Shown here: positions 1 through 64,000 of the stretch, piece after piece
How the letters are laid out: every line of letters starts with the position of its first letter
Numbering within the stretch: position 1 is the first letter of the stretch
NCBI GenBank assembly: GCA_012441205.1
Contig: GCA_012441205.1_4705.1
DNA from: a phage
DNA: 64,000 bases
Reading direction: 5' to 3' (one strand)
The notes under the pieces: model-generated
Database searches by the model: none
Told to the model about the DNA's origin: nothing
The model's input: the letters and a program-made list of their open reading frames with translations, nothing else
Translations under genes and position numbers: made by a program

Positions 1-820
1 GAACCGCGGTACAGGAAGGCTGGTTAGGCGACCCTAATACCTCCGTTGTGGGGTTAATTGCCGAAATAACGTTACGGGTTGAGTTCCAAACGCGACGTGA
101 ACCAAACTTACCTTGGAAGATCCCTTTCTTACCCTGGAACATATCCAACAGTAAAGCGTAGATATCGTTGAATGTTCTCTGTAAGCTCCAGCGCTGGCCG
201 TCGTAAACGGGATCGGAATAATCTTTTAATCCATCAGGGACGGTGTTAGAAATTGCAAGGAAACGACGATACAACTCCGTGATTTCTTGCTCGCTTTCAT
301 ACCCACCTTCTTTTACTTCTATTTCACGTAAGCCTGCAGGCAATACCAGTAAGTGACGGGTCATCGCTTTGAACATGTTCTCTTCGACAACTTTAATTCG
401 TAGCTCTCGTTGAGCTGAACCCGTTGAAACGAACTTGATATCCGCGACGTGTTGTGCAAAGAACCCGTATCCTGTTTGTCCTGTTAATGCATCAGACGCA
501 ACGAAGTCGCGTTGTTCGGGATCCCACCGAGCGTACGCCTTCCCCGACATGATATCGCCATAGAGGTGTTTTAATCGAATGAGACGGTCGTAAATGACAG
601 GATGCAGGATTTCAACCTTGCATTCAATCACCGCAAATCGACGGTCTCGATCTTCACTACCCGCACTACCAAAGATGGTGTAAGAATAGAAACCATCATC
701 GTGGAAATTACCGGTGCTTGGGTCACGAATGCTCATGCTCGTGATCTTGGGGAGAAAACGTAACTGCTGTTTATCGAGGTGTAAAATACTAATATTAAAC
801 GGCTCTCTGACTTTAGCCAT
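1..820 (-). CDS. multisubunit RNA polymerase beta-prime-like subunit, N-terminal part (gene continues past window start)
   Basis: ATG at 820-818 preceded by GAGGAG; frame stays open to position 1, so it is absent from the ORF track. Translation contains GKKGIFQGKFGSRRVWNSTRNVIS (cf. beta-prime [23 protein letters not shown]), ELYRRF (cf. DLYRRV) and LVLPAGLRE (cf. LPVLPPDLRP). Confidence 0.6.
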   Translation of the reverse strand, partial: MAKVREPFNISILHLDKQQLRFLPKITSMSIRDPSTGNFHDDGFYSYTIFGSAGSEDRDRRFAVIECKVEILHPVIYDRLIRLKHLYGDIMSGKAYARWDPEQRDFVASDALTGQTGYGFFAQHVADIKFVSTGSAQRELRIKVVEENMFKAMTRHLLVLPAGLREIEVKEGGYESEQEITELYRRFLAISNTVPDGLKDYSDPVYDGQRWSLQRTFNDIYALLLDMFQGKKGIFQGKFGSRRVWNSTRNVISAINPTTEVLGSPNQPSCTAV

Positions 821-1065
821 GGAGACACTCCTCTTTACCACCACCGGCTGCGGCGGTATCATCTGAACACACGAGAGACGTAATGGGTGATGGCGTCACC
901 CATCGCTTCCTTGCTTGAGGCGAGGAAGTTATTAGGTTACGTACCTGCCTGATTTTATCAGGTGGGCGATGTGTGAAGTTACGCTTCAACATTATCAATG
1001 CCGAAGGTAAACTTCGTGCATCACGTTCCAACGTAACATGGGAACGTATCGAACTGGAGGTATAC

Positions 1066-4000
1066 ATGGTAGATAAAACCCGTGTTGAGGGTGATGATAA
1101 TTGGGACAACTGGGATGAAGACTTCTCCCTGGATCTCGATTTTAACGAACCCAAAGACGATCGTAAACCGATAACACGCTTTGCGATAGGAGCGGTTAAA
1201 GGTGCTGCTGAGGATCTTACTTCCTACGAAAGAATGAAGGAGATCGCCAGAAACGCATTGCCTAAGGGCTACAGCGACGGTATGGATCTTATTGATTCCG
1301 CCGTCGGATCCACGAAGGAACTATACAATGAAGCCGTTCGTGACGTTCTTCCTAAGGTCCAAAGCTCAAAACGGTTAGCCGCACAACTGACCAAGAAATA
1401 CCGTGCGAGCATGCCCGATTTCTCGAAGAAAATTCTTGAACAATGGGAGCGAGAAGCCAAGGAAGAAGACGAACGTAAACAAGCTGAAGAAACCCTTCGT
1501 CAACGCATGGCGAGCGCGGGGGACGATGAGATCGCCCGCAAGGTTGCCGAGGCATTAGGCGAATCAGCAAACCAAAGCGCGGATCAGTTCGCTGAACAGC
1601 AAGCGAAAGAGAGTATCCGTGACGATATCGCTGACAAACGGTACGCTGTAACCAACAAACAAATGAGCGCGATGCAAGAAGGCGTCGCCAAGATGGTTGG
1701 TTTCAACAACGAATTCGCTGCACGCTACATGCGTAAAAGCCTGGAACTGAAATATCGTTCCTTAGCGATTCAACGTGCAAGTTTTGATCAGCATAAAAAG
1801 TTAGCCGAAGTCTATATCGGTTTATTACAAAACATCCAGAAGAATACGGCTTTACCTGATGCGGCTAAAGCAAAAATGTCGGAAGAATTCCGCCGTAGCG
1901 CGTACCAACGTTTCTTTGGTAATGCGTTAGATGCGATGAGTTCTTTCGAGAACCGTTTCTTTGCCGATGTTAAGAAGAACCTTGCCACCAACGCATTAGG
2001 CGCTTTAAAAGGTGTCGTGTCCGGCGCAAACGATGCGTTATACGGTTTAAACGAAGCGCGTGACTCGATGTCCATGATGGACGGGATGGGGTCAGAAGGC
2101 GATATTAAGGAAATGCAAGGAAAGATGTTGGGTCAGTTCATTGGCTCAACTGTCGCGCCGTGGATGGCTAATAAAGGCAGGATGGCGTTACGCGATTTAG
2201 CAAAACGTCACCCCAATGCTAAATTCGCTAGCGCATTAAAAGCCGTGGATCAAGGTGGTGAGGCTGCCGCTTACACGACGCGTAATCTCGGTAAACTGCT
2301 CCAGGAAGATATTCGTAAAAACGAATTCAATCTTAGCGATCCGTTTTACAAGCAATTGTTACGCGGTGCAGGGCGTTGGGCGTTCAACATGGACAGCGGA
2401 CGTAACTTCCGCGTGATGAACGACACCGCTGAAACACTGGCGGAGCAAACATCTTTCGACGGTTTAACTTACCGCAGTATCAATGAAGTTATTCCTGGTT
2501 TTCTTGCACGCATTCTGAAAAGCAGTGAAGGTATCCGCACCGGAAACAGCGATCCTGACTACGAGGTCTATGACGGCATCAGCGGACAATTCGTGTCTCA
2601 GCGCACGCGTGAACAAAGCGTCAATGACACGCTGTTTAACAAACGTACATTTGGTTATTACGCCAGCCGTTTCAACGAGGTTATCTCGGTCATCGATCCC
2701 GATAAGCAATTATCGGAAAAAGCCAGAAAGGCGCTGGCCAAGCAGTTGGCGCGAGATAGCGACGCGAACATCGCATTCGACCCGGCTCGTTTTACGGATG
2801 AAAGCAACTTCGATCGTAGTATTGACCGCGACGCTATTAAGGAACTTTCCACGTACTTTCGTGACCGTTACGGTATTCGTGATGATGTCAACGATAAGGG
2901 CGAACGTCATCAGGTCATTGGAAACCGCGGGCAATATTACACGGAACGTAACCGAGCCGATCTTCGTTACGGTCATCTGAAATCTTTACAACCGGATATC
3001 CAGCGTAACCTTAACCTGCTGAAACGTACTGGTGACGTCCAATATCTGGAACGGATTGGGATTGTAACGAGAAATAGCGACGGAAGCTACTCGGTTAATC
3101 ACGATCGGTATTTCTCTGAAATCGATCAATACATCGACCGACCGGAGTACGCTGACCGCGGCGATGTCAATACGCGATTAACCGCTCAGGAAACAAGAGC
3201 GCTGGCGCTGGGTTATCGTGACGCAAAACCATCAGCTGGTGACGTCCAAAATGTCGGCCTGCCGAACATCGGTCGTAAGGCTGCTGGAACAGTAACCGTT
3301 GATGAAAACATCGGCTACGATAAATGGTGGAACGACACAGGTGTTATCACCACATCGCTTGAAGAACAGAATCGAGCGTGGCAAGAGCTTTATCTCGAGG
3401 CGTTGTCCGAAGCATCCGAACAACGTGTTGAAATGCTTGCGCTGCTGAAAGCCATTTCTGAGAAAGACTGGTCTAATAACGTTTCGCTGGATGGTGAAGA
3501 TGTACCTGAAGGTACAGCACCCATTTCATTTATCGATCGTGCCAAACAAAAACTCGGCGGACGCAACCTGTTTAAAGGCGGCCGCAATCTCCTCTGGAAA
3601 GGAATTAAAAATACCGCACGTTTAGGTGTTAAAGGCGCACGCTGGGGTGCAGAACGCACGTTGGGTAGTTTGGTAAATTCTGGCCGACGCATTATCAATT
3701 TCAACCGCTTCGTGTTCGGCGCATTATCCAAGGTTGATCAGGTTCCGTTTGACATTTACGTTAAAGGGGAATCCCAACCACGCATACTGGCTGCCAAACT
3801 TCGTCAGGGGTTATACTTCGACGAAGCGACAGGAAAAGCCGTAAAACGGATGAAGGATATCAAAGGCCCACTCGTTGATGCGGATGGAAACATCGTAATC
3901 AGCAACGAGGATATCGAGAAAGGGTTGGTCACTCGCGCTGGTCGTGCCTTTGAGAATTCAGGACTTAAAGCATGGGCACGTGAAGGTCTTAATGGAATAA

Positions 4001-7000
4001 CGACGGCATTAAGTCTCCCACGGATGTTAAAACGCGGTGCGGTTGAGATCTACAAACAGCTTGACAAAACACCCGACGTTTACGTCAAGGGAGAATCAAC
4101 GCCTCGTCTGTTGTCCATGGTGTTAGCAGCGGGTGGGTATTTCCGTCGCTCGGATGGACAAGTCATCAAAAATCTTGAAGACATCGATGGTGATGTTGTT
4201 GATGCACAAGGTAACGTCGTACTTACGCTTGCCGACATGCAGAAAGGACTTGTCGATAAATACGGTAAAGCGATTCGTCGTTTAAAAGAAAAGCTCATCA
4301 ACTTCGGTGTAAAAGCTTTTACGTTACCGTTAACGTTGCTACGTAAGACAAAGGACATCCTTAAAGCCCTTCCAGGTAAAACCGTTAACGGTCTACGGCG
4401 GATGGGATTAAATTTCCAATCACCCGACGCATTACTGGTGGGAACAACGTCGAGCATGGTAGATCGCCTCGATGCTATTTACCAGCTTCTTGACCAGCGT
4501 ATGCCGGGAGGTGATAAGGATTACCGCGATTGGAATGGCGATGGTGTTCGAGAAGGATCGTTGGAAGACCTGAAACGTAAGCGTGAAGCCAAGGAAAACG
4601 GTAAGGATGACATCGGCAAAGATTCCAATAAAGGAGAAGAAAAGGAGAAGAAACGAGGGTTACTCGGAAGCCTTTTCGATATGCTCGGTGATACCGCAAT
4701 AGGTAAACGTCTCATGGCGAGTCCGCTTGGAAAAATTCTGGGTGGTCTTGGGGCGGTGTTAAGCGGCGGTGCGTCGTTAACTGGGTTGTTGGGCAAAGGT
4801 CTCATTAGAGGAACCGGCGCGCTGGTCAAGGGAGGACTAAGTGCGGCAGGATGGTTAGGACGTGGTGCGTTAATGGCGGGTGGGGCCGCGTTGAACGCCG
4901 TTGGTGGGTTATCGGGATTAGGTGCATTCCTCATCTCACCTGTTGGGCTTGCTATCGCTGGCGGTGCGTTGGCTGCTTATGCTGGATGGAAGATCTATCA
5001 GCATTTCGCCGAGAAGCCTGACCCGATGCAGAAGCTCCGTCTTATTGCATACGGTGCAAAAGGGGATGATAAAGACTTCAATAAGAAGCTGCTTGCGACA
5101 GAAACATACCTCACCGACCATGTGGTCATGACCGGGGATACCATCGGATTCGATCCGAAAGCCGATTCTGAAAAGATTCTCGAAATCTGGGAATTGTCTC
5201 TGGAAGATTCCGACCGAATGAACGAATGGAAACGCTGGTATCTGCATCGTTTTATTCCTGTTTTCGCTCGTGCGTACAAACTCTGGAAAGAGCATATGCC
5301 GGACGAGAAGAAATACATGGAAATGGATAAATATCCGAACGGTGAGAACAAAGTGAAATGGTCGGAAGCGTTTATCTGGCCTTCCGATAGTCCTGATGGT
5401 CCGTATTACGTCGAAGCTAACCCGTTGGGTTCTTCTGGTGCGACGCGTTATATTGCTGGTCAAGACGTCAAAACCTTGATGCTGAAACAGCTCGAAGCCA
5501 TCAAGAAAGAGTACCAGAATCAGATTAAGCAATACACTCATGATGAGGCTATTGCTGATTGGTCACGGATGTCTGACACACAACGTAAATCCGTTGCGCC
5601 TAACGCATTACGTGGTCAGAAAGCGTCATTACGTTTTAACGATAAACGTTACAACAGCGCTGGTGCTAAAGGACGACAGAAACTGGATGCAACCGCGGTT
5701 ATTGAAAGCGTAGACCGTCGTGGTAGAAAATGGGTTGCCGGTGGATACATCGATGAACTCACCAGTCTCCGTGTTCGTGCGTACGGTATTAAGGTTCCGT
5801 TGTTAAGTCAGATAAAAGTGCTGATGGAACTCGAAGACGCTGTAGAACCTGGCGTTGTCGCTGAAGGTAAAGGTGTTAAATACGGTGGCGATCTTGTCGC
5901 GCTCTACAAGAAATTCGCGACGAAGTTCGGAAGAGACGTTAACAGCAAGCATGATCAGGATATCTGGTTTGCTTGGATGAACAACCGTTTCCTGCCCGTC
6001 TTTTTAACCTATTACCAACAAGTTAGCGACATGGGCGGTCAAGGACTTCTGTCCGACGTGGTACAGAACCTGAAAGACAGCCAACGTTGGGAAATCGGTG
6101 AAGAACTTGTCGCAGCGCAATACCGTGATGAGAAAGGTACACTGCAGCCCGTATGGTCGTGGAACAGTTGTGGTTTCTCCGGTACTGAAGCTAACACCAC
6201 CAGCAGTTCAACAAAGAGTCAGCTCGATCTGTTAAAAGAATATGCGGATAAAGAGAAGGTTCGTGAGAAGAACGCGGAAGCATCGCAAGAGGATACCGAT
6301 AAATTATCGAAGATCCAAGAGCTGATGATGAAGCAGGCTGGGTACGAGAAGAAAGACGGTGTCTGGCAGAAGAAATCTCGCATTACCGGCGGGATGAGTA
6401 ACTCCGAAGCGAATTACAACCCCAATGGGAATAAGGTCGGTGCAAGCAGCTTTACTGCTTCAGCTACTTCCAGTGCGGGATTGGGGTCAACCGGCGATCT
6501 TACCGGATTGCCTAACATGGGCTTACAGAAACCTGCAACGGGGCCAGGTCCCGAAGCTGGACGTCGTGCGCTTGTTAAATCCGCTGTGAAACGCGGTATT
6601 ACCGATCCAATGGAAATGGCGATGTTCCTTGCAAACATCGAACATGAATCGGGGAACTACACTCACGTACGTGAGGGGAACTATAAGACACCAGAGCATC
6701 TTAAACAGGTCTTCCCTTACAAATTCCGTGACGTGCAGGATGCAGCGCAGACGATTAGCATGGGGCCGGAAGCGGTGTTCGAACGCGTGTACGGTAATCG
6801 TAAAGACTTAGGGAACACGCAGAAAGGAGACGGGGCGAAGTATTTAGGACGTGGCTTCATTCAGGTTACCGGTAAAGCTAACTACGCTCGTCTGTCCAAG
6901 ACCTTGAATAAAGATCTTGTCAGCGATCCATCATACCTGGAAACGCCGGAAGGTGCGGCGGAAGGTAGTGTCGCGTGGTGGCTCAACCGAGGCAATGTGT

Positions 7001-7731
7001 TACGCGATCCTGCGAAACGGGGTGATGTGCGCCAAGTTCGTTATCTGGTTAACGGTGGCTATAATGGATTACGTGACGTTGAACAGCGCTCTGCTTATTG
7101 GATTCAGGCGGCTAAGAATGGCACCCTGAAGAAAATGATGGATGAGTTATCGGGATCAACATCAGGCGATCAAGCTGAAGGACCGACTACCGCCGAGCAG
7201 GTGAAGAATGAAGCAGCCCAAGAGGCAAACGGAACGCCAACTGTAAGCAACGATCCGCAAGCCCCAGCACCTTCAACCACCCCTGAAGCTAAACCGTCTG
7301 CGGCTGCCGGTACGGCTCCAGCACCCGGAGAAGCATCACCAGCGCCTGGAAGTTTCGAAACAGCGAAAGCTGCGGCAGGACAACCGACATCAACGCCAGC
7401 ACTTAGCGATTTGCCGTCAAACCCTGGCGCAAATCGAGGGATATCGGTTCCGAATACGCCTGCACAGGTCGCGCAGTCTGCGACACAAACATCGGCCGCG
7501 AGTGAGAACTTCTACGGTAGCGCAGGTGAAATTCTCCGACAGCAGCTGACCACGCAGCAGAACATCGAGAAGAACACCGGTAGAACGAATGAACTTATTT
7601 CGGAATTAATCCAAGCCGTTAAGGGTTCTTCTATCGGTAAGGGTTCTGCAAGTCCTTCTCAACAACAGGCGATGTCGCTACCTAATCGTCCGCAAGGAAT
7701 CTCTCCAACACGGACAAGGTACGCGCAGTAG
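1066..7731 (+). CDS. giant virion-associated protein (~2220 aa) with Gly-rich hydrophobic segment and C-terminal GH19-like peptidoglycan hydrolase domain
   Basis: Single uninterrupted ORF (track 973..7731, GTG); preferred start ATG 1066 with GGAGG 5 nt upstream. Architecture resembles tape-measure or ejected cell-wall-degrading proteins of large phages. Confidence 0.8.
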   Translation: MVDKTRVEGDDNWDNWDEDFSLDLDFNEPKDDRKPITRFAIGAVKGAAEDLTSYERMKEIARNALPKGYSDGMDLIDSAVGSTKELYNEAVRDVLPKVQSSKRLAAQLTKKYRASMPDFSKKILEQWEREAKEEDERKQAEETLRQRMASAGDDEIARKVAEALGESANQSADQFAEQQAKESIRDDIADKRYAVTNKQMSAMQEGVAKMVGFNNEFAARYMRKSLELKYRSLAIQRASFDQHKKLAEVYIGLLQNIQKNTALPDAAKAKMSEEFRRSAYQRFFGNALDAMSSFENRFFADVKKNLATNALGALKGVVSGANDALYGLNEARDSMSMMDGMGSEGDIKEMQGKMLGQFIGSTVAPWMANKGRMALRDLAKRHPNAKFASALKAVDQGGEAAAYTTRNLGKLLQEDIRKNEFNLSDPFYKQLLRGAGRWAFNMDSGRNFRVMNDTAETLAEQTSFDGLTYRSINEVIPGFLARILKSSEGIRTGNSDPDYEVYDGISGQFVSQRTREQSVNDTLFNKRTFGYYASRFNEVISVIDPDKQLSEKARKALAKQLARDSDANIAFDPARFTDESNFDRSIDRDAIKELSTYFRDRYGIRDDVNDKGERHQVIGNRGQYYTERNRADLRYGHLKSLQPDIQRNLNLLKRTGDVQYLERIGIVTRNSDGSYSVNHDRYFSEIDQYIDRPEYADRGDVNTRLTAQETRALALGYRDAKPSAGDVQNVGLPNIGRKAAGTVTVDENIGYDKWWNDTGVITTSLEEQNRAWQELYLEALSEASEQRVEMLALLKAISEKDWSNNVSLDGEDVPEGTAPISFIDRAKQKLGGRNLFKGGRNLLWKGIKNTARLGVKGARWGAERTLGSLVNSGRRIINFNRFVFGALSKVDQVPFDIYVKGESQPRILAAKLRQGLYFDEATGKAVKRMKDIKGPLVDADGNIVISNEDIEKGLVTRAGRAFENSGLKAWAREGLNGITTALSLPRMLKRGAVEIYKQLDKTPDVYVKGESTPRLLSMVLAAGGYFRRSDGQVIKNLEDIDGDVVDAQGNVVLTLADMQKGLVDKYGKAIRRLKEKLINFGVKAFTLPLTLLRKTKDILKALPGKTVNGLRRMGLNFQSPDALLVGTTSSMVDRLDAIYQLLDQRMPGGDKDYRDWNGDGVREGSLEDLKRKREAKENGKDDIGKDSNKGEEKEKKRGLLGSLFDMLGDTAIGKRLMASPLGKILGGLGAVLSGGASLTGLLGKGLIRGTGALVKGGLSAAGWLGRGALMAGGAALNAVGGLSGLGAFLISPVGLAIAGGALAAYAGWKIYQHFAEKPDPMQKLRLIAYGAKGDDKDFNKKLLATETYLTDHVVMTGDTIGFDPKADSEKILEIWELSLEDSDRMNEWKRWYLHRFIPVFARAYKLWKEHMPDEKKYMEMDKYPNGENKVKWSEAFIWPSDSPDGPYYVEANPLGSSGATRYIAGQDVKTLMLKQLEAIKKEYQNQIKQYTHDEAIADWSRMSDTQRKSVAPNALRGQKASLRFNDKRYNSAGAKGRQKLDATAVIESVDRRGRKWVAGGYIDELTSLRVRAYGIKVPLLSQIKVLMELEDAVEPGVVAEGKGVKYGGDLVALYKKFATKFGRDVNSKHDQDIWFAWMNNRFLPVFLTYYQQVSDMGGQGLLSDVVQNLKDSQRWEIGEELVAAQYRDEKGTLQPVWSWNSCGFSGTEANTTSSSTKSQLDLLKEYADKEKVREKNAEASQEDTDKLSKIQELMMKQAGYEKKDGVWQKKSRITGGMSNSEANYNPNGNKVGASSFTASATSSAGLGSTGDLTGLPNMGLQKPATGPGPEAGRRALVKSAVKRGITDPMEMAMFLANIEHESGNYTHVREGNYKTPEHLKQVFPYKFRDVQDAAQTISMGPEAVFERVYGNRKDLGNTQKGDGAKYLGRGFIQVTGKANYARLSKTLNKDLVSDPSYLETPEGAAEGSVAWWLNRGNVLRDPAKRGDVRQVRYLVNGGYNGLRDVEQRSAYWIQAAKNGTLKKMMDELSGSTSGDQAEGPTTAEQVKNEAAQEANGTPTVSNDPQAPAPSTTPEAKPSAAAGTAPAPGEASPAPGSFETAKAAAGQPTSTPALSDLPSNPGANRGISVPNTPAQVAQSATQTSAASENFYGSAGEILRQQLTTQQNIEKNTGRTNELISELIQAVKGSSIGKGSASPSQQQAMSLPNRPQGISPTRTRYAQ
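4680..4990 (+). other. Gly/Ala/Leu-rich hydrophobic segment (GxxxG-like repeats) inside giant protein; probable membrane-inserting region
   Basis: Translation GLLGSLFDMLGDTAIGKRLMASPLGKILGGLGAVLSGGASLTGLLGKGLIRGTGALVKGGLSAAGWLGRGALMAGGAALNAVGGLSGLGAFLISPVGLAIAGGALAAYAGW. Confidence 0.5.
6560..7130 (+). other. GH19-like (chitinase/lysozyme family) catalytic domain within giant protein
   Basis: Motifs FLANIEHESGNY, YLGRGFIQVTGKANY, GSVAWWLNRG and YLVNGGYNGLRDVEQRSAYW match GH19 signatures (HET/HES catalytic region, GRGPIQLSWNYNY, AIWFWM). Confidence 0.65.
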
Positions 7732-7742
7732 TCATTAGTTAA

Positions 7743-7770
7743 GGGCGGGAATCTCCCGCCCTCTTCTTGA
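7743..7770 (+). terminator. putative intrinsic terminator after giant gene
   Basis: Stem GGGCGGGA / TCCCGCCC with short loop, followed by TCTTCTT. Confidence 0.4.
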
Positions 7771-7780
7771 GGAATGTTAC

Positions 7781-9922
7781 ATGGGTATTCTTGTTCAAAA
7801 CGCCCTAATCACCAAACAGGCGTTTTTATTACCGGGCGATAGCAGCACGCTTAGTGCTGACATGATTAAAGCGAGACATACACCGTATTCCTACGATAAC
7901 GTCGATGATACCACCTTAGGCGGGAACTGGGTGCTTAACCCACCACCGCAATATACCAAATTTGCCGACATCAAGGAACGCCGACGTGCGGTTATGCCTG
8001 GATCAACGGGCATGGGCCGAGGCTATAGTGAAAGCATTAACAGCTTTAAAGAGGTCGTTACGTTACGATTCGGTAAACCTCGCTTTACAGGCGCAAGTAT
8101 CTTCTTTACTGATTTCTACGATGCCGATGTTGCCGTAACGGTTAAAACCGGTCGCGATCCCGGTATTCTTTATTACGCAGCCAAAGCGTATACCACCGTT
8201 CTTTCTTACCTCACACCTCTACCCTACTTGTATATGGTTGGACGTATCGGTCGATATTTCCTGGGTAAGCCTACCAGTCAATATTACTATCAAGTACCAA
8301 CCATGCACGTGTATTGGGCGTCTTTCCAAACGCTGGTAAACCAAACAGCGATAAACATGGGTCTTATCGCCGGTGCCGGTAAAGATAAAGGCTATGTGGA
8401 AGAAGGGGGTACCGTACTCCACCAATATTCAATCGGTGGTCAGAACGTTGAAGAATTCATCAACTACGCCTCTAAGACGCTACCGGGGATTTATAAGAAA
8501 GGTGGTGGGATCGATATCTACCAGATCGCAACACGACGTCAGCGCATACAGAACGCATGGGTACGTCGTATTCAATCCATGATGGAAAACGATTACTCGT
8601 CTTACGAGGAGTTCTGGAACGATCTTGATAAACGACTTGATAGCGGAGCATTTCCATCGGATGTAACCGGCCGTACGTTAACGCAGTATCTCGCCGACAC
8701 GCAGAAGTCTGCTGTTTACAGTGCGACAGCTGGTGATAATAAACAAACGATGGACGACCTTTTATTTGGAAGAGCCTCGTACACCAATAAAGATGCCGAT
8801 GCTAACTTCAATGTCTCAGCGGCTACCTCCGACGGCGGTACGTCAACACAGAGTCAGGGTACAACAGCCAATGTCGGTAATTCGACGTCAGGGACAACGC
8901 AGGCTTCAACAACAGCATCAACGGCTGGAGGCGCGAACGTACAGAGCAAAGGAATCGGTCAAACGAACGCAGCCGAAGAAGCTACGTTTCTTGATCTGAT
9001 GGATGCTGAACTGGCCGATGGTGCTCAGTTTATCAGTTTTCGAGTCGACTCTGTCACCAGTGTAACCGAAACGTTTTCAAACAGCGCTTCAGAAAGTTCA
9101 ATCGCACAGACGATGAATAGCCGTGCACAAGCGAACATCGAACGTCGTTTCACCCTCTCCGGTGGTAATACAGGTTGGGCTGTACTAGACGAAGCCATCA
9201 AAGCCGGTTCCGATCTCGTTAATGGTGCTATTTCCGGGATGGGCCTGGATGGTATTTTTGGTGCCTTCATGGGTTCCGGCTTCGCCGACATTCCGAAATT
9301 CTATTCCGGATCATCGGTAAGTCTTCCGCGTGCAGATCTGACGATGGAATTGCGTTCCTGGAGCGGGGACCGCTGGTCGATCTTTACGAACCTCATGGTA
9401 CCTCTTTTAGCGATCCTTGCAGGTGGTTTACCTCAGGCTACCGGTAAATCGTCCTACGGGATGCCGTTCATGTGTGAGTGTTATATTCCAGGTAAAGTCC
9501 AGATTAAAATGGGCCTTATCGATAATATCACTGTGACGCGCCATGTTGGAAACGTACCATCAACACGCGAGCGATTACCGTTGGGGATCGACGTCAGCTT
9601 CAGCGTTTATGACCTGTCGTCTATCGTCGCCATGCCGATCACAACGACGGCCGCATCGATCGCAAAATTGGATCCTCGTGGCTTCTTAAGCGATCTTCTT
9701 GCTGACGATACGCCGCTCAACAACTATCTTGCTGTATTATCAGCATTGACACTTACGGAACAAGTTTACATGATTCCGGATTTAAGTCGTCGCATGCATA
9801 AAACCATGGCTGATATCGATAGTTTCTGGAGCAAAGGTAATTTTGCTAGCTGGTTGTCTGACACCATGCCTGGCAGGATAGCATCAGGGCTGTTATGGAA
9901 ACGTACAGAACGGCCGTTCTGA
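7781..9922 (+). CDS. hypothetical protein (713 aa), Ser/Thr/Gly-rich central region; possible virion protein
   Basis: Long ORF, ATG with GAGG upstream, immediately downstream of giant virion gene on same strand. Confidence 0.7.
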   Translation: MGILVQNALITKQAFLLPGDSSTLSADMIKARHTPYSYDNVDDTTLGGNWVLNPPPQYTKFADIKERRRAVMPGSTGMGRGYSESINSFKEVVTLRFGKPRFTGASIFFTDFYDADVAVTVKTGRDPGILYYAAKAYTTVLSYLTPLPYLYMVGRIGRYFLGKPTSQYYYQVPTMHVYWASFQTLVNQTAINMGLIAGAGKDKGYVEEGGTVLHQYSIGGQNVEEFINYASKTLPGIYKKGGGIDIYQIATRRQRIQNAWVRRIQSMMENDYSSYEEFWNDLDKRLDSGAFPSDVTGRTLTQYLADTQKSAVYSATAGDNKQTMDDLLFGRASYTNKDADANFNVSAATSDGGTSTQSQGTTANVGNSTSGTTQASTTASTAGGANVQSKGIGQTNAAEEATFLDLMDAELADGAQFISFRVDSVTSVTETFSNSASESSIAQTMNSRAQANIERRFTLSGGNTGWAVLDEAIKAGSDLVNGAISGMGLDGIFGAFMGSGFADIPKFYSGSSVSLPRADLTMELRSWSGDRWSIFTNLMVPLLAILAGGLPQATGKSSYGMPFMCECYIPGKVQIKMGLIDNITVTRHVGNVPSTRERLPLGIDVSFSVYDLSSIVAMPITTTAASIAKLDPRGFLSDLLADDTPLNNYLAVLSALTLTEQVYMIPDLSRRMHKTMADIDSFWSKGNFASWLSDTMPGRIASGLLWKRTERPF

Positions 9923-9931
9923 TATTCACTG

Positions 9932-9977
9932 CATAAACCCCCTCTCCCTTCCCTGCTGGGTTGGGAGAGGGATTATG
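9932..9977. repeat. GGAGG-stem palindromic hairpin element (family copy) at convergent gene junction
   Basis: CATAAA-CCCCCTCTCCC-ttCCCtgctGGGtt-GGGAGAGGG-ATTATG; lies between the stop of the + gene (9922) and the stop of the - gene (9978). Confidence 0.6.
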
Positions 9978-11045
9978 TTAACCTAACGTCACCGTCGGTA
10001 AATCAGGATAAAGTTTCTTCAAGCCTGCCATCGTGGTGGTAGTTGTATAATTCTTACCCATCGCAGCAAGAGATGCGTATTTCCTACTGCGAGAGAAAAG
10101 AGAATAGAACCCACTGGATGTTTCCATCCACATCGTGAGGAGTTCTGCATCGTTACCGTGATAGTTCGTTTTACCCCATCCAGGTTTAAACGCATCGGCA
10201 AAATCAATTAAACGCGAGGCTTCAGCGTCGTATTCTTTAAGGGTAAGGTACGATGGAATGCGGTAGTTACGAAACAGTAACGTAATGAGTTCAGGGACAA
10301 CGCTACGGGCACGTTCAGCCGTGATAAGTTCGGTGATCACAGCAGCTGTACGGAAATCGCCGTTAAGACCAACGCTGCTTAACGATTCCGCTAAAGTGGT
10401 CGCCATCGCCACTTTATCCTCCGCTGACCCAGAGTCATACAGACTACGCACATCGATGTAGTTGCCTGCTAATGCGGCTTGACGAATCAACGATGTGACA
10501 ACTGTCCGGTTCGTCTTATAGTCGTTGTAACTGAATTCGGTTCGCGTTTTCCCTTGATCGTCGAGATACCGATCGACAATCGTTGAAAGTTTATAATACT
10601 CATCGCCCGACATCAGACTATCGAGAAGCTTAACGTTTCCATCTTTATCAATAAGCTTCCCTAACGCACCATTGGATTGCTGGTTAATGGTACTGTAAAT
10701 CTGGTCTTTTACTTGCGATAGAATGTTATCGGTTGACGATATATTCAGGCCAGTAACATCTTTGATCTTATTCATCAACGCGTTTTCATTCAGGGAGATT
10801 TTGCCTCCGCTGATATCGATGAAAGAATTAAGATCGCTTATGGAAATCAGGTTTCCTGTTAACGCCGATAATGTACTATTGATACTGTTCGTAATACTGC
10901 TGCGAAAACTGGTTAACGCATCCGCCGCTGAAACAGCGGTACCGCTAACCGCTTTAAGGAGCGTATCACGCCCTGTCGAAAAATCGCTGGTGATGGTTTT
11001 GATCTTGGACGTATCTATACTCGGCAGTTTGTCGTAAAGACTCAT
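9978..11045 (-). CDS. hypothetical protein (355 aa)
   Basis: ORF track 9978..11096; preferred start ATG 11045 with AGGAGG 5 nt upstream (MSLYDKLPS...). Confidence 0.65.
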   Translation of the reverse strand: MSLYDKLPSIDTSKIKTITSDFSTGRDTLLKAVSGTAVSAADALTSFRSSITNSINSTLSALTGNLISISDLNSFIDISGGKISLNENALMNKIKDVTGLNISSTDNILSQVKDQIYSTINQQSNGALGKLIDKDGNVKLLDSLMSGDEYYKLSTIVDRYLDDQGKTRTEFSYNDYKTNRTVVTSLIRQAALAGNYIDVRSLYDSGSAEDKVAMATTLAESLSSVGLNGDFRTAAVITELITAERARSVVPELITLLFRNYRIPSYLTLKEYDAEASRLIDFADAFKPGWGKTNYHGNDAELLTMWMETSSGFYSLFSRSRKYASLAAMGKNYTTTTTMAGLKKLYPDLPTVTLG

Positions 11046-11084
11046 CACGTCCTCCTGAAAAAGAAAAAAGAAATACGGCATAAA

Positions 11085-11110
11085 GCCTACCCACACAATG
11101 GTGGGTAGGC
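11085..11110 (-). other. intra-operon stem-loop (GCCTACCCAC / GTGGGTAGGC)
   Basis: Perfect 10-bp inverted repeat between two co-directional minus-strand genes; possible attenuator or RNA-stability element. Confidence 0.35.
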
Positions 11111-11127
11111 TAAGATCAACATCGATG

Positions 11128-11640
11128 TTAAACTTCTTCGTTTTCTGAACCTAATGATTCAGCATCTGGATCGTCAACAGGAATGGTTGCATCAAAATAC
11201 CGTTTCGTATGCGTGGTTGTATATCCTACGCTATCTGTGATGGAAATCGTAAACGTGACTTCCCTTGCACGGATTAAGCGTAGTTTATTCATGAAGTTAC
11301 GGAACGGCATCGATCCCCGATTCAACTCCTTAATGACGTTTCCCCGAATACTGGAAATGTCTTTATTCGTTTTATCAGGGTGTCGTTTCTTCACATCACG
11401 CATATGTCGGGTAATATACGAATTGAGCTGATTTGCGCCGATCCCTCTCTCCGTATAAATCTGCAACAGGAACTCCGTAAGGAAATCCTGTCTACCCGTA
11501 GGCGTCCAGAAATTGTTACCGTGATTGTAGTTAGTCGCTCGTCCTCGATTGCTTTGAGGATTTTCATCATCGCTTTCATCACGACGCTTAAGCGGATTAA
11601 TGCGTGCGCGGAAAGAGACTTCATTATATTTATTTGTCAT
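11128..11640 (-). CDS. hypothetical protein (170 aa)
   Basis: ORF track 11128..11685; preferred start ATG 11640, which overlaps the upstream stop as ATGA. Confidence 0.6.
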   Translation of the reverse strand: MTNKYNEVSFRARINPLKRRDESDDENPQSNRGRATNYNHGNNFWTPTGRQDFLTEFLLQIYTERGIGANQLNSYITRHMRDVKKRHPDKTNKDISSIRGNVIKELNRGSMPFRNFMNKLRLIRAREVTFTISITDSVGYTTTHTKRYFDATIPVDDPDAESLGSENEEV

Positions 11641-12152
11641 AATACACCAGTGTACTGACTGAGTGCGAAGGTTAGGAGTTCGCAACAGTCTCTCGCTAGT
11701 TTCCTTGTTTTGCGTAATCCATAAGCCGCATCCAAATCGTCACGTTCCGCCAGCGCGTCTAACCACGTCGCAAGTATGCGTCCATACTCGATAACGTCAC
11801 GCATGAGAACGTCGAACCGGATAACACGACCATCGGCATCAGCAAGCCAACGATTGAACGTGATTTGTGGTGCTAGTATTGCATATGTTCTCTCCTCTAA
11901 TGCGATTATGTTTATGTTGCCTTCGTTATCGAACGCTTGATGCCAACGGCGAAGGTCAAGCATCAACGACTCAGCGTCCATATACCACAACGGTAAATAC
12001 GTTTTACGTGCAACGCGTATATCGTAGATGTTGTGAACCCAGGACGTTGTTTTGTAAAGCAACAAGAGTTCGTTTAACCGTTGCCTATCATCTTGAAACG
12101 TCTTCCTTTTATAACGTTGGAACGCACGCCTCAAGAAAAAGCGATGTAACAT
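11637..12152 (-). CDS. hypothetical protein (171 aa)
   Basis: ORF with ATG 12152 and AGGTGA upstream. Confidence 0.6.
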   Translation of the reverse strand: MLHRFFLRRAFQRYKRKTFQDDRQRLNELLLLYKTTSWVHNIYDIRVARKTYLPLWYMDAESLMLDLRRWHQAFDNEGNINIIALEERTYAILAPQITFNRWLADADGRVIRFDVLMRDVIEYGRILATWLDALAERDDLDAAYGLRKTRKLARDCCELLTFALSQYTGVL

Positions 12153-12202
12153 GGCATCACCTATGTATCATTCTTGCAGGCATCAATGAAGCCATCACAA
12201 GA

Positions 12203-12254
12203 AGGTAACGTTATACGTCGCCTTCATGACTGTCATCATGAAGGTAATATAGTC
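12203..12254 (+). promoter_or_regulatory. conserved intergenic element, copy A (candidate phage promoter or regulator site)
   Basis: AGGTAACGTTATACGTCGCCTTCATGACTGTCATCATGAAGGTAATATAGTCC; near-identical to 37921-37976; lies in a divergent intergenic region about 35 bp upstream of ATG 12286. Confidence 0.4.
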
Positions 12255-12285
12255 CTGTTATTTTTTTCAATACGGAGAATGTAAA

Positions 12286-12915
12286 ATGAGCGAATATGGT
12301 GTTGCCCCCGTAGATGATGAACCGCAAGAAGCACCTGATAAATTCGAGGTCCGTCTTGACGAAACCCGTAATATCCGCCAACGATTTATTCAACGCCTTG
12401 AAATGCTGTTAGATAGCGAATTCAAAGATTTCGAGCTTAATCCTGGCGCTGATAACAAAGCCATCGTCGACGTCGAAAACGTCGACCGAATAGGTAAGCT
12501 GTTGTTGAAATCGTTGGGCGATAACGACAAAGTCGACTTAACGTTGAAACGTATCAGTGCCGACCAGGCCATGAATGACAGCGCACTGAAAACAGCACAA
12601 GCCCTAACCGAAACCATGCTGCGCCGCTTAGGTCAGATGGATCAACATCCTCTCGCAGCAGGGGCTGTTTATGAAGGCGAAGTCGTGAAGCCAGTCACGC
12701 CTGAAGAACGTGATCGTCGACTTGGTTTTGCGTCATTGGAAGAGTTCGATAGCAAGGAGTTCTCACCAGGCGTTCTCATCCAGGGACGTGTCGAAGAAAC
12801 CAGCGATGCTTTCTATGCTAGAATGGCTCAACTGACGGCGTCGGTTCGTGAGGAGGTATCTCAGAAGATGGCTGCAGATCATCAGTCTTCGGAGGCGTCA
12901 CACGAGGAGGAATAA
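12286..12915 (+). CDS. acidic hypothetical protein (209 aa)
   Basis: ATG with GGAGA upstream; Asp/Glu-rich product. Confidence 0.6.
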   Translation: MSEYGVAPVDDEPQEAPDKFEVRLDETRNIRQRFIQRLEMLLDSEFKDFELNPGADNKAIVDVENVDRIGKLLLKSLGDNDKVDLTLKRISADQAMNDSALKTAQALTETMLRRLGQMDQHPLAAGAVYEGEVVKPVTPEERDRRLGFASLEEFDSKEFSPGVLIQGRVEETSDAFYARMAQLTASVREEVSQKMAADHQSSEASHEEE

Positions 12916-13606
12916 AATAACTGAACCATTTTATTCCAAAGAACCGCATGAACATCACAGGCGCGTTAGAAAGTTCGATTGCTTCGTAAAGTTTGTCATA
13001 AGCCAGATCGGAATCAGGGATGGTTTCACTGATTCGTCTGGCTACAACCAATACGTTACAAATCGGATTGTCTTCTAACAGCATCTGATTGGGGAGGTGC
13101 CAGCGTTTGAAATCGTAAAAGAACATCGCATTATACGTCTTACGGATTTCTGACGGATGCAGTGTGGCCGGATGACGGTAAATAATCTCAACGCTATCTT
13201 GCGCGCCGAGGTATTGCTGGATGCCTTCTTTTAACGCAATTGCAGCATCTCCCACAAATTCAAACGGGTACGTATTCACATGAACCGAAAAATCCGGTGC
13301 GGCAATCCCTGTCAAGCGGTCTTTCATGTAGTCCGCAACCACGTAACATAATCGCCACATCAACTCCGTCGGAATACATTTATCAAGAATGGTTTCATCG
13401 ATATTTGCCAACGCACCCTTAAACTCTTCGTAAGTGTAAGTAACACCCGCCTGCTTTTCCGGCTCCAGGTTATAGGGTCGGTAATGCCATTTCTTCCCCC
13501 ACTTTCTGATAGCCTCAGGATCCAACGTTGTTGCTACCGCCATTTCGATATCAAGCAGCGCCTCGAGTTCTACGTACACCGTCACTAACGCCGCATTTCC
13601 AGTCAT
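12818..13606 (-). CDS. hypothetical protein (262 aa)
   Basis: ORF; start ATG 13606 overlaps upstream stop as ATGA; 3' end overlaps convergent gene 12286..12915 by 98 bp. Confidence 0.55.
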   Translation of the reverse strand: MTGNAALVTVYVELEALLDIEMAVATTLDPEAIRKWGKKWHYRPYNLEPEKQAGVTYTYEEFKGALANIDETILDKCIPTELMWRLCYVVADYMKDRLTGIAAPDFSVHVNTYPFEFVGDAAIALKEGIQQYLGAQDSVEIIYRHPATLHPSEIRKTYNAMFFYDFKRWHLPNQMLLEDNPICNVLVVARRISETIPDSDLAYDKLYEAIELSNAPVMFMRFFGIKWFSYFIPPRVTPPKTDDLQPSSEIPPHEPTPSVEPF

Positions 13607-14310
13607 CGTTGCTCTCCAGCTTCACCGGTTAACATCTGCATATCGGGAGACGTTTTAATTTTCTTCTCGTACTCTTTTGTTTGTTTGAATACCAACTCAC
13701 CGATTTCTTCCAATTCTTCAACGGTGACGGTATGCAAATAAAGCAACGGAATAATCCAGGTATTCGCACGAAGCATATCCCGAATATCATCAATGGTGGG
13801 TAATTCCGTAAAGAACTGTTCGTCTACCGCGAATAAATCCCGGGCGATACCATCCACCAGTTTATGATTGCTTTCATGGATCCATGCAAAACTTCCAGCA
13901 AGATGATCGATAAGCATATCGATGTCATCGACAGTTGAGAACACTGTACGCCGAACGTGCGTTGTGAGGTCCATCGTAAAACCCATTAACGAAGGGGTTT
14001 CCTCAGAACGGAGTTCACGCCAAAGACGGATCATGTTTTCAGGGATAAACAAATCATGGATGAACGTCACACTGAATTTCGTAACCCAGTCACGAATTGT
14101 TGCCCCTTTGGAATATTGTTGCGGTGGGGAATACAAATACACCCAGCGTTTCGTGTACGCGATAACTTCCTTTCGCATCGCCGCATCTAAAACAAGCACG
14201 TAACGATCGGAAGCAAGCTCTTCTAATAAAAGCTCGAACGCAGTATCACTCTCTGGGGAGAACGATCGTTTTATTTCTGCGATACGTCGTGATAACCGAC
14301 CACGTAACAT
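13603..14310 (-). CDS. hypothetical protein (235 aa)
   Basis: ORF tightly packed in minus-strand operon. Confidence 0.6.
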   Translation of the reverse strand: MLRGRLSRRIAEIKRSFSPESDTAFELLLEELASDRYVLVLDAAMRKEVIAYTKRWVYLYSPPQQYSKGATIRDWVTKFSVTFIHDLFIPENMIRLWRELRSEETPSLMGFTMDLTTHVRRTVFSTVDDIDMLIDHLAGSFAWIHESNHKLVDGIARDLFAVDEQFFTELPTIDDIRDMLRANTWIIPLLYLHTVTVEELEEIGELVFKQTKEYEKKIKTSPDMQMLTGEAGEQR

Positions 14311-14312
14311 AA

Positions 14313-14987
14313 TTAGCCCTCATCAAGGTTATTCTGGAGATGCATCGCGGTGAGGATAACGCCAACCGCCGAAACCGATTTTGCCTTGCTGTCTTCAGGG
14401 AGCTGCTCCAAGCTTACGGTACCTGTTTCTAACAGCATGCGGTTCATCGCGTTGAACTTCTTATCGTCACCACCACGAGCCTGCATCAGCTCTCGGTTCA
14501 CGTTCGGCATCGACCGTCCTAACGTCGCTTGCATTTCCGGCTGGCTCCAAGTGGAACCTTTACTATCACCCGTCGGCTGATTGGTGAGCTGGTCCTTGGT
14601 GTTGTTGTTTTTCGGAATCGAAATTTTAGCACTCAACGTTTCGGCTTGTCGGCGGTTTGGAATCAGGTACAATCTGGTTGGGCGGTCACGAAGCACCAAT
14701 TGCCCTGTTTTCTGGTCGGTGAGATAAATGCGTTGGAAGAAAGGGAAACCGTATTTCTTACCGACTTCCAACGCACGTTTTATCGTCACCTCGTTTTTGT
14801 TCATGTTGGGTACCCAGATGGGTAGAATCTCTTTCTTATCCCGACATAAACGCATATAGGCATCAAACGTCTCATCATCGATTTCAGCAAAACGTTTTTT
14901 GTAAATAGCGTAAGTCGGGCTCGATTCACCCACCAGGTCTTTGATATACCCAAGAATGAATTTTTCTGCTGCAGCGCGGTTGGACAT
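14313..14987 (-). CDS. hypothetical protein (224 aa)
   Basis: ORF tightly packed in minus-strand operon. Confidence 0.6.
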   Translation of the reverse strand: MSNRAAAEKFILGYIKDLVGESSPTYAIYKKRFAEIDDETFDAYMRLCRDKKEILPIWVPNMNKNEVTIKRALEVGKKYGFPFFQRIYLTDQKTGQLVLRDRPTRLYLIPNRRQAETLSAKISIPKNNNTKDQLTNQPTGDSKGSTWSQPEMQATLGRSMPNVNRELMQARGGDDKKFNAMNRMLLETGTVSLEQLPEDSKAKSVSAVGVILTAMHLQNNLDEG

Positions 14988-14996
14988 AAACGTCTC

Positions 14997-15338
14997 CTAT
15001 TGTCGTGTCTGTTGCGGAAATACCCGAAACACCTGGACAATGATGTTCTTGTCCTCGCGGTTGGCGATGTCGATCATGTGTTTTGTTCCAGGACTTTTGA
15101 AATCCCAGAACGCAATTAAATGCGTAATGACATCGCCCATCCACTCATTGCGTCTGAATCCAGCACCTTTACGATAAGGACCATCCCAATCGGCAGGAAA
15201 CGTGGTGTATTTAAACCCGTAATCCTTCGCGTAGCGGCGCACATGCAAATCAGCGCCTGAATGCGCACCGCCAGCAATGAGATGAACTTTGTCGTGAGGA
15301 AGGTTGTGTAACATCTGGTTCATACGCTTTTCGAACAA
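14997..15338 (-). CDS. small protein, possible SLOG/DUF2493-like fold
   Basis: Translation LIAGGAHSGADLHVRRYAKDYG...FPADWDG...GAGFRRNEWMGD...LIAFWD..SPGTKHMI resembles the GG.x.GAD / ADW / RN..M / AFWD..S.GT pattern of that family; recalled from memory, not searched. Confidence 0.4.
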   Translation of the reverse strand: MFEKRMNQMLHNLPHDKVHLIAGGAHSGADLHVRRYAKDYGFKYTTFPADWDGPYRKGAGFRRNEWMGDVITHLIAFWDFKSPGTKHMIDIANREDKNIIVQVFRVFPQQTRQ

Positions 15339-15391
15339 GGGATAATCATCCCAGTAGCGTGATCCCGATACCCCTACACGATAGGGTTCGC

Positions 15392-15712
15392 TTATCTTCC
15401 ACCGCGCAATGACTTTACGTTGCGTGCGATAAAGGGTGCAACGTAATCACGGAAATTATGGATCCATCCTTTAATGGGTTGGTTGTCTAGTAAGCACTCA
15501 CGTACCGAAAACGTACTTACTTCTAATACACCAAACTGTAGTCGCCAATAGCGATTGATTTCAGCTTGGGTATGTTCTAATGTCATGTACTCAGGAACAC
15601 GAGCCAATAGGTCGTGTTTAAATTGCTCAGCAATCGCTGGTTGATGTGACGCAATTGTCTGCGTGATAACATCAATCAGTTCATGTGCATGCTTGATAGC
15701 AGGTGCGGTCAT
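15392..15712 (-). CDS. hypothetical protein (106 aa)
   Basis: ORF in operon context. Confidence 0.5.
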   Translation of the reverse strand: MTAPAIKHAHELIDVITQTIASHQPAIAEQFKHDLLARVPEYMTLEHTQAEINRYWRLQFGVLEVSTFSVRECLLDNQPIKGWIHNFRDYVAPFIARNVKSLRGGR

Positions 15713-15724
15713 TTATTTAGCCTT

Positions 15725-17215
15725 TTATTTTTTACTCGGACGATTCAATGCGGGTACCGGGTTCTTTGGTTGCTTTGTCTTTTCATCCATCCAGTACGGG
15801 AAGTACTCACCAGTACGCATACGCAATAAGTCCATTGTGGACAGGAACGGCAGCGGGTTAGGATCGTCCAGATACGTCCAGTAACCACGCGTGTTTAACA
15901 ATACATCCCAATCGAAACCTTTTGCTTTAAGATCGTCGTACAGTTCCTGTGGGGTGCAATACAGCTGTGGGTTTTCGTAAACCTCTTGACGCCAGAGATT
16001 ATGCATTTGACACAGCTCCGACGTAATTTCCAGAGCACGCTGTAAATACTCATCCTCTTCGCAGAGAGAACGAATGGTCGTACGCTGCAACGCAACATCC
16101 GGATAAATATCCAAATATACCGTTGAAGCACCATCAGCTGACTTACCACCTGACGCATGCATACCCCAACCACGCATCCAATCTTTATCACGCAGGTAGT
16201 GGTATTCCGTTAATGATGGTTTAACCCCTTCGCTCTGACTAACCACAATCGGGAACGGTAAGCCGGTGGGTCCGTTTTTAGCGCGCATGTTAAAGACTTG
16301 AATCAACTGCAGATCGGTATCCCCGATAAGGTTGTCACCAGGCCCACGCGGATAAAGGACGCGTTTATCCGCGTTCTGAAGAATCGTCAGTTTATCGATT
16401 TTCCAGAGGTTATTCGTATAAAACGTGAAGCGTTCCGGGACGTTCTTAAACTTCTCATCGCCCTTAAACCCTTTCAGTTTTCGTACCGGTTGCTGTCCCG
16501 GCATACCACCAACGTTTACACCGTCACCAAGGTGGGCGGTCATGGTAATGTAGATACCCGCCGACGCTGTGAGTACTGGCATCTGTGATAGAATCTGGCT
16601 TTTCGCAGCTGCTGAACGCATCGCTTCAGCATTCAGTTTTGCGCCACCCGCGGTTTCTTTATCGAACAGTGCATCAACGGCATCGATTGGTAATCCAGAG
16701 AAACTGTCGATGAGTACAACGGTCGGCAACCACCAGGTATAGTTCTCACCGTGTTTATTAATAAACGGAACGGCTTTGCGTTGAGATTTATCTTTGACCT
16801 TGTCGTCACGGAATTTCTTAATCGCATCAAACCAAATGTTACCGCTCATCTGAACAGCATCGGTGATAAACACACGTTCTTCTTCGAAAAGATCGACACC
16901 TGCGATATTAGACATGTTCATCGCAAGCGTTAAGATACGTGTTGTCGTTAACGACATTTCTGTGTCGTAAACGCTACTATTGCTGTTTGCGTAACGATCG
17001 ATAACGCGTAACAAGCGAAACATTATGAACGTGGTTTTGTTCATGTTGCCGCGAGCGCCTGCGCCCTCAACAAGCATCATGCCGCCGTTACAAATGCTTT
17101 CACCGTGTTTACCGACATAGTACCGACCACCAGATGTGGGAATATCCATTAAGCAACCAATGTTGAGATTAAAACGCATCTCTTCACCAGGAGAAAGGTA
17201 CTTATTAAGATTCAT
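15725..17215 (-). CDS. RecA-superfamily ATPase, possible UvsX/RecA-like recombinase (496 aa)
   Basis: Candidate Walker A EGAGARGNMNKTTF, Walker B-like TVVLIDSFSGL (cf. UvsX VVFIDSLGNL, RecA IVVDSVAAL), then AEAMRSAAAKSQIL...AGIYITMTAHL (cf. RecA ARMMSQAMRKLAG...LLIFINQ). Confidence 0.5.
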   Translation of the reverse strand: MNLNKYLSPGEEMRFNLNIGCLMDIPTSGGRYYVGKHGESICNGGMMLVEGAGARGNMNKTTFIMFRLLRVIDRYANSNSSVYDTEMSLTTTRILTLAMNMSNIAGVDLFEEERVFITDAVQMSGNIWFDAIKKFRDDKVKDKSQRKAVPFINKHGENYTWWLPTVVLIDSFSGLPIDAVDALFDKETAGGAKLNAEAMRSAAAKSQILSQMPVLTASAGIYITMTAHLGDGVNVGGMPGQQPVRKLKGFKGDEKFKNVPERFTFYTNNLWKIDKLTILQNADKRVLYPRGPGDNLIGDTDLQLIQVFNMRAKNGPTGLPFPIVVSQSEGVKPSLTEYHYLRDKDWMRGWGMHASGGKSADGASTVYLDIYPDVALQRTTIRSLCEEDEYLQRALEITSELCQMHNLWRQEVYENPQLYCTPQELYDDLKAKGFDWDVLLNTRGYWTYLDDPNPLPFLSTMDLLRMRTGEYFPYWMDEKTKQPKNPVPALNRPSKK

Positions 17216-17314
17216 TGGGTAAAGACTCCTTCGATTCTTCGACTAATTCTTAGTGTTCAGAGAATAACTATTTTTTAGTTAAGACTGACAACCGCTATTT
17301 CCACGAGGACAATC

Positions 17315-18157
17315 ATGCATAAATTTACCATTCCTGAAGACCCGATTACACTGCAGACCCTTTGGGATTCACATCGTGCTTTATCAATGGAAGGCTTTGC
17401 GCAAGACTTCGCTTCACTTACCGCAGTAACGAATCTTCGCAGTATGTTTACCAACGGTAAGAAGTTTGTTACCGATTGGCTTAAGAAACGTGATGTGACG
17501 GTTTATCCTAAAGTTTTCGATGACCTCGATACGATTTTTAGCAACAACGCTTACAGCGATCTCATTGGGTATCGTGCTTTTATTCCGAATGGTTTAAATG
17601 CGCCGATGTCAGATTATGTTGTTGCTTTAACTCAGAGCCTGGATAGCGTGATTGGCACCATCCTACCTGATTTGGATAAGCTGACCGTAACGTGCGCTAA
17701 AGCCGTCAACGACGTTAACTTCCGTCGTAGTAGTGGTATGGCTCAAACGCTACCTAAAAACGATCCAGAGAACGTTCTAGAGACGTTACGTGCGATGTTC
17801 AAACAAGGGACGGTAACACAGACCACTGTAGGCCGTGCATATAAGAACGAAGATGATATTCGTCAGATCGGAAAAGATCTGGATGCTTCCCGTATCCGTG
17901 CGCTTGACGTTAATCCTAAAGACGTGAAGAAGGCAATCGAACGTTTCATGGAGGTAGCTGACCGTTTAACCGAAATCCTGGTTCAAGACTACAATGAAGG
18001 TGCGGTGAGCAACGCGATGATTCGCGATATTAGTGACGCTATCTACCAAACAGCCAAGCAGGCTGAACTGTATGCGTTTCTCGTGAACGCTTTGGCTGAG
18101 GCGATCATCGCATATAACGACACTTGGGACGCCGTTAAAAAGAACGCGAAAAAATAA
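17315..18157 (+). CDS. hypothetical protein (280 aa)
   Basis: ATG with GAGGA upstream. Confidence 0.6.
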   Translation: MHKFTIPEDPITLQTLWDSHRALSMEGFAQDFASLTAVTNLRSMFTNGKKFVTDWLKKRDVTVYPKVFDDLDTIFSNNAYSDLIGYRAFIPNGLNAPMSDYVVALTQSLDSVIGTILPDLDKLTVTCAKAVNDVNFRRSSGMAQTLPKNDPENVLETLRAMFKQGTVTQTTVGRAYKNEDDIRQIGKDLDASRIRALDVNPKDVKKAIERFMEVADRLTEILVQDYNEGAVSNAMIRDISDAIYQTAKQAELYAFLVNALAEAIIAYNDTWDAVKKNAKK

Positions 18158-18165
18158 CATAATAA

Positions 18166-18201
18166 CCCACCCTACTACCCCGTTAAGGGCGGTAGGGTGG
18201 G
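18166..18201. repeat. palindromic hairpin (variant of the junction hairpin family)
   Basis: CCCACCCTAC / GTAGGGTGGG outer stem, inner CCC-gttaa-GGG apex; between convergent genes ending at 18157 and 18209. Confidence 0.5.
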
Positions 18202-18208
18202 ATAAGGT

Positions 18209-18640
18209 TTATTTGCCGTATAGTTGTACCACTCGTTGTGTCGTAGGAACGCAGACTCTTACCAGAAGCTTTTTAATCTCCTGACGAATCGTTGCTTTAT
18301 CATCATAATAAAGCCATGGCGGAACGCGTTGCATTATGCACTGCACGGCTTCATCGTAGTTCGTCGTCTCATTAAGTAACGTCTCACTATCCAGATCTTT
18401 CCATGCAGTAATACCAAGTCGCGCAGCAAACATCAACGCTGAAACCGACTCAGCTATCTCCAATCGCTCATTCATATCCGCAAGACCTTTTAGCATGATG
18501 TAATTATCGTCATGCTGGTGCAGGGTACCATACAAACTTCCGAAGAGAAGTATGCGTTTAGCTTTTGCGGTTAAGAGGAACGATAGGAGAGCGTGTTTCA
18601 ACGGTTGTTTCTCACGTTCTACCTGTTCGACCATCACCAT
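18209..18640 (-). CDS. hypothetical protein (143 aa)
   Basis: ORF. Confidence 0.55.
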   Translation of the reverse strand: MVMVEQVEREKQPLKHALLSFLLTAKAKRILLFGSLYGTLHQHDDNYIMLKGLADMNERLEIAESVSALMFAARLGITAWKDLDSETLLNETTNYDEAVQCIMQRVPPWLYYDDKATIRQEIKKLLVRVCVPTTQRVVQLYGK

Positions 18641-18643
18641 TGA

Positions 18644-20170
18644 TTACTCCAACACATAACGTGGGTTACTGTATATGTTAGCCCATATACCAACGTCGTC
18701 TCCCGACTCAATAATCACAGCGAAACGAAACGCAACATCAGACTCGCGATATGTTACCGCGTACGCTTTCGTTTCCGGTGATGCTAAATAGCTCAAGTTC
18801 AGACGTTGAGGCAGGTCTAACCCCAAGGACATGGTACAAGACGTAACGCCCTGCTTATCGGGGGTCAGTCTGTAATTCACGTCCACCTTCAAGCTTTTCG
18901 TAACCTGCGTAATCGCACTATGCACTTTGGTAACCGTTTTGCCTTTCTTATCCTTTTCTGTTTCGAAAAGAACGTCGGTAATTTCGGTTACGACTAGACG
19001 CGGTGTGGATTCGCGGTTAGCGTCAAGCCATTCATCCAGTAACGTCTTTAAGAAGTTCAAGGAATCAATCGCACGCCAAGCAAGGTTAGGCGGGTTGCAC
19101 GCTTCCATTAAAATGGCTGTGTTGGATCCACCTAGCGGAAGATGCACGCTCTTACCGAGGCCTGTCGGACGCATCGTAAGATCGCACTCACCCTCAAGAA
19201 TATCGCGATGATATTGACGATGATGAAGGTTATCCGTGTATGCGATATACACTGACTCCGTTGTCCCATGCTCTAATACCCGAGATGCATGCGTACGCAT
19301 AATCTCAACAGCATCATCCGGCTTGCTTAGATAGATAACACTGTACGCACTATCGCTAATCCTTTTCCCTAACTCAAGACGTCCCTTGTTGTCTTTATCG
19401 GTGTTACCACCGAAATAGATGTAGCGGCCATCTTTCGCACGCTCTTGCTGCTGGTTGGTGGTAAAGTAGCAGCGTGAGAACGTAAAGAACGGGCTTATTT
19501 CCGGTTCGGGGCTCCAATACCCCTTAGCCGGAAGTTCGCGGCGTATTTGGGTTCTTACAGCCCAGTCCTGGTTTTGTGATAGATATGTTCCACGCGTTGC
19601 CAACATATCCGCACGTTCGTTACCAACATTGCCCTCATGTCCAGGAACATAGCGCAGCGAAATATCGATAGCGTCGCGCTTCGCATCCCTTATCGCGCTA
19701 TCGAGTTTCCGCCACCGTTCCGCATTCATTAACGGTTTATTGTCGGATTTAACCCAGTTGTTCTCTCGCCAATTAGCAAGATGGTTGGTGGCACCTACAA
19801 CAACATATTGGCTGTCCGACAACAGCTGGATCCGTTTTGCCCCCTTTGCTTTTCCAAGTTCAATCGCACGTATTGCGGCATCCAACTCAGCCTGATTGTT
19901 CGTTACATTGAAACCCAAAGCCTCTAACTCATCCACGTATTCCTTGGGTTCGACCAGCACAGCGTCTTTAGGAAAGTCGAGTTTAGGGTCAACATAACCG
20001 TATTGCGTTGGTTTGGGCTTCCCACTTTTTGAAGGTTCCAAGGTGCCTTTTATTTCTTTCACCATATCGTAGGTGTAGCCATGCACGCCATAGCCACCAT
20101 ACCCACTCGATGTTGGACGGGATCCTCCATCACAGTAGAAAACGGCACCAAGCTCAGTATTTCCTGCCAT
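18644..20170 (-). CDS. RNase H (type 1, RnhA-like) domain protein with ~330-aa uncharacterised C-terminal extension
   Basis: CDGGS, TNNQAELDAAIRAIELG, LSDSQYVV, NWRENNWVKSDNKPLMNAERWRKL and VPGHEGNVGNERADMLA match the RnhA motifs TDGSC, TNNRMEL..AL, STDSQYV, W..W...KPVKN..LW and GHAG...NE.CD.LA. Preferred start ATG 20170 (GAGG upstream); ORF track starts at 20182. Confidence 0.8.
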   Translation of the reverse strand: MAGNTELGAVFYCDGGSRPTSSGYGGYGVHGYTYDMVKEIKGTLEPSKSGKPKPTQYGYVDPKLDFPKDAVLVEPKEYVDELEALGFNVTNNQAELDAAIRAIELGKAKGAKRIQLLSDSQYVVVGATNHLANWRENNWVKSDNKPLMNAERWRKLDSAIRDAKRDAIDISLRYVPGHEGNVGNERADMLATRGTYLSQNQDWAVRTQIRRELPAKGYWSPEPEISPFFTFSRCYFTTNQQQERAKDGRYIYFGGNTDKDNKGRLELGKRISDSAYSVIYLSKPDDAVEIMRTHASRVLEHGTTESVYIAYTDNLHHRQYHRDILEGECDLTMRPTGLGKSVHLPLGGSNTAILMEACNPPNLAWRAIDSLNFLKTLLDEWLDANRESTPRLVVTEITDVLFETEKDKKGKTVTKVHSAITQVTKSLKVDVNYRLTPDKQGVTSCTMSLGLDLPQRLNLSYLASPETKAYAVTYRESDVAFRFAVIIESGDDVGIWANIYSNPRYVLE

Positions 20171-20220
20171 TGTAAACCTCATTAATCATTGTCCGTATGA
20201 TAGCCCAAAGTTGTACGGTA

Positions 20221-20772
20221 TTACCGATTACCGTCAGTTGACGTTGGTTGATTGCGATCGATTTTCATTGACCGTAATTTTCCACCATTAGTTACACACT
20301 GATTGCGCTGTTCGACGGAGGCCAGACTGTTACAGACATAATAAGTATCGATAAAACGCTCAACGCGTTCTTGAAACTTCCTCCCGGCAACTTGCTCTTT
20401 TTCAAAAGTTCGTAATGCACGATCGACCTCACCTTGGAGAATCCGGTTCTGTTCAACCATACTGTCTATTAAACGGCCTCGCACTTCGTTCGATGTGTAG
20501 AGTTGATGAATCAGTTCTCGGTTGGTGTCTCGCGCATAACGCAATGTTGCATTTTCCTGACGTAAACTACTCACGTCAGCCATCAAGGTAATGATTTTTT
20601 CGCCAGCGAATAACGTCACGATACCCAATACGATGAAAAAGCCCGTAATCAAGAATATCGAGGACTGTCGAGCTCCATCTCGACGATAGCGTGTGGGCGG
20701 TCGCTTACTTCGCCGAAACAACTCGCGAAGAAAAGGGAAAAGCCAGGGCAACGCCTTGAGTGTAGTAAACAT
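20221..20772 (-). CDS. membrane-anchored coiled-coil protein (183 aa)
   Basis: N-terminal hydrophobic segment SSIFLITGFFIVLGIVTLFAG followed by a charged, heptad-like region; preferred start ATG 20772 (AAGGA upstream). Confidence 0.5.
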   Translation of the reverse strand: MFTTLKALPWLFPFLRELFRRSKRPPTRYRRDGARQSSIFLITGFFIVLGIVTLFAGEKIITLMADVSSLRQENATLRYARDTNRELIHQLYTSNEVRGRLIDSMVEQNRILQGEVDRALRTFEKEQVAGRKFQERVERFIDTYYVCNSLASVEQRNQCVTNGGKLRSMKIDRNQPTSTDGNR

Positions 20773-20826
20773 GCGTGTGTCCTTGATAGTATGAAATTTC
20801 CAATACAACTTAACCGAGGACGTCGA

Positions 20827-22167
20827 ATGATTAGTATTTTTGGTTTTTATACGTACAAAGGGTACGCTAATAACCACCCAAAAACCACGGCGAAATTCGG
20901 TGAGTTCAGTCAGCACAGTGCTACGTTCAGTCGCGAAATCGGCATCTATACCAACACGGCGTACGCACGTACGACCTTATTAGTGTTGAATGCCGAAAAC
21001 GAAGCTGGTGAAGCACAAACGCTGAATGACGACACCGCAGGCCGCATTCTTCAGGTTGGTCAATGGTTGCTGGAAAAAGCCTCATCAGGCGAAATCCAGG
21101 ATGACCGAGACCAGGTTATCGGCTACCTAAAAGACGACTTCACAACGTATCTGGATTCTATCGACATCCCAACACCCACCACCGATGGTACCGTCTATCT
21201 ACCGGCGTGGATCAGTTTCAAGATAACCGCCACCGGCGATGTCGTCAAGATTTGGTTGTCTGATAGCGTATTCCAAAGTCAATATCCAAAATACGAATAT
21301 GAAGTCGTTCCCCCTGTTCCTAAGGATCAGTTAGATACCTTCTTCGAAGATCTGGCAACATTGAAGAAACTGGTTGACAGTCGAAGCAGCGAGAAACTGA
21401 CCGAAGAAATCAACGAGGTGCGCGACCAATTCCCAGACACACAATTGTGGACGAAAACATATAAAGCGTACGATTACACCGACGATTCGAAATATATTAA
21501 TACCGATTGGACGGTGATTATCTACGGTGCAGCAGGTAACAACATTGATAATATCAAGGAGTTCCTGCAAAACTGGATTCTTAGCAATAGCACGCACGGA
21601 CGTCCAGACTGGGAAATCGTTCTGCCGGATCTTTTTATTCCGACGGAACACATCTTCATTCCAATCTGGAACCGCCACAGTGCGCCAGAAATGACCAATC
21701 AGGCACGTATCTATAGTCCTATATTCGATGATTCGTTGATGGATACCTACCTGAAAAACTTTGCTGATGGTTACGGCGAAACCGCCGAAGTCCGTAAATC
21801 GCTTCAAGCGGTGCCGACGTTGTGGCGCTCGATCGGTTTCTTAAGCGTTGGTAACTCACGTAACCGAGACGGTAAACTTAAGTTCTACGATCGTTGGCCG
21901 CAATACGCGCTCATCAGCACAACCAGCATCGATATTAACCGTATCGATGATGCGACACGTGAATTCATCACGTTCACTTACGAAATGCTGAAACTGGCAG
22001 AATCGCTGACCGAAGACGACCCGGTACCGTTGGGTTATAGTCGTGTTACGCGTGGTAGCAATAGCTTCTTAGCGAAAAGCCACAACGATGTTCAGTATCT
22101 CTTCTTAACAAAAGAAGCGTTCCTGAAGAAAATGCCGGATGAAGCCGACACGCCTGTTGGAGGTTGA
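20827..22167 (+). CDS. hypothetical protein (446 aa)
   Basis: ORF; preferred start ATG 20827 with GAGGA 6 nt upstream (track start 20791). Confidence 0.6.
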   Translation: MISIFGFYTYKGYANNHPKTTAKFGEFSQHSATFSREIGIYTNTAYARTTLLVLNAENEAGEAQTLNDDTAGRILQVGQWLLEKASSGEIQDDRDQVIGYLKDDFTTYLDSIDIPTPTTDGTVYLPAWISFKITATGDVVKIWLSDSVFQSQYPKYEYEVVPPVPKDQLDTFFEDLATLKKLVDSRSSEKLTEEINEVRDQFPDTQLWTKTYKAYDYTDDSKYINTDWTVIIYGAAGNNIDNIKEFLQNWILSNSTHGRPDWEIVLPDLFIPTEHIFIPIWNRHSAPEMTNQARIYSPIFDDSLMDTYLKNFADGYGETAEVRKSLQAVPTLWRSIGFLSVGNSRNRDGKLKFYDRWPQYALISTTSIDINRIDDATREFITFTYEMLKLAESLTEDDPVPLGYSRVTRGSNSFLAKSHNDVQYLFLTKEAFLKKMPDEADTPVGG

Positions 22168-22169
22168 TT

Positions 22170-22796
22170 ATGGCTGTAACACGCATGACGCCAAGTCCCG
22201 GTGCGGTCGGGGTATTCACAGTATCAGCGCCGTTTACCGTTGGTGCGTCAACGCTATATACCGTTACAGCGTTGCGAAGATTCAGCGAAGTCATCGGTAG
22301 TGGAATCGATCTATTTACGGAACTGTACGAACCGTTATCAATAGACAAATCCACATTCGAAGCGCATCTCGAAGCGAATGCTTATCTCGTCACGTTGCAA
22401 CCGGATTACGGTGCACCCGTACTGGTACCTGATACGTATATCACGTCGTACCCAAAGAACGATTCATTGCGGTATCGTCGCATTATTCTGGGTATCGATT
22501 TCGGGCCTCTTCCTCCCGGTCTTGACCTTTCGTATTTAACAACGATATTGAAAGGTAAGGCCAGTGATATTCTTGGTGTCGAACCTGAAGTTAAAACGAT
22601 GGAAATCACTCTCGATGATACCGTTACTCAGGAACAACATCAGATAAACGAAGCCCGTCGTCAGGCCGCGATAAAAGAGCGAGATACCATATACGCACGT
22701 TGTGAAACGCAAGAGAAGCAGATAACGGCTTTACTTGCAACCCAAAAGCAACTTATCAAATTGCTTCAAGACGCCGGTATCAATCCGACACCTTAA
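22170..22796 (+). CDS. hypothetical protein (208 aa) with C-terminal coiled-coil-like region
   Basis: ATG 22170 with GGAGG 6 nt upstream; overlaps the preceding stop. Confidence 0.6.
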   Translation: MAVTRMTPSPGAVGVFTVSAPFTVGASTLYTVTALRRFSEVIGSGIDLFTELYEPLSIDKSTFEAHLEANAYLVTLQPDYGAPVLVPDTYITSYPKNDSLRYRRIILGIDFGPLPPGLDLSYLTTILKGKASDILGVEPEVKTMEITLDDTVTQEQHQINEARRQAAIKERDTIYARCETQEKQITALLATQKQLIKLLQDAGINPTP

Positions 22797-22839
22797 CATA
22801 TTCCCTCCTCCTTCCCTGTTGGGTTGGAGGAGGGTTATG
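22797..22839. repeat. GGAGG-stem palindromic hairpin element (family copy)
   Basis: CATA-TTCCCTCCTCC-ttCCCtgttGGGtt-GGAGGAGGG-TTATG, immediately after stop 22796. Confidence 0.65.
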
Positions 22840-22848
22840 CTGTCAAGC

Positions 22849-22864
22849 AAAAAAAAAAAAAAAA
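22849..22864. repeat. A16 homopolymer tract
   Basis: 16 consecutive A, 10 nt downstream of the hairpin. Confidence 0.9.
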
Positions 22865-22909
22865 TGATAGTCACAGGCTCTCCAATGAAGGAGAGCCGTG
22901 ACCGTCAGT

Positions 22910-23611
22910 TTAAGATGCAGATAATCTCGCGTACTTCTGGCGAACATGGTTCTTACGGCGAACTTCGTCGTCCTCGTCGCGCCATTCGAGGTAAGCAACG
23001 AATCGACGTAACTGCGCCGCCGTCATCGTTGACGAGCGGTCTTCTACGTCTAGAACAACGTAACGAACATCACCAACGCCATCGCAATCAACGTAACTGA
23101 ATACCAAAAGGCCATCGCCGTACTCAACGATGGTAACTTCGAATCGTTTATCGAACAAATAAAACAGTTCCGATTCAATGATCATCGGAATGACGCATAA
23201 ATCAGCACGATTGAGGATTTCCATCATCACCCGTAACGCGCGAGGAGTATGGCGAGCGAACTGGTCGTTAAAACGTTGTTTCATCGCTTGTTCCACGCCA
23301 TCTGTTTTTGTTCCAAACCACGGACGTACTACAGATTTCGGTGGTGTAAGACGAAAGCGATATGCTTGTATAAACAACAGAATATCAGCGACGTTAGGAA
23401 ATTCTTCCTGGTCTTCGTATATCTTGCGGATAATATCCGGAATCGTAACCATCAAGTATTTCTTATCGCCTCCCACTTTCTCGAGATTAGCAATATGTCC
23501 TTCTACCACAGGCTGGTAAACGAAATTATACCAATGACGGTATCTTTCAGTACGTTGGTAGTTTGGGATAAAATTAAGAATAATACTCACTGCGCGTTTT
23601 AATGGGTTCAT
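22910..23611 (-). CDS. hypothetical protein (233 aa)
   Basis: ORF with AAGGA upstream of ATG 23611. Confidence 0.6.
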   Translation of the reverse strand: MNPLKRAVSIILNFIPNYQRTERYRHWYNFVYQPVVEGHIANLEKVGGDKKYLMVTIPDIIRKIYEDQEEFPNVADILLFIQAYRFRLTPPKSVVRPWFGTKTDGVEQAMKQRFNDQFARHTPRALRVMMEILNRADLCVIPMIIESELFYLFDKRFEVTIVEYGDGLLVFSYVDCDGVGDVRYVVLDVEDRSSTMTAAQLRRFVAYLEWRDEDDEVRRKNHVRQKYARLSAS

Positions 23612-23625
23612 CGGAAGGATCCTTC

Positions 23626-24039
23626 TTATGTTTTAATATGCACATCGTCAATCCCCTCGGTAATCCAGCCGATGGGAAGGACAATCGTTGTTATCCTGTT
23701 ATGGGTGTAGTGGTTGAGAAAATGGAAATAGTAATTTTTGTTAGACTGTTCGATCCGCAGGTCGAGATGCGCGTCTTCAGGTAACCGTAACCAAGCACCG
23801 TACAGTTCATTAAACTTACGCTGAATTTTACCGGGGTTCATTGGAACCCCACGACCACGACGATGTAGCTGACGTAATGATTCAATCAAACACTCAGAGA
23901 TACCCGTTGTCGTTCCGTTATCGCTTGTATCAATAACGATGAACTCTCGTGACCCACGACCGAGATAAAAGCCAGCGACAAAAGCTGCAGCAACAAAAAT
24001 TATCGTACCGATACCAATATACCAATAGTAAGTATCCAT
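23626..24039 (-). CDS. small membrane protein (N-terminal TM helix)
   Basis: Preferred start ATG 24039 (GAGG upstream); hydrophobic IGIGTIIFVAAAFVAGFYLG. Confidence 0.5.
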   Translation of the reverse strand: MDTYYWYIGIGTIIFVAAAFVAGFYLGRGSREFIVIDTSDNGTTTGISECLIESLRQLHRRGRGVPMNPGKIQRKFNELYGAWLRLPEDAHLDLRIEQSNKNYYFHFLNHYTHNRITTIVLPIGWITEGIDDVHIKT

Positions 24040-24050
24040 AACGACCTCAC

Positions 24051-24578
24051 TTATACCCAATAGTCGGCAAGCGGTTTTACCTTATTAATGGGCAACTGTA
24101 CTTTACCGATGTTCTCTACATCCGCATCAGCGTAGAGAACAATTTTATCACCGTCTCTTTCCCAACGAATAATGAATCGACCAGGAAGAAGATTACTCTG
24201 TTCAAGAGACGCAGTAACCTGTTGTGTTAAAACAGACAACCAAGCAGGCATCAGTGTTGCAACATCTAAGTCATTTGACCATTCAGCGCGTTGCTCCACT
24301 GGACGTAACATACGTTCGACGGTGCGTTGAACTGTTGCGGTGATATAGCCTTTATCTTCGTCACTGATTGGATCAGGACGAGACACAAAACGTTCAGCAG
24401 GCTTGTGGGTAATATATTCATGCAAATCGATGAGTGGTGTTGTCATAGTACTCGCTCCATCAGAATGTAATTGGGTAACCCGTAGGGTTGTCTGCATGCT
24501 ATTCAGCAGCGCAAAAGCGCCATAAACAACAACGATACCAAGTATAGCCAAAACAGAAATCATTAACGTGTATTGCAT
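24051..24578 (-). CDS. membrane protein (N-terminal TM helix)
   Basis: Preferred start ATG 24578 (GGGGAG upstream); hydrophobic LMISVLAILGIVVVYGAFALL. Confidence 0.5.
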   Translation of the reverse strand: MQYTLMISVLAILGIVVVYGAFALLNSMQTTLRVTQLHSDGASTMTTPLIDLHEYITHKPAERFVSRPDPISDEDKGYITATVQRTVERMLRPVEQRAEWSNDLDVATLMPAWLSVLTQQVTASLEQSNLLPGRFIIRWERDGDKIVLYADADVENIGKVQLPINKVKPLADYWV

Positions 24579-24679
24579 TGTCATCTCCCCTACATACGCA
24601 TCTTGAAGATCGGTTAAAAACAACAAAAGAAAAAACGATATAAAGCAAGGTCCTCTGATATCAGAGGACCTTGGATCAA

Positions 24680-25336
24680 TTAGCTTGCAGCTTCTTCATT
24701 TGTATCAGGTTTGCTTCCCCCTAACAAACCGTCAAACAGACCCGTATGTTTCAGGTAGAAGAGAGCGATAGCGCCCATTGCTGCTGCGCTCGTCGCCGTT
24801 AACGCAACCCCGGCACGATACTGCCATTTACGGTCAGGCTTTTGATCAAGAGCCATACGACGCATGTATTCAGCCTCTGCTTCATTCCGATGAATTTCGG
24901 ATTCAGCCAAGCGGGCTAAGGTATCGCGGTCAAGGTTATCATAACGTACGTTCATGGTGGTTTCCTCTTGTTTGGAAGTTGATTGCTTAGTGGATTCTTG
25001 GTCAACAGTCGTTTCAGATGGTTCAAACGGCTGGTTGTTCATTTTCTGATCTTTATTGGTCATGATAGACTCCTTCGATTTTTGAGACGAAATTGATTTA
25101 AACCATCGTGGATGGCGGTATTCAGTTTTACATGTGCAGTTAAGTTTCTCGTGCAGGAAAGCGTAAAAACGTTTTGCGCCTACACGTAAGGCTTTCAGCA
25201 TTACCCATCCACGAGCACTCAAACGGTGTAGCTGTTGCGGTATGTCGAGTTTCCTAGCCAAGCGAAAGTATCTTTCAATCACTTCGATAGGAAACCATTG
25301 TTGTTCCACATCGGTGAGACTGAAAGTCTTATCCAT
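24680..25336 (-). CDS. protein with C-terminal TM helix (218 aa)
   Basis: C-terminal AGVALTATSAAAMGAIALFYL. Confidence 0.5.
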   Translation of the reverse strand: MDKTFSLTDVEQQWFPIEVIERYFRLARKLDIPQQLHRLSARGWVMLKALRVGAKRFYAFLHEKLNCTCKTEYRHPRWFKSISSQKSKESIMTNKDQKMNNQPFEPSETTVDQESTKQSTSKQEETTMNVRYDNLDRDTLARLAESEIHRNEAEAEYMRRMALDQKPDRKWQYRAGVALTATSAAAMGAIALFYLKHTGLFDGLLGGSKPDTNEEAAS

Positions 25337-25365
25337 GATTGAAATCTCGCTGGCTTACTTCACTT

Positions 25366-25388
25366 AAGTAATATAGCCGTGAAAAATG
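25366..25388 (+). promoter_or_regulatory. partial copy of conserved intergenic element (copy C)
   Basis: TAAGTAATATAGCCGTGAAAAATG shares the 17-mer GTAATATAGCCGTGAAA with 37966-37982. Confidence 0.35.
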
Positions 25389-25486
25389 TTGGATTAAGTT
25401 AAATACCGCAACCGCAGCTAATTTTATAGGCTTTTAGCCTAAACCAATCATCTTCGGAATCATCATCTTTGAAACAGGAATCTATC

Positions 25487-26308
25487 ATGGAAAAAGTATT
25501 TGTTTGTAAGTTGTTTACCAACGGCAATAGCCAACCAATGTATCTGACCGATCCTGTTCTAGGTAATCGGAACAGTACCGTATTCAAAGAGGCTTTCGAA
25601 TACGCTAAAAATAAAGCCGTGAGAACACTGACGTCTGATGACTGTATCAACGGTATCACGTGGGCAGAGTTAATCGGTGATGCCGTTCGACACTTCGTTC
25701 GGGATGCGAGAAAACGGGAAATCTGTCTCACGACTATTGTTGTGCGTGAAAACGCAGAAATTTTATCAAACGTTTTGGTTGATTTTAATGACGTTTGTGT
25801 GTTTAATCCAGAGAACACGTTTGAACAATACCTTACTGCCCTGAACAACCAGCTCGGTAAAGATATTCATCCCGAATTCGCCAAGTTAACATATCAGTTA
25901 CTTTTTGACGACGTCGATCCAAATACGAAGATCGATACCAGCTTATCGCCCCTGGTAAAGAAATACGGATCGGTTCTCGCTACGGCAACACCCACCACCG
26001 ATGGTGGTTATGATATCGAATTGGATGATCCATTAAAAGAACAAGAGCCTACTGGGGTTAGGGCGGTACATCACAACCTCGTCGTTAAATCTGATGGATG
26101 CGATGAACATTACGCTATGATAAACGATGAAAACAATTACCGTTTAAGTCAAGCGATTGGTGTTCTACGCTATACCGAACCCACTGTTGTAGACGATTAT
26201 ACATCGACAACAACGCACACCACGTGTTTCATTTTCATCTATCCCAATGAAAGTGTGTACATTACCGACTGCTATGGCAATACCGTAGATAGCTTACGTC
26301 GTTATTGA
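25487..26308 (+). CDS. hypothetical protein (273 aa)
   Basis: Preferred start ATG 25487 with AGGAA upstream (track start 25469). Confidence 0.6.
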   Translation: MEKVFVCKLFTNGNSQPMYLTDPVLGNRNSTVFKEAFEYAKNKAVRTLTSDDCINGITWAELIGDAVRHFVRDARKREICLTTIVVRENAEILSNVLVDFNDVCVFNPENTFEQYLTALNNQLGKDIHPEFAKLTYQLLFDDVDPNTKIDTSLSPLVKKYGSVLATATPTTDGGYDIELDDPLKEQEPTGVRAVHHNLVVKSDGCDEHYAMINDENNYRLSQAIGVLRYTEPTVVDDYTSTTTHTTCFIFIYPNESVYITDCYGNTVDSLRRY

Positions 26309-26315
26309 TTATCGA

Positions 26316-26341
26316 GCCTGTCCTTCGGGGCAGGCTTTTTA
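26316..26341 (+). terminator. intrinsic terminator (UUCG-loop hairpin followed by T5)
   Basis: GCCTGTCC-ttcg-GGGCAGGC followed by TTTTT, directly after stop 26308. Confidence 0.7.
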
Positions 26342-26417
26342 TGCTGTTAAATATCAGGAATAAGAATTAACAAAATAGGAAAATGGTGTGTATATAACAC
26401 AAAGGAGGGAGATGATT

Positions 26418-26534
26418 ATGTTACTCATTCTAATGGAGAGAGCATTGCTGGCGGGTATCTGCGCATTCTCTGTTAAACACGCTGTTGCTATCATGGCTGA
26501 AGAAAGGCGTAATACGCATAATGTATTACGCTGA
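26418..26534 (+). CDS. candidate small hydrophobic peptide (38 aa)
   Basis: AAGGAGGGAG precedes the ATG; product MLLILMERALLAGICAFSVKHAVAIMAEERRNTHNVLR; below the ORF-track size cutoff. Confidence 0.3.
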   Translation: MLLILMERALLAGICAFSVKHAVAIMAEERRNTHNVLR

Positions 26535-26644
26535 AAACACTGTGTGCATTAGTGTATGACGAGAAATCGTCGAGGCCCCCGTCTTCACGAGGGCCAACAC
26601 CTATGCATGATTATTCATCGTCTGTTAAACAAAAGGTTATAAAC

Positions 26645-26953
26645 ATGAGCAATTTGAACGTTGAATTTACTTCAACAACGCCTGTCATGAATGGTGTTGG
26701 CACTGAAACCAAAATCGTATTAGAACCCATTCCAGGGTTACGCGATCTCGGTGATTTTTATCCACTGATGCCGCGTATACGGAAGGCCTTAAACAGTATC
26801 GATCTTGATTCCAATAAAGATTTCCAACACGATACAGAAAATACCGATCATGTATTGCTGCCATCAGGGATCGCAAAATTCACCTACACGCAAACATTGA
26901 AAGCCTCTGATGGTGAAATCCGTCGTTTTATCGTTGAAGTAGAAAGCGCATAA
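26645..26953 (+). CDS. hypothetical protein (start uncertain; ORF track starts at 26552)
   Basis: ORF; several candidate ATG starts, none with a strong RBS. Confidence 0.45.
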   Translation: MSNLNVEFTSTTPVMNGVGTETKIVLEPIPGLRDLGDFYPLMPRIRKALNSIDLDSNKDFQHDTENTDHVLLPSGIAKFTYTQTLKASDGEIRRFIVEVESA

Positions 26954-26955
26954 AA

Positions 26956-26996
26956 ACCATCCTCCCAACCCGTAAGGGAAGGGAGGATGAAATATG
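26956..26996. repeat. GGAGG-stem palindromic hairpin element (family copy)
   Basis: CCATCCTCCC-aaCCCgtaaGGGaa-GGGAGGATG then AAATATG; between convergent genes. Confidence 0.6.
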
Positions 26997-27006
26997 CCGT
27001 TAAACG

Positions 27007-27636
27007 TTATTCAACAAACCCTGCATTCAACAGATTGTCGTAAACACGATTAGCGACATCAACAGGAGAATGTGTGTTACTGGTATCTATACGCAGCGTT
27101 TTCGCGTCGCCGAGATAGTCCATAAAATCCATGTAACGATAACGTCGTTTATTGAATGTCGCTTCATCGATGTTATCAAACATCTGATGTTTAGCGTGAC
27201 GAACACGGAACCGCCTTAAATACGTAGGATAGTCGATATCCAGATAAACATAGTAAGACGGCATGATAATCGACGGTAGGTTCGGCAACAATGCGTCAAA
27301 CAACTTAACGTTGGCATCATTAACCTGATAAACATACGTCGAAGCAATCGAACGATCGCTAAGCACAGTCTTCCCTTCGTTAAGGGCTGGATGAATCACC
27401 TTGTTGAAGAGATGATTACGTTGCGACATCATCGCCAATAGTTCAGTTTCTGGATCGAATCTGTTCGTTGGTGTCTGATCTTCCAGGATAAGTTTACGAA
27501 TGGCTTCTCCGTAGAGCGTACCACCGGGTTCACGTACGACACAGACGTTGTTTAAACGACTGTGTAAAGACGAGATAACCGAACTCTTTCCTGAATAATC
27601 CAGACCTTCAATAACGATATATTTATTACGAGACAT
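27007..27636 (-). CDS. tmk: thymidylate (dTMP) kinase
   Basis: P-loop KYIVIEGLDYSGKSS, REPGGT and the DR motif, matching Tmk (KYIVIEGLEGAGKTT, REPGGT); preferred start ATG 27636. Confidence 0.8.
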   Translation of the reverse strand: MSRNKYIVIEGLDYSGKSSVISSLHSRLNNVCVVREPGGTLYGEAIRKLILEDQTPTNRFDPETELLAMMSQRNHLFNKVIHPALNEGKTVLSDRSIASTYVYQVNDANVKLFDALLPNLPSIIMPSYYVYLDIDYPTYLRRFRVRHAKHQMFDNIDEATFNKRRYRYMDFMDYLGDAKTLRIDTSNTHSPVDVANRVYDNLLNAGFVE

Positions 27637-27652
27637 TCCCCGCTCCAATTAA

Positions 27653-28906
27653 CTACTTCGTTTTCGCCGTTATCGGCTGCGATACTGTAATCTCGACCCG
27701 ATCGACATCGGTACGTTTAACGATGATAAGGCTGCGTTCATCACCGAATGGTTCTGAGATCTTACAAGCCTCTTTAAGATTTTCGAGAATCGTGCCATGG
27801 GGTTCAAACACCGCAAAACCGGAACTAGCGTCGATTCTTATTAAATATACACGCACATTGTTTACGGTAATGGTGTCATCCGTCTTGAACCCACAGCAGG
27901 AGGGTAGACAGAACTGACCATTAACGCAATTAGCTAAGTATGCCTCACCACCGAACATTTCTATTAACGTCACCGGTTTAAATGTTTTCTCTGGGAAAGC
28001 ATTATTAAGAATATCGTTTCCATTCACAAACCAGATCGTTACTTTATCTTCGGAATACGCTAGTCTGTATGGTTGGGTTGCGGACGCCTGCGCTTTATGC
28101 TGGTTAAATAACTTTGATTTTGTCGCAATCACAGCACGACCTTGGGCGTCAAAGTACAGAACTTCATACCCAACACATCCGATAAACACGCGACGGTTAT
28201 TAAGTTCCGGAATTCTGACTACTAACGCATTACCATCTTCCGTCGGTGTAATACCACGTAGGATGATAGATTCGTTGTTCAATGTTGAGTTGCTCACGAT
28301 GACGCTTCGCATTACCGCTGGCGACACTATTTCATCTGCTGCAGGTTCAAGTTGCTCCGCTGTTACAGTCACGGATCTGTCTTCCTTTTCAACTGGCCAG
28401 TTGAAAAGGATTGTTTTATTAAGACAAACAATTGGGGTAATTTCGCCGATACTCCGTATCTTGACTGAGGGGCAATTGCACACATACGGAACAAAAACAT
28501 CAATATCGTTGGTCGCTTCTTCAAGCATGCTAGCATACGCCATTGCTTCGGGACGATCGGTGAGATGAATAACAGCATAGACGATATCGTCTTTTAACCA
28601 CGCACGTTTCACTCGTCCTATAACACGATTGATGTCTACAATAACTCTCTGAGCTTTCATCTCCCATTTTACTGCATCAGTACCACCCGCAACCACGTTC
28701 GGTTTATCCGTGTTTACACGATGAAGGAAACTATTGATTATTTCCTCATCGATCTGGATATCCTTTCTCGCAAAATTCAACAACGGAATAACGAACTCAT
28801 TGTTACCGCACTTCTCTGCTCCGCGAATGATAGGAGTACACTTCTTGTTCTCATCTGATCCCCAGATAACTTTAGTCATTTTCTGTTTCCTTCTTGGGTT
28901 TTGCAC
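27653..28906 (-). CDS. hypothetical protein (417 aa), Cys-containing
   Basis: ORF in the recombination/nucleotide module; no recognised motifs. Confidence 0.55.
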   Translation of the reverse strand: MQNPRRKQKMTKVIWGSDENKKCTPIIRGAEKCGNNEFVIPLLNFARKDIQIDEEIINSFLHRVNTDKPNVVAGGTDAVKWEMKAQRVIVDINRVIGRVKRAWLKDDIVYAVIHLTDRPEAMAYASMLEEATNDIDVFVPYVCNCPSVKIRSIGEITPIVCLNKTILFNWPVEKEDRSVTVTAEQLEPAADEIVSPAVMRSVIVSNSTLNNESIILRGITPTEDGNALVVRIPELNNRRVFIGCVGYEVLYFDAQGRAVIATKSKLFNQHKAQASATQPYRLAYSEDKVTIWFVNGNDILNNAFPEKTFKPVTLIEMFGGEAYLANCVNGQFCLPSCCGFKTDDTITVNNVRVYLIRIDASSGFAVFEPHGTILENLKEACKISEPFGDERSLIIVKRTDVDRVEITVSQPITAKTK

Positions 28907-28912
28907 AAGTTT

Positions 28913-29527
28913 CTAACGGCGTTTTGTACCGACCTTCCCATTTCGATGGTCATCAAGAATACGCCATTCTTCGAACAGGAGTTCGGCTGCGAAATAACCT
29001 ACAGCGATGCTGTCTATCGCATGCTCATCAAGATTCGCTAACACAACACCGTTTCTGGGTGTGATGTTCATGAGGTTCAACACTTTCTGGCGAACATCGT
29101 CCTTACCAACACGGGACGTCATAATCCCAACAGCGCGTTTTGCGCTTCGGTTATCAACCCCTAAGAAAGATACCGTAGGATCAAAATCGATAACCGTTGT
29201 ATGAATCGCTGAAAACAGCTCGCTGAGCGCCATACCGCTTTGCTTGAAACGACCGATGAATGGCGTCTCACAAGCGACCGCTTGCGGCTGGTACTCTTGC
29301 AATAACGTTGTCAGTGAACGACGGTGTTCTTGGATACGTGCGGCACGATTACCGTATCCAAGCGCAATATCGCCATCGGGATCATATCGACGTGAAGCGT
29401 GCCATGTCCCTGCATACAGCAGTTCAATATCTTCGACACGCACGTCCAAACGTAGTAACGACGCACCGAGTGTATCGGTGCCAGGGTCGATTGCCAGAAT
29501 ATCGTAAGCGTATTCTGGTGGGATCAT
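28913..29527 (-). CDS. RuvC-like Holliday junction resolvase
   Basis: ILAIDPGTDTLGASL (cf. RuvC ILGIDPGSRVTGYGV), YQPQAVACETPFI (cf. FQPDYFAIEQVFM), DEHAIDSIAVGY (cf. DAADALAIAITH); start ATG 29527 overlaps upstream stop as ATGA. Confidence 0.75.
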   Translation of the reverse strand: MIPPEYAYDILAIDPGTDTLGASLLRLDVRVEDIELLYAGTWHASRRYDPDGDIALGYGNRAARIQEHRRSLTTLLQEYQPQAVACETPFIGRFKQSGMALSELFSAIHTTVIDFDPTVSFLGVDNRSAKRAVGIMTSRVGKDDVRQKVLNLMNITPRNGVVLANLDEHAIDSIAVGYFAAELLFEEWRILDDHRNGKVGTKRR

Positions 29528-30336
29528 GGTGTTACAACAGCCTCTACTGACCATGGGAAGGTTTTCGCAACAACACCTTCCAGGAAGCGTTCAACTTCCG
29601 ATTGCTCATACACCGAAAGCTTTTCGAACGGCGTTTGGTCTTCGGTTAAACCTATCGCGTGAATAGGACCCAGGTCTTTAACCAGAGTGACTTCGCCTTT
29701 AACGCCTTCGCGTTTAACGATGATCGCATGATCATTAACCTTGGGATCATACAGCACGCGCATCATGGTTACCGCGTCATCCGGTTCATGACCGAAATCG
29801 ATGGCAACACGAGCATTCGTCCCTTCATCATCCAGAAGCTTGCTCAGCGCTTTACAACGGTCTTCAATCCAATCCAACGCAACCACGGTTTCTTGGCGTA
29901 GCTGAACCTCAACTTCTTTTCCTTGTTCGTCGATACGTTTCACGGTAACAAAATCGTGTAATAGGCGGTCAGGAAGGAGGGAAGCAATAAGCTCAATGTT
30001 GGGTTCAGGTTTTTCGTTTTCCAGAATGATGGTCGCTTGTGCGTCCAGATGTTCTTTAAAACGGATGTAGCGCGTTAATCGCAGAACTTCATCTTGGGAT
30101 TTTGCGTCTTCGGGAATAATCTCCGTCATGACGTTATAAATCTTTTCAGCGAACGTCGGAATTACGGTGATTGTAATTCGTGCTGGTGTACCACGCTCCT
30201 GGTACTCATCGGCTAACTTCTTCGCCATCCCGTTAAAGTAGGTCTGGAGAAACGGTTGCTGCGTTAAAAACATTTTCTCCAGATCGGAATAGCGATGCTT
30301 GCGTGCATGGCCTAGCTTCTTCATGGGTTTTTTCAT
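29524..30336 (-). CDS. hypothetical protein (270 aa)
   Basis: ORF; preferred start ATG 30336 with AAGGA upstream. Confidence 0.55.
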   Translation of the reverse strand: MKKPMKKLGHARKHRYSDLEKMFLTQQPFLQTYFNGMAKKLADEYQERGTPARITITVIPTFAEKIYNVMTEIIPEDAKSQDEVLRLTRYIRFKEHLDAQATIILENEKPEPNIELIASLLPDRLLHDFVTVKRIDEQGKEVEVQLRQETVVALDWIEDRCKALSKLLDDEGTNARVAIDFGHEPDDAVTMMRVLYDPKVNDHAIIVKREGVKGEVTLVKDLGPIHAIGLTEDQTPFEKLSVYEQSEVERFLEGVVAKTFPWSVEAVVTP

Positions 30337-30357
30337 CAACAGAAATCCTTATTTGTC

Positions 30358-32814
30358 TTAAATAATCGTGACGTGTTCGTTATATGTTTCAGGGAGAATG
30401 ATGTTCGTTTTATCAAGAACCATACACTCGGCTTTACGGAATGATGCATGGTTGATCACATAGTGACTGATGAACCACACCTGGCTTACGCGGTGACCAT
30501 CAACCAGACGACGAACAAAATCCATGGCATTAGATTGGTGCTGCGGATCAAATGTTGATGCGAATTCATCTAACATCAACGGATAATCCGTAAACCCCTT
30601 GTAATGCATCATCGCGATGATGAACGCGATATTGATAATTTCCTTTTGTCCCTTACTCCCATAAACAATATCTTTTCGCGGTGTCGGATACTTCTCAGTT
30701 AAAAGCGGAAAACGATAGTTCAATCCTTGCGCGTCGATAGCACACGGGAGTATCTGAAGTTGGTATTCCCAAATACTCGCAATGATGCCGTTCATGTACT
30801 CAACGAACGCGTTGATGGGACCCGCAATTGTTTCGGCAATCAGTCCGTTGGATGGACTCAACTCATCCAGAACAAGTTGTGCGTAACTGAGCTGTTCTTC
30901 CACCTCTTTTTGTGTCGTTTCCAACTGAGCCAGAAGCTGCTGGTCGGTTTTAGCTTCCTGTAGTTGCTGTTCGACATGACTTATTCGGCGAACTGTATCA
31001 GACATCGCAGCACGTAACGATTTCGTGTAGAGGTGTTGCAGATACTCTAACCACAGTTGCGTTAACGCTTTATCGCTGTTATCAGAACGTACCTGATCTT
31101 CCATAATCGCCGTAATGGTTTCCAATCTACCTTCCGTAGCTGTGATGGCTTGTGTTAACCGCTCAACGGTTGTTAACAACTCTGTCCTGTTCTTATAAAG
31201 CAATTCTCGACGTTGCTGTAACGGTTCAACATCAACCGCTTGTACACGTTCGAGCATGCCTTGAAGATGTTTACGTTCTTGTTCGGCTTGTGTATAACGT
31301 GCGAGTTTCTCGAATGCAAGCAACCAATCATTAATGATTCCAATGCTGCGGAATCCTAATCCGTTTTTACGTCCTTCTTCCAGCAGATTGTCCCACATGG
31401 GTTTAATGGCGTAATAATCCTTCGTCCAACGTGTTAACTGACGATGTTGTTCCATCCAGAGCGTATAACGCTGAACCTTCTCGCTAAGCTCAGCTAACGA
31501 TTTCTCTTGTTCTTCAACCCAAGCACGGCCTTTCTGAATGCGTTGTTCAATACTCGCTTTGCTGGTCTTTTCCGTTTCACCAACATGAAAGCGATAATTG
31601 CATTTTGGACAGCTGGTCTGGGGTTGATGATTCAGATGGTCGAGATGCGCTTCCAAATCGGCTAACGCATGTTTCGCGTTACGCAAACGCATTCTTGCTG
31701 CCTCTTCCTCCTTGATGTAAGCTTCAGCATCGTAAACATGATAGGTGTTGTCGGTATCAATCCATTCTTGCAATAGTTCCGTTAACGGAGCCTGAACTTG
31801 TGTGAGCTGTTGTAAACAAACCGCAGCGTCCAGATTCATCGTTAAAAGCTCACCTGGATGATCTTGCTGAAGTTGTTCGTCCAAACATGCAATGCGGGCT
31901 TTAATTTGATCGATATCACCTTCGCCAGACTGTTTCAACTGGTCAAGGATATTATCGATACCCAACAGCTCGTCAACCTGACTTTCGAGTTTTGCATTCG
32001 CATTCGCGAGTTGCTCTCTTAGTTCAGCCAGATTCTGCTGTTCTTGTTGCGATGTTCCTCCTTGGTAACGAACAACCGCACGAAGAAGCTCGCGATTAAA
32101 ATGATGGGCACGTTGTGCGGATTCCAGAAGCTGTCGTTGATCAACATCGCTATCGAATAACGGCAATCCCATCATCGCTTCGAGCGCTGAGCGTTGCTGT
32201 TTTAACTCTGCTTCCAATCCCTGGTGGTCGGTGCCCGTGTATTTCGCTTCAATGCGCTGTGATGTTTCAACCAACTTATTCAGTGTATGCTCATTCACCG
32301 CTTTCAGTGAACGTACTTGTTGCTTAACAACCTGAAACAACTCGAGCGCATAATCGACGTTAACCGGACATATCTGTGTTAATCGTTCGCGGCGTTTCAT
32401 CGGTCCCATTTCGGTGAACTGATAAGCCGTTTCGTAACCTAGCAACAAACGAATGGTGTCATCATTAAGTTCGAAATGTTCTTCAATCAGTTTCCATTGG
32501 GCCGGTTGTGTGCCACCACCGTTCAGGTTCTCGCTGTCGTTAACGTAGAACTCATGCTTAAACCCTTTTTCTAAACGACTGATAAGACGGTATTGCTTAT
32601 TACGGTGTTCGCAGCGGTACTCGTAATACCCGTCTTTATCAAAATCAGCACGCTCAGGAACGGTCGGATACAGCAAAGGCAATAGACTACTCTTACCGGA
32701 ACCATTACTGCCTAAAATGAGTTGTACGGGATTATCTGGCCGGATGACCAGCTCCCGAATCATCCCGGTATCAAAACGATTGAATCCACGTAAGTGGAGA
32801 TAGGTGCATCGCAT
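30358..32814 (-). CDS. SbcC/Rad50-like (SMC-family) coiled-coil ATPase
   Basis: N-terminal Walker A LILGSNGSGKSSLL, long Q/E/L-rich coiled-coil middle, C-terminal Walker B/D-loop LMLDEFASTFD and H-loop-like WFISH. Preferred start ATG 32814 (MRCTYLHL), which puts the P-loop about 30 aa from the N-terminus; track start is 32877. Confidence 0.65.
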   Translation of the reverse strand: MRCTYLHLRGFNRFDTGMIRELVIRPDNPVQLILGSNGSGKSSLLPLLYPTVPERADFDKDGYYEYRCEHRNKQYRLISRLEKGFKHEFYVNDSENLNGGGTQPAQWKLIEEHFELNDDTIRLLLGYETAYQFTEMGPMKRRERLTQICPVNVDYALELFQVVKQQVRSLKAVNEHTLNKLVETSQRIEAKYTGTDHQGLEAELKQQRSALEAMMGLPLFDSDVDQRQLLESAQRAHHFNRELLRAVVRYQGGTSQQEQQNLAELREQLANANAKLESQVDELLGIDNILDQLKQSGEGDIDQIKARIACLDEQLQQDHPGELLTMNLDAAVCLQQLTQVQAPLTELLQEWIDTDNTYHVYDAEAYIKEEEAARMRLRNAKHALADLEAHLDHLNHQPQTSCPKCNYRFHVGETEKTSKASIEQRIQKGRAWVEEQEKSLAELSEKVQRYTLWMEQHRQLTRWTKDYYAIKPMWDNLLEEGRKNGLGFRSIGIINDWLLAFEKLARYTQAEQERKHLQGMLERVQAVDVEPLQQRRELLYKNRTELLTTVERLTQAITATEGRLETITAIMEDQVRSDNSDKALTQLWLEYLQHLYTKSLRAAMSDTVRRISHVEQQLQEAKTDQQLLAQLETTQKEVEEQLSYAQLVLDELSPSNGLIAETIAGPINAFVEYMNGIIASIWEYQLQILPCAIDAQGLNYRFPLLTEKYPTPRKDIVYGSKGQKEIINIAFIIAMMHYKGFTDYPLMLDEFASTFDPQHQSNAMDFVRRLVDGHRVSQVWFISHYVINHASFRKAECMVLDKTNIILPETYNEHVTII

Positions 32815-32928
32815 GCTATGATAATCCTTCTTCGATACCTTCTGAACCACGGGTTCAGAATGCGAAGCTGAAGCCATACTTCAGCGTTATTTTCTATATC
32901 GTTATTTAAATCAGTAGGAGATTACAGC

Positions 32929-34017
32929 ATGAGCGACCTGGCAACAGACAATCGCACAAAAGGGAGTCAGCTAGCTCCAGACAACAACGTAAGCGTTTTC
33001 CGTATCTATGCCTTGGGTACTGTTGCTGCCGACTTTTCCAATAAAAGTCTGGAGGAAGATCCTAACCAGACGCTGGAGGTCTTTCTTGATGAGATGATGT
33101 CAGGCGCTGATGGGAAAGTTGAAGCGGTGGGAAGCGTTAAAGAAGTCAGTGCAACAGACGCTCAAGGGAACAGCTATACGGCGAAAGCGGCAACAACAAC
33201 CAGCATACAGTGTTACTGGTTACCCTTCGGCAGTAACCGGATGACAGCACCTAACTTGAGGAAAGGTCAGCGTGTGGTGGTTTGGCGTACCGCGGATGAA
33301 GAACAACTCTATTGGCAACCCAAAGGAGGGGATAGCGAGCTGATGACCATGGAATCGGTTATCCTCACCGTCAGCGCACGTCCTAGCGCCAAGAAGGACC
33401 GTAAATCGATTTCAACGGAAGACTGCTATTACCTAATGGTTGATACCTTCCTCAAGAAAGCGGTTATCGGCACCAGCGCACAGCTTGGTGAAGTTACCCA
33501 AGTCTACATGGAACTTAATCTGGACGAGGGTTACCTACAGGTTGCGGACAGCGTTCATCAAAATCTGTTGTTACTCCATTTTGTCGAGCATATGCTGCGT
33601 TATCAAAACCAGGACGACAGCATCATCGACGTGACAAAAAAGAACATCACGTTCCAGTGCGAGGATACGCTCAAAGCAATCGCTAAGAACGATATCCGAA
33701 TGAAAGCAAAAAATATTTATACGGAATGTGAGAACTTTGAACGTACCAGCAAAACAGAAAGCGTTACGAGTCAGAATGTTTCTTTGAAGTGTGATCGTTA
33801 CACCGCGCAAGTATCAGGACAGACCACGTTTAAATGTCCTAATACGGTATTCACTGGAGCTGTAAGCTTCACAGGTGAAGACGGAAACACGATGACGTTG
33901 AATGGGAACTTCGTACACATCGCAGGCTCTTGGCGTTCACCAACCGGAACAAACGTATACACCCACGATCACGGTGGTGTAGATCGTGGTAGCGGTCGTA
34001 CAGACCCGTTCCAATAA
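32929..34017 (+). CDS. hypothetical protein (362 aa), possibly structural
   Basis: ATG with AGGAG upstream; Gly-rich C-terminus DHGGVDRGSGRTDPFQ; structural role is a guess. Confidence 0.45.
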   Translation: MSDLATDNRTKGSQLAPDNNVSVFRIYALGTVAADFSNKSLEEDPNQTLEVFLDEMMSGADGKVEAVGSVKEVSATDAQGNSYTAKAATTTSIQCYWLPFGSNRMTAPNLRKGQRVVVWRTADEEQLYWQPKGGDSELMTMESVILTVSARPSAKKDRKSISTEDCYYLMVDTFLKKAVIGTSAQLGEVTQVYMELNLDEGYLQVADSVHQNLLLLHFVEHMLRYQNQDDSIIDVTKKNITFQCEDTLKAIAKNDIRMKAKNIYTECENFERTSKTESVTSQNVSLKCDRYTAQVSGQTTFKCPNTVFTGAVSFTGEDGNTMTLNGNFVHIAGSWRSPTGTNVYTHDHGGVDRGSGRTDPFQ

Positions 34018-34048
34018 ACAGAAGAAAAAAAAAAGAAATGCAATACAA

Positions 34049-34088
34049 CCTCCTTCCCTAGCCGTCAAGGCCGGGGAAGGAGGATTAT
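34049..34088. repeat. GGAGG-stem palindromic hairpin element (family copy); A10 tract just upstream at 34025-34034
   Basis: CCTCCTTCC-ctaGCCgtcaaGGCcgg-GGAAGGAGG then ATTATAG; between convergent genes. Confidence 0.55.
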
Positions 34089-34098
34089 AGTTTATTTA

Positions 34099-34488
34099 TT
34101 AACGCGTTGCATTCTGGATGATTTCTTTTCCGATCTTAACCAAAGCGGGTATCTGTACAGCGGTTGCGCCTCGATGACGAAACGCGGTCGTTAACGCGGT
34201 ATCGATACTCACCGCACGTCCGTGAAGACGATCGAAATAGACTTGAGTGATTGCGGTAGCGTAATCCTTTCGCTGTTTCTTGGTTTGGCTCAACAGCGCC
34301 GCACTATGACTAACGATGAAGTAAGCGATTAAGAAGAACGCCGCTGACCGAGAACCAGGTAGAAAACCTTGTCGCTTAGGGAGCATCTCACAATCGCGAA
34401 CACTATTATCGTTCGCCAGCTCTTCCATATCAACACAGCATAATTTTGCATAGGTGTGGAGATAGTGGGTAAAAGTTGAATTTAACAT
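34099..34488 (-). CDS. hypothetical protein (129 aa)
   Basis: ORF in a block of small minus-strand genes. Confidence 0.5.
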   Translation of the reverse strand: MLNSTFTHYLHTYAKLCCVDMEELANDNSVRDCEMLPKRQGFLPGSRSAAFFLIAYFIVSHSAALLSQTKKQRKDYATAITQVYFDRLHGRAVSIDTALTTAFRHRGATAVQIPALVKIGKEIIQNATR

Positions 34489-34593
34489 TTTCTTTCCTCG
34501 ATTGCCATGAGTTCAATGTATAGCTTAAACGTCACAGAACGACGTATAACGGTTTGTTTTAATTTCTAAGGGGTTTCCTTATCTAAGATTGAT

Positions 34594-34956
34594 TTAAAGC
34601 GTTCTGAAGAGTTCTGTAGCGTTCTCGTCACGTAGGCAGGCTTCGTTCAACAATTCAGCTAACAGCTTCGACCGAACTTCAACAAATGTCCTGAGGCGAT
34701 GCTCCCATTCTAAACGGATAGTGTACGTATTATCCAGGTTTTTGTAATCAACGACAGATGTAGAACAACGGGCCTCGCGTTTGTTCACAGCACTCCAAAC
34801 ATCACGGATAACCGTCACGCCTTTCTTGGTACACGTAAACGTTAAAATAAAGCGATTATTCGCAGCTTCTTCACGGACGCCAACAAATTCACTTCGCAAC
34901 GATGAGACTTTGATCAGTCGGTCAATAGCTAACGATAAACCGATACGTTGTTGCAT
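34594..34956 (-). CDS. hypothetical protein (120 aa)
   Basis: ORF. Confidence 0.5.
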   Translation of the reverse strand: MQQRIGLSLAIDRLIKVSSLRSEFVGVREEAANNRFILTFTCTKKGVTVIRDVWSAVNKREARCSTSVVDYKNLDNTYTIRLEWEHRLRTFVEVRSKLLAELLNEACLRDENATELFRTL

Positions 34957-34957
34957 A

Positions 34958-35383
34958 TCAAATTCCTTCTTTCAGAATCTCATTAAGACCGTCAGTAATC
35001 CAGTCGAACTTCGTCTTAATCATGGCTGGGTTCAATCCATATACTTCCCACACAAGCTGGGGTTTATGTGTTCCATCGTCCAAACAAAGCACATCGATTG
35101 AGAGTACCATACCACCCGTCAATTTCATGTTCTCGCAACTACGAAGATATGCGGATTCTAGCAATACTTTCCCTAACGCAGTGCAAGCAAATGTTAACCG
35201 GGAAGAGTACAGGTACGATGACGTTTTACAGTAGGTTGCTGATATCGGTTGAATATGTTTGCGGAGTTTGGCGTCTTCACGTAAAAGCAATAACGTGTGA
35301 TGTAACCGCGTATGCTCGGTAACCGATGAGCTATACTCACCGATACACTCTTCGGCGACTGATTTAGGCCATTTAATTTTCAT
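34958..35383 (-). CDS. hypothetical protein (141 aa)
   Basis: ORF, adjacent to the upstream gene with a 1-nt gap. Confidence 0.5.
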   Translation of the reverse strand: MKIKWPKSVAEECIGEYSSSVTEHTRLHHTLLLLREDAKLRKHIQPISATYCKTSSYLYSSRLTFACTALGKVLLESAYLRSCENMKLTGGMVLSIDVLCLDDGTHKPQLVWEVYGLNPAMIKTKFDWITDGLNEILKEGI

Positions 35384-35398
35384 GTTCGATTCCTCGTA

Positions 35399-35842
35399 TT
35401 AACACTGTGTTCCATTCGATAAGCGGGTGGTATCAAAACGATCCAGTTGGTGTACAATGCTATCAGCAACACGATGCAAATAGTGTATTTTGTCCATTCG
35501 TGAAATCGCAGAAATCGTCCAGCAAGCCTCTGACGTCCAATAGGTGCCGTCTTCACTAAGGCTAACGTTATAAACTAACTTCGTCATCACATTTCTCGCC
35601 TTATGCTCAGCAGACCAGAATATGTTTTCTAACACATCCTTCCCCGTTTGTGAAAACACGAACCCAAGCTTCACGTCGAAGTCGGATGCTTCAAGATTAA
35701 CGCAGTGAAGATGATTCTCTAACGGCGCAAAAGAGGCTAAACGTTCCAGCGCATGTTGCAGTGTGGGATGATCGAGCTTTTCGAGATCATCCGCAGGTTG
35801 TTCAGGTACAATCGCGATCGATTTACAGAATTTAATTTCCAT
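35399..35842 (-). CDS. hypothetical protein (147 aa)
   Basis: ORF. Confidence 0.5.
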   Translation of the reverse strand: MEIKFCKSIAIVPEQPADDLEKLDHPTLQHALERLASFAPLENHLHCVNLEASDFDVKLGFVFSQTGKDVLENIFWSAEHKARNVMTKLVYNVSLSEDGTYWTSEACWTISAISRMDKIHYLHRVADSIVHQLDRFDTTRLSNGTQC

Positions 35843-35877
35843 GGTAGGTTCCTCTTGATAGTGGTTGATGATAGTAA

Positions 35878-35940
35878 CGGGGACGGCGATGTCCCCTTGG
35901 TTTCTTATTGCCCCGCCTGTACCCGATGGGGTACAGGCGG
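35878..35940 (-). other. two tandem stem-loops between co-directional genes
   Basis: GGGGAC-ggcgat-GTCCCC and CCCGCCTGTACCC-gatg-GGGTACAGGCGGG. Confidence 0.4.
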
Positions 35941-35954
35941 GTGATGTTGATGCG

Positions 35955-36362
35955 TTATAGCGGCATCAGACGTTCTTTAAGTTGGGTTAACTTATTTGCA
36001 ACGATGTTCTCAACGTCGATCATCTTGTTCATGTTGTCGAGGGTATCCTGCCAGATGAAAATATCCACGGAACCGGTTCCGACTAACGCGTTCTCAGGAC
36101 GATGGTCACGGGTCACGTAGCGTGGTCTCTGCGGGCAGGTTTGTAACTCGATCCAAAGCGCATCTAACGGACCACGGTCCGTGACACCTAAGGCGAAGAA
36201 TTCACCTCGTACGACCAGAACATCATCAGCCGTCCTGACACGGGTTGATCCTTCGTACACCAATTCCATCTTTGCTCGACAGGCTGGGTTCTCGTTCCAC
36301 GCCTGGACGGCATCGGCAAGGGCTATTGACGTTGCGGTGGTGTTCGTTTGATCATGTTGCAT
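35955..36362 (-). CDS. hypothetical protein (135 aa)
   Basis: ORF. Confidence 0.5.
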   Translation of the reverse strand: MQHDQTNTTATSIALADAVQAWNENPACRAKMELVYEGSTRVRTADDVLVVRGEFFALGVTDRGPLDALWIELQTCPQRPRYVTRDHRPENALVGTGSVDIFIWQDTLDNMNKMIDVENIVANKLTQLKERLMPL

Positions 36363-36439
36363 TCTAAGCTCCTGTAACGCTCTCTAAGCGTCGTTTTAAG
36401 TTAAGGTATAGTTTCCCTTCTTTGGATTCGTTTATTGCG

Positions 36440-36715
36440 TTATACGGCTTTTCTGTGCGCGTAGAACGCCTTCGTTCCGTTGTTGATTGCTTCAACCACA
36501 TCCCGGGTTAACACAACGGCGTTATCGCTTCGAGACGACGGTGCGTAATACCCTTCACCGTTCTCGGTAATCAGGCGATAACGGACTAAGCCTATGCTCG
36601 GTTCAACACGTAGCACCTTCTCAAGTTTGTATTTGATGATCTTCGTCAGGCTAACCGTGTCTGACGCGTAGATCGCTTTATAAACTTTGTTCTTTGCTGT
36701 GGGTTTCATCAACAT
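36440..36715 (-). CDS. hypothetical protein (91 aa)
   Basis: ORF. Confidence 0.45.
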   Translation of the reverse strand: MLMKPTAKNKVYKAIYASDTVSLTKIIKYKLEKVLRVEPSIGLVRYRLITENGEGYYAPSSRSDNAVVLTRDVVEAINNGTKAFYAHRKAV

Positions 36716-36755
36716 GATTTCTGTTGTATTTTCCTTTTCGCTTGTTGGTGTTGGA

Positions 36756-37055
36756 TTAATGTTTAGGTTCCGTTTTGTGTTGTGCGAGTAATGTGTTGAT
36801 CTGCTCCCGTTGTTCTTTTAAGCATGCAGGAAGCTGGTCTTCCCGTACCGTTCCGATTTCCAACGTGATGTACCAACGTTGTTCGGAAGCCTGCCATTGA
36901 AAACTGCTCTGTAACCTCAGGATGCTAGGATCACGTACCTTGCTTGCACTGTAACGGTTGAACCAATCCAGGTATGCTGCTTTCCCTTCCTCGTCAGCGA
37001 TGTAACGCTGCACGCTGTTCTTCCCTTTGTTCTCGTATCCCGTTGCACGTATCAT
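36756..37055 (-). CDS. hypothetical protein (99 aa)
   Basis: Preferred start ATG 37055 overlaps upstream stop as ATGA; ORF track extends to 37109. Confidence 0.45.
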   Translation of the reverse strand: MIRATGYENKGKNSVQRYIADEEGKAAYLDWFNRYSASKVRDPSILRLQSSFQWQASEQRWYITLEIGTVREDQLPACLKEQREQINTLLAQHKTEPKH

Positions 37056-37834
37056 GCGAACGTTTCTCCTGTAATGTGTTGCGGATGGCGTAGCATGGTA
37101 GCATCCCATTGTACGATCTGGCTTCGGCTTACCCGCATCATGATGGATTCGTCATCAAGCCCCTGTTGCGCAACCGGCAACCAACGTTCCCCAAGCACCT
37201 TCGCTTCAACACGTTTCTTGCGTGGGTTGTAACGCACCTCGCTAACCCAAGCGAATCCAAGCGGATGGACTACCCGTGGATAAAACATGCGAAGCAATTG
37301 ATGCATCCGATCCGTTGCCTCCAATTTGCCATCCACCATGTAAGGTTTCACCATGGTAAGCTTTTTGGTGTAATACGTTCCAACGGTATGGTTACGCCAA
37401 CTTGGCAAGGCATGATCCCCTTCTCTCAGTTTGCTATCCGAGTTCATTGACCAGACCTGCTGTTTACCGGCCAGCATCGCGTACTGCCGATCAACGCAAC
37501 GAACCCGATCGGCGAACAATGGATCCAGGACATCATCCACCGCGCCCTTATTGCGATAACCGTGATGTACCACCAACCTGCTTGCGCTCATCGATGCGGG
37601 ATGCTGGCTCTTATGCGCATACAGCCCTCCGTCACCGCGAGCGTCGTAAAGATAACCGCATGCGCCACGCCATATCACCTTGCCTACGGTTCTCTCGTCT
37701 TCAAGCAGCATCGTCGGCCCATCAAGCAAATTGGTGAACCACTGCACCTTCACGCATTCCGCTTGGACATGCTCAGGTAATGCCTGATACTCTTTTTGGG
37801 TGTATAAGGTATCAAAAATGATTTCTTCGTTCAT
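37052..37834 (-). CDS. hypothetical protein (260 aa)
   Basis: ORF; first gene downstream of the long non-coding region on the minus strand. Confidence 0.6.
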   Translation of the reverse strand: MNEEIIFDTLYTQKEYQALPEHVQAECVKVQWFTNLLDGPTMLLEDERTVGKVIWRGACGYLYDARGDGGLYAHKSQHPASMSASRLVVHHGYRNKGAVDDVLDPLFADRVRCVDRQYAMLAGKQQVWSMNSDSKLREGDHALPSWRNHTVGTYYTKKLTMVKPYMVDGKLEATDRMHQLLRMFYPRVVHPLGFAWVSEVRYNPRKKRVEAKVLGERWLPVAQQGLDDESIMMRVSRSQIVQWDATMLRHPQHITGETFA

Positions 37835-37920
37835 TTAAAAAGTTCCTCTGTTTCACGTTAATTAAACAACGTATTGATTTCTATTTGACAGAATACGAAC
37901 ATCGTACGTATCTATCACTT

Positions 37921-37976
37921 AGGTAACGCTTACGCGTCGCGTTCATGATACCATGCATCATGAAGGTAATATAGCC
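37921..37976 (+). promoter_or_regulatory. conserved intergenic element, copy B
   Basis: AGGTAACGCTTACGCGTCGCGTTCATGATACCATGCATCATGAAGGTAATATAGCC; near-identical to 12203-12254. Confidence 0.4.
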
Positions 37977-38085
37977 GTGAAAGGATTTGTGTTAACGCAA
38001 GGGTTTTGTTTGTTTTTTAAGAAGGGATGGATTTAGAAGAGGTGTTTCAAGGAAGGTAAACGAGAATAGGTATTTTGATTTAAGT

Positions 38086-38210
38086 AAGATGTTATCTGTA
38101 TCCGTTAGAAGTGTATTGTCTAAGTTATCTTGTTTATCTTAGGTTTAATCGTTTTTATCTTGGTATGTTTAAGTTGTTTTTATTTAACTGTTAAAATGCT
38201 TATCTTCAAA
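38086..38210. repeat. AT-rich tract with reiterated TTATCT/TTATC motifs (iteron-like)
   Basis: gTTATCTgta, gTTATCTtg, tTTATCTtag, tTTATCTtgg, cTTATCTtc within about 120 bp. Confidence 0.5.
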
Positions 38211-38220
38211 ACAATGGATA

Positions 38221-38269
38221 ACATGTGTTTACTACGCTCGTTGAGTTATAACTCAACGGTAACACATGT
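38221..38269. repeat. nested palindrome (cruciform-capable)
   Basis: Outer arms ACATGTGTT / AACACATGT enclosing inner arms CGTTGAGTT / AACTCAACG. Confidence 0.6.
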
Positions 38270-38428
38270 CATCTGTGCATTACACTACGTTACATGCTAG
38301 TTAAATCGGATAACTCAAAAAAACATTTGTGATACTCTTCTTCACGTTGTTCATCAGAGTATCTCGTCTATACTCATTGCATTCGTATACGACATAACCG
38401 TTACACGCTAACGCTACGCTTATAGCTT

Positions 38429-38495
38429 GATAACTCTAAGGATAAAAACATAAACTCGCTTCGCTCGTTTAGTTTTTCTTTTTCTTAGAGTTATC
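38429..38495. repeat. 12-bp perfect inverted repeat GATAACTCTAAG / CTTAGAGTTATC separated by 43 bp
   Basis: Read directly at 38429-38440 and 38484-38495; GATAACTC also recurs at 38308. Confidence 0.6.
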
Positions 38496-38661
38496 CTGTT
38501 GCTCGTCTCTAAAGGACTTCGCTCCTCCCCCGTCCCCCGAAGGGGCCGAGGTCGTGGAAATTTTACTTTCCAAATACATTTACAACATCTGTAAACTTTT
38601 ACTCCAGGTACTTAATCTTATCATTAGAAATTATAAAAGAGAAAATAAACACAAACATAAA

Positions 38662-38698
38662 CCTTCCCCCGACCCGTAAGGGAAGGAGGAAGGGAGAG
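38662..38698. repeat. hairpin related to the junction family (conserved apex CCCGTAAGGGAA)
   Basis: CCTTCC-cccgaCCCgtaag-GGAAGG then GAGGAAGGGAGAG; directly 3' of minus gene stop 38705. Confidence 0.45.
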
Positions 38699-38704
38699 AT
38701 TAAA

Positions 38705-39597
38705 TTATTCGGAAACGTTATAACCGAATACTGCTTTACCGTAGGTGTGAGTACCGTCAGCTAACGACAGCACCAACACATGGTTGTATGTAGCGTTAAC
38801 GCCTTTATCGGTAGACCCGGTGGTAGCACCGTTATAGACAAAGGTAGCTGTTTGCAGATTGGTTTTCAGTTCATTGATGATATCATCACTTACACCAGTC
38901 TGTTCTTTAATCAGGGTGGTCAGGTTACCCGCTAAGCCTGCATCGATCTTGGTATCGTTACTGGTAATAGCTTGTAAACCTGCGGTGTAAGTACTGAAGT
39001 CTAACGGATAGGTTAACAGACGTGCTGAGGTCTTGGTACCATCGCCTTCATCAACGTAGGTTAAGTTACCCAGATTGGTAACCTTGATGATGTTAGCCAG
39101 ATCCAGCGTGGTGTTATAAACTTTAACTTGAACAGAGCCATACCACGCCAACGAATCTTCTTTGGCTTCCAGGGTGATCGTCTGGATACCATGCTGGTCG
39201 AAGGTAACCGGCGTAGCTAACGTTTCGGCTTTGATGTCTTTCGCTTTATCCAGGAACTTCTCACCGGAAGGCGTGATCATACCGTAGCGTTGAGCTACAA
39301 GGTCAACCACATCACCGATGGTGGTGTTCGCCTCAACGTTAACACGTACAGCGATCTTCTGGAACCACTTAGCCAGATCCAGACGATGGTAGGTGACATC
39401 TCGGTTATTGAAGTAAGGGGTACCTTCACCAGGACTAAGTGTTAAAGTTGCTTCTGGAGCAGAAGGATTCTTTTCTTTAAGGACGTATTTAAGGTCGGTA
39501 TATTTAAAGCTGGCACCAGTGTCAGCGTTAAGCTGGTTGATCTCATCAACGATAAGTTGCCAAGGTGTTTTTAAAGTAAGCGATACTTGAGCAGTCA
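38705..39597 (-). CDS. paralogous-family protein (297 aa), putative virion structural protein
   Basis: Preferred start ATG 39597 (MTAQVSLTLK); shares Y.R.DL, DLVAQRYGM and LAWYGSV motifs with the family at 50658-54277. Confidence 0.6.
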
Positions 39598-39737
39598 TTT
39601 TCTTCCTCGATAGTTGGTACATCACTCTCAAAAGATGTAAGTGTTTACAGAAATTAATATATTTTATATTAAATGTGAATATTATGGAGAACGACTCCGA
39701 ATCTCCTTTTCGACCATCAAAATCAGAGGACACGAAC

Positions 39738-40283
39738 ATGTCTACTTTAGACTTTAACAAAGCAGCGAAATCCCTTCTGCTTGATCTTATTAACACCAAA
39801 GCGACCCGCACATTGGCTGAAGAAGAACTGCAGTTCGGTACTCCGCAGGAATCTTCCGAACATGAAAAGAACACCGTTATTCAGCTGGACGCGGCGGCTG
39901 AAGCAGCTAACCTGCAGGGTACTCAGCAGTTCTACTACGATCGTCTGGCTCTGTCTGACGTTTTCGCTGATGTAACTGGTGATGTTACTTTCGAACTGCC
40001 GCACGGTACTGACAGCATTCAGGCTTCTGAGCTGGTAAGCAAGCTGGTCACCAAATTCGGTCTGGCTTCCCTGAATGGTGAAATCAGAGAAGAAACCTTC
40101 CAGCTGTCTGCCGGTACTGTTGATGAGGTAATTCTGAATGCGATCGAGGGTGGCCTGGTATACACTGGTACTCTGCGAGTTGCCCTGACCTACGCACTGG
40201 CACCAAAAGACGAACTGGCAACCGTTCTGGCGAATAACGTAGCTGAAGGTTTCGAGAAACCGACCGTTAGCGTTGTTGGCTAA
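39738..40283 (+). CDS. paralogous-family protein (181 aa), strongly codon-optimised, probably highly expressed
   Basis: ATG 39738 with GAGGA upstream; near-exclusive use of CTG, GGT, CGT, CCG, GAA, GCT, ACT, TCT codons; architecture parallels the neighbouring 297-aa protein. Confidence 0.7.
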   Translation: MSTLDFNKAAKSLLLDLINTKATRTLAEEELQFGTPQESSEHEKNTVIQLDAAAEAANLQGTQQFYYDRLALSDVFADVTGDVTFELPHGTDSIQASELVSKLVTKFGLASLNGEIREETFQLSAGTVDEVILNAIEGGLVYTGTLRVALTYALAPKDELATVLANNVAEGFEKPTVSVVG

Positions 40284-40478
40284 TAAGCACATAGAGCAAT
40301 AGTATGGGTTTTGTACAGCTCGGCTATTGATCTTCTACAATTTGGTTGTAACAATCTGCGTGGTTGCACGCTTATCTTTCTCATTGAACGCTTCGTATGA
40401 AGCGTGGTGTTGAAAGGGTTGTGGATCTCCTCAAGCGGCCAGGGACCCAGACCAACCTGAATAAACACAAACACATGT

Positions 40479-40512
40479 TAAGCCCCTCCTCATCCGTTAT
40501 TGGGTGGGGGGG
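40479..40512. repeat. degenerate hairpin related to the junction family
   Basis: CCCCTCC-tcatccgttattgggt-GGGGGGG, between convergent genes ending at 40283 and 40577. Confidence 0.3.
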
Positions 40513-40576
40513 GTCTTATACGTCTTTATGCGTTCCGTTCGTTCTGGAGCGTTTTAGGACGGTTTATGATGGTGTT

Positions 40577-41212
40577 TTACTCAACACTGAACCCGTTCAA
40601 GATGATCGCTTCATAACGCTTACGTTCACGACGTTTGCGTGCCTGCCAACCGTAGATGAATTTCTCATCTTTCTCACGACGTTCCGCTAATTCGATGTAA
40701 TAGGTGCTCTGCATGTCCAGCATCGCATCGATGAGATAATCCTTACCGGTTGCACCACGCTTAGCGATGTAAGCGTCGAGCGCGCTTAACGTCGCAGGTC
40801 CCATCAAACCGTCGGCGTTGATATTCTTCCAGTACGTTTGTCGGTTGTTCATGACGTTCAGATAACGTTGGAGGTTCTTAACCGGGACGGTTTTGCCAGC
40901 ATTGATACCCAGGTCAAAGAGACGGTCAGCTAAGAACACAGAACGTTTCATGACTTCGTCAAGTTTCATCTTATCCCAGAAGTGGGTCTTGTAGATAAAG
41001 AACGCCATTTCCGTGGTAAGGTTACGCATGTTACCGTCCCAGCCGAATTTCGTTTTCAGCGTGGTTTTGTATTGATCGGCGAGTGTTTTCGTAATGCCGT
41101 GGTTCGTGATTCCACCCGAGTCATCGGGATCGTCGACGTAACCTGCTTCGATGCTGGTTTTATCGCGAATGATAAATTCGCACGTGAAATCTTTCTCAGT
41201 AATCTTAGCCAT
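40577..41212 (-). CDS. endolysin, GH108-type lysozyme domain plus peptidoglycan-binding domain
   Basis: AGYVDDPDDSGGITNHGIT matches the GH108 EGGY..DP.D.GG.T..GIT motif; GLMGPATLSAL matches a PG-binding motif; GAGGAG upstream of ATG 41212; no signal peptide or SAR-like N-terminus. Confidence 0.75.
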   Translation of the reverse strand: MAKITEKDFTCEFIIRDKTSIEAGYVDDPDDSGGITNHGITKTLADQYKTTLKTKFGWDGNMRNLTTEMAFFIYKTHFWDKMKLDEVMKRSVFLADRLFDLGINAGKTVPVKNLQRYLNVMNNRQTYWKNINADGLMGPATLSALDAYIAKRGATGKDYLIDAMLDMQSTYYIELAERREKDEKFIYGWQARKRRERKRYEAIILNGFSVE

Positions 41213-41338
41213 TAGAACTCCTCGTTTAAATAACGATTTAGAGGAACAGGAAGGGTCTAGAACGCGATAAACGATTTAACCCAGGCAAACCCTAGATTAA
41301 ACTTTTCGAAGCGTTACAACGCGTTCTAGAACGTTGAA

Positions 41339-41800
41339 TTAAATACCCTTGGTTCCCTTCACGTGATGTGCAATTTCTTCAACCATTGCACGCAGAGCAC
41401 GAAGTTGTTGGTCATGTTCGTACCAACCACCCAACAGAACCCCGCTATACACCATGGTGTCAAGACTTAACAGCCCTTTATCTGATACGTTGATCATTTC
41501 CGGGAACTGTTCTTGAACACGCTGTGCGATAACACCGATCTTCTCGACATCAGGATCGTAGTTGTGACGGAAACGGGCAAGTCCGGTATACGCCATTTCA
41601 CGTAAACGATCACTGAAAGATTCCGGATGATCTTTCAGATAACGAATGTCATGTTTACTACGTTCATCCGAGCGAATGTAAGCGTTAGGAACATCGATAT
41701 TGCTGTTGAAGTACAGCGCACTACCACCGCCTGCAGAGTTCCCCCAATAGAAGCGTGTGATCTCACCGCCACCATTCTCCGTGATGATGACATGTTTACC
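41339..41800 (-). other. S74-like intramolecular chaperone (auto-cleaving) domain region of tail fibre
   Basis: SDERSKHDI Ser-Lys dyad motif near the protein C-terminus. Confidence 0.55.
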
Positions 41801-43387
41801 TAAACGCGTACCGCCACTACCATCAACGAAGACCAGTTTGTTTCCGCTGTAAGAACCCCAGAACAAACGTGTATCGATGATGTGCGTTGCAGCGAGGCGG
41901 GCGTTACGTGGCGTAGAATACACGGTGTTAACATCTTGCTGCGCTTGCGCATCGGAAGCGATACCATAGTTCTGTACGTTACCTAACCCAACCTGCGCTT
42001 TCGTAACCGCGTGTGGGTTATCACGACGGTTAGCGTGAGCGTTAACCAGATCACCCGCTAATTTCTGAATTGCCCAGTTGGTAGACTGTGGTGTCATGTA
42101 ACGGTTAGTTGCAGAACCACCTTGCGCTTCAGCTTGGTTAGCGGTTGGATAGTTCTCAACGCTTCCCAAACCGACCTGCGCTTTGGTTACTCTGTGTGGG
42201 TTGTTCTTGTCAGCGATGTGCGCATTAAGCGGAACTAACGCAAAGGTCTCAATGGACGCTTTGGTTGTGTTCGGTGCCATTAATCGGTTAGCTGCAACAC
42301 CGGCACGCGCTTCTTCTTCAGAAGCCATCGGATAGTCTTGCACATTCCCTAACCCAACCTGCGCTTTGGTTACTCTGTGTGGGTTGTTGTAATCGGCTTT
42401 ATGTGCATTAAGTGGAATCAATGCGAACTGTTCAATCGCTGCAACAGTGCGTAGCGGCGTCATGAAACGGTTGTTCGCTGTTCCGGCTTTCGCCTCATCA
42501 TCCGAAGCGGTCGGGAAGTTATCAACGTTCCCAAGGTTAACCTGTGCTTTGGTGACGCTATGCGGGTTGTCTCGACGGTTAGCGTGAGCGTCGACTAGAT
42601 CGCCCGCCAGTTTAGCAATCGCCCATCCAACCGTTTGTGCTGTCATGTAACGGTCTGGTGCGGTACCGGCTTCTGCCTCCGCCTTGTTGGCAGTAGGATA
42701 GTTCTGTACATTACCTAGTCCGACTTGGGCTTTTGTGGTTTCGTGCGGGTTATCGGTACGGTTAGCATGTGCGTAATGCAGATCGGTCAGATCTTTATCC
42801 GCTGCTTGCATGTCTTTGCGTAACTGATCGATTGCCGCCCAGAGACGGTTATCGGATGCAGCATCACCGATAAGTATTGCGGCTTTCAGTGAATAGATCG
42901 CTAAGCAAAGATGTTCGGTACCGTAGATAGCACTAACGTGGTGGATGTGTGGTTCAGGCGGATAAAGTTCCGGTTTGTTCTTGATGTCGTCCCAGTTGAT
43001 CGGACGATCGTCAAGTTTGAGTTCTTCGATAGCCTGATACAACGCGTCAATAAGACTTACGTAAACACCACCGATGATACGATAGTCGTTAACTAACGTC
43101 CCCTCGATATCATCGTTGATGATGGCGATGGCTGCACAGATTTCTTTACCAGCGTAAAGCGTAGCGTCCTGATACAAGAAGATGGGTTTGTAATCCACGC
43201 CGCGTACCAGTGTCTTACCGGTAAGCTTTTCAGTGATGACCAGACTTTCGGTGAAGAACGGTCCGCCATCAAGAGCGTAACATTTGTTCTCGGTTCGTGG
43301 AACGGTATGCTCTTCACCAACGATGTGGTTGCTATCGAGCGTGCCGGTCCAGTCCTCGGGGTACTTCAGGGTAATTGGTGTTGACAT
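41339..43387 (-). CDS. tail fibre protein with tandem repeats and C-terminal S74-type intramolecular chaperone domain
   Basis: Five repeats of about 50 aa of type NPH.VTKAQVGLGNV.NY.....EA..G...NR.MTP; C-terminal YIRSDERSKHDIRYLK...GLLSLDTMVYSGVLLGGW typical of the autoproteolytic chaperone of fibres and tailspikes. Confidence 0.75.
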   Translation of the reverse strand: MSTPITLKYPEDWTGTLDSNHIVGEEHTVPRTENKCYALDGGPFFTESLVITEKLTGKTLVRGVDYKPIFLYQDATLYAGKEICAAIAIINDDIEGTLVNDYRIIGGVYVSLIDALYQAIEELKLDDRPINWDDIKNKPELYPPEPHIHHVSAIYGTEHLCLAIYSLKAAILIGDAASDNRLWAAIDQLRKDMQAADKDLTDLHYAHANRTDNPHETTKAQVGLGNVQNYPTANKAEAEAGTAPDRYMTAQTVGWAIAKLAGDLVDAHANRRDNPHSVTKAQVNLGNVDNFPTASDDEAKAGTANNRFMTPLRTVAAIEQFALIPLNAHKADYNNPHRVTKAQVGLGNVQDYPMASEEEARAGVAANRLMAPNTTKASIETFALVPLNAHIADKNNPHRVTKAQVGLGSVENYPTANQAEAQGGSATNRYMTPQSTNWAIQKLAGDLVNAHANRRDNPHAVTKAQVGLGNVQNYGIASDAQAQQDVNTVYSTPRNARLAATHIIDTRLFWGSYSGNKLVFVDGSGGTRLGKHVIITENGGGEITRFYWGNSAGGGSALYFNSNIDVPNAYIRSDERSKHDIRYLKDHPESFSDRLREMAYTGLARFRHNYDPDVEKIGVIAQRVQEQFPEMINVSDKGLLSLDTMVYSGVLLGGWYEHDQQLRALRAMVEEIAHHVKGTKGI
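41990..42820 (-). repeat. coding tandem repeat array (tail-fibre shaft repeats)
   Basis: Repeated DNA blocks; segment TTCTCAACGCTTCCCAAACCGACCTG at 42156-42181 recurs at 47836-47861 in the second fibre gene. Confidence 0.6.
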
Positions 43388-43400
43388 AACCTGGAGGTCC

Positions 43401-45998
43401 TTATAACGTGACTGTACCTAATTTGGTTGTCTTATTGAGATTAATGACTGAGATCTGGGTATCGCTGGTCGTGATGGTGCCGATATTAACGCGCTGTCCT
43501 TTATCATCCTCTTGCTTGTGGATGGTTAATTCCAGCTCTAACTGGTTACCATTAGGAACAACGGAAACGTACCATGTTTTATTACCTGGTGAGCTATTAT
43601 AGTCTTTTAGGTTATAATGGCCTTTAGGTAAGGTCATGGCCTTACCAGCAAACAAACATGAAATATCCTCGTTGATATAAACGTCGAAACCGGAAGAAGC
43701 GATGACTGTTGAGGCCATTATTCGAGACGCGACGATACCACGATTATAGTCGTCGATTGTGGTACCTATGACATTGAATACTTGCCCCCCGTTACCCATA
43801 ATGGTCGATTCGCTAGTGTTTACGTAGCCGATACCCCAAGTCGGATGAATGTTCCAGCGGTACCCACTGTTTTGTAAATATGTATACAAGTCTTCATAGG
43901 CCGCATTCACCCAACTACCATCACTTTTTCGTCCAGCCCTAAATTGGAATGTATTGCTATTTCCAGATGTTCCTCGGCCAAGAGGGACATGTCCCGCCAC
44001 TAACCAACCATCTGTACTTTGCATATACGCGAACGAACCGTACGCTCTGTTATCGGCCCAAATATTCACGGTATCAACACGTTCAACGTAGGCGATCACC
44101 TTTTGTACGCCGGTTATAGCGATCGAACCCTTGCGTGCCGACACACTAACTTCAGCAATTACGACACCCATTTTCCGCTGGCTGCTGTTAAATCCCAATA
44201 CAACCATTAAACACGGTGCGTTTGTTGTTTCTGGAGGAATCGTTATCGATTGTTTCCAGTCGGTGATTCCGCTGAGTTTTGTTCCAGTATATGCGTTCCA
44301 GACGGTTTGTCCAGCCGATTTCAGATTCTGTTCAGAAATAGAAATGGCCTCGCCCTCAGGGATTAACGTGTCGTAATTGAGACCAATGTTGCTGGATAGA
44401 CGAAGGTCGTTTAAGTAAGATCCGCTGAGTGTGACGTTACCGTTACGATAAATTGTCAAGAATGGCGCAGCCAGGGAGTTTAATACCGTAAAGTTACTCG
44501 ATGGCATGAAACCATAGACATCGATGCCATTACCGTGGTAATGGTAGTTTGTCCAACTACCTTGATAACTTACGGTACGTGCATCGTAGTGGCCTTGTCC
44601 AAGACCGCTGCTGGATAACGTGTATATCTTGGTTGCTGATAGAAATGCGAGATATCCATGCGCTGCCAGAGCTCCAACTACCCTGTCTTTTATCTTTAAC
44701 CAAGCTGAAGTATACAACGTACTGTCGGGATTCATTTTGGCTATTTCATCGTAAGCCGTGCCTGCGAAGTTTCCGATAGTGTACGTACGTATATCCGGCT
44801 GTCCGTTATTGTCGTTCTGTACAGCAATTACTTGCCCAGAATCATTGATATCGATATTACCGATACAGTTGTGAGCCCCCCACACCCAATATCCATCTTT
44901 ATAATTGGATTCTCCTTGTGTAAATGTCGACGGTCCTCGCCACGCGATGCCGTTCGATTCGGCGTAGTAGGTAGCTTGTCCCGATCCTGGATTCATGGCG
45001 TATCTGTTATTGGTCGGGTCAAAATCGATGTAAAAATGATGCATTCCTTGACGTTGACGGTTGTCCCGATCATTTGTCCACCACGACGAACCGACCAGAA
45101 TTCGCGCCTTACCATTTTTTACAGTGGACCATAAACGTATTGCGGCGCGCCAGACGATTTGACCGATCCCGTTGGACGGGAAACTATTCGTACTGATGCT
45201 GTTGCAGACAACGAGCTCGCTGCTGTTGTTTATTTGAGTCCCTTCAATTGTAACGCCGTTTATGTTAGTAATCAGTGTTGCCGATACACTACCCCCTGTA
45301 GGGGCGATAGAGGAACGTTGAACGGTGTAAATTTTTAGTGATAATTTATAGCCGCTCCGAATAGCTATACCAATGTAAATAGTTCCGTTAATTTCCCAAC
45401 AACAAACATCGGGCATTGTTTCTTTGAAATCGGATAAAGCACCGTCGATATACATCGCAACGTGTTTACTGGCGTCGAATGTGCCGTCCGTTAACGCGAT
45501 GAACATTTTGGCGTTATTGCCGTTGATATCAGCCGCTAATCCGAGTAGTATGTTGTTCTGATGACAGTAGATGGCTTTAGGTGCTAGATCCAACATAGCT
45601 GGTTGGTACTGTCGGCTTGTTGGTATTACGCTAGTAACTGCACCATTTTGATCCGTTTTACAAATAACGTAATATACACCGTGTATGATGCTGTTTGTCG
45701 CTGACCTCAGTAGGACGATCGTCCCGTCAGATTCACGACATATACCGTAATGGCGATAGTCGGTGATTAAACCGATAGCGCCATCGGCCGAACCTTCGAT
45801 TGCCAGAGGAAAATAACTTTGGTCCCCAACCTGTTCGATATCGGTTGCGCCGATATCGATGTATTTTTCCATCTCAGTGTTGAACTCAGCGGTACTGTAG
45901 GCACCGAGATCGCTCGCCTTTAGTCCCGTTGGGTTGTCACGACTGGCGATACGTGTAGTAACGCTACTCACCAGTTCGCTGAACTTTTTCATTGCCAT
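43401..45998 (-). CDS. large tail protein, putative tailspike or receptor-binding protein (865 aa)
   Basis: N-terminus MAMKKFSELVSSVTTRIASRDNPTGLKASDLGA shares an anchor-like motif with neighbouring tail proteins. Confidence 0.55.
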   Translation of the reverse strand: MAMKKFSELVSSVTTRIASRDNPTGLKASDLGAYSTAEFNTEMEKYIDIGATDIEQVGDQSYFPLAIEGSADGAIGLITDYRHYGICRESDGTIVLLRSATNSIIHGVYYVICKTDQNGAVTSVIPTSRQYQPAMLDLAPKAIYCHQNNILLGLAADINGNNAKMFIALTDGTFDASKHVAMYIDGALSDFKETMPDVCCWEINGTIYIGIAIRSGYKLSLKIYTVQRSSIAPTGGSVSATLITNINGVTIEGTQINNSSELVVCNSISTNSFPSNGIGQIVWRAAIRLWSTVKNGKARILVGSSWWTNDRDNRQRQGMHHFYIDFDPTNNRYAMNPGSGQATYYAESNGIAWRGPSTFTQGESNYKDGYWVWGAHNCIGNIDINDSGQVIAVQNDNNGQPDIRTYTIGNFAGTAYDEIAKMNPDSTLYTSAWLKIKDRVVGALAAHGYLAFLSATKIYTLSSSGLGQGHYDARTVSYQGSWTNYHYHGNGIDVYGFMPSSNFTVLNSLAAPFLTIYRNGNVTLSGSYLNDLRLSSNIGLNYDTLIPEGEAISISEQNLKSAGQTVWNAYTGTKLSGITDWKQSITIPPETTNAPCLMVVLGFNSSQRKMGVVIAEVSVSARKGSIAITGVQKVIAYVERVDTVNIWADNRAYGSFAYMQSTDGWLVAGHVPLGRGTSGNSNTFQFRAGRKSDGSWVNAAYEDLYTYLQNSGYRWNIHPTWGIGYVNTSESTIMGNGGQVFNVIGTTIDDYNRGIVASRIMASTVIASSGFDVYINEDISCLFAGKAMTLPKGHYNLKDYNSSPGNKTWYVSVVPNGNQLELELTIHKQEDDKGQRVNIGTITTSDTQISVINLNKTTKLGTVTL

Positions 45999-46010
45999 TA
46001 TTCACCTCGA

Positions 46011-46496
46011 TTAAATAGGCGAGTCGGGTAGCTGACCATCATCGATCTCGATGGTGGCCACCTTACGTGTTGCAGCAAGATGTGATGTACCCTGGATTTT
46101 GTTCCAGGTGCCGATACGCATGGCGTTTTTGTAGCTGCTATCGCTATCGTTCAGCGTGTAAACAAAACCGCTATCGGTTACGGCAAGATAGATCCAGCCT
46201 ACAGACTCACTGATGCCTGACACATCCAAAGTTGCTGCTGGCACCGTCCCTACCACCGTGTTGTATTCCGCTGTACCTTGACCAATGCTGATCCGGCCGT
46301 TGCTGTAAGTGGCTGCCGGAAGCGTTTTATTTCGACTGAAGAAAAGAAACGGAAGGTAACGCTGAGTAACAAGCGGTGCAAGTTTAGGAGCCACTTCGGT
46401 CTTAACGTAGACATTTGTTTGTGCTGGCGTTACCTCGTGAGGGTTCTTTTGGGTGAGATACGCTCCCCATTCAGAAAGCAATGTTGATAGCTTCAT
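46011..46496 (-). CDS. small tail-associated protein (161 aa)
   Basis: N-terminus LSEWGAYLTQKNPHEVTPAQTNV resembles the fibre N-terminal/repeat motif. Confidence 0.5.
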   Translation of the reverse strand: MKLSTLLSEWGAYLTQKNPHEVTPAQTNVYVKTEVAPKLAPLVTQRYLPFLFFSRNKTLPAATYSNGRISIGQGTAEYNTVVGTVPAATLDVSGISESVGWIYLAVTDSGFVYTLNDSDSSYKNAMRIGTWNKIQGTSHLAATRKVATIEIDDGQLPDSPI

Positions 46497-46500
46497 GCGG

Positions 46501-47016
46501 TTACCCCATGTAACGTTTTTGGCCGAGGATGAAGACTTTGTTGAATACCACCGAAGTGATTCCTGTTGCGTTACAGCTCACCTGCCCGACGCGAATTGCT
46601 GTTGATGTATCGACCCCAGCACTACTCTGCCAGATCCAATCGATCGATCCGTCTTTCTGACGAATGAAAAGATAACCGGTTTTGTTCGCCCAGTCGGAAG
46701 TAAGTTTTTTGATGTCTAGCGTTCCCTTCGCCAGAATATAGTCGGTACCGGCGATCATGACGGGTATTTCAGGATACGAGATTACCGTACCGCTGGCAGT
46801 AACGTTGCTGATGCGTTCGCTACGAATATCGGTACAGTCACCGAAATACGCTACGGGGAGTATCCCCTTAGGGAGCTTTTTGCCGATTCTCGTATCGATC
46901 GTGTTTTTATCGGGTGCGTCGATTTGCGCTGCGGTGACTTGGTTAGGGTTATCCTTCCTTGCGTACCATGTCGTCATGCGAGCACCCAATTCACTCATTT
47001 TTGTGCCCATTTTCAC
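46501..47016 (-). CDS. small tail-associated protein (171 aa)
   Basis: N-terminus MSELGARMTTWYARKDNPNQVTAAQI resembles the fibre N-terminal/repeat motif. Confidence 0.5.
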   Translation of the reverse strand: MKMGTKMSELGARMTTWYARKDNPNQVTAAQIDAPDKNTIDTRIGKKLPKGILPVAYFGDCTDIRSERISNVTASGTVISYPEIPVMIAGTDYILAKGTLDIKKLTSDWANKTGYLFIRQKDGSIDWIWQSSAGVDTSTAIRVGQVSCNATGITSVVFNKVFILGQKRYMG

Positions 47017-47067
47017 ATCCTATCGAAAAATAAAAAGAAGGAAAGGTGGGTAGAACCCACCCATCCG

Positions 47068-49221
47068 TTATAACGTTTCGAAGTCGGTTGCTTTGATAAC
47101 CGCGTTGAAGTTGGCAAGGAATTCCTTAAGCAGTGCTTGGAAGACATCACGAAACGCTGTGTTCGTCTGCAAGCTGGTTAAATAATCGTTCTTAAGGTAA
47201 TCGCTCAGCTTACCGATCTTCTGCATCTTCTCGCCGTCTTGGTTCTCTCCAGGTTCTTGGCTGTTGATGTTAACCCATTTGATCCCTTCGAGATCACCAT
47301 CGGCAAGGAAGTTGGCGGGTGTCTCATCGTCGTTCAGGATTTTAATCGTATCACTGGATTCAATGCCACCGTAAGCTTCCAGAAGCTGGTTGACTGTTAG
47401 CTTATTGGTGTTGATTGAACCATTGACACCATCGATACCGATGCCTGCACCTGTGATGGATGTCGCCGAAAGATCGATCGGTCCGGTTAACTTACCACCG
47501 TTGATCGGTAACGCACCAACTTGCTCAGCGGTGTGTGTATGGTCAGCTAACGCCGCAAACGCCACGATAGACTTATATGTCGAATACGGCGTCATATACG
47601 CTGATTGGTTGGTGTTGTCAGCCGCTTCAGTATCGGTAGCGACATTAAAGTTCTGCACGTTGCTGAGACCGACCTGCACCTTCGTTACTTCATGCGGGTT
47701 GTTCTTATTGACAACGTGTGCTGCAAAACCATCACCAGCTAAAGCAGTGATTGCCGCTTTTGTCGCAGCCGGTGTCATATAGCGGTTGGTTGCTTCACCC
47801 GTTTGCGCCTCTTCGTCGGAAGCAACAGGATAGTTCTCAACGCTTCCCAAACCGACCTGAGATTTTGTTACTTGGTGTGGGTTTTCGGTATTCGCAATAT
47901 GACTACTGAACCCTTGACCCGCCAGTTGCTCGATTGCGTAACGAACAAGTATTGGTGTCATGTACTTGTTGTTAACTTGACCATCGATAGCTTCTTGGGT
48001 GGTGGCAACCCCGAAGTTTTGCACGCTCCCCAACCCAACTTGAGATTTTGTTACCCCATGGGGGTTATTGGTGTTACCGATGTGTTCGGTTACAGTTGGG
48101 GTGATTAATGCTGCGATAGCGGCTGCTGTGGTCGCAGGTGTCATGTATTTATCGTTAGCAACACCCGCAGCAGCTTCTACGTTAGATGCTAAACCGTAGT
48201 TCAATACACTACCCAACCCAACCTGAGCCTTGGTTACCCCATGGGGGTTGTTCTTGTCTCCGGTATGGGTTGTCAACGAAGCATTAACGTTATCGATACG
48301 TGTACTTAAGCCATCGGTGATTGCTTTGATTGCGGCTCGTACACCCGCTGGAGTCGTGTACAGATTTGTGGCCGTACCGGTAATAGTTGTATTACTATCG
48401 GCTACACCGTAGTTCTCAACGTTTCCGAGTCCGATCTGTGCCTTGGTCACCTTGTGTGGGTTGTTGTAGTTGCTGATGTGCGCAGCGGCACTATCACCAC
48501 TCAGGTTAGCGATCATCTTACGTGTCATCGCCAACGTCATGTACAGATTTTCACCGATGGTTTCCAGATCGCTCTCGGTCGCCGTTGTGAAGTTCTGCAC
48601 ATTCCCTAACCCAACCTGAGCCTTGGTTACCCCGTGGGGGTTATCGCGACGATTCTCGTGCTGCAACAATGCGGTCATTGCTTTATTGAACCCTTCTTCA
48701 AGCGGTTCTTTCAATGATTCGATTGCAGCTACCACATCGTCCCACGTCATTGTGTCGGTTTCGACATTATGCTGGTGGTTAATTGGCGGGAATACGGAAG
48801 GAACGTCGGCAACCTTTTCCCAGAATGTAACGCGAGGGTCGTAAAGGTTGTTGGCTAAAACGTTAAGAATTTGCTGCTGATCGAGTGTAAACTCACCCCC
48901 CAGTGAATAGTAGTTCAGTTGCAACTGTCCACTGAATGCGGTGTCCAACAGCATGATGGAACCGTATAATTCCAGGCCGGTCAGCGCAGCCATGGCACGG
49001 AAGGGGTGAGTGCATAAAAAGTCAACGCCTTCTTCCAGATACGCGTTTGTTTCAGGGTTATAGATCTTTAACCCATTACGAAAATATGGCGCGTATTTAG
49101 GAACGAGAAAGTTAAATCCGGTCCCCGTGGAAGGACGGACAGTGACGAGTTCTTCTGGAACCCATGCGCCATCCAAATTCCCCTGCGGGTTATACGGAAG
49201 GCGTTTAATTTCATCTGTCAT
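47068..49221 (-). CDS. tail fibre protein with six tandem repeats (717 aa); no S74 domain
   Basis: Repeats NPHGVTKAQVGLGNVQNF..., NNPHKVTKAQIGLGNVENY..., NNPHGVTKSQVGLGSVQNF... and others; distinct C-terminal domain. Confidence 0.75.
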   Translation of the reverse strand: MTDEIKRLPYNPQGNLDGAWVPEELVTVRPSTGTGFNFLVPKYAPYFRNGLKIYNPETNAYLEEGVDFLCTHPFRAMAALTGLELYGSIMLLDTAFSGQLQLNYYSLGGEFTLDQQQILNVLANNLYDPRVTFWEKVADVPSVFPPINHQHNVETDTMTWDDVVAAIESLKEPLEEGFNKAMTALLQHENRRDNPHGVTKAQVGLGNVQNFTTATESDLETIGENLYMTLAMTRKMIANLSGDSAAAHISNYNNPHKVTKAQIGLGNVENYGVADSNTTITGTATNLYTTPAGVRAAIKAITDGLSTRIDNVNASLTTHTGDKNNPHGVTKAQVGLGSVLNYGLASNVEAAAGVANDKYMTPATTAAAIAALITPTVTEHIGNTNNPHGVTKSQVGLGSVQNFGVATTQEAIDGQVNNKYMTPILVRYAIEQLAGQGFSSHIANTENPHQVTKSQVGLGSVENYPVASDEEAQTGEATNRYMTPAATKAAITALAGDGFAAHVVNKNNPHEVTKVQVGLSNVQNFNVATDTEAADNTNQSAYMTPYSTYKSIVAFAALADHTHTAEQVGALPINGGKLTGPIDLSATSITGAGIGIDGVNGSINTNKLTVNQLLEAYGGIESSDTIKILNDDETPANFLADGDLEGIKWVNINSQEPGENQDGEKMQKIGKLSDYLKNDYLTSLQTNTAFRDVFQALLKEFLANFNAVIKATDFETL
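47640..48660 (-). repeat. coding tandem repeat array (tail-fibre shaft repeats), second fibre
   Basis: Six approximately 120-150-bp repeat units; shares near-identical stretches with 41990-42820. Confidence 0.6.
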
Positions 49222-49252
49222 GATGCGCCCTTTACAAGTTGTTAGTAAGAGT

Positions 49253-49272
49253 GGGATACCCTGGGGTATCCT
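49253..49272. promoter_or_regulatory. palindromic operator-like site in divergent intergenic region
   Basis: GGATACCC-tg-GGGTATCC, followed by AT-rich TATAAAATA and AAGGGGG before ATG 49326. Confidence 0.35.
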
Positions 49273-49325
49273 GTGTTAACAGCGGTAAAATATTACTGTA
49301 ACTATAAAATAAGGGGGCCTCTACC

Positions 49326-50606
49326 ATGTATACATTGGTAAAAACTTACGGATTACCCGTAGGTTCTGGCACGGCCTGGACAGCACTTGAGGCGGGTGAA
49401 AGTGTCCTGAGTACGTTGTTCTCAACGTATCAAAAACTCAAGATCCAGGTTCATGAAAGCTATGCTGACCAGCAACAAGTTATTGATCTGTACGCATTTC
49501 AATCCGAGCTTCAAAATAGTAGCGATACGCTTAATGCGTGGTTGAAAGCGAAATCGGATGCGCATACCAACCTTCGCGGACAGCCCGGCGAGCTGTCGAT
49601 TAAAACCCACAAGCTCTATTGCCATGACGCTATTACAGTAGGCTTTCTTCCCAAAGTCGGTAATAGCGGCTATCATCCGAGCAACGCGATCCCTGAGTCG
49701 GAACGCACTGATATCCTGTTGACGAAAGCAAATACGAATTACGAAAATATCGGCAAACATTGTCTATTCACCGTAGGCGGTTATGTTCACCCTCATGTCT
49801 ACGGTAAAGATGTTGGCGTCTATATCCAGGGTGGGTTCAAAACAGCACAGCGCAGCCAAGAAAACGATATCGGCATGATTGATTTTAGCCGTATCGGGAG
49901 TTTGGAAATTCATGCTATCACAGAAGAGATGATTGCTGATTCCACGAAGCTCTTGCCGTATAAGGACGAGATGTACTTACGGCTACCGCGCAAGGTCGCC
50001 GAAGATGAAACCGTTGCGCTGGTGTTCGGGGGATATTTACATCTTCTTGACGATTGTTACACGATCGTTAGTGACACGACAGCGAAAATAAACTGCATTA
50101 ATATGTTTCTGTATGAAAGATACTTCCGCTCCCGCAAATACCTTGATTTAACATCCCTTGGTATTCTGCTGAACGAAGAAGACCCGCAGTCCGACATTGT
50201 TGCCAATCGTTTACTGTCCGATAAAGCATTAAAAGCTTGGGTGACGCACCCCTGCAGTTTCTGGGTGTATATCAAAGCAACATCGATTCAGGTTACGCAA
50301 GAACCTTTACCACGAAGTGGCGTACCAGGACAATATTTCTTAGGTAAGAAACCGGAAGGACTGATTCGAGCCGATCTCGGCGAGTTACCGGCTTACGTGC
50401 AGACCTATGAAAAACCGTTATGGGTACTTCACTCGCGTTGGGGACTTCGTAAGAACATGTTGTTTGAAAATACATTGTACAAACATACCCGCGTTAAGAG
50501 ACTTAACGATACGCCTTATCTTCACCAGGTTTGGTTGGAAACGCATGCGACGTTACAGACAGTACACAAGCTCGAATTGATCGATTCCAGTCAGAAAAAC
50601 AAATAA
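49326..50606 (+). CDS. hypothetical protein (426 aa), plus-strand gene inside the tail module
   Basis: ATG with AAGGGGG upstream. Confidence 0.6.
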   Translation: MYTLVKTYGLPVGSGTAWTALEAGESVLSTLFSTYQKLKIQVHESYADQQQVIDLYAFQSELQNSSDTLNAWLKAKSDAHTNLRGQPGELSIKTHKLYCHDAITVGFLPKVGNSGYHPSNAIPESERTDILLTKANTNYENIGKHCLFTVGGYVHPHVYGKDVGVYIQGGFKTAQRSQENDIGMIDFSRIGSLEIHAITEEMIADSTKLLPYKDEMYLRLPRKVAEDETVALVFGGYLHLLDDCYTIVSDTTAKINCINMFLYERYFRSRKYLDLTSLGILLNEEDPQSDIVANRLLSDKALKAWVTHPCSFWVYIKATSIQVTQEPLPRSGVPGQYFLGKKPEGLIRADLGELPAYVQTYEKPLWVLHSRWGLRKNMLFENTLYKHTRVKRLNDTPYLHQVWLETHATLQTVHKLELIDSSQKNK

Positions 50607-50609
50607 CCA

Positions 50610-50652
50610 AACATAACCCTCCTCCAACCCGTAAGGGAAGGAGGAGGGAATA
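50610..50652. repeat. GGAGG-stem palindromic hairpin element (canonical family copy)
   Basis: CATAA-CCCTCCTCC-aaCCCgtaaGGGaa-GGAGGAGGG-AATATG; between convergent genes ending at 50606 and 50658. Confidence 0.65.
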
Positions 50653-50657
50653 TGCTG

Positions 50658-51563
50658 TTATGCTACATATAACGTCAGATAACCGTCGATGAGCGTATTC
50701 ATCACACTGAGTTGAAGTACGACAGCTTTACTACCATCTGTACGTACACCGAACGGTAGTGTTTTGAATTGCTCTGGATCGGCTATTACTTGCGCATTCT
50801 GCAAGTTGAGCGGTCCAGGCATTGCTGACAATACCCAGCGATCGTTGACCATAAGGCCGTCGATCTCTTCAGAGAGACCCAATTGCAGTGCGTTCATTTC
50901 TGCGATTAGTGCCTCCGATTGCGTATCGCCTGAGGTTAGCGTATACCCATCGGTAAGCGATGCCAGAACACCAGCAGATACGAACCAGTTGTACGAAACA
51001 ATAGCGCCTGGGAGTTTACTGCTATCTCGATCGATGATATAATTCAACCCAGCCAACATATTGTTGCGAACGAGGTTGTTGAGGTCATTATGTCCTGAGG
51101 TTAACTCAACAAGTAACTGACCAACCCATACTTGGTTACCGGGTTTAGGTGTTATCATAACCTGTATCGGTGACTTGGACTTATCCAGATCCGCGTCGAC
51201 AATCTCGGTTTTGTTGAGAAGGATACCGTACGTCGATGCTAAGACAGGTAGGATCTCAGAGACCTTGGTTAATGCATCTAAGGTTTCGATCTCGATGGGC
51301 CAGCGGTGCTGTCCGCCAGACCAGGTACCCAGTTTACCAAGATCGATGCGGTTATAATAGATGTCGACAGAGTTCACCAACCCTGAACCCGGTTGGGGAT
51401 GCACGGTTAACTTGCTGTTACGCTTGTACCATGTGCTTTCAGAAGCCTCACCGATAACCAGTTTATCCAGCGTTACGCCTCGAGCATCGAAATCGCTATG
51501 CTTTCGAATCAGCAGAAAGAGGATTTCTTTCGATTCTAACCCCAGGATTTCACTGTACTCCAT
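50658..51563 (-). CDS. paralogous-family protein (301 aa)
   Basis: Motifs YYNRIDLG, LASTYGIL; similar to the 283-aa and 311-aa neighbours. Confidence 0.6.
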   Translation of the reverse strand: MEYSEILGLESKEILFLLIRKHSDFDARGVTLDKLVIGEASESTWYKRNSKLTVHPQPGSGLVNSVDIYYNRIDLGKLGTWSGGQHRWPIEIETLDALTKVSEILPVLASTYGILLNKTEIVDADLDKSKSPIQVMITPKPGNQVWVGQLLVELTSGHNDLNNLVRNNMLAGLNYIIDRDSSKLPGAIVSYNWFVSAGVLASLTDGYTLTSGDTQSEALIAEMNALQLGLSEEIDGLMVNDRWVLSAMPGPLNLQNAQVIADPEQFKTLPFGVRTDGSKAVVLQLSVMNTLIDGYLTLYVA

Positions 51564-51578
51564 TTAACACCCCTTAGG

Positions 51579-52463
51579 TTACGGTAGGATTTCTGCGCCC
51601 GTCGGGCCTGCCTTACGAGCTTCCAACGCACCAAGGTCGTATTTCAACGTCAGCGTATCGTTGGTGGTAAATAGGTTGTGATAAGTCGAAATCAGATCGG
51701 TAACCTGTGCGCCTACGATTTCGTTCATGTCGAAGGCAGAACCTTGACCATCATCAGCACGAACGATTTTGTCGCCAGCAGAGACCATCCCAATTTCAGA
51801 AATAACCGCGTACTCTTCACCACCTTCGGTGAGTTTAGCCACATTGAGGTATTCGCTGATATCCCACGGCGTCCAGACCAAAGAGACTTTACAGCTATAA
51901 TCGTAGTACTCTCCGGTTGCCACCAGAATTCCTGTTGTTGGAATATCCGGTCGGGGTGGGTTGAGGTTCTTGTCGGTTGGATGCCATTCAATAGTCTGAG
52001 CAACACCATCGATGTACTTGGTATATCGCGTGGAGCGGACAACGTTATCGAAATCGATGCGACGGCCGTAATAACAGATGTACTTTTTACCGTTTTCCAG
52101 TGTCTCAATACGACGTAACCCAAATCTAGCACGTTCGTCCGTGGTTAAATCGTTACCAACTTCACGCATCACGAAAGGTTTGATTTTCCATGGTGAAAGA
52201 TCGCTTGCTTCGTGAGCGATCGGCATCGAGGAAGGGATGCCGTTAGCGTTGCGGATGAATTCGTGACCTTGGTTGCCGATACAGAAGTAACGTACAGCAG
52301 GATTACCCTCGGGGTAAACCTTTGATTGAATCTGAAGCTTTTCGTTCAAGGTGCTGTGTTCTTCCCATGCGTGAGGAAGACCGAGCGTAAGGTTAGTTTG
52401 TACTTGACCGCCGATAATCGTACGGACGATACGATCGGTAGCACGGATTTGTGTAGAAGCCAT
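51579..52463 (-). CDS. paralogous-family-related protein (294 aa)
   Basis: Contains YYGRRIDF, but in a different position from the other members; weaker family membership. Confidence 0.5.
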   Translation of the reverse strand: MASTQIRATDRIVRTIIGGQVQTNLTLGLPHAWEEHSTLNEKLQIQSKVYPEGNPAVRYFCIGNQGHEFIRNANGIPSSMPIAHEASDLSPWKIKPFVMREVGNDLTTDERARFGLRRIETLENGKKYICYYGRRIDFDNVVRSTRYTKYIDGVAQTIEWHPTDKNLNPPRPDIPTTGILVATGEYYDYSCKVSLVWTPWDISEYLNVAKLTEGGEEYAVISEIGMVSAGDKIVRADDGQGSAFDMNEIVGAQVTDLISTYHNLFTTNDTLTLKYDLGALEARKAGPTGAEILP

Positions 52464-52479
52464 GTCTTTTCCTATTTAA

Positions 52480-53331
52480 TCAGTTATATTGCATCAACAG
52501 GATACCGCCGTAGTTCGTGCAGTAATCTTGGCTAAGCGTAACGATAACAGCGTTAGCGAACGCAGGGTTAACAGGATAACCCTGTGCGATAAGTTCTGTT
52601 GTTTTACCGGTTGCAAGCACGGTGGCTCCGTAAAGGTTGTTTTCGTCTTCACGGCCGTTATAAACCCATGGGGTTGGCGCAACGTTGTTGAATAAGCTAA
52701 CCAATGCGCTTAAGTTACCACCAACTTTTAACCCGGCGAGATCGGAACGGATAGCTGTACAGTCTATAGCGTAACTGTAGACCAATGCCTGGATACGATT
52801 TGCGGTGTAGTACGGGAAATTGAGACCGGTCATCACCGAAGTCTTCATCATCCCCGCAATATCGTGGGCACTATCGAGGAGATAGAACGTAACACTTCCC
52901 GTCCAAGCCAATCCGGTTGTTTTCAATTCTACGGTGTGAGGGAACGGATACTCATCACCTCGTACGATCGGAGAATCGACGCAGCTATCCTGATCGATAA
53001 CGATTCCGTACGTTGATTGAATCAGAGGGATAAGATCGTGCGTTGTTTTAACCCCAGCATCGATAGCAAGCTTCGGTTCCATTCCCAAGAAGAAGTCTTG
53101 GATAGGGATACGATCGTACCACACGTAGCTGCTTTCGCGGTATTGTGCTGGTGTTACTGTTGCCGAAGGGGATACCTTAGCGCGAGTGTTTCGGCTATAC
53201 GCGTGGTTTCCGTTTTCAGCAACATCCGTGATATCAATTGCATCGAAGTTAAAGTCGAAGTCAGGATTGGCTGCCTGAATAAGTTCAGCGACCAGTACTT
53301 TAGGACTTTTGTTTAACAATTTCTGACTCAT
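52480..53331 (-). CDS. paralogous-family protein (283 aa)
   Basis: Motifs WYDRIPIQ, IQSTYGIV, LAWTGSV, DYCTNYGG. Confidence 0.6.
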   Translation of the reverse strand: MSQKLLNKSPKVLVAELIQAANPDFDFNFDAIDITDVAENGNHAYSRNTRAKVSPSATVTPAQYRESSYVWYDRIPIQDFFLGMEPKLAIDAGVKTTHDLIPLIQSTYGIVIDQDSCVDSPIVRGDEYPFPHTVELKTTGLAWTGSVTFYLLDSAHDIAGMMKTSVMTGLNFPYYTANRIQALVYSYAIDCTAIRSDLAGLKVGGNLSALVSLFNNVAPTPWVYNGREDENNLYGATVLATGKTTELIAQGYPVNPAFANAVIVTLSQDYCTNYGGILLMQYN

Positions 53332-53341
53332 TGTTTATTCC

Positions 53342-54277
53342 TTAGCCTTGTTCTTCTGGAGAACGACCCTGGAGGCTTGCGGTATGTCCGTCGACGTTGT
53401 AATAGAAAATCAATGGACCGCCGACAGCAGTACAGTAGTTTTCATCCAGACTGATCTCGATACCGTATTGGTAACCTGCTCGTGCTGGAATACGTCCACC
53501 TAACTCGCCGTTGAAAGCCACTTTAGCGTTATACAGGTTATACGGTGCGATGTTGTCGTCTAATACCCAACGATCGGTAGTCATTTCAGCCAGAAGATCG
53601 GCAACCACCACATCGCTAATAACGGTACCTGTTACCAGCGAAGCCAGCAGTTCACCGTAATCAGAGGTATCACGACTGTAACTGTAAATCTCACCGCTAG
53701 CGCGTACGCCTTGACCAAAGAACTTAAGACCATCCAGCTCCTTGATCGCGATAATATCATCAAGATTCGGTACACGCGACTTCATCAAGATACGAACGCT
53801 CCCCGTCCAAGCCAGGCAGTTAGATGCGACACGAAGCAATTGTCCGTTAACAGTATCCCAGTTAAGTTCGTCGTTGACGATTTCTTCCGCGGTAAGACCA
53901 AGACCGAAACGTTCTTTGATGATAGGCCAGATATCACGCATCTTGGCGGCGTCTGGCGCATCGATAAGAATAGGCGCTACGTTACGCAGATACGCACCGA
54001 TATTGATACGATCGTAATACAGCGTCGTCGAACCTTCATAATCGTCTAACTCGGTAAGCTTAGCGGTTGCTGTCGCCGTAATCTGGGTGTCGCGCTCATA
54101 GGCGCTTTGGTTGGTGGTTGGTGTTCCTAAAACCAATAATTCAGGGGTTAGGATATGCTCTCCGTTCTGAGGTGGGTTATCGTGGTTGATAAGACCATAC
54201 ACGAGATCGGATGAGGGTAAAGAGACGTCGACCGGGTAAAGTTCGGTGTCGTCAATAGTTGTTACCGTATCACTCAC
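53342..54277 (-). CDS. paralogous-family protein (311 aa), GTG start
   Basis: Motifs YYDRINIG, LAWTGSV, NYCTAVGG; GTG 54277 with GGAGG 5 nt upstream. Confidence 0.6.
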   Translation of the reverse strand: MSDTVTTIDDTELYPVDVSLPSSDLVYGLINHDNPPQNGEHILTPELLVLGTPTTNQSAYERDTQITATATAKLTELDDYEGSTTLYYDRINIGAYLRNVAPILIDAPDAAKMRDIWPIIKERFGLGLTAEEIVNDELNWDTVNGQLLRVASNCLAWTGSVRILMKSRVPNLDDIIAIKELDGLKFFGQGVRASGEIYSYSRDTSDYGELLASLVTGTVISDVVVADLLAEMTTDRWVLDDNIAPYNLYNAKVAFNGELGGRIPARAGYQYGIEISLDENYCTAVGGPLIFYYNVDGHTASLQGRSPEEQG

Positions 54278-54336
54278 GGTGACCTCCTCGCCAGGAATTA
54301 GATAAAAAAGACTTTACGATTTGCTGCGCTATCACG

Positions 54337-56748
54337 TTAAACGTCCTCGATAGGCAAAGGTTTAACAATCAAACGATTGAGCGGATTCGATAGACGCATA
54401 CTGATAGGCTTATACGCAGCATGATTCGTCTCACTTAGAGCCACTGATCTGAAACGACCGTTCAACTGTTTGTAAATCGGTTCTATCCAGAGACCTCGAA
54501 GATCACGTTTACGGAAACGTTGTTCGAACGGTTTGATTGGGGTTACGGTTAACCCACGCAACGACTCTGATGGCAGACGCTCACGAAGGTCGCGTGGTGC
54601 CCGACCTGGGAACGGTGCAAGCCACAAACCATCGAGCGGATTTTTACGGAAACGCAACGAGACAGGATCGCTAATGACTTGTGCCCAATATTGCGTACTG
54701 AATCGAACGGTTTGGGTGTTCTCGTAACCACTACAATCACACCAGGTTGGTTTCGGAGGCGCTTCCAAACTTTCAACCGCTGATTCACGCCAGTTCGTCA
54801 TCGGGTTGTTATCATGCACGAATTTGATAACTTCCGTAGCCTGGTTATCCGTATCATGAACGTTTGCCTGTGCCCAGTCTTCCCACAGTTCTTCACTACC
54901 ACTTACTAAACTCGAACCGAGACGAACGGCGATTTTATTTAGTGGTTTGATTGGGTCACTGTTGATTGTCTGGATAAAATGGATGGTGTAACTGCTCAAT
55001 GTCTTAAGCAGCTGCAGCATTCCGTATTGAATATCCTTAAGACTGGTGACATCTTCCAAATCCTGGCCGGTGGCCTTTGTGAAGATATCGAGAGCCAGAA
55101 TACCCGCCTCTTCTTGACTGATTGCGTCAAGCTCCCAATCCATCGATAAGAACCATTCCTTGTAAAGCTGTCCAATACCGAAGTCGACACCAACATCCAT
55201 GTAGAAGTTTTCAACGATTGCTTCAGCCATGCCTCGAGCTTGATAATGTTCTTGGAGCTGATACATGAACTGATGGCGACGCCAGCCCTGGTAAATCTCG
55301 GTAACGGCGCTCAGAAACTCTTCAGTACTGACGACAGCACGCAGCGTCACTTGCTTATCCAAACACCACCAGATCAGTTTATCGGGAATGATAGCAGGAT
55401 CGGTAATGCTACGGAGATGGTCGAATGTCGGTAGCGTTAACACCCTGACGTGGTTAGCATGGATCTTAGGTACTTCAATCAGCGTCATGCCCATCGAATA
55501 GTTCAGCAAATACAAGAACAGCTTGTATGCATCTTTCATCGACATCGTCATGGTATCACCCGTCACCGGGTTGGTTGTCGTTAACCGTGACTGATACATG
55601 CCTATCGCGCTAAGATGAATCCATTCGTTCAGCAGGAAATCATACTTAGGATACAGTTCACTGTCTGTAAGGTCTTCGGCTTCACTTTCCAACACCTTGG
55701 TCGTTAAGGTATTGTTGTCATGCATCGACATCTTCTCTATCGTGCGGTTAAGCTCGGTATAATACTCCGCTTCGTTATCCCGCGCTAAAGGGAACTGTTG
55801 CTGCATCACGGTGGTGACCTTACGTCTTACCGTGCCATTACCGACGATCTCTTGAAGGTTAAGCGGTTTACGCTCCATGTAAACAGCAGGTTTTAACGTC
55901 TGGGGTATCTCGGAAGCGTCTTGTTTGATCGAGAACGCACCGATTGGAATTCCACGATCGGTTAATACCTTTTGAATGAGCTTATCGTAGTTTTCCGTTC
56001 TGCCCATGTTTCTTTCAACGTAAGCGATGTTACGATAGAACCAGAGCATTTGGGATTCGGTCATGTATCGCTTGAATCGATCGAGACCTTGATGGCTTGC
56101 CAGATAACTCCAGATATGGAAGCTATGGGCATAATGGGTATGACAGTTTTCCCAACGAATACCTTTTATCATCTCAGGTATTTGTGTGAATAGGATGGCG
56201 TATAGCGCAGGCCAATGAAGCATATCGACGCTCTCGTATGCCGGATGTTCCCAGCGTCTGAAGTAATCGTCGATTTCTTGCTGTAAACGTGGAATAAGAT
56301 TGGCCTCGCGTGACTCAACCTCTTGTGTATCGTACCAGAGAATCTCATGATTGCGTGCCGCAATTGCTTTCTCGATATCGATGGGGTTAAGGATACCCAA
56401 GATCAACATACGTTGTTCCGGGTACCGCGCAATTAAACGATTGAAATAATCTCCACCATACGCGTACTCCCTTGCCGTCATGCGATGCCGTAACATGTTT
56501 TCCTTAGTGAACTCGATCTCTTCGAGCGTATCCAGGGAATTTACGGTCATCATTGTCTGACAAGGATGATACTCGCCAGCGAGATTCATGTAGTATAACC
56601 ACGTGCGTGGGTCGTCCCCGACGGCCATCTGGTAGACTTCGGAAACCTTGAGGTTTAACCGTTCTGCCGTGATGTCGCTTTTAATAATCAGGGTGTCCGT
56701 TAGACGCTGCACGCTTTCCGAATAAAGCTGATAGTCAGTGTTGGACAC
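54337..56748 (-). CDS. hypothetical large protein (~804 aa)
   Basis: Preferred start GTG 56748 with GGAGG 7 nt upstream; track start 56817 would overlap the divergent gene. Confidence 0.55.
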   Translation of the reverse strand: MSNTDYQLYSESVQRLTDTLIIKSDITAERLNLKVSEVYQMAVGDDPRTWLYYMNLAGEYHPCQTMMTVNSLDTLEEIEFTKENMLRHRMTAREYAYGGDYFNRLIARYPEQRMLILGILNPIDIEKAIAARNHEILWYDTQEVESREANLIPRLQQEIDDYFRRWEHPAYESVDMLHWPALYAILFTQIPEMIKGIRWENCHTHYAHSFHIWSYLASHQGLDRFKRYMTESQMLWFYRNIAYVERNMGRTENYDKLIQKVLTDRGIPIGAFSIKQDASEIPQTLKPAVYMERKPLNLQEIVGNGTVRRKVTTVMQQQFPLARDNEAEYYTELNRTIEKMSMHDNNTLTTKVLESEAEDLTDSELYPKYDFLLNEWIHLSAIGMYQSRLTTTNPVTGDTMTMSMKDAYKLFLYLLNYSMGMTLIEVPKIHANHVRVLTLPTFDHLRSITDPAIIPDKLIWWCLDKQVTLRAVVSTEEFLSAVTEIYQGWRRHQFMYQLQEHYQARGMAEAIVENFYMDVGVDFGIGQLYKEWFLSMDWELDAISQEEAGILALDIFTKATGQDLEDVTSLKDIQYGMLQLLKTLSSYTIHFIQTINSDPIKPLNKIAVRLGSSLVSGSEELWEDWAQANVHDTDNQATEVIKFVHDNNPMTNWRESAVESLEAPPKPTWCDCSGYENTQTVRFSTQYWAQVISDPVSLRFRKNPLDGLWLAPFPGRAPRDLRERLPSESLRGLTVTPIKPFEQRFRKRDLRGLWIEPIYKQLNGRFRSVALSETNHAAYKPISMRLSNPLNRLIVKPLPIEDV

Positions 56749-56775
56749 GATCGGTCCTCCAAGGAGCCAGTGTAA

Positions 56776-59685
56776 ATGAACGATATAAATAAAGGGCGCG
56801 TCGCCCTCGAACGTCAAATGAGCAATAATGACGTTGCGAAGGCACTCATGAACAAATTTGTCGCTCCTGCTCCGCAGTCACGTCTTTATAATACACGTGA
56901 TGCGGAAGGAGCGAACGGTCGTTTCGGGTTAGTTGTTCCCGACCAAATGACGATGAACACGGTTACGCGTGCTACCGCGACAAACATCGAGGATAATAAA
57001 AACATCCTCGAGCTGTTCCCTGAACTTAAACGCGTGATGCAGATCTATGTTGCCGCGTTGACGAACCCTAACGATCTTAAGACGGTCGAGATGTTTATCG
57101 ACAGCGAAGATTTCCCCGGCAGAGTCGCAGAAATCGTTCAGCCGATGATCGATACCATCGACACGCATTTTAAGAATATCTATAAAATAAAGACGCTTAT
57201 CCCTCGTATCATCGAAGACGTCTTCTTTATCAAGGGCAGTTATAACTTCGTTGTTCTGCCGGAAAGCACGCTCGACCGCGCCATTAATGGTAACGGTCAA
57301 CTGAAACTTGAAGAATACGGATTTAAAGACAACCATTTTGCAAGTTGGGGGCTTCTAGGTAACGACAGTCGCAAACGCCACGAAAATCAATTACCTGCGA
57401 CGGTTTCGATGGAAGATTATTTCTCGGGTGTTAATGAAACCATACCGTACGATCCTGTTGTTCGCATAGACAGCATCAAGTTTACCAATACCCTGCTTCG
57501 CGATAAGGACGGTAAATTCATTGAAGCGAAGATCGATATTCCGGATATGGTTACGGTTGTCGATAACCCAGACATCCTCCGCATGCCTATTCTGCATCAA
57601 CGTCGAGCAGCGACAGCAGTGCAGCGTGCGTTACGCGCAAACACGTTAGGAGGTAGTGGTTTGGTAACGCTGTCAGGCGATCCGACCCTAACCGCTAACC
57701 GACGTGAGCTGTCGCAAGAACAGGTTAACGAGATCTGGAATAAGCTCAACATCCAGCGCCACACCAAGGTATCGCCCGTTTACGCGCTGGCAACCCCAGA
57801 TACGCTTGATCGTCAAAGCGTTGGCCATCCTGGCGTGATGCATGTACCACCTGAGGCATTAGAACCCGTACATGCGCCCGGTGATCCTGAGAACCATATC
57901 GGGTATTTGGTTCAGTTGGATGAGTTTGGTTATCCAGTACGTTTGGTTGAAGATGCGGCGTATTACAAGCAGTTGGAAGGTCGGTTGTCGAAGATCACCG
58001 CAGATATCGCAGGTACGTCAAGCAACGGCATGGCGAGCGAGATGATTGGTGCAGCCAAGAACATGATCCAAGGTACGTCATGTAATCAGGTAGACATGTC
58101 GGCCTTCGTATCATCGTACGAATCGCTGATGCAACGTTACATTGTCGAACGTATCGTTAACGGTTATCTTGGCAGTGCGGTGGAGATCGGTGCGACATCA
58201 TCGTTTTATCTGTCGATGCTTGCTCGTAGCCTCGCTCACAAGCAGACCCGTGTTTTGTTTATTCCTCGAGAGATGGTGACTTACATCGCCTATGAATACA
58301 ACAAATACGGTATCGGTCGTTCGCTGCTTGAAAGTACGAAGATGATCTCATCGCAACGAGCCATGCTCATGGTTCAAGAACTGATGGCGAAAATCAAAAG
58401 TTCGTTGAACTATACGACGCTAAGCGTAATGCTTGAAGACACCGACAGAAACCCGGTCGATACCGTCGAACAAGCACTGCATAGTTTCGCTCGTGTCTAC
58501 CAGTCTGGTTTCCCGTTGGGTGAAACTAACCCGATGGATATCATCAACGCGTACGAACGAAGCTCGATTAGATTGAAGGTTGAGGGGAATAACCCACGCT
58601 TCCCGAAATTGAATACAGACGTCAGTGTTGAGCAGCGTAACTATCAGTCTCCTGATAATGAGCTGATGGATCGTTACCGTCGTGACCATTTCATGGGCTT
58701 GGGTGTGTCTCCGGAGATTATCGATACTTCCTACCAATCTGAATTCGCAGCTTCTGTGATTACAGCTAACGCGATGCAAGAGAAACAGTTCACGGTTTGT
58801 CGTGAGGTGATCACGAATGGGTTATCGGACCACATCAAGAAATATACGGCATACAGTCCCGTGTTGTTGACGTCGTTACGAAACACGGTTCGTGCGAACA
58901 TGTCTAAGCTTTCCCAGGCACAATTGAAGCAGCTTTTTGGTAGCGATTTCGAAAACGGTGTTATCCGTAACGTTAACGCCTATCAGGAGATTGACGACCA
59001 ATCAGCAACAATGGATCTGGATTACACTAAACCAGAAGTCCAGGAAGTTATTGCCGATGCTTATGTGTCCATGTTCTTAAACAGCCTGCGTGTGCGTTTA
59101 CCGGATAGCAATGCCCGTCGCCTTGAAGATCAGGTACGTGAATATAATCAGTACAAGGAAGCGATTACTGCGCAACTTGATGATTATTTAACGCCTGATT
59201 ACGTCATGGGTCTGGGTGGGGTTGATGAAACAACGCTGCAGATGATCCGCGCATGCATTATTGGTACCGCGATGCGTACGTGGGCAAAAGAGAACAACTT
59301 CAATCAGGAGCTGGCTGATCTCTTCAGTCTTGACGATAAGAAGAATGCCGTGCAAGATTGGAAACGTATGTCCATGGAACATATTGAAGTCATGGGTAAA
59401 TGCATGGGTGATTTTGCATTGTATATTCAGAATCTGACGAAGAAGATTGAAGAGAAGATGGGAGCTCAAGCACAGGACGGTAGCGTTTCATCTGATGGTT
59501 CGTGGTCATCCGATTCAAGTAGCGATACCGGTTCTTCTGATGACTTCGGTGGCGGTGACGATTTCGGAGATACCGATTTCGATACCGAAACGATGGAGGA
59601 AACCTCAACAGAAGAAACAACCACATCTGAGGAAACGACGACCGACACAACGTCAGAAGACGACACTTCAGGTGACATTGTCTAA
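56776..59685 (+). CDS. hypothetical large protein (969 aa) with acidic Ser/Thr/Asp/Glu-rich C-terminal tail
   Basis: ATG 56776 with AAGGAG upstream; C-terminus SSDSSSDTGSSDDFGGGDDFGDTDFDTETMEETSTEETTTSEETTTDTTSEDDTSGDIV. Confidence 0.65.
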   Translation: MNDINKGRVALERQMSNNDVAKALMNKFVAPAPQSRLYNTRDAEGANGRFGLVVPDQMTMNTVTRATATNIEDNKNILELFPELKRVMQIYVAALTNPNDLKTVEMFIDSEDFPGRVAEIVQPMIDTIDTHFKNIYKIKTLIPRIIEDVFFIKGSYNFVVLPESTLDRAINGNGQLKLEEYGFKDNHFASWGLLGNDSRKRHENQLPATVSMEDYFSGVNETIPYDPVVRIDSIKFTNTLLRDKDGKFIEAKIDIPDMVTVVDNPDILRMPILHQRRAATAVQRALRANTLGGSGLVTLSGDPTLTANRRELSQEQVNEIWNKLNIQRHTKVSPVYALATPDTLDRQSVGHPGVMHVPPEALEPVHAPGDPENHIGYLVQLDEFGYPVRLVEDAAYYKQLEGRLSKITADIAGTSSNGMASEMIGAAKNMIQGTSCNQVDMSAFVSSYESLMQRYIVERIVNGYLGSAVEIGATSSFYLSMLARSLAHKQTRVLFIPREMVTYIAYEYNKYGIGRSLLESTKMISSQRAMLMVQELMAKIKSSLNYTTLSVMLEDTDRNPVDTVEQALHSFARVYQSGFPLGETNPMDIINAYERSSIRLKVEGNNPRFPKLNTDVSVEQRNYQSPDNELMDRYRRDHFMGLGVSPEIIDTSYQSEFAASVITANAMQEKQFTVCREVITNGLSDHIKKYTAYSPVLLTSLRNTVRANMSKLSQAQLKQLFGSDFENGVIRNVNAYQEIDDQSATMDLDYTKPEVQEVIADAYVSMFLNSLRVRLPDSNARRLEDQVREYNQYKEAITAQLDDYLTPDYVMGLGGVDETTLQMIRACIIGTAMRTWAKENNFNQELADLFSLDDKKNAVQDWKRMSMEHIEVMGKCMGDFALYIQNLTKKIEEKMGAQAQDGSVSSDGSWSSDSSSDTGSSDDFGGGDDFGDTDFDTETMEETSTEETTTSEETTTDTTSEDDTSGDIV

Positions 59686-59706
59686 ACGGATGTAAAAAAA
59701 ATAACA

Positions 59707-59756
59707 CATAGTTAACCTTCTCCCCAACCCGATGAGGGAAGGGGAGAAGGGCTATG
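59707..59756. repeat. GGAGG-stem palindromic hairpin element (family copy)
   Basis: CATAG-ttaa-CCTTCTCCCC-aaCCCgatgaGGGaa-GGGGAGAAGG-GCTATG; between convergent genes. Confidence 0.6.
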
Positions 59757-59770
59757 CGCTATTTAATTTA

Positions 59771-60043
59771 TTACGAGGTTAACCACGATTCAATTGTGGT
59801 GAGTTTGCTTCTCAGTACGCGCCAACTAGGGTGTGGTGGGATCACAGCGCCTTTGTCGATTACGGTTAACTGAACCTGGTACTTCTGCTGCATACGCGCT
59901 ACCGTGTCGCTTATCGAGAGGAAAAGCTGGTAACGTTCATATGCCGTCAGTTCACTGTCCTGTTGAACTGCGTTGGCCGCTAACGTAATTTCGCGTAAGT
60001 CCTTTGCATCCACAGAGACGGTAATGAGTTTATATTGACTCAT
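59771..60043 (-). CDS. hypothetical protein (90 aa)
   Basis: ORF. Confidence 0.5.
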   Translation of the reverse strand: MSQYKLITVSVDAKDLREITLAANAVQQDSELTAYERYQLFLSISDTVARMQQKYQVQLTVIDKGAVIPPHPSWRVLRSKLTTIESWLTS

Positions 60044-60104
60044 ACGGTTTCCTTATCAACTAGGGTATTGCAAATACAATACCCACCGTCGGACGATAAG
60101 TTAA

Positions 60105-62663
60105 TTACTGCTCTTCACGTTCCAGCAGATACTCGGAAGCGGTAATACCGTTTACCGTACGTACTGCTTTCAGACGAGTATCATCGCTCAGAATTACAGT
60201 AACAGATTGCAGACCTTTTACTTTGGTTTCGAAGGTCTTGAACACCTGATCCAGCATACGAGCAATGCTTGGGTTGGTTGCAGCCGATGCGTGGGTGTAA
60301 CCGCTTTGGTTCAGCTTCAGAATCTTGGCGTTGGTCGGTACGCGAACAACAACATGCGGACGCATCGCGAACACGCTATGATTAAACCAGTAAGCATCGT
60401 TGCTATCTTCGTCGGTAACGATGTCTGGATTAACACGCATATCCTCGACAGCCGCATCCGCCAAACGACGTTCGATTTCATCGGCGTCCAGAGAGCCATC
60501 TTTCTCCAGTTCTGCACGATACTCACTCATGGCAACCAGATGACGTTCACGATTCGCTGCGGATTTTTCGTGAGCGGCTTTCAGGTAGTCATGCATGTTG
60601 TACAGTTCTGCCATGGAAAGACGAATGTTCCACTGACCTTCGCCGTCACGATTGCAGTAGAGACACTTCAGCATGTTGACCCAGGTATAGTAGCAATTGG
60701 AGAATTCATCTTCAATGAACTTCTGGTCCATTTTAAGATCGTGAATCAGCCAACCGGACAGTTCTCCGATATCATCAACGAAGCTAGAGATGGTGGTTTC
60801 AGAGAAGTTCTTCGGTACGATACGTTTGATCAGCTTATTGACGTCTTTGGTCATGCTATCGTTCAGGAAATGCCAGATACGCAGAGGAATAACATCTCGA
60901 TACTGTTGCATGATCTGACGATAAGCTTTGATATCGTCGCTACGACCTTTATCAATAGACAACGCATCCAGGAATTCATGGATTGCATCCAGCTCTTTGT
61001 CGGTATAGGTTCCCAGATAGGAATTGACGGTGGCAAGGAATGCTAATGCGTCGTTTTGGTTGACGTCGGTGTTGGTCTGCTGAATGATTGCCACTGAAGC
61101 TTTGGTTTCAGCATCCTCAACGCTTGACGCTGCGATTGCGTCGGTGACGGTAAACAGTTTCATTTCGCGCTGCTCACCGACAACGATTGGCTCACGTTGA
61201 ACCGGTTTGTTAAGACTAACACGAACAACTTCTGCTTGCGCGATACGATCCAGTTTTGCCATTTCCTGCTCTGCCATACGACGAGCGGTTGGATCTGATT
61301 CAAGTTCGATGTATTCCACTTCTTCCTCCGTGAGGGATGTAATGTCAACAATGGTTTCATGAAGAATTCCGTTTTCGTCGATACGTGCTCGACGAGCGAA
61401 GTGCCTGAAGTCATACAACGTCGGCCAACGACTATTAGGTGCAAAGTCTTTGGCTTTCAGACGCATCTGCATAAATTCTTCATGTTGAACAACACGACCG
61501 TAACGCTTAGCATCTTCGGTCGCATCAATTGGATTAACGGTCTTTGTTACCGTAGCAGAACGAGCCGTACGAACGGGTTCCGGTTTCACCTGCGCAGGTT
61601 CAGGTTGAACGGGTTTCTGCTGCCCAGCCTTAACATGCCATTCTGGCTCTTCGTACTGTTCAGCAAACTGTTCAGCCGCTGCAAAGATATCGTTGATACC
61701 ACCAATATCTCCTTCAGGATTTGTCGAGTAAATCCGTGGTTGTGGTGCCTCGTAACGCGGCGCTGTAGTAGCAGGCACCTCATCAACGATAGGATCGTCA
61801 TCACCAACATCATACAAACGGTTGAACGCACAATCCTTCGAATCAATGTACGATGGCGCTTGTGGTTGGACAACCGTCGGCCGAGGTTGTGCACCGTATC
61901 CTGGTGTTGTTGGAGCCATGCCGCGCATAACTGCCGGACTAGGTTGGTATTGCGGTTGCGGATAGGTTCCACCATACATAGCGTACGCAGGCTGTTGTGG
62001 TTGACCATACCCGTTGCTAACCATCGCGCTTGCTTGCGGCCCACGATAAGTCATCCCCATCTGCATCACCTGCTGCTTCAAACCACGTGACTTCTGAGCG
62101 ATTTGCGCTAGGCTTCCGCTTTTATTCAGCTGCGTGTACTTATTCGCGGCTTCCGGGTTAATGCGTGATAATTCGATCGCGCGATAATATTCCGGGTACT
62201 GATTCGGTTCAAAGAGCCACGTTACAAGGTGATACAGCGCAACTGTGCTCACAGCAGCAGAGACGATCTGGTCGTCGGACGCGTTCTGCGGCATCGGGTT
62301 GATGTAAGAGAATACGTTCCAACAACAGTCTTCAACAAGCGATTCCATCATCATATCGTTATTGGTATAACGTGCGACGAACTCGGTTTGTATTTTGTCT
62401 TGCTGAGCGAAGTCTTTCAGGACATTAAAGATGGCTTGACGGATTTTGACGATCGTCGCTTCTTGGGTGATGAAGTTATAGTTCTGCTGATATGAGGGTT
62501 GTTGGTATTGTGGTGGTTGATAGGCGTTATTCGGGTATGCGCCGTACGGAGATTGCTGATACTGTTGCTGACGAACCTGTTCAGCCGCATAATTAACCGT
62601 GCTCGTATAAGGGTTTTCGCTATAACCCATTTGTTGATACATGTTGTTACTGCCATTATACAT
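60105..62663 (-). CDS. hypothetical protein (852 aa) with Gln/Tyr/Pro-rich low-complexity N-terminal region
   Basis: ATG 62663 with AAGGA upstream; N-terminus YQQMGYSENPY...QQQYQQSPYGAYPNNAYQPPQYQQPSYQQNYN plus further PQ/Y-rich stretches. Confidence 0.65.
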   Translation of the reverse strand: MYNGSNNMYQQMGYSENPYTSTVNYAAEQVRQQQYQQSPYGAYPNNAYQPPQYQQPSYQQNYNFITQEATIVKIRQAIFNVLKDFAQQDKIQTEFVARYTNNDMMMESLVEDCCWNVFSYINPMPQNASDDQIVSAAVSTVALYHLVTWLFEPNQYPEYYRAIELSRINPEAANKYTQLNKSGSLAQIAQKSRGLKQQVMQMGMTYRGPQASAMVSNGYGQPQQPAYAMYGGTYPQPQYQPSPAVMRGMAPTTPGYGAQPRPTVVQPQAPSYIDSKDCAFNRLYDVGDDDPIVDEVPATTAPRYEAPQPRIYSTNPEGDIGGINDIFAAAEQFAEQYEEPEWHVKAGQQKPVQPEPAQVKPEPVRTARSATVTKTVNPIDATEDAKRYGRVVQHEEFMQMRLKAKDFAPNSRWPTLYDFRHFARRARIDENGILHETIVDITSLTEEEVEYIELESDPTARRMAEQEMAKLDRIAQAEVVRVSLNKPVQREPIVVGEQREMKLFTVTDAIAASSVEDAETKASVAIIQQTNTDVNQNDALAFLATVNSYLGTYTDKELDAIHEFLDALSIDKGRSDDIKAYRQIMQQYRDVIPLRIWHFLNDSMTKDVNKLIKRIVPKNFSETTISSFVDDIGELSGWLIHDLKMDQKFIEDEFSNCYYTWVNMLKCLYCNRDGEGQWNIRLSMAELYNMHDYLKAAHEKSAANRERHLVAMSEYRAELEKDGSLDADEIERRLADAAVEDMRVNPDIVTDEDSNDAYWFNHSVFAMRPHVVVRVPTNAKILKLNQSGYTHASAATNPSIARMLDQVFKTFETKVKGLQSVTVILSDDTRLKAVRTVNGITASEYLLEREEQ

Positions 62664-62697
62664 TTCTTACGATCCTTTTTATTTATTCGGTTATGTG

Positions 62698-64000
62698 TCA
62701 ATCGATTATGTCGTGATCGTTAATTTCTACAATTTCTTCATCGAATCGACCGACGTCTTTCTTCAAGCCTGCATTGGTTGCTGCAACGTCATTTGCAATT
62801 TGTGGGGTAATGATTAACCGACCGCGCTCATCGATAGGTGCGTACATACTGAACTTCTGACGTCCGGTTGGTTCGGAGTGTGGAAGATTCAGATAGCTTG
62901 CACAGAACGGGATGGAACCACTAACCAAACGACTCTCGTCAGCCAATGCAGCACCGCCTGCGTTTTGGCTCTGGAGAACAACATGCGTGCTCACTTTGAA
63001 CAGCATGCAATCACCCGGTGACTGAATCGATGTTGCCACTTTCTCACGTTTATCACGATTGCTCTGGATATTGAGAATCGCTTCCGTTGCAACTTGATTT
63101 CGCAACGCCTTCTGTACATCACGATTGGTCATCTCTTTACGGTTGTTCTGTCGTTTACCACGTTCTGTGGTTTTAAGATGGAACCCCAGTTTAAAGATGC
63201 TCTTACGCACATCCTCCATGACATATTCCAACACCATCAATTCCTTACCGAACATCGTCGTGGTATCAACACGACTCATTTCGATAGTGACATTGTCAAT
63301 CAGATACGCCATAAATTCGTAGAAGTCGTCGCAAGGAATATTTTCCTGTTTGAACTTCTTCTGTTGAATTTCATCAACGTAAAGATCGAGACTGTCGATG
63401 TGGTGGTTTACATCACGCAACAAACGCGCATCCGCGTTGTTGTTATTAAAGATAATCAAACCGAGTAATGTACGCCAATGGTCTGGCGCATTCGCGAACT
63501 CTTCAACCGGATAGTCTTCCGGAAAACGATCGTAATAACGGTCGATGAGATACAAGAATGCACCGACAAGGCCAAGAACAATACGTTCCGTGCCTCCACG
63601 TCTTACTGCAATTTGAATATCAGGATGTTTGTAACGTACAGCGCTAGCGCTACGGCTTTTACCGCTTTTGCTGATACTAAAACCTTTAGGAATAACCCCC
63701 ATGGTGCGATAGATTACCCATTGGTCACGCGGAAAATCACGTTCAGCAAGGTTCCGTCCGGTTACGGCTTCGACACCTGCAAAACGTCGGAAACACTCAC
63801 CCACCCCGTACTTCGCAAAGAGATAGTGACCCAGTGTGGTTACGCTGGTGTGGTTGATGTTGTCACCGTTCACTTTACTTTGTTTGGTAAGATGATAGAT
63901 TTGTGACCAGGGTAATGACAGGTAATGACGATAATCGATACCGGTCGGTGTATCATTGCTCAGGAACTGATACGGTGTACGTTTAACCGTGATTTTGTCA
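62698..64000 (-). CDS. multisubunit RNA polymerase beta-like subunit, C-terminal part (gene begins beyond window end)
   Basis: Frame stays open upstream of track start 63873 to position 64000. [20 protein letters not shown] resembles beta [37 protein letters not shown] resembles GGQRFGEMEVWALEAYGA; about 300 aa of extra C-terminal sequence. Confidence 0.5.
   Translation of the reverse strand, partial: [433 protein letters not shown]

Follow-up and report, generated by a model that had tools for sequence, protein, structure and literature searches.

Our analyses suggest that four single-helix inner-membrane proteins of a nucleus-forming jumbo phage belong to three separate units and include no recognisable lysis cassette, an explanation that we favour tentatively and place, as a whole, slightly short of an even chance. 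The window, a 64 000-nt stretch of phage DNA (contig GCA_012441205.1_4705.1), shows 96.6% identity to the Escherichia coli jumbo phage Goslar, and judged by sequence the phage is a Goslar-like chimallivirus. All four ORFs singled out in the first-pass annotation are present on the minus strand where it had placed them (Table 1), and by coordinates they match the annotated Goslar genes gp247, gp002, gp003 and gp004. A Kyte–Doolittle scan (19-residue scanning frame, threshold 1.6) found one strong TM helix in each of the four products, with scores of 2.24, 2.67 and 1.71 for the gp002-, gp003- and gp004-like proteins, which bears out the annotation's three consecutive single-TM genes. Since only about 12 of the 66 greedily called ORFs in the window pass the threshold, most of them being either tiny spurious ORFs or large virion proteins with a weak segment, three consecutive strong TM ORFs are unlikely to have arisen by chance. 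Topologies were predicted from hydropathy and charge counts; Pfam, PHROG, NCBIfam, PADLOC, PDB and fold evidence gave no positive functional assignment for any of the four.

Table 1. Features discussed in the text, with positions in the window
Feature	Coordinates	Strand	Basis
gp247-like protein, 183 aa	20221..20772	-	ORF, TM, flanking charges, synteny, profile matches
gp001-like soluble protein, 233 aa	22910..23611	-	ORF, no TM
gp002-like protein, 137 aa	23626..24039	-	TM scan, charges, conservation
gp003-like protein, 175 aa	24051..24578	-	TM scan, charges, predicted fold
Intrinsic-terminator-like hairpin, 12-bp stem (7 G-C pairs) and T-rich tract	24646..24673	-	Annotated terminator in Goslar
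gp004-like protein, 218 aa	24680..25336	-	TM scan, charges, conservation
Putative internal start in gp004-like gene: AAGGAG 25075-25070, ATG 25063-25061 (M92)	25061..25075	-	In-frame
27-nt motif TTTTTCACGGCTATATTACTTAAGTGA, read as a probable early virion RNA polymerase promoter	25360..25386	-	7-mer enrichment, copies, conservation
gp024-like muramidase, Glyco_hydro_108 (E 1e-20) and PG_binding_3 (E 1e-18)	40577..41212	-	Domain search

The gp247-like protein (unit 1) has its TM segment at residues 39–57 (score 2.54), with four K/R residues on the N-terminal flank vs one on the C-terminal flank, and thus a predicted N-in/C-out, i-spanin-like topology. The TM segment is followed by a heptad repeat (a positions I60, V67, I88, I102 and V116; d positions L63, L70, L77, N84, L91, M105 and L112), forming a predicted periplasmic leucine zipper of about 60 residues that probably dimerises, and then by a C-x11-C pair. 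The N-terminally anchored coiled coil proposed in the first-pass annotation is therefore upheld by TM segment, heptad repeat and flanking charges alike. With the N-terminal amphipathic motif TLKALPWLFPFLRE, the protein would comprise an amphipathic helix in the cytoplasm, one TM helix and the periplasmic zipper. It resembles i-spanins such as lambda Rz and phiKZ gp141 in being a predicted type II inner-membrane protein with a periplasmic α-helical coiled coil and C-terminal cysteines, but has no sequence similarity to phiKZ gp141 (phrog_7584), and its cytoplasmic N-terminus, with the conserved amphipathic motif, is unusually long for a spanin (~38 aa). Unlike the genes of two-component spanins, the gp247-like gene adjoins neither lysin nor holin, and it has no embedded, overlapping or adjacent o-spanin gene of the kind seen in lambda Rz/Rz1 and phiKZ gp141/gp141.1.

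By synteny, the gp247-like gene is the positional counterpart of phiKZ gp156.1. One side carries an RNase H gene and a gp245-like gene related to phiKZ gp154 (E 1e-7), the other gp248-like and gp249-like genes related to gp157 (E 4e-76) and gp161 (E 2e-36); in both phages the gene lies, in equal orientation, between the RNase H gene and the divergent gp157-like virion gene. A TM plus coiled-coil gene fills this slot in 10 of the 10 lineages examined, and when a set of 68 proteins was searched with a gp247-like profile, eight of the nine top matches were positional counterparts (PCH45, E 2e-5). The gp247-like and gp156.1 groups have in common an N-terminal motif, T[LI]KAL..PFL[RK], and an architecture of N-in orientation, one TM helix and a periplasmic helix or coiled coil. 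Since similarity to phiKZ gp156.1 itself is marginal (a 13-residue motif at E 0.25; profile E 0.34 in the 68-sequence set), orthology would rest mainly on synteny and architecture; the gp247-like protein also differs in being about twice as long (183 vs 96 aa) and in its C-terminal Cys pair.

In phiKZ (LISGC), Ralstonia phage RP12 (LSGC), Vibrio phage pVp-JHP1101 (MGGC) and the SPN3US-like EC001 (LTGC), a lipobox gene directly follows the slot gene, and three of the four lipoproteins match phrog_8165 (phiKZ gp156 at E 2e-6). The phiKZ pair gp156.1/gp156 is uncharacterised (PHROGs 14813 and 15897/8165), with equivalents in RP12 (ORF064/063), pVp-JHP1101 (gp139/140) and EC001 (gp201/202). Together, slot protein and outer-membrane lipoprotein would bridge the envelope in the manner of a two-component spanin in several lineages. 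The lipoprotein is absent from the loci retrieved for Special G, Proteus phage 10, PhiEaH1, EL and PCH45, and Goslar-like phages differ from phiKZ in the same way: no lipobox ORF was found near gp247 or anywhere in the window, and the one lipoprotein of Goslar, gp088, is unlinked, ~97 kb away. Because Goslar-like phages lack this neighbour, we suggest that the gp247-like protein has either no partner or one encoded elsewhere, and that its target is most likely the envelope at a late stage of infection.

The gp004-like protein (unit 2) is anchored at its C-terminus, with the TM segment at about residues 175–193 of 218, and we infer a tail-anchored, N-in protein. A conserved helical N-domain (approximately residues 5–80; motifs EQxWF, RG, LHxKL and PRWF) is followed by a disordered polar linker, a helix at 137–164, the TM segment and an acidic 25-aa tail, an arrangement that would hold the N-domain in the cytoplasm on a long flexible linker. 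An internal start may give a second product of 127 aa, and a gene call of that length (P0018) exists on a 500-bp contig. The 27-nt motif begins 50 nt upstream of the ATG; it has about 12 copies in Goslar, one of them upstream of the chimallin gene gp189, and among 7-mers upstream of Goslar genes ATATTAC shows the strongest enrichment (9 observed vs 0.78 expected). In these phages a defined motif, a T-rich sequence and then an extended -10, is known only for the early promoters used by the virion RNAP (PMC7598289; PMC8244752; bioRxiv 10.1101/2023.09.22.559000), and the 27-nt motif is probably such a promoter. The terminator-like hairpin lies directly 3′ of the stop codon, and in the metagenome contig L019 the gp004 homologue, only 25% identical, is likewise flanked by a promoter-like motif and a hairpin with a T-run. 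Considering that both signals are conserved, the gp004-like gene is probably an early monocistronic gene, the motif being the sole indicator of its timing; its mRNA would be made by the virion RNA polymerase and its product held in the inner membrane by the tail anchor.

Unit 3 comprises the gp003-like gene, which has a GGGGAG Shine–Dalgarno sequence, and the gp002-like gene, with TM segments at residues 7–25 and 8–26, respectively. The gp002-like protein has no K/R before the TM segment and two just after it, so that an N-out/C-in orientation with a cytoplasmic C-domain is likely; it carries the conserved motif P.GW..EGIDDV. The charge bias of the gp003-like protein is weak (none before, one after), and its C-domain was modelled, at low confidence, as two helices and a three-stranded sheet. 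Both C-domains probably face the cytoplasm. The gp004–gp003–gp002 trio keeps its order in L019 at 25–32% identity (E 2e-12, 8e-14 and 3e-16), and the gp003- and gp002-like proteins, each with an N-terminal TM anchor, would always follow gp004 in this fixed order. The gp001-like gene, which lies between the gp247-like and gp002-like groups and is the last of the minus-strand run, had no detected homologue in L019.

The first-pass annotation had noted an endolysin with neither export signal nor adjacent holin, and this stands: the gp024-like GH108 lysin lacks both a TM segment and a signal sequence, no holin ORF worth crediting was found within about 5 kb of it, and the stretch at 35–50 kb holds no credible TM ORF. 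In having both domains at full length and no signal it is like canonical holin-dependent endolysins (GH108/PG_binding_3, phrog_315); unlike theirs, its gene ends a tail-fibre operon and adjoins no holin or spanin. A lysin with no export signal implies that a holin must exist somewhere, and none was identified; to our knowledge, holins are too diverse for lack of homology to rule one out. The annotation had suggested that the lysis partners may be found among the dispersed membrane proteins. On this reading, which has partial support but which we consider unlikely, the gp004-like protein would be a class IIIB-type holin, the gp247-like protein an i-spanin or envelope disruptor, and gp003/gp002 or gp001 regulators or antiholins. 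The topologies do agree with it: like phiKZ gp142, a class IIIB holin with the cytoplasmic regulator gp143 (PMC12894885), the gp004-like protein would keep its N-terminus and a large helical domain in the cytoplasm, cross the membrane once, close to its C-terminal end, and expose a short tail to the periplasm, and the i-spanin-like gp247 has counterparts paired with a lipoprotein gene elsewhere in chimalliviruses, one of which, Vibrio gp139, weakly matches the Rz-like phrog_739 (E 0.003). In addition, the SbcC–DUF7194 interval holds the endolysin in pVp-JHP1101 and EC001, and the in-frame internal start of gp004 resembles dual-start holin/antiholin genes. However, the o-spanin is missing, the proven phiKZ spanin is gp141/gp141.1 (PMC12894885) and not gp156.1/gp156, and no sequence likeness to phiKZ gp141, gp141.1, gp142 or gp143 was found in Goslar. 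Moreover, the four genes make up three transcription units 15–20 kb from the lysin, gp002 and gp003 are probably oriented towards the cytoplasm, and the early-promoter-like motif and terminator of gp004 count against a holin, since holins are normally late; the same two signals, the ~65-aa disordered linker and the lack of a lysin/spanin cassette further set the gp004-like protein apart from gp142. Units 2 and 3 do not, then, appear to act as the holin that releases the GH108 lysin.

It is likewise improbable, in our estimation, that the true lysis system is the Goslar gp098 region, with a secreted or SAR-type Hydrolase_2 lysin and gp101/gp100 as pinholin or holin, and that the window proteins are unrelated accessories. 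The gp098 protein has a signal-like N-terminus, MQGILHTLILGLVMLLITPFSQASV, and matches both PF07486 (E 4e-16) and PHROGs of endolysins (phrog_938, E 4e-16); immediately upstream, in the same orientation, are the genes for gp100 (about four TM in 123 aa) and gp101 (63 aa with two TM and a charged tail), and signal-peptide lysins also occur in EC001 and the Vibrio phage. A holin and spanin pair beside another lysin, which the annotation had named as evidence against its proposal, is thus only partly in place, as the region has no spanin, neither gp100 nor gp101 matches a known holin family, and the early-promoter-like motif seen upstream of gp004 also heads the gp105–gp098 run, so that this run may serve early envelope functions rather than late lysis. 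The region, moreover, is drawn from Goslar and is absent from the window, and it would leave the late-operon GH108 lysin unexplained.

Membrane proteins that are made early and act in superinfection exclusion or inter-phage competition, keeping a second chimallivirus or other phages from entering or from forming vesicles, are a more doubtful proposition still, given that homology to Imm, Sp, Sie, Llp and Cor and any PADLOC match are absent and that domains predicted to face the cytoplasm would be atypical of proteins that block entry, whose usual site of action is the periplasm or the membrane itself. In its favour, gp004 is probably expressed early, and the trio has diverged fast (25–32% identity, where gp247 retains 57–66% in relatives of that tier), a pattern typical of conflict genes; the family is limited to Goslar-like phages, and co-infecting chimalliviruses are documented to compete (PMC12908238). 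Of the annotation's alternative, exclusion or membrane remodelling, what survives is that an early membrane function fits gp004–gp002 better than lysis. Virulent phages are known to make early membrane proteins, among them T4 Imm and Sp, which serve exclusion, and SPO1 gp56, a bitopic cell-division inhibitor. The window proteins are like these, by analogy only, in being small, single- or double-pass, lineage-specific and putatively early inner-membrane proteins, but they share no homology with them, and for the T4 proteins the site of action is periplasmic. On the three-unit explanation that we favour, units 2 and 3 would form a lineage-specific module that acts early on the cytoplasmic side of the host's inner membrane, either to take over the host envelope or to exclude competitors.

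We tentatively read the four membrane proteins of this region in two parts: the gp247-like protein may be the lone member of a spanin-like envelope family, and the gp004-gp003-gp002 trio may act early, as one module, on the cytoplasmic side of the inner membrane, serving host takeover or exclusion; the functions discussed for all four are those that we infer. Between 20000 and 26000 the window is 96.6% identical (megablast) to Escherichia phage vB_EcoM_Goslar (MK327938), a nucleus-forming jumbo phage and chimallivirus, the GenBank record of which starts at window position 22810, between gp249 and gp001. The window therefore spans the arbitrary ends of the Goslar record, and its assembly was either linearised differently or is circularly permuted. 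When TM segments were called by Kyte-Doolittle hydropathy (19-residue window, threshold 1.6), the gp247-, gp002-, gp003- and gp004-like proteins were each found to carry one, in line with the first-pass annotation, which had described the last three as products of three consecutive single-TM genes; the gp001-like protein and the lysin of glycoside hydrolase family GH108 (gp024-like) carry none at this threshold.

Coordinates of the genes and sequence elements discussed, with the TM segments (residues, hydropathy score) of the window counterparts of Goslar genes
Feature	Location	Strand	Annotation in Goslar or remark	TM segment
gp247	window 20221-20772	-	hypothetical protein	39-57 (2.54)
gp001	window 22910-23611	-	hypothetical protein	none
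gp002	window 23626-24039	-	hypothetical protein	8-26 (2.24)
gp003	window 24051-24578	-	hypothetical protein	7-25 (2.67)
gp004	window 24680-25336	-	hypothetical protein	175-193 of 218 (1.71)
gp024 (GH108 lysin)	window 40577-41212	-	'peptidoglycan domain protein'	none
gp232 (tail lysin)	window 973-7731		2252 aa	
27-nt motif	window 25360-25386	-	upstream of gp004	
27-nt motif	window 37958-37984	-		
27-nt motif	window 12236-12262	-		
Hairpin with T-tract	window 24673-24646		directly after gp004 stop codon	
AAGGAG and ATG (M92)	window 25061-25075	-	within gp004	
Hairpin with TTTATGC	window 26314-26347	+		
Hairpin with TTTATGC	Goslar 180586, 140970, 110468, 55080		examples of many sites	
Small hydrophobic ORFs	window 36687-36791, 38130-38300		regarded as spurious	
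Gap of about 870 nt	window 37835-38705			
Unannotated gap	Goslar 14972-15825		matches the window gap	
gp088	Goslar 97923-98426		lipoprotein, outside the window	
gp105-gp098 run	Goslar 110157-113808		loci L005/L004, beyond the window	
gp156.1/gp156	phiKZ NC_004629 160184-160896		locus L009 25185-25897	

For the gp247-like protein, the i-spanin-like topology originally proposed stands as a prediction. Four K/R in the 12 residues before the TM segment, against one after it, point to an N-in/C-out (type II) orientation, and after the TM segment an a/d heptad pattern runs in clean register from I60 to A119 (a positions I60, V67, I88, I102 and V116; d positions L63, L70, L77, N84, L91, M105 and L112); this explicit register was used instead of the heptad score, which did not discriminate between proteins. 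There is also a weak match to a leucine-zipper Pfam family, TSC22 (E 0.023). Two hallmarks of an i-spanin, an N-terminal type II TM domain and a helical or coiled-coil periplasmic domain, are thus predicted. No cognate o-spanin gene, whether embedded, overlapping or directly downstream, was found on reading 20100-20830 in three frames or on scanning the window for lipoboxes with strict and relaxed patterns, and the gene that follows, 38 nt downstream, encodes RNase H. We do not file the gp247-like protein as an i-spanin, since no lipoprotein ORF lies near it or elsewhere in the window, since the sole convincing Goslar lipoprotein, gp088, is about 97 kb away, and since the phiKZ spanin shown by complementation is another pair. 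A unimolecular spanin of the T1 gp11 type is not represented either: all four proteins lack a lipobox, and the TM segment of the gp004-like protein is C-terminal, with no N-terminal signal. The best library matches, to DUF6377 (E 0.014), SngB (E 0.0011) and phrog_23900 (E 0.0017), were all driven by the gp247 coiled coil and were set aside. The lipoprotein gp088 (MKKLCAIILGMLMVLSLGGC; phrog_9559) adjoins tail-fibre assembly and tail-fibre genes, and a site beside tail-fibre genes is the typical position of receptor-masking exclusion lipoproteins; alternatively, gp088 could partner gp247 from its unlinked site.

The position of gp247 is more informative when followed across the chimalliviruses. 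Synteny with phiKZ pairs the gp245-like protein with gp154 (E 1e-7), RNase H with gp155, the gp248-like protein with gp157 (E 4e-76) and the gp249-like protein with gp161 (E 2e-36), which defines a slot flanked by the RNase H gene and by a gp157-like virion gene that is transcribed divergently; the gene in the slot shares the strand of the RNase H gene. The slot was retrieved from eight chimalliviruses besides phiKZ and Goslar, and in all 10 lineages examined it is occupied by a gene for a protein with a TM segment and a helix. The phiKZ gene in this slot, gp156.1 (96 aa), has an N-terminal motif in common with the Goslar type (TIKALLFVWPFLK versus TLKALPWLFPFLR), followed by the TM segment and the helix; directly after it, gp156 starts with MSRKFFLILLPLISGC, a lipoprotein signal (lipobox LISGC), and continues with a Pro-rich part and a C-terminal helix. 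A gene for a TM segment and coiled coil is likewise followed by a lipobox gene in Ralstonia RP12 (ORF064/063, LSGC), Vibrio pVp-JHP1101 (139/140, MGGC) and the SPN3US-like EC001 (201/202, LTGC), and it stands alone in PhiEaH1, PCH45, EL, Special G, Proteus phage 10, Goslar and L019, a metagenomic contig distantly related to Goslar. The lipoproteins of phiKZ (gp156, E 2e-6), EC001 and the Vibrio phage match phrog_8165, and Vibrio gp139 weakly matches an Rz-like spanin PHROG (E 0.003); all these PHROGs are labelled 'unknown function'. With a profile of the Goslar type, positional counterparts made up 8 of the top 9 matches in a 68-protein set (E 2e-5 for PCH45, 0.0045 for EL, 0.018 for RP12 and 0.34 for phiKZ gp156.1); the scores are low, and such ranks are inflated by TM and coiled-coil composition.

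Accordingly, the window gp247-like protein probably belongs to a widespread chimallivirus family whose members look like the inner-membrane component of an envelope bridge of the spanin type, and phiKZ gp156.1/gp156 looks like a second spanin-type pair, separate from the proven gp141/141.1. In phiKZ TnSeq, orf156 and orf156.1 had zero insertions after trimming, as had their neighbours, and the authors note polar effects for that region. No description of a spanin-like pair at this position, which occurs in several lineages of chimalliviruses, was found in the literature; Goslar would retain just the inner-membrane half of such a pair. A very improbable reading, in our judgement, is that pairs of the gp156.1/gp156 type, apparently essential in that screen, form a second envelope bridge with a function that is not lysis.

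The other three proteins present a different picture. With four K/R before its C-terminal TM segment and a 25-aa tail, gp004 is predicted to be tail-anchored and N-in. In gp002 no K/R precedes the TM segment and two follow directly, as in the L019 homologue, and in gp003 none precedes and one follows (two in the L019 homologue); from these charge patterns the C-domains of gp002 and gp003 are more likely cytoplasmic than periplasmic, a poor fit to spanins or T4-type holins. In all three proteins, as predicted, most of the chain outside the membrane is a large domain in the cytoplasm, and very little is translocated (an N-tail of 7 aa or a C-tail of 25 aa); proteins of this kind can enter a membrane from its cytoplasmic side independently of Sec. 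The idea that gp002 and gp003 are paralogues was rejected (hhalign probability 0.2%). Within the gp004-like gene, a strong internal Shine-Dalgarno sequence, AAGGAG, is spaced 6 nt from an in-frame ATG (M92) downstream, and a second one, AGAGGAA, precedes M128, with GAGGAA before M132 in the L019 homologue; N-terminally truncated, tail-anchored gp004 isoforms are possible.

A tblastn search with gp004 and gp247 against 50,697 phage records matched Goslar alone; the trio has no cultured-phage relatives except Goslar, the tblastn support for this being for gp004, and its relatives in large protein collections are Goslar-like only. A full HMMER scan with gp004 of 1.84 billion representatives contributed four further matches, of which P0028 and P0029 are true distant homologues and P0030 (a low-complexity repeat) and P0031 are spurious. 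The L019 contig (ENA k141_24099) carries homologues of gp004, gp003 and gp002 in identical order, at 25%, 27% and 32% identity (E 2e-12, 8e-14 and 3e-16), together with a gp247 homologue at 65% identity; no gp001 homologue was detected in it. Since the same three genes persist in the same order at such low identity, the trio is a conserved yet fast-evolving module. The interval between SbcC and DUF7194, which holds gp004-gp001 in Goslar, holds signal-peptide lysins in the Vibrio phage and EC001, and is thus a variable, envelope-directed region in the family. In Special G (gp141-145, locus L010) and Proteus phage 10 (locus L011), the gp004-gp001 slot contains runs of four or five small proteins, apparently tandem paralogues, with Ala/Gly-rich TM segments and acidic tails; these resemble the gp004 C-terminal module in style, with E 8e-4 for Special G gp144 when a small set was searched.

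The proposed early timing derives from a promoter-like motif. Upstream of Goslar genes, no 7-mer is as strongly enriched as ATATTAC (9 observed versus 0.78 expected), which is the core of a 27-nt motif, wwTTTCACGrCTAyATTACyTwnrTGA. Goslar has about 12 copies of this motif, each on the strand of the gene that it precedes and at a distance of 50-230 nt from the start codon, including one upstream of the chimallin gene gp189. Among chimallivirus promoters, a defined motif exists for the early virion-RNAP ones only, consisting of a T-rich part and then an extended -10; such a promoter precedes the chimallin gene of phiKZ (PMC7598289; PMC8244752). The 27-nt motif probably represents the early promoter of Goslar, used by the virion RNA polymerase; no description of it was found in the searchable literature, and a full-text search with TATATTAC returned nothing relevant among the top matches. 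A copy with a top score, containing the TATATTAC box at window 25375-25368, begins 50 nt before the ATG of gp004, and the hairpin after the gp004 stop codon has a 12-bp stem. The L019 gene for the gp004 homologue, a protein of just 25% identity, is likewise preceded by a copy of the motif and followed by a hairpin with a T-run. These paired signals, seen in both genomes, suggest that gp004 is an early monocistronic gene, which would be unusual for a holin and would fit an early membrane function. For gp003-gp001 no promoter could be identified, the TATG located 16-19 nt upstream of the gp003 start being too low in information. A sigma-70 promoter scan returned fewer matches (11) than the shuffled expectation (16.5); chimalliviruses of this type do not use host RNA polymerase.

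The first-pass annotation had sought the lysis partners of the endolysin among these dispersed membrane proteins, with superinfection exclusion or membrane remodelling as the alternative. Its starting point holds: the stretch from 35 to 50 kb contains no credible TM ORF, the two small hydrophobic ORFs there being regarded as spurious, and the nearby gp027 and gp028 both lack a TM segment, although the annotation likens one of them to a membrane protein. The enzyme, encoded by the final gene of a tail-fibre operon, combines a Glyco_hydro_108 catalytic domain (PF05838, E 1e-20) with a peptidoglycan-binding domain (PF09374, PG_binding_3, E 1e-18), as expected of a GH108 endolysin, and matches phrog_315 'endolysin' (E 2e-38). 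The only worked lysis example in this phage family is phiKZ, with a cassette of gp141 (i-spanin), gp141.1 (o-spanin, lipobox LNGCT), gp142 (class IIIB holin: N-in, about 80 aa cytoplasmic, one TM segment and a short periplasmic tail), gp143 (cytoplasmic regulator) and the endolysin gp144 (Manohar et al., Sci Rep 2026, PMC12894885). The gp004-like protein shares with gp142 and class IIIB a single TM domain, N-in/C-out orientation, a large cytoplasmic N-domain and a short tail, all as predicted, but it has no sequence homology to gp142 or T4 T (no match better than E 0.27 by blastp and phmmer), and matches no holin family in Pfam or PHROG. Further, class III/IIIB holins sit in the lysis cassette and are late, whereas gp004 lies 15 kb from the GH108 lysin, between an early-promoter-like motif and its own terminator, and by these signals would be early.

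More generally, phmmer found no relative of phiKZ gp141, gp141.1, gp142, gp143, gp144, gp156 or gp156.1 among all Goslar ORFs, and when the window proteins were compared by blastp with a phiKZ protein set, the lysis cassette was not matched, so that the phiKZ solution is not transferable to Goslar by sequence homology; the full-text searches and reviews consulted yielded nothing on Goslar lysis or on these genes, and Goslar, a main model of the field, has no known holin or spanin. The topologies of gp004 and gp247 agree with the lysis proposal, but the four genes form no recognisable lysis cassette. We consider a holin/spanin role for them unlikely, and retain it on account of the gp004 topology and because the GH108 lysin still needs a holin; should the early timing be wrong, gp004 would be the best holin candidate in the window.

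Additional lysins are encoded by Goslar. Besides the tail lysin gp232, there is gp098, a 165-aa Hydrolase_2 protein (PF07486, E 4e-16) with a signal-like N-terminus, and on the same strand lie gp100 (about 4 TM segments), gp101 (63 aa, 2 TM segments, basic tail) and the signal-peptide proteins gp103 and gp104. As to a holin and spanin pair beside another lysin, which would have told against partners in the window, the outcome is partial: gp098 has holin-like neighbours, but no spanin occurs in its run. The gp105-gp098 run, known from Goslar only, could serve as a second system for lysis by a lysin or, early on, for remodelling of the envelope; given the early-type motif at its head, upstream of gp105, it may be an early envelope module.

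Returning to the reading of gp004-gp002 as an early cytoplasmic-face module, the trio is singled out as small, probably early and membrane-targeted and, if the early timing is true, its members are candidate phage factors acting on host membranes at the vesicle stage. It is very improbable, in our judgement, that they are the earliest phage products in the membrane of the early-infection (EPI) vesicle or in the adjacent inner membrane, which would be made in the first minutes from the virion-RNAP promoter and would recruit ribosomes or chimallin or control the genome hand-over from lipid vesicle to protein nucleus.

Neither the four membrane proteins nor gp001 had a meaningful match in Pfam, PHROGs, NCBIfam or PADLOC, and a PDB sequence search with gp004 gave no match. 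AlphaFold2 models, built from shallow alignments, comprised helices 7-64, disorder 65-131, helix 137-164 and then the TM segment for gp004 (pLDDT 38, unusable for fold search), and two helices with a three-stranded sheet for gp003 (pLDDT 58); in Foldseek searches neither BFVD nor PDB contained a match at E <= 0.001. A supposed likeness of the gp004 tail to ElaB/YqjD (DUF883) was dropped, as neither the gp004 C-terminal module nor its look-alikes matched DUF883 even at E 10.

Finally, G+C-rich terminator hairpins are very often directly followed by TTTATGC (9 upstream regions versus 1.2 expected). As TTTATGC contains TATG, the core of phiKZ late promoters, these elements may combine terminator and promoter. 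In addition, a gap in the window adjoining an early-promoter-like motif contains no plausible gene, just tiny hydrophobic ORFs, and has a matching unannotated gap in Goslar.

Follow-up and report, generated by a model that had tools for sequence, protein, structure and literature searches.

A run of sixteen A residues lies between two convergent genes in the window, the 64,000-nt stretch of phage DNA analysed here, and raises the question of whether the tract belongs to a coding sequence that its length could switch or to a signal that ends transcription. The first-pass annotation had placed the run at 22849-22864, coordinates that were confirmed exactly, and had considered a phase-variable or frameshift-prone coding site or, alternatively, a structural feature of the terminator region. 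It was the alternative that held up: the 113-nt gap between the genes very probably contains two facing terminators, the A-run being the U-tract of the one on the minus strand and the GGAGG and ATG beside it belonging to a motif of the plus strand. In these terms the junction is a terminator region of the ordinary intergenic kind, although its U-tract is unusually long and hypervariable. The run was the sole homopolymer longer than 10 nt in the 64-kb window, for which about 6e-5 A/T runs of at least 16 nt are expected from base composition. The features of the junction and the related hairpins elsewhere in the window are listed in Table 1.

Table 1. Features of the convergent junction around the A-run and hairpins of the same family at other convergent junctions (window coordinates).
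Feature	Position	Strand	Description
Upstream convergent gene	22164-22796	+	Goslar gp249 homologue, DUF7194, PHROG 3241; stop codon TAA at 22794-22796
Hairpin 1	22803-22834	.	Found by folding; member of the convergent-junction hairpin family
TTATGCTGT, tail of hairpin 1	22835-22843	+	Putative 3' tail of phiKZ-type terminator motif, TTATKYYGT
87-codon basic ORF	22837-23100	+	Judged a chance open frame, not a gene
A16 (T16/U16 of the minus strand)	22849-22864	-	Probable U-tract of a minus-strand intrinsic terminator
Hairpin 2	22866-22906	-	16 pairs; between the minus-strand stop codon and the U-run
Downstream convergent gene	22910-23611	-	Goslar gp001 homologue, 233 aa
Family hairpin at convergent junction	9940-9971		
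Family hairpin at convergent junction	18166-18201		
Family hairpin at convergent junction	26958-26989		
Family hairpin at convergent junction	34049-34083		
Family hairpin at convergent junction	50617-50648		
Family hairpin at convergent junction	59716-59750		

Goslar is a nucleus-forming jumbo phage of 237 kb that belongs to the Chimalliviridae. A megablast search of a phage collection with window positions 22000-24000 gave Escherichia phage vB_EcoM_Goslar (MK327938/NC_048170) as the best relative at 96.6% identity and returned no other match, and the window phage is assigned by sequence similarity as a Goslar-like chimallivirus. Further relatives were drawn from IMG/VR, a metagenome collection and Logan contigs. 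Ten relatives, namely Goslar, the IMG/VR contigs L003 and L005 and seven metagenome contigs, were compared with the window as a set of 11 genomes, while another IMG/VR match (L004) was Goslar itself and was left out as a separate relative. DNA identity of the relatives ranged from 97.0% down to 79.5% over the 1.45 kb that hold both convergent genes and the junction. Five Logan contigs with an identical gp001 protein and 98.2-99.9% DNA identity to the window were added, and these together with the 11 genomes form the 16 genomes and contigs in which the T-run was compared.

The gene next upstream of the gp249 homologue encodes a virion structural protein (Pfam/PHROGs), while the gp001 homologue had no family match in Pfam or PHROGs. 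With 19 synonymous and 7 non-synonymous codon differences from Goslar, the gp001 homologue is evidently under purifying selection. Folding of the whole junction gave z scores of -7.9 for the plus strand and -8.2 for the minus strand relative to shuffled sequences. No Rfam family was found in the junction at E values up to 1 or in the whole window at the gathering score, and there were no tRNA or tmRNA genes in the window. A sigma-70 promoter scan across the junction identified nothing spanning the A-run, and its counts were at chance level. A TTGACA adjoining the T-run on the minus strand was rejected as a promoter, as it had no -10 partner and was replaced by TTGACG, TTGGCG or TTTACG in relatives.

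The ATG at 22837 opens an 87-codon frame that reads through the A-run as five lysines (Lys5) and runs antisense over the 3' end of the gp001 homologue, as previously annotated, and its conceptual product is highly basic (pI 11.8, 22 Lys and Arg residues). A real small basic protein that is switched or frameshifted by the length of the A-run would account for the GGAGG ahead of the ATG, for the 87 open codons and for the way in which run length leaves some genomes in frame and others out, as in a phase-variable gene. However, the frame was open in only five of the 11 genomes (the window, L003, L005, L009 and L012) and was broken within the intergenic region in the other six, including Goslar, where an A17 run brings the ATG frame to a stop after 21 codons, and L014, where a stop at codon 3 is independent of the run. 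The 191-nt overlap with the gp001 homologue differed from Goslar by 15 substitutions, of which 1 was synonymous and 14 were non-synonymous in the ORF frame, whereas the same substitutions were 12 synonymous and 3 non-synonymous in the frame of the sense gene, and coding constraint was thus lacking in the ORF frame. The GGAGG is the base-paired 3' arm of hairpin 1 and would be sequestered in a stem of -26 kcal/mol, and the combination of a GGAGG arm and TATG recurs at other junction hairpins with no ORF after it. No match to the ORF was found in Pfam or PHROGs. Longer antisense ORFs, of 113 and 117 codons, are present in the gp001 homologue as well, so that one of 87 codons is unremarkable. A small basic protein is therefore extremely improbable, and the ORF is very probably a chance frame, neither a gene nor translated, that should not be annotated as a gene. 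The in-frame run lengths (16, 13, 16 and 13) were considered as a sign of a preserved frame and rejected, as five open frames out of 11 together with the stop in L014 correspond to chance.

The proposal of a phase-variable or frameshift-prone coding site did not survive this comparison, as the tract lies 3' of both genes and in no conserved frame. The junction resembles the contingency loci of Neisseria, Haemophilus and Campylobacter in having a long run of one nucleotide that varies in length from one near-identical strain to another. In contrast to those loci, the run lies neither within a conserved frame nor between promoter elements, and changes in its length would thus have no on/off read-out.

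The hairpin drawn at 22797-22839 in the first-pass annotation is real, the stem-loop listed in Table 1 being extended to those limits by weak outer A-T pairs. Its sequence is CCCTCCTCC-tt-CCC-tgtt-GGG-tt-GGAGGAGGG, with a pyrimidine-rich 5' arm and a purine-rich 3' arm (purity 1.00/1.00). A hairpin of the same design was present at all seven convergent junctions of the window (7/7): the first arm is rich in pyrimidines and the second in purines, a 2x2 internal loop separates these arms from a CCC-N4-GGG tip, and the flanking sequence is usually of the form CATAwT...wTATG. In the Goslar genome 43 strong intergenic hairpins were found, and several hairpins of the family were marked as putative terminators by the depositors of the GenBank record. 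Genome-wide, Goslar contains about 25 or more hairpins of the family, only some of which carry that annotation.

A terminator of related design has been described in phiKZ by Putzeys et al. 2024, in which a hairpin is followed by TTAT according to the motif 5'-BCCYCCCCHWWDGGGRRGGBYTTATKYYGT-3' (PMC10914365). The motif was common to 61 terminator regions that had been defined by RNA 3' ends mapped with ONT-cappable-seq and that were predicted to be intrinsic by ARNold, and bidirectional termination regions occurred between convergent phiKZ genes (PMC10914365). It recurs in phage 201phi2-1 as motif A (PMC11512511). The 9 nt that follow hairpin 1, TTATGCTGT, are an exact fit to TTATKYYGT, and the tail read TTATG-YYG-T/C in 10 of the 11 genomes and CTATGCCGT in L014. 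The full 30-nt phiKZ consensus had no matches in the window at up to 3 mismatches because the Goslar-type hairpin is longer, and only the 3' half of the consensus matched the hairpin 1 region, with 1 mismatch. Hairpin 1 and TTATGCTGT would therefore represent a Goslar-type variant of the phiKZ terminator design rather than a strict member. The two have in common a pyrimidine-rich 5' arm and a purine-rich 3' arm followed by a fit to TTATKYYGT, as well as recurrence many times per genome at the ends of genes, including bidirectional use. They differ in that the Goslar-type hairpin is longer, with a 9-bp stem, a 2x2 internal loop and the CCC-N4-GGG tip, and in that the phiKZ terminators were defined by mapped RNA 3' ends while termination at the Goslar-type hairpins is predicted from sequence.

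The ATG of the basic ORF is part of a TATG at 22836-22839 within the tail of hairpin 1. In Goslar, 33 of the 60 oriented flanks of strong intergenic hairpins contained TATG no more than 10 nt 3' of the stem, an oriented flank being the side of the hairpin that is downstream in the direction of transcription, compared with a background of 1.9% (p about 1e-40), and the TATG started 2-7 nt past the stem. At same-direction junctions TATG was located on the sense side in 13/26 cases and on the antisense side in 3/26, and at convergent junctions it was present in 20/34 flanks. Examples of such a TATG in the window are those at 22836, 26340, 26993 and 50651.

The phiKZ late-promoter consensus is 5'-TATG-3' with transcription starting at the G (PMC4666361), and TATG is bound by the beta-like subunit of the phage polymerase (PMC12809450). 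The TATG of the junction could accordingly be read as a late promoter of the phage non-virion RNA polymerase (nvRNAP), starting at its G and giving a plus-strand RNA with an A16 leader that is antisense to the gp001 homologue, and the strong enrichment of TATG after Goslar hairpins would fit such a signal. Yet TATG is described as 'necessary but not sufficient' and is frequent in the genome (PMC4666361), its equal frequency at convergent and same-direction junctions fits termination better than initiation, and the ORF could not be encoded by an RNA that begins with the G of its ATG. A late promoter at this site is very unlikely.

A further but doubtful possibility is that TATG acts as a termination or pause signal, in which the nvRNAP re-recognises TATG on the non-template strand and pauses, so that a hairpin with TATG takes the place of a hairpin with a U-tract and the junction contains both kinds. 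The polymerase would then stall 2-7 nt past the hairpin, and the U11-17 module would serve as an additional terminator of the host type, the strength of which could drift as the tract changes in length. The orientation-specific occurrence of TATG after hairpins, even where there is no downstream gene, offers a testable idea about termination in chimalliviruses.

A second strong hairpin, overlooked in the first-pass annotation, lies directly beside the A-run. Its core at 22876-22897 reads GGCTCTCC-aatgaa-GGAGAGCC, and hairpin 2 alone folded at -27.5 kcal/mol. Read along the minus strand, the order of elements is the stop codon, 3 nt, the 16-bp hairpin 2, 1 nt and U16, with the U-run starting 1 nt past the outer G-C/A-U pairs and 5 nt past the main stem. 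Hairpin 2 was not reported by the built-in pattern scan for terminators because of a one-base bulge and a strict tail rule, the scan allowing no bulge and requiring a T-run within 2 nt of an uninterrupted stem; it was judged by folding and alignment.

Hairpin 2 followed by ATCA or ATCG and then the T-run occupied the same place in all 11 genomes. In the alignment of these genomes 99.4% of pair cells were standard pairs, and compensatory double changes had occurred at two pairs (G-C to A-U and U-A to C-G), while a control in which the 3' partners were slid by 1-3 columns reduced pairing to 35-48%. The shuffle control was modest at 18/500, and the alignment covers only 11 closely related sequences. 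Several of the substitutions result in G-U wobbles that pair solely in the minus-strand RNA, and folding energies were -23.6 to -27.9 kcal/mol for the minus strand, compared with -19.7 to -22.8 kcal/mol for the plus strand in 5 relatives. This modest but consistent evidence suggests that the structure of hairpin 2 has been selected in the minus-strand transcript.

Hairpin 2 and U16 together very probably form a canonical intrinsic (Rho-independent) terminator of the minus strand. As in the canonical terminators of bacteria and phages, a GC-rich stem-loop lies directly past the stop codon with a run of U immediately behind it, the junction is convergent and the pairing is kept with compensatory changes. 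A U-tract of roughly 7-9 nt is typical of E. coli terminators, whereas the tract in the junction is hypervariable at 11-17 nt, and a further difference is that termination would presumably act on a multisubunit RNAP encoded by the phage and not on that of the host.

The T-run adjoined hairpin 2 in 16/16 genomes and contigs, down to 79.5% DNA identity. Its lengths in the 11 genomes were 16 (window), 17 (Goslar), 13, 16, 13, 15, 12, 12, 12, 13 and T3CT9, and those in the five Logan contigs were 11, 12, 13, 17 and at least 14, although single lengths may carry homopolymer sequencing error. The run was the fastest-changing character of the region. One contig (L024) differed from the window over 2.3 kb by one mismatch and one extra T in the run. 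The earlier view of the tract as slippage-prone was in this way borne out between genomes, where replication slippage would be expected to produce such rapid changes in length. Nevertheless, an uninterrupted stretch of at least 11 T was present in 15/16 genomes and contigs, the lone interruption being a T-to-C change (T3-C-T9) in the most distant relative at 79.5% identity. That a run of at least 11 T has persisted across approximately 20% divergence, with only one interruption, points to selection for a long tract of T and not for an exact length. Tract length would be unreliable as a strain marker.

All homopolymers of at least 9 nt in the Goslar genome were plus-strand A-runs, equivalent to T on the strand that bears 206/245 ORFs, and each adjoined a strong hairpin. 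Four of them, A9 at 36823, A9 at 48086, A11 at 146584 and A12 at 200204, come before hairpins of the family where genes converge; the pair of A11 and A10 at 108101 comes before a hairpin that differs from these, between genes of the same strand. The A16/17 run is an extreme member of this class of hairpin-adjoining A-runs.

Conceivably the run is functionless, a neutral product of slippage that has grown in the gap between two terminators able to act without it. Consistent with this, its length changes faster than its surroundings (11-17 nt in contigs that share at least 98% identity with the window), most junction hairpins of the phage lack an adjacent long T-run and the phiKZ-type motif terminates with TTAT and not with a U-tract (PMC10914365). 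A neutral run should, however, decay by point substitution, which is at odds with the uninterrupted T in all but one of the genomes and contigs. In addition, the run always adjoins hairpin 2, which itself shows compensatory changes, and the Goslar runs of at least 9 nt share one polarity, with T on the main coding strand, and adjoin strong hairpins. A functionless run is improbable, and the U-tract of the minus-strand terminator is the preferred reading.

Two further A-runs in the window lie beside junction hairpins and differ in length from Goslar, namely 34025-34034 (A10 compared with A6 in Goslar) and 59694-59701 (A8 compared with A9). On the minus strand both are located 14 nt downstream of a family hairpin, a spacing that a classical U-tract would not allow, except where the A-U-rich outer stem is formed.

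In the arrangement of two facing terminators, minus-strand RNAs of the operon that contains the gp001 homologue would fold hairpin 2 (22906-22866) 3 nt past the stop codon and then enter U16 (22864-22849), and with this anatomy of hairpin and U-tract they should end inside the run. Plus-strand RNAs of the gp249 homologue would fold hairpin 1 (22803-22834), followed by TTATGCTGT, and would end at the run or ahead of it. The two 3' ends would be kept apart by the poly(dA:dT) tract, and each polymerase would be stopped from reading antisense into the other gene, so that read-through from the long minus-strand operon would not run antisense into the plus-strand genes for virion proteins, nor the other way round. 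Selection would keep the tract long while its exact length would drift by replication slippage, a drift without consequence because the tract is non-coding. The position of the RNA 3' ends at these sites is what we infer from the sequence, as is the identity of the terminated polymerase, which would presumably be a multisubunit RNAP of the phage: chimalliviruses have such enzymes of their own for transcription, and the host RNAP is not used by phiKZ-like phages (PMC4666361). An annotation of the junction should show two terminators that face each other, which could not be done in the Goslar GenBank record because the record is cut inside the junction.

The Goslar record begins within hairpin 1, its first position being equivalent to window position 22810. 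The ends of the record are an exact 55-nt duplicate (positions 1-55 and 237253-237307, both equivalent to window 22810-22864) that stops within the A-run, which is A17 at the start of the record and 16 A at its end. Three of the five Logan contigs also ended inside the junction, two in the palindrome of hairpin 1 and one in the T-run. These ends, together with the inverted hairpin tips and loops and the nested hairpins of some relatives described below, might be taken to indicate a signal at the level of DNA, such as a genome end, a packaging site, a replication origin or terminus or a recombination hotspot. Against this, the identical Goslar ends are in our reading the signature of a circular contig, produced by an assembler from a de Bruijn graph, and not physical ends. 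The junction is crossed without a break in the window and in at least 8 long contigs, and cumulative GC skew had no turning point at 22-24 kb. Phages of the phiKZ type package DNA by a headful mechanism and have permuted ends, which would also speak against a fixed terminus. There is very little likelihood that the tract is a signal of this kind. The length of the Goslar record is overstated by 55 nt, and the terminators of the junction are unannotated in it. Assemblers should take the tract as a warning, given that the Goslar record terminates within it and that contigs from short reads are broken in the tract or next to it.

The loops and tips of several hairpins were flipped to the reverse complement between close relatives while their stems were identical. 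The loop at window 22884-22889 read AATGAA in one and TTCATT in the other of the window and L005, and tips of the forms AACCC..GGGAA and TTCCC..GGGTT were exchanged between window 22812-22825 and L014 and between window 9949-9962 and Goslar 224393-224406. These look like small inversions generated by template switching or recombination within a hairpin. In L009 and L013 a complete copy of the hairpin CATCCTCCC..GGGAGGATG, found in the window at 26958-26989, was nested in hairpin 1 at the equivalent of 22812-22825, and the tip of the nested hairpin had opposite orientations in the two contigs. The nested copies suggest that terminator hairpins have been copied between sites.

Elsewhere in the window, unusually long stretches without a long ORF were present by crude gene calls at 37835-38704 (870 nt) and 20183-20790 (608 nt), neither of which had an Rfam or tRNA match. 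At 40484-40513 there is a hairpin, CCCCTCCTC...GGGTGGGGGGGG, with a G8 run as its 3' arm, that lies in a long stretch at 39875-40576 that is non-coding by crude ORF calls, and its equivalent in Goslar (17603-17637) is annotated as a putative terminator.

Follow-up and report, generated by a model that had tools for sequence, protein, structure and literature searches.

A short open reading frame lying directly downstream of a transcription terminator, and announced by a strong ribosome-binding site, raises the question of whether a phage encodes there a small membrane peptide, as a preliminary description of the DNA had proposed, and of what it is in this locus that has been conserved. The frame is found in a stretch of 64,000 nucleotides of phage DNA (the window, whose positions are used throughout). 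As shown below, the best-supported and more interesting feature of the locus is not the ORF but a folded element of 104 nt (26503-26606) that begins within it.

The region from 25400 to 27050 is 97% identical to the genome of Escherichia phage vB_EcoM_Goslar (MK327938, genus Goslarvirus), a nucleus-forming jumbo phage of E. coli and the sole phage record matching this region, and by this degree of identity the source phage of the window is a Goslarvirus. In the GenBank record of Goslar, gp005 (plus strand) is followed by an annotated terminator, Goslar_00006, Goslar_00007 and, on the opposite strand, the thymidylate kinase gene (tmk), and this gene order is the same in the window. The two DNAs show no differences from 26392 to 26614, the whole ORF included, the flanks being about 3% divergent. 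Goslar_00006 is a CDS of 117 nt whose product, a hypothetical protein (QBO63799.1), is identical to the peptide of the window at 38 of 38 residues and, judged by sequence and gene order, the small ORF is the orthologue of Goslar gp006. The ORF had been called unannotated, a statement that has to be withdrawn: it is not new, as it entered GenBank together with the Goslar genome, and gene callers have also predicted it on many metagenome contigs. In the Goslar literature that was searched, gp6 is not mentioned. The relevant features around the ORF are the following:

26314-26337, plus strand: intrinsic terminator of gp005, GAGCCTGTCC-TTCG-GGGCAGGCTT followed by TTTAT
26402-26408, plus strand: Shine-Dalgarno sequence AAGGAGG
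26418-26534, plus strand: small ORF, 38 aa (MLLILMERALLAGICAFSVKHAVAIMAEERRNTHNVLR), equivalent to Goslar_00006
26645-26953, plus strand: gp007, 102 aa, homologue of Goslar gp7 (Goslar_00007)

The coordinates initially assigned to the ORF (26412-26534) start at an in-frame ATG from which the frame, open to the TGA at 26532-26534, would yield 40 residues (MIMLLIL...); the 38-residue peptide described with them does exist, and it starts at 26418. The sequence AAGGAGGGAG (26402-26411) is followed by ATG (26412), ATT and ATG (26418), and the Shine-Dalgarno spacing is better for the ATG at 26418 (9 nt) than for that at 26412 (3 nt). Among relatives, the codon between the two ATGs varies freely (Ile, Thr or Asn), one genome has GTG in place of ATG at 26418, and the GGAG/GAGG core of the ribosome-binding site is kept in all 24 copies. 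The strong ribosome-binding site reported at the outset is indeed present and, while AGGAGG occurs 21 times in the window, at only two of these sites does an ATG located 4-10 nt further on open at least 38 codons, namely the small ORF and a 355-aa gene. Another AGGAGG with a start codon is found on the minus strand at 40474-40476, in a 702-nt gap (39875-40576) that is one of the few large geneless gaps of the window. The short ORF that follows has 31 codons from an ATG or 64 codons from a GTG, and the site may represent another small gene or part of a terminator hairpin. The stretches 20183-20790 and 37835-38704 are also unusually long without an ORF of at least 70 codons, in a genome that is otherwise tightly packed.

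The terminator of gp005 is strong, with a 10-bp stem (six GC), a TTCG loop and a T-run, and is annotated in Goslar too. That a terminator lies upstream of the ORF was correctly described; that it is the only classical one was not, comparable structures being present at 24673-24646 and 38686-38662 (both on the minus strand). Together with its flanks (26310-26347; TATCGAG...TTTTATGC) it has an almost exact duplicate at Goslar 180577-180613 (minus strand), which is the annotated terminator after Goslar_00200, distant in the genome. A scan for sigma-70 promoters found none 5' of the small ORF; phages of the kind of Goslar transcribe with their own RNA polymerases, which limits the relevance of such a scan. 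The three intergenic sites of the window that carry the early-promoter-like motif (TATATTAC and flanking bases) do not include the region upstream of the small ORF. The motif TTCACGGCTATATTAC(C)TTCATGATG, common to positions 37973, 25375 and 12251 (minus strand), is intergenic and upstream of minus-strand genes in each case; its likeness to the AT-rich early promoters known from phiKZ-like phages suggests that it is the early promoter of this phage, used by the virion RNA polymerase.

On the other side of the ORF lies gp007, whose Goslar counterpart gp7 has been reported as one of the unmodelled virion proteins with a copy number above 200 per particle (bioRxiv 10.64898/2026.04.21.720040). The proportion of variable columns in gp007 is 0.069 at codon positions 1 and 2 versus 0.333 at position 3. 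Homologues of gp007 outside the genus Goslarvirus were not found, and gp005 gave one match in an Erwinia phage (27% identical), too distant for synteny; neither gene led to usable, more distant syntenic relatives. Within the genus, a metagenomic genome (L004, ERZ28649724 scaffold_1; positions 4775-4850 compared with 25480-26262 of the window) carries two deletions that leave gp005 as remnants, and it keeps the terminator, the small ORF, the folded element and gp007 at 98-99% identity. This indicated that gp005 is dispensable in nature, and that the putative small ORF-gp007 unit is independent of it. Concerning the start of gp007, a one-base length difference in an A-run at about 26631 (within 26603-26644) switches the gene calls between 102 and 116 aa. 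In many relatives the 14 additional residues lie in another frame or contain a stop, which places the real start at 26645. The region around this start (26623-26652, TGTTAAACAAAAGGTTATAAACATGAGCAA) resembles that of Goslar_00077 (Goslar 88044-88073, minus strand) in 26 of 30 bases (E 4.6e-4), a likeness that may reflect a common control of translation or N-termini that are related. A direct repeat of 11 nt, TCTGTTAAACA, is present inside the small ORF (26469-26479) and just upstream of the gp007 ribosome-binding site (26621-26631), and does not exceed chance expectation (E about 4). That readthrough or a frameshift might fuse the small ORF to gp007 was discarded, given that an in-frame TAG lies five codons past the TGA and that the gp007 frame opens only at 26552.

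The distribution of the peptide proved to be narrow. Among 5.8 billion protein clusters, nine variants were found, all of 38 aa, 84-97% identical to the 40-aa query and placed in one shared genomic context, and a full HMMER pass over 1.84 billion representatives retrieved only Goslarvirus copies; neither collection yielded a homologue outside the genus, a match to a repetitive 453-aa protein being spurious. The peptide had no match in Pfam, PHROGs, NCBIfam or PADLOC, a distant blastn of the locus against phages gave Goslar alone, and 5,426 complete E. coli genomes gave none. Loci were sampled through contigs encoding the variants and also through the neighbouring gp007 (in viral and metagenome collections and in a gene index), making up 24 non-redundant copies, all from Goslarvirus and with uniform gene order. 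The copies found through gp007 are unselected for an intact ORF, because they were reached by way of the neighbouring gene, and with these included the ORF is intact in 24 of 24. The conservation of the ORF and of its ribosome-binding site, which had been suggested as a check, was therefore observed, but integrity alone is uninformative at such divergence: given the observed changes, the chance of encountering no stop codon is 0.84, and an antisense ORF of 46 codons is likewise intact in all relatives. For both reasons the intactness of the ORF carries little weight, and the antisense frame shows, in addition, that a length of 38 codons is not in itself beyond chance. This antisense ORF was rejected as a gene, as it has no ribosome-binding site and no sign of selection, and so was a 28-aa ORF at 26556-26642, whose frame is broken by an indel or a stop in relatives.

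The substitution pattern speaks more directly about the protein. In the test employed, the position of each change was drawn at random from the bases of the same kind in the ORF. Codons 2-38 contain 33 single-base variants, 16 synonymous and 17 non-synonymous, the synonymous ones exceeding a null mean of 10.9 (P 0.042); for variants present in at least two genomes, 9 of 16 are synonymous (null mean 4.76, P 0.022). In codons 2-23, a split picked post hoc, all eight shared variants are synonymous (null mean 2.93, P 0.0002), and in codons 24-38 there is no coding signal (all variants, 3 of 10 synonymous; null mean 3.05, P 0.64). Most of this signal comes from the genomes that diverge furthest. 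Compared with the window, the synonymous and non-synonymous differences number 7 and 4 in L003, 7 and 3 in L023, and 6 and 3 in L019, and the signal vanishes once L003 and L023 are removed, the variability of the small ORF being then 0.24 at third positions versus 0.19 at positions 1 and 2, and the corresponding values for gp007 being 0.33 and 0.07. Omega is about 0.5, and several radical replacements (L3P, C15R, F17V, R30G and R31C) are found in single genomes. Towards its 5' end the ORF has no more structure than shuffled sequences do (z +1.4), which fits a start site open to ribosomes. Taken as a whole, the substitutions provide modest evidence for selection on the protein, and we would put somewhat above even the prospect that the ORF is translated into a peptide whose hydrophobic N-terminal part matters.

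What kind of peptide would this be? Its hydrophobic N-terminus had been rightly pointed out: the best 19-residue Kyte-Doolittle window corresponds to residues 1-19, with a mean of 1.97, and the Wimley-White octanol energy of these residues is -3.5 kcal/mol. The hydrophobic run is interrupted by Glu7-Arg8, inside that segment, and by Lys20-His21, and membrane insertion is for this reason only marginally predicted (summed Hessa-scale insertion energy, +2.3 kcal/mol). The C-terminus, reported as basic, is so only weakly, since the tail EERRNTHNVLR has a net charge of +1 and the whole peptide one of +2, so the claim was overstated. AlphaFold2, provided with a ten-sequence alignment, predicted one continuous helix spanning residues 2-39, with a mean pLDDT of 83.9 and values above 90 in the first 20 residues. 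The proposed small membrane peptide is thus best described as a probable hydrophobic, helical peptide, whose insertion into a membrane is only marginally predicted. Tryptic digestion of the product would release ALLAGICAFSVK and HAVAIMAEER. A lipoprotein or o-spanin was discarded, as LAGIC is no lipobox and its Cys is changed to Arg in one genome, and so was a lysis accessory protein (holin, antiholin or o-spanin), given that the neighbours gp005, gp007 (a virion protein gene) and tmk do not make up a lysis cassette; the putative hydrolase genes Goslar_00024, 00098 and 00232 sit away from the small ORF.

The reading of the locus as a small ORF overlooked a stronger feature, a conserved RNA structure that takes in the last nine codons and 72 nt more. 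This element is made of a hairpin (H1) covering those codons, a variable linker of 13 nt, and a three-way junction:

26506-26532, plus strand: hairpin H1, 11 bp on the plus strand and 9 bp on the minus strand, spanning codons 30-38 plus the initial base of the TGA
26533-26545, no strand assigned: unpaired linker, including hypervariable positions 26540 and 26544
26546-26606, no strand assigned: ultraconserved three-way-junction domain (outer stem, H2 and H3), ending in TATGC (26602-26606)
26558-26571: hairpin H2, GACGA-GAAA-TCGTC, with a GNRA (GAAA) loop on the plus strand
26574-26595: hairpin H3, GC-rich

Its conservation is striking at the nucleotide level. Across 18 genomes, a single column of 62 is variable in 26545-26606, and six of 99 in 26508-26606, compared with a rate of 0.33 at gp007 third codon positions (binomial P about 4e-10 and about 7e-11, respectively). 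In the linker, positions 26540 and 26544 present all four bases among relatives, the surrounding 100 nt being almost invariant, and directly past the element, from 26607 to 26644, comes the most variable stretch (20 of 38 columns). In a 5.8-kb alignment of 14 genomes, the element is one of three stretches of at least 60 nt with at most one variable column. The fold is also considerably more stable than that of dinucleotide shuffles: for 26503-26606 the values are -38.7 kcal/mol (z -5.05) on the plus strand and -43.9 kcal/mol (z -5.90 to -6.4) on the minus strand, and the z-scores of the separate parts are -4.7 and -4.4 for H1 and -4.5 and -5.5 for the three-way junction (plus and minus strand, respectively).

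The position of the few changes is instructive. Variable columns make up 8 of the 40 unpaired positions of the element and 2 of the 64 paired ones (Fisher P=0.012), and both changes at paired positions, which fall in H1, preserve plus-strand pairing (G-U to A-U and C-G to U-G); a C-A mismatch in H3 becomes U-A in one genome. True covariation is absent from the element, since no pair varies on both sides. That variation avoids paired positions, and that the changes keep the pairing, points to a structural constraint acting on RNA. A scan of 25300-27300 against Rfam, with E-values up to 10, gave no relevant match, and neither BLAST nor a covariance model detected the element a second time, whether in the window, the complete Goslar genome or, Goslarviruses aside, IMG/VR; nothing similar to it was found in E. 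coli genomes. A second BLAST place in Goslar turned out to be merely the duplicated terminator described above. The upstream region of the ORF has likewise no repeated copy in the window or in the Goslar genome.

Which strand carries the functional RNA was considered next to the pairing data. In favor of the plus strand are the two extra G-U pairs that H1 gains on it, the GNRA loop of H2, the orientation of the genes on both sides, by which this strand is expressed, and the 26508 C>T change found in two genomes, which produces a U-G pair on the plus strand and an A-C mismatch on the minus strand. In favor of the minus strand are the two G-U pairs of the junction that become C-A mismatches on the plus strand, the greater overall stability given above, and the fact that minus-strand H1 is followed by CUUUCUU, a terminator-like site that was picked up by a terminator scan. 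On the basis of these sequence features, we lean towards an element acting on the plus strand. A further helix has been predicted, by both single-sequence and alignment folding, at a longer range:

26605-26623, plus strand: 3' strand of the long-range helix, whose partner is 26403-26421 (containing the two ATGs of the small ORF and its Shine-Dalgarno sequence)

In 15 sequences, 97.8% of the cells of this helix are paired, 10 of its 15 pairs are variable and two of them show compensatory changes, values reached by 2 of 500 shuffles, for a helix that is rich in A-U and G-U pairs and that was derived from the same sequences used to test its pairing. The predicted helix is thus suggestive only; if real, it would link the gp007 leader with translation of the small ORF.

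All these observations can be integrated into a model that we hold with slightly better than even confidence, in which a translated 38-aa peptide, helical and moderately hydrophobic, is the first cistron of a small ORF-gp007 unit, and the ORF has at its 3' end a folded RNA acting in cis. According to this model, the small ORF, which is the orthologue of Goslar gene 6 and is confined to the genus Goslarvirus, is most likely translated from the ATG at 26418 thanks to its strong ribosome-binding site, giving a 38-residue peptide that would form a single alpha-helix. The selected part of this peptide would be its hydrophobic N-terminal 19-23 residues, and the peptide may associate with the inner membrane or with a hydrophobic partner, leaving the charged tail in the cytoplasm. 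The short plus-strand unit would consist of the small ORF, a structured spacer of 110 nt and gp007, and would be bounded by the gp005 terminator and by the hairpin after gp007. Within it, the last nine codons and the next 72 nt constitute the single-copy, nearly invariant folded element, which might work in cis on the plus-strand transcript, in its processing or stability, or in controlling the translation of the small ORF or of gp007. What the sequences demonstrate in this scheme is the ORF with its ribosome-binding site, the pattern of substitutions, the conservation and how stable the fold is; translation, membrane association, and the acting strand and role of the element are what we infer.

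A first alternative is that only the RNA matters. The region 26400-26644 would then be a long structured leader of gp007, or give rise to a leader-derived small RNA, and the peptide would have no role: the ORF would be incidental, or else a leader ORF whose translation melts H1 and remodels the folding downstream. This possibility, which we consider unlikely though deserving of serious attention, agrees with the strongest constraint of the locus being at the nucleotide level and ignoring codon structure, as seen in 26508-26606; with the location of H1 under the last nine codons, so that a terminating ribosome must unwind it; with some covariation support for the helix joining the ORF start region and 26605-26623; and with the abundance of gp7 in virions. 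Small RNAs derived from 5' untranslated regions have been reported upstream of structural genes in 201phi2-1 and phiKZ (PMC11512511). However, the synonymous nature of all eight shared changes in codons 2-23 is unexpected under a pure RNA constraint, the region of these codons is not unusually structured, the near-perfect ribosome-binding site has been conserved, and the part of the leader nearest to gp007 is precisely the most variable.

A second alternative, in our view quite improbable, is that the ORF arose by chance in an intergenic regulatory region, whose conservation would reflect signals at the DNA level, such as protein-binding sites or a promoter serving gp007. Conservation stops exactly at TATGC (26602-26606), with variable sequence beyond it, and TATG fits the late-promoter motif of phiKZ (T-3 A T G+1; PMC7598289); gp7 being a virion protein and the integrity of the ORF being uninformative are also compatible with this notion. 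However, TATG is not enriched upstream of genes in the window (intergenic sequence, 2.9 per kb; coding sequence, 2.2 per kb) and is missing ahead of many genes, so its presence at 26602 was given little weight as a late promoter. Moreover, the avoidance of paired positions by variation, together with the preservation of pairing, argues for RNA rather than DNA, and a chance ORF would not account for the synonymous bias.

The weakest of the alternatives, a pair resembling a type I toxin-antitoxin system, in which the peptide would be a membrane toxin and the element a minus-strand antisense RNA of about 105 nt, starting near 26606, ending at H1 plus CUUUCUU and overlapping the 3' end of the ORF, is very improbable, because no toxin family is matched in Pfam, NCBIfam or PADLOC even at permissive E-values, charged residues break the hydrophobic segment, the would-be antisense promoter region (26607-26644) is the least conserved and has no early-promoter motif, the 26508 C>T change breaks the minus-strand stem while giving a plus-strand pair, and the U-tail is weak. 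It draws on the resemblance of the minus-strand element to a small RNA (a 5' three-way junction, a single-stranded linker, a 9-bp hairpin and a U-rich tail), on the more stable minus-strand fold and on the two G-U pairs that exist on that strand only. In addition, hok mRNA has a fold-back structure, which the predicted 5'-3' pairing that would hide the ribosome-binding site recalls. To our knowledge, no type I toxin-antitoxin module has been described in a strictly lytic nucleus-forming phage, and the complete version of this idea, a lytic jumbo phage combining such an antisense RNA (from 26606 to about 26500, minus strand) with a fold-back that hides the ribosome-binding site, seems even more remote.

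With the model of a translated peptide followed by a cis-acting RNA in mind, the small ORF, as first presented, is a fairly ordinary find: an annotated, genus-restricted gene of a familiar kind with modest selection on its protein. What merits follow-up is the single-copy, nearly invariant 104-nt folded element placed over the end of the ORF and ahead of the gene for an abundant virion protein. In nucleus-forming jumbo phages, small proteins and regulatory RNAs have hardly been explored. The mRNA of these phages has to leave a protein-walled nucleus, and the early phase of their infection is run from a membrane vesicle; a conserved small hydrophobic peptide could belong to this membrane biology. 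A nearly invariant folded RNA beside the gene of a protein with more than 200 copies per virion is, in turn, a testable candidate for post-transcriptional control, and Goslar is a model phage for which dCas13d knock-down and RNA-seq, including a published time course (bioRxiv 10.1101/2023.09.20.558163), already exist.

The locus can finally be compared with known systems. Type I toxins are represented by hok/Sok, tisB/IstR-1 and ldr/Rdl, and by the 3'-overlapping pairs txpA/RatA and bsrG/SR4. Like them, the locus has a strong ribosome-binding site ahead of an ORF for a peptide shorter than 60 aa, in which a hydrophobic helix is combined with a charged tail; a conserved, structured RNA lies over the ORF's 3' end, and the start would be hidden by a predicted long-range helix. 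It differs from them in the lack of any sequence or profile match, in the Glu-Arg and Lys-His pairs that break the hydrophobic run, in being harbored by a lytic phage, and in that the antisense transcript is here hypothetical, one natural variant speaking against H1 as an antisense hairpin. The resemblance is therefore one of architecture only. In phage lambda, the OOP antisense RNA overlaps the 3' end of cII. If the element acted from the minus strand, it would be similar in being a short antisense RNA with a terminator hairpin lying over the 3' end of a small phage gene; however, structure and sequence are unrelated, no Rfam family is matched, and both promoter and transcript are hypothetical here.

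Two further comparisons are with leader ORFs, which are short, lie on the transcript of the gene they regulate and have alternative RNA structures over their ends, and for which the locus offers a predicted hairpin over the last nine codons, a predicted structured spacer of 110 nt and a predicted long-range helix, and with the small RNAs of chimalliviruses. In this group, sRNA005 of 201phi2-1 and the small RNA upstream of gp182 in phiKZ derive from 5' untranslated regions and precede structural genes (PMC11512511). The likeness is positional and structural: a gene for a virion protein is immediately preceded by a conserved RNA that folds with junctions. As to differences, the gene downstream is here gp7 and not that of the tail protein, and the element overlaps a small ORF. 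The small RNAs of 201phi2-1 and phiKZ thus provide a precedent for a folded regulatory RNA ahead of a virion gene.

Follow-up and report, generated by a model that had tools for sequence, protein, structure and literature searches.

A strongly conserved hairpin block between a late and an early gene of Goslar-like jumbo phages, possibly a non-coding RNA

In nucleus-forming jumbo phages, a protein shell houses replication as well as transcription by the phage's own polymerases. Early operons of phiKZ-like jumbo phages are preceded by short AT-rich promoter motifs, and in T4 an early promoter together with a stem-loop makes up a so-called PeSL cassette. Structured RNAs like phi29 pRNA, ROOL and GOLLD are phage-specific, strongly conserved, and consist of multiple hairpins over a few hundred nucleotides. 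Among replication origins, two types are of interest here. In lambda ori and plasmid oriV, iterons of ~17-22 bp are repeated regularly in one orientation next to an AT-rich unwinding element, an initiator gene contains or adjoins the origin, and essential iteron arrays are normally fixed. In the transcript-primed origins, such as ColE1 with its RNA II, T4 oriF and oriG, and the primary origin of T7, a structured block is followed on one strand by an AT-rich, easily unwound tract. For nucleus-forming jumbo phages, neither a replication origin nor a functional non-coding RNA has been defined in the literature searched.

According to megablast and annotation, the DNA analysed here, a window of 64,000 nucleotides, belongs to a nucleus-forming E. 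coli jumbo phage that is related to Escherichia phage Goslar (Chimalliviridae) and ~96% identical to it in DNA. Its largest gene-free stretch is indeed, as had been claimed in an earlier note on this DNA, the region from 37835 to 38704, 870 nt without any open reading frame of at least 60 aa in six frames, the next internal one being 243 nt long; the counterpart in Goslar (14972-15825, 854 nt) is the largest unannotated interval of that genome. Both genes that flank the gap are on the minus strand, and along this strand the gap is composed of four parts: the intrinsic terminator of gp022 (38662-38693, minus), a single-copy block of hairpins of ~280-300 nt (~38312-38603, minus), here called the core, a tract rich in indels and in A+T (38086-38273) that carries TTATCT five times as well as optional palindromes, and a jumbo-phage early promoter that reads into gp021 (37965-37995, minus). 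The sequence features listed in the earlier note are present where it had placed them, and also its term "control hub" is right in the simple sense that the gap holds the terminator of an abundant late gene and the early promoter of the next operon. The gap is most likely a composite intergenic region, with a core that is most likely an undescribed non-coding RNA and less likely a part of a replication origin. Two 19-nt inverted repeats (37999-38017 and 38647-38665) were considered as ends of a mobile element and discarded, as they are of low complexity and poorly conserved; they are at chance level among 52 reported pairs.

The late side of this region is formed by the gp022 homolog (38705-39598, minus), which encodes a virion protein of the DUF7941 type, like its paralog gp023. 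In Goslar, there are ~580 copies of gp022 per virion, and both gp22 and gp23 rank with the most abundant proteins of the particle (bioRxiv 10.64898/2026.04.21.720040). The hairpin at the end of the gap (38662-38693, minus) had been assigned to a repeated family, which is confirmed; other members of the family, at ~26955 and 50612, lie just downstream of minus-strand genes. It consists of a nine-pair stem and TTTATGTTTG, 12-19 nt past the stop codon depending on the extent of the stem, and as a G+C-rich hairpin with a U-tract just past a stop codon it is what an intrinsic terminator looks like. It would end the mRNA of gp022, a presumably highly expressed late virion gene. Between terminator and core lies a semi-conserved AU-rich linker (38604-38661, minus), of which the U-rich terminator tail (TTTATGTTTGTGTTTATT) is a part, and a similar U-rich tail follows the endolysin terminator (40460-40473).

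On the early side, the first gene of the operon downstream of the gap encodes a protein of 260 aa (37052-37834, minus) that is homologous to Goslar gp021 and belongs to no Pfam or PHROG family. Its ribosome-binding site, as read from the sequence, is AGAGGAAC (37842-37849, minus) and is kept in most of 12 aligned genomes. The conserved intergenic element at this end had been taken to point into the gap, but it is a minus-strand early promoter of the virion RNA polymerase type (TTAACA-N16-...TTCACGGCTATATTACC, 37965-37995) that reads leftwards into gp021, so that its transcript would cover no more than the final ~130 nt of the gap and leave out the ORF-free interior. The motif occurs ten times in Goslar, always on the minus strand, and eight of these copies are found at most ~100 nt upstream of a minus-strand gene, including the chimallin gene; the window contains three extended copies. 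It matches the published description of jumbo-phage early promoters (PMC7598289), being a repeated AT-rich motif upstream of early operons and co-oriented with them. Like in the case of the phiKZ-like promoters, a conserved AT-rich motif of ~10 nt (CTATATTAC) precedes presumed early operons, including that of chimallin, in the same orientation, but the likeness accounts for 37965-37995 alone, and the Goslar motif is defined from sequence alone. Judging from the motif, its ten genomic copies and their orientation, the gp021-gp014 operon would be driven by this virion-RNA-polymerase-type promoter, with an optional leader hairpin. The corresponding leader module (37914-37964, minus) follows directly downstream of the promoter and comprises a 43-nt insertion (37914-37956) and the hairpin TTCATGAT/ATCATGAA (37942-37964). 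It is present in the window, in L004 and, in two copies, in L010, and it is missing from Goslar and L003. A related copy follows the promoter at 12243. The arrangement resembles the PeSL cassettes of T4 in that a stem-loop module follows an early promoter, recurs elsewhere, and can be present, absent or duplicated among close relatives, but the sequences are unrelated. The tract immediately upstream of the promoter (37996-38085), with GGAAGG motifs and a purine-rich plus strand, is moderately conserved (diversity ~0.1).

Between these two sides, the core is under extreme purifying selection. Its identity averages 97.7% among 16 genomes, with a minimum of 93.1%, as compared to 83.2% overall and 70.3% at third codon positions of the adjacent gp022 in the same genomes. 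In an 11-kb alignment of eight genomes, the core has 5 variable columns per 250, the next best window has 19 and the median is 178, and the three longest invariant runs (126, 91 and 53 nt) are all within the core. Its nucleotide diversity is 0.000-0.014, that of the flanks 0.09-0.4. This makes it the lowest-diversity block in 11 kb, conserved above neighbouring neutral sites as would be an RNA gene, and it evolves about ten times more slowly than adjacent synonymous-type sites. The core is single copy, with no paralog in Goslar or the window by nhmmer, and exists in two alleles that also occur as recombinants, for example in L027. Conservation in related phages, which the earlier note had named as a check, is thus strong for 38312-38603, whereas conservation within the gap is lowest in the repeat tract and the nested palindrome that the note had emphasized. 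The core itself, the strongly constrained feature, had not been singled out there.

Homologs of the core were found in a narrow group only. Within 36000-41000 there is no Rfam match with an E-value of 1 or below, in the whole window there is none at gathering score, and there is no tRNA or tmRNA match. A host or plasmid source was considered and rejected, since sensitive blastn against 5,426 E. coli genomes and 72,556 plasmids gave nothing at an E-value of 1 or below, and megablast gave the same result. Among 50,697 phage records, Goslar was the sole match of the core in sensitive blastn, exact 23-28-mers of the core were found in three IMG/VR contigs only and in none of the GTDB genomes, and a scan of genome contigs with the gp022 peptide gave no match. 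The core is found in Goslar-like phages only, and in the distant relative L023 it is missing at this position, where there are only a terminator and a promoter. In SPN3US and CR5, the best gp022 matches lie in a tandem paralog array without a gap, so there is no counterpart of the gap in these phages, and in two short contigs with ~50% gp022 identity (L030 and L031) the flank is too short to judge.

When read on the minus strand, the core is predicted to fold into six or seven hairpins, which are SL1 (38596-38578), SL2 (38572-38555), SL3 with a C(UUCG)G loop (38551-38528), SL3b (38527-38512), SL4 (38495-38429), a local hairpin with a variable loop (38393-38366) and SL6 (38363-38331), followed by ACAAAUG and a U-run (38330-38317). 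The 12-bp inverted repeat GATAACTCTAAG/CTTAGAGTTATC that had been described before is present at 38429-38495. None of 100 shuffled sequences was as stable as the core, and z-scores are -4.65 for the minus and -4.78 for the plus strand, which does not separate the strands; the free energy is -90.6 kcal/mol for the minus versus -72.7 kcal/mol for the plus strand. In the consensus fold of 87 pairs, 99.6% of the cells are paired. Covariation support is thin because 75 of the 87 predicted pairs never vary: SL3 contributes a single compensatory pair, a few wobble changes add to it, the second compensatory pair counted by the tool is a weak long-range junction pair, and the observed covariation score was reached in 5 of 500 shuffles.

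The few changes that do occur may bear on the strand. SL3 is found in the states CG/UG, UG/CG and UA/CG, and a U-A pair of SL1 is changed to U.G in L027 and L028, while on the plus strand the changes in SL1 and SL3 would be read as C.A mismatches. The C(UUCG)G tetraloop of the minus-strand SL3 is kept in 16 of 17 genomes, and conservation ends just past the minus-strand U-run, which is 7 nt away from an AU-rich, weak hairpin whose loop is long, and is not scored as an intrinsic terminator. The arms of the hairpins are 5-43 nt apart, like in folded single strands and unlike in dimer operators. A long-range stem (SL5) was abandoned as evidence for the strand, as it holds in one allele and fails in the second; a better reading of the variable patch is that it makes up the loop of the local hairpin, which can form on either strand.

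The UUCG tetraloop, the wobble and compensatory changes that keep pairs, and the U-run at the edge of conservation together suggest that the minus strand encodes a new structured non-coding RNA, a prediction to which a probability of about 0.45 may be assigned. The near-total invariance, which includes the loops, is unusual for an RNA, and a DNA recognition element would fit it too. A non-coding RNA in the gap had already been suggested before, and this is supported with the core (38312-38603, probably minus strand) as the candidate, but the reason given for it was wrong, as the promoter in question is that of gp021. No promoter motif was found for the core itself. A phiKZ-type late promoter (TATG) was considered as the start of the RNA and dismissed, since this motif belongs to the terminator-tail module that is common to other terminators; following the terminator, it is lost in 3 of 17 genomes (L025, L027 and L028). 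The core would be either the gene of a minus-strand structured non-coding RNA that ends at the conserved U-run, or its processed 3' extension. Such an RNA may act via its structure and the invariant loops, with a protein of the phage or the host as the most likely binding partner. Like phi29 pRNA, ROOL and GOLLD, the candidate is phage-specific and strongly conserved, has multiple hairpins over a few hundred nucleotides, and lacks detectable complementarity of the kind that marks an antisense regulator, but unlike these it matches no Rfam family (E-value of 1 or below) and is a candidate by sequence that is limited to Goslar-like phages.

The AT-rich tract beside the core is what brings in replication. 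In this hypervariable tract (38086-38210, plus), the repeats described earlier are confirmed: five TTATCT(T) are found in the same orientation, at 38092, 38125, 38134, 38155 and 38200, which is the densest such cluster in the 64-kb window, and five TTATC were reached in 1 of 20000 shuffles of the tract. In the 237-kb genome of Goslar the tract has the lowest G+C at 150, 300, 500 and 1000 nt (23% over 150 nt versus ~46-47% genome-wide). It has been considered, and is regarded as rather unlikely, that the locus is a replication origin, in which the TTATCT tract would be the unwinding element or an array for initiator binding and the core either a loading signal for helicase or primase or the source of a structured transcript that would serve as primer from an R-loop in the AT-rich tract. 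Such an origin would agree with the highest AT-content of the genome at every scale tested, with the significant clustering of the repeats in one orientation and with the adjacent conserved block that is unique in the genome, although AT-richness is expected of non-coding DNA anyway. The changes that are compatible with wobble pairing suggest a single-stranded form of one particular strand, either RNA or single-stranded DNA, genes for RNase H, a DnaB-like helicase and DNA polymerases are present in the phage, and in the literature searched no origin has been reported for this phage family. However, L023 has just a terminator and a promoter at this position, and the cumulative GC skew, which the earlier note had named as a check, is of limited use as an origin test: its slope does turn from declining to flat at ~16 kb in Goslar, which is this locus, but a V-shaped minimum is missing, and early and structural genes meet where the slope changes, so that the class of genes changes there as well.

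Also the comparison with known origins gives a mixed picture. With lambda ori and plasmid oriV the locus shares clustered direct repeats of one orientation beside the most AT-rich DNA of the genome, and thus an adjacent AT-rich unwinding element, but the repeats are not the long, regular and conserved units of ~17-22 bp that are typical of iterons: the TTATCT core has 6-8 nt, start-to-start spacings are irregular (33, 9, 21 and 45 nt), close relatives carry between 0 and 6 copies, and the tract, which is not conserved, contains many indels with lengths that are not multiples of three. No initiator gene was found within or next to the tract, and no initiator-like or DNA-binding domain in neighbouring genes, but gp021 and the six nearest upstream genes have no Pfam or PHROG match, and an unrecognisable initiator is possible. 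Three TTATCC sites were compared by eye with the DnaA box consensus (TTATCCACA) and rejected, as they match 6-7 of 9 positions and lack the CACA. The nested palindrome (38217-38273, arms 38217-38229 and 38261-38273), which exists as described with a perfect 20-bp palindrome (38239-38258) within its arms, is optional as well: it is missing from L004, L006, L009 and L013, its inner 16 nt are missing from all other genomes, and the inner palindrome derives from an insertion that is seen in this window only. The exact sequence of the AT-rich spacer and its number of repeats are thus free of constraint, and this fast-evolving spacer may serve to separate the late unit from the early promoter, or be the upstream region of the promoter. 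The transcript-primed origins ColE1 RNA II, T4 oriF and oriG and the primary origin of T7 are similar in that a structured conserved block, here one that looks transcribed, is followed by an AT-rich, easily unwound tract on one strand, and the phage encodes RNase H, but no promoter of the core has been identified and there is no sequence similarity; the analogy is only functional. It is a bold and rather improbable possibility that core and AT-rich tract together make up a transcript-primed origin of Goslar-like phages, or that the core is the RNA part of a nucleus-specific machinery for replication, mRNA export or genome handling.

It is improbable, too, that the core is purely a cis-acting element of transcription, which insulates or terminates between the late gp022 and the co-directional early operon, stabilizes the 3' end of a read-through gp022 mRNA, or is an upstream activating region of the early promoter. 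With a late terminator on one side and an early promoter of the same strand on the other, the core would be well placed for such a role, a run of hairpins with a terminal U-run could stop read-through from a gene whose product, like gp23, is among the most abundant virion proteins, and also the paralog gp023 has a conserved structured 3' non-coding region (40284-40520). But terminators, insulators and stabilizing hairpins need structure and not 97.7% identity over 280 nt including the loops, other late-to-early junctions as well as L023 manage with a single hairpin, and the part that adjoins the promoter is the least conserved of the gap.

A site that is recognized as DNA, for packaging (pac), for recombination, or by a DNA-binding protein that reads GATAAC(TC), is very unlikely. 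The single copy and the ultraconservation of the core would be in line with it, as would the two alleles that are found as recombinants (e.g. in L027), and the GATAACTC motif is indeed enriched, with 3 of the 9 copies of the 237-kb Goslar genome at this locus and GATAAC occurring six times within 400 nt. However, the terminase gene is far away (gp222 in Goslar, ~190 kb), near-complete contigs from many samples start at positions unrelated to the locus and thus give no sign of fixed ends here, the arms of the palindromes are too widely spaced for typical dimer sites, and the stems have changed in ways that are neutral if a single strand folds. Hardly credible, finally, are small proteins encoded in the gap. 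Its open reading frames do not look coding, although not all of them stay within the 34 aa maximum of the earlier note (56 aa with TTG, 41 aa with GTG, 36 aa with ATG, and 31 aa) and the 36-aa ORF (38469-38579, minus) is unbroken in 17 of 17 genomes. The 56-aa ORF (38130-38300) falls into the indel-rich tract, where the lengths of indels are not divisible by three, and L009 carries a frameshift in the 41-aa ORF. The 36-aa ORF lacks a ribosome-binding site, its AUG is located within the SL1 stem, and its few substitutions are mostly non-synonymous and track hairpin pairing. Diversity at would-be synonymous sites is zero, unlike in every neighbouring gene.

In a genome of 237 kb, one unique element of 280 nt with hairpins is thus singled out, next to the most easily melted DNA of that genome, and it bears on the question of how replication is started in nucleus-forming phages and whether they possess RNAs beyond mRNA and tRNA. 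If the core is a mere terminator or insulator, the finding is an ordinary one. If it is an origin or an RNA of the nucleus machinery, it would be the first such cis-acting or RNA element for the Chimalliviridae. Goslar-like phages are the group that is most often found to persist in bacterial isolates (bioRxiv 10.1101/2024.12.31.630880), and if the core is an element for replication or maintenance, it would be relevant to this persistence.

The 870 nt at 37835-38704 separate the homologs of gp021 (37052-37834, no known family) and gp022 (38705-39598, DUF7941), which are both encoded on the minus strand, and they belong to a part of the window (22810-64000) that runs collinear with Goslar 1-41130, with roughly 96% identity and interruptions by mosaic patches. 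The gp022 protein is among the most abundant virion proteins, with about 580 copies per virion (bioRxiv 10.64898/2026.04.21.720040). As an earlier note on this sequence had claimed, the gap is the largest non-coding stretch here (870 nt without an ORF of at least 60 aa, as compared to 243 nt for the next internal one), and its homolog is the largest unannotated interval in Goslar. The second-largest in Goslar, 819 nt at 82470-83288 (40470-41288 of the Goslar sequence L014), is found downstream of a gene for a NUMOD1/HNH endonuclease, which itself comes after a DNA polymerase fragment; given this position, an intron or exon arrangement that escaped annotation is probable. All features listed in the earlier note are present in the gap: the five TTATCT repeats, which all point the same way, are clustered more densely than anywhere else in the 64 kb, and the nested palindrome, the 12-bp inverted repeat and the terminal hairpin all exist.

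The locus was taken from 16 more genomes of Goslar-like phages, namely three IMG/VR contigs (Goslar's own genome among them), eight contigs from metagenomes, and five that were reached via gp022 homologs; all of them retain a gap of about 660-1060 nt. Its halves evolve oppositely, and the conservation that the earlier note had asked about therefore holds only for the nearly invariant right half, whereas the repeats and palindromes noted there make up the part that changes readily in evolution. In the left half (38086-38317), many indels are not multiples of three, TTATCT copies vary from 0 to 6 among relatives, the nested palindrome is absent from four genomes, its perfect inner 20-bp palindrome is an insertion found in this window only, and further small hairpins have been gained or lost; this half appears to be populated by small palindromic insertions. 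When the TTATCT tract was shuffled 20000 times, five TTATC were reached once. In the right half (about 38312-38603), nucleotide diversity is 0.000-0.014 in an 11-kb alignment of eight genomes, in which the flanking early genes reach 0.2-0.4 and gp022 0.09-0.18; this core has 5 variable columns per 250, the next best window 19 and the median window 178, and no invariant run elsewhere is as long as the three that it contains (126, 91 and 53 nt). Over 16 genomes, the 279-nt core has a mean identity of 97.7% (minimum 93.1%), the gp022 gene 83.2%, and its third codon positions 70.3%. As there are two core alleles, about 15-20 positions apart, and recombinants between them (L027), the conservation is not the trace of a single recent sweep. 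The core is single-copy in Goslar; searches of E. coli genomes, plasmids and other phages found nothing similar, and Rfam has no matching family. Among Goslar-like genomes, the early-gene block gp014-gp021 (33750-37750) has a diversity of 0.2-0.4 and the structural genes to its right are far less divergent (0.03-0.2); 37401-37746 inside gp021 has no blastn match to Goslar, indicating a mosaic replacement.

Both strands of the core fold much more stably than shuffled controls (z = -4.8 for plus, -4.7 for minus), and the free energy is lower for the minus strand (-90.6 vs -72.7 kcal/mol). In the consensus fold, the minus strand forms one hairpin after another: SL1 (38596-38578), SL2 (38572-38555), the G+C-rich SL3 (38551-38528), SL3b (38527-38512), the 67-nt SL4 (38495-38429), whose base is the 12-bp inverted repeat, a local hairpin (38393-38366) with a variable loop (38374-38384), and SL6 (38363-38331), followed by ACAAAUG and a U-run (38330-38317), after which conservation ends. 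Directly after this U-run, a perfect hairpin AACGTTTTGTGAAGACAAAACGTT is found in five relatives (L007, L011, L012, L013, L024), and the others have GATAACTC-containing sequence in its place. A long helix, SL5, had seemed wobble-supported but fails to form in the second allele. Of 87 predicted pairs 75 are invariant; two adjacent SL3 pairs occur as CG/UG, UG/CG and UA/CG, SL1 changes from U-A to U.G in two genomes, and the minus strand of SL3 has a C(UUCG)G tetraloop in 16 of 17 genomes. Since the SL1 and SL3 changes would be C.A mismatches on the plus strand or in a duplex palindrome, this variation favours a single-stranded form of minus polarity, which with about four independent events is suggestive, not decisive. 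We infer, with a probability of roughly 0.45, that the minus strand of the core is transcribed into a structured non-coding RNA.

It is doubtful that the core is instead part of a replication origin, possibly a transcript-primed one. No other DNA in the 237-kb Goslar genome is as AT-rich as the adjoining TTATCT tract (38086-38210), be it over 150, 300, 500 or 1000 nt (23% G+C over 150 nt); the tract sits next to a unique conserved element, and in the GC-skew analysis proposed earlier the cumulative curve declines up to about 16 kb, the gap locus, and is flat from there. But there is no V-shaped minimum, the slope changes where early genes give way to structural ones, the repeats are short, with irregular spacing and a number that is not under constraint, and neighbouring proteins have no initiator-like or DNA-binding family matches. 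The Goslar skew, with its two slope changes, stays flat to about 96 kb and declines steadily elsewhere, even though one strand carries nearly all of the genes. In the most distant relative recovered (L023, a 101-kb contig from Logan SRR33371455, gp022 50% identical), the terminator is directly followed by the early promoter, with neither AT tract nor core at this position; as the whole gp013-gp021 block is also missing there, the genome could carry the module at another place. Its 374-nt gap (4883-5256) holds only these two elements, and its gp022 adjoins a Tmk-RuvC-SbcC block. The papers searched yielded neither a published origin for any family member nor a Goslar transcriptome.

A purely cis-acting role of the core as terminator, insulator or 3'-end element is unlikely. 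The intrinsic terminator of gp022 lies on the minus strand at 38662-38693, a hairpin with a U-rich tail that begins 12-19 nt past the stop codon, depending on the stem extension counted. At about 26955 and 50612, almost the same hairpin directly follows other genes of the minus strand. This family, CCTCC..CCCTTACGGG..GGAGG (26955-26990, 38662-38693, 50612-50647), is each time followed by (T)TTATG, and as TATG is the phiKZ late-promoter core, a terminator-promoter coupling is conceivable. A second conserved non-coding island (40284-40520; diversity 0.013-0.018, invariant runs of 51 and 49 nt, folding z = -3.2 on the plus strand) lies between the endolysin terminator and the 3' end of plus-strand gp023, whose product has the highest abundance among the DUF7941 virion proteins; this island may represent a further RNA or a long, conserved 3' UTR. 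Another kind of DNA recognition site, such as pac, is quite improbable for the core, in which the hairpin arms are 5-43 nt apart, distances that suit folded single strands better than protein-dimer operators. A small protein gene is hardly credible, even though a mechanical listing gives ORFs with lengths of 56, 41, 36 and 31 aa in the gap, where the earlier note had seen none above 34 aa.

At the other end of the gap, the minus strand carries the motif TTCACGGCTATATTACC (37981-37965), with related copies at 12243 and 25367. All ten Goslar copies are on the minus strand, and eight precede a minus-strand gene by no more than about 100 nt, among them the copy at the gene for chimallin, which forms the shell of the phage nucleus. 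The motif agrees with what has been published on early promoters in jumbo phages, whose early operons are preceded by an AT-rich, conserved sequence of some 10 nt near -10 (PMC7598289). Judged by this likeness and the position of its copies, the element, which had been described as pointing into the gap, reads out of it and drives gp021. Downstream follows a 43-nt module with a leader hairpin (37914-37964; TTCATGAT/ATCATGAA), present in this window and two relatives, duplicated in tandem in L010 and absent from Goslar; it also occurs near 12200-12243, just downstream of an early promoter. T4-type phages have mobile promoter-plus-stem-loop cassettes, which this combination resembles. What is well supported is the anatomy of the gap as a whole: a late terminator, an ultraconserved structured core, a hypervariable AT-rich spacer and an early promoter.
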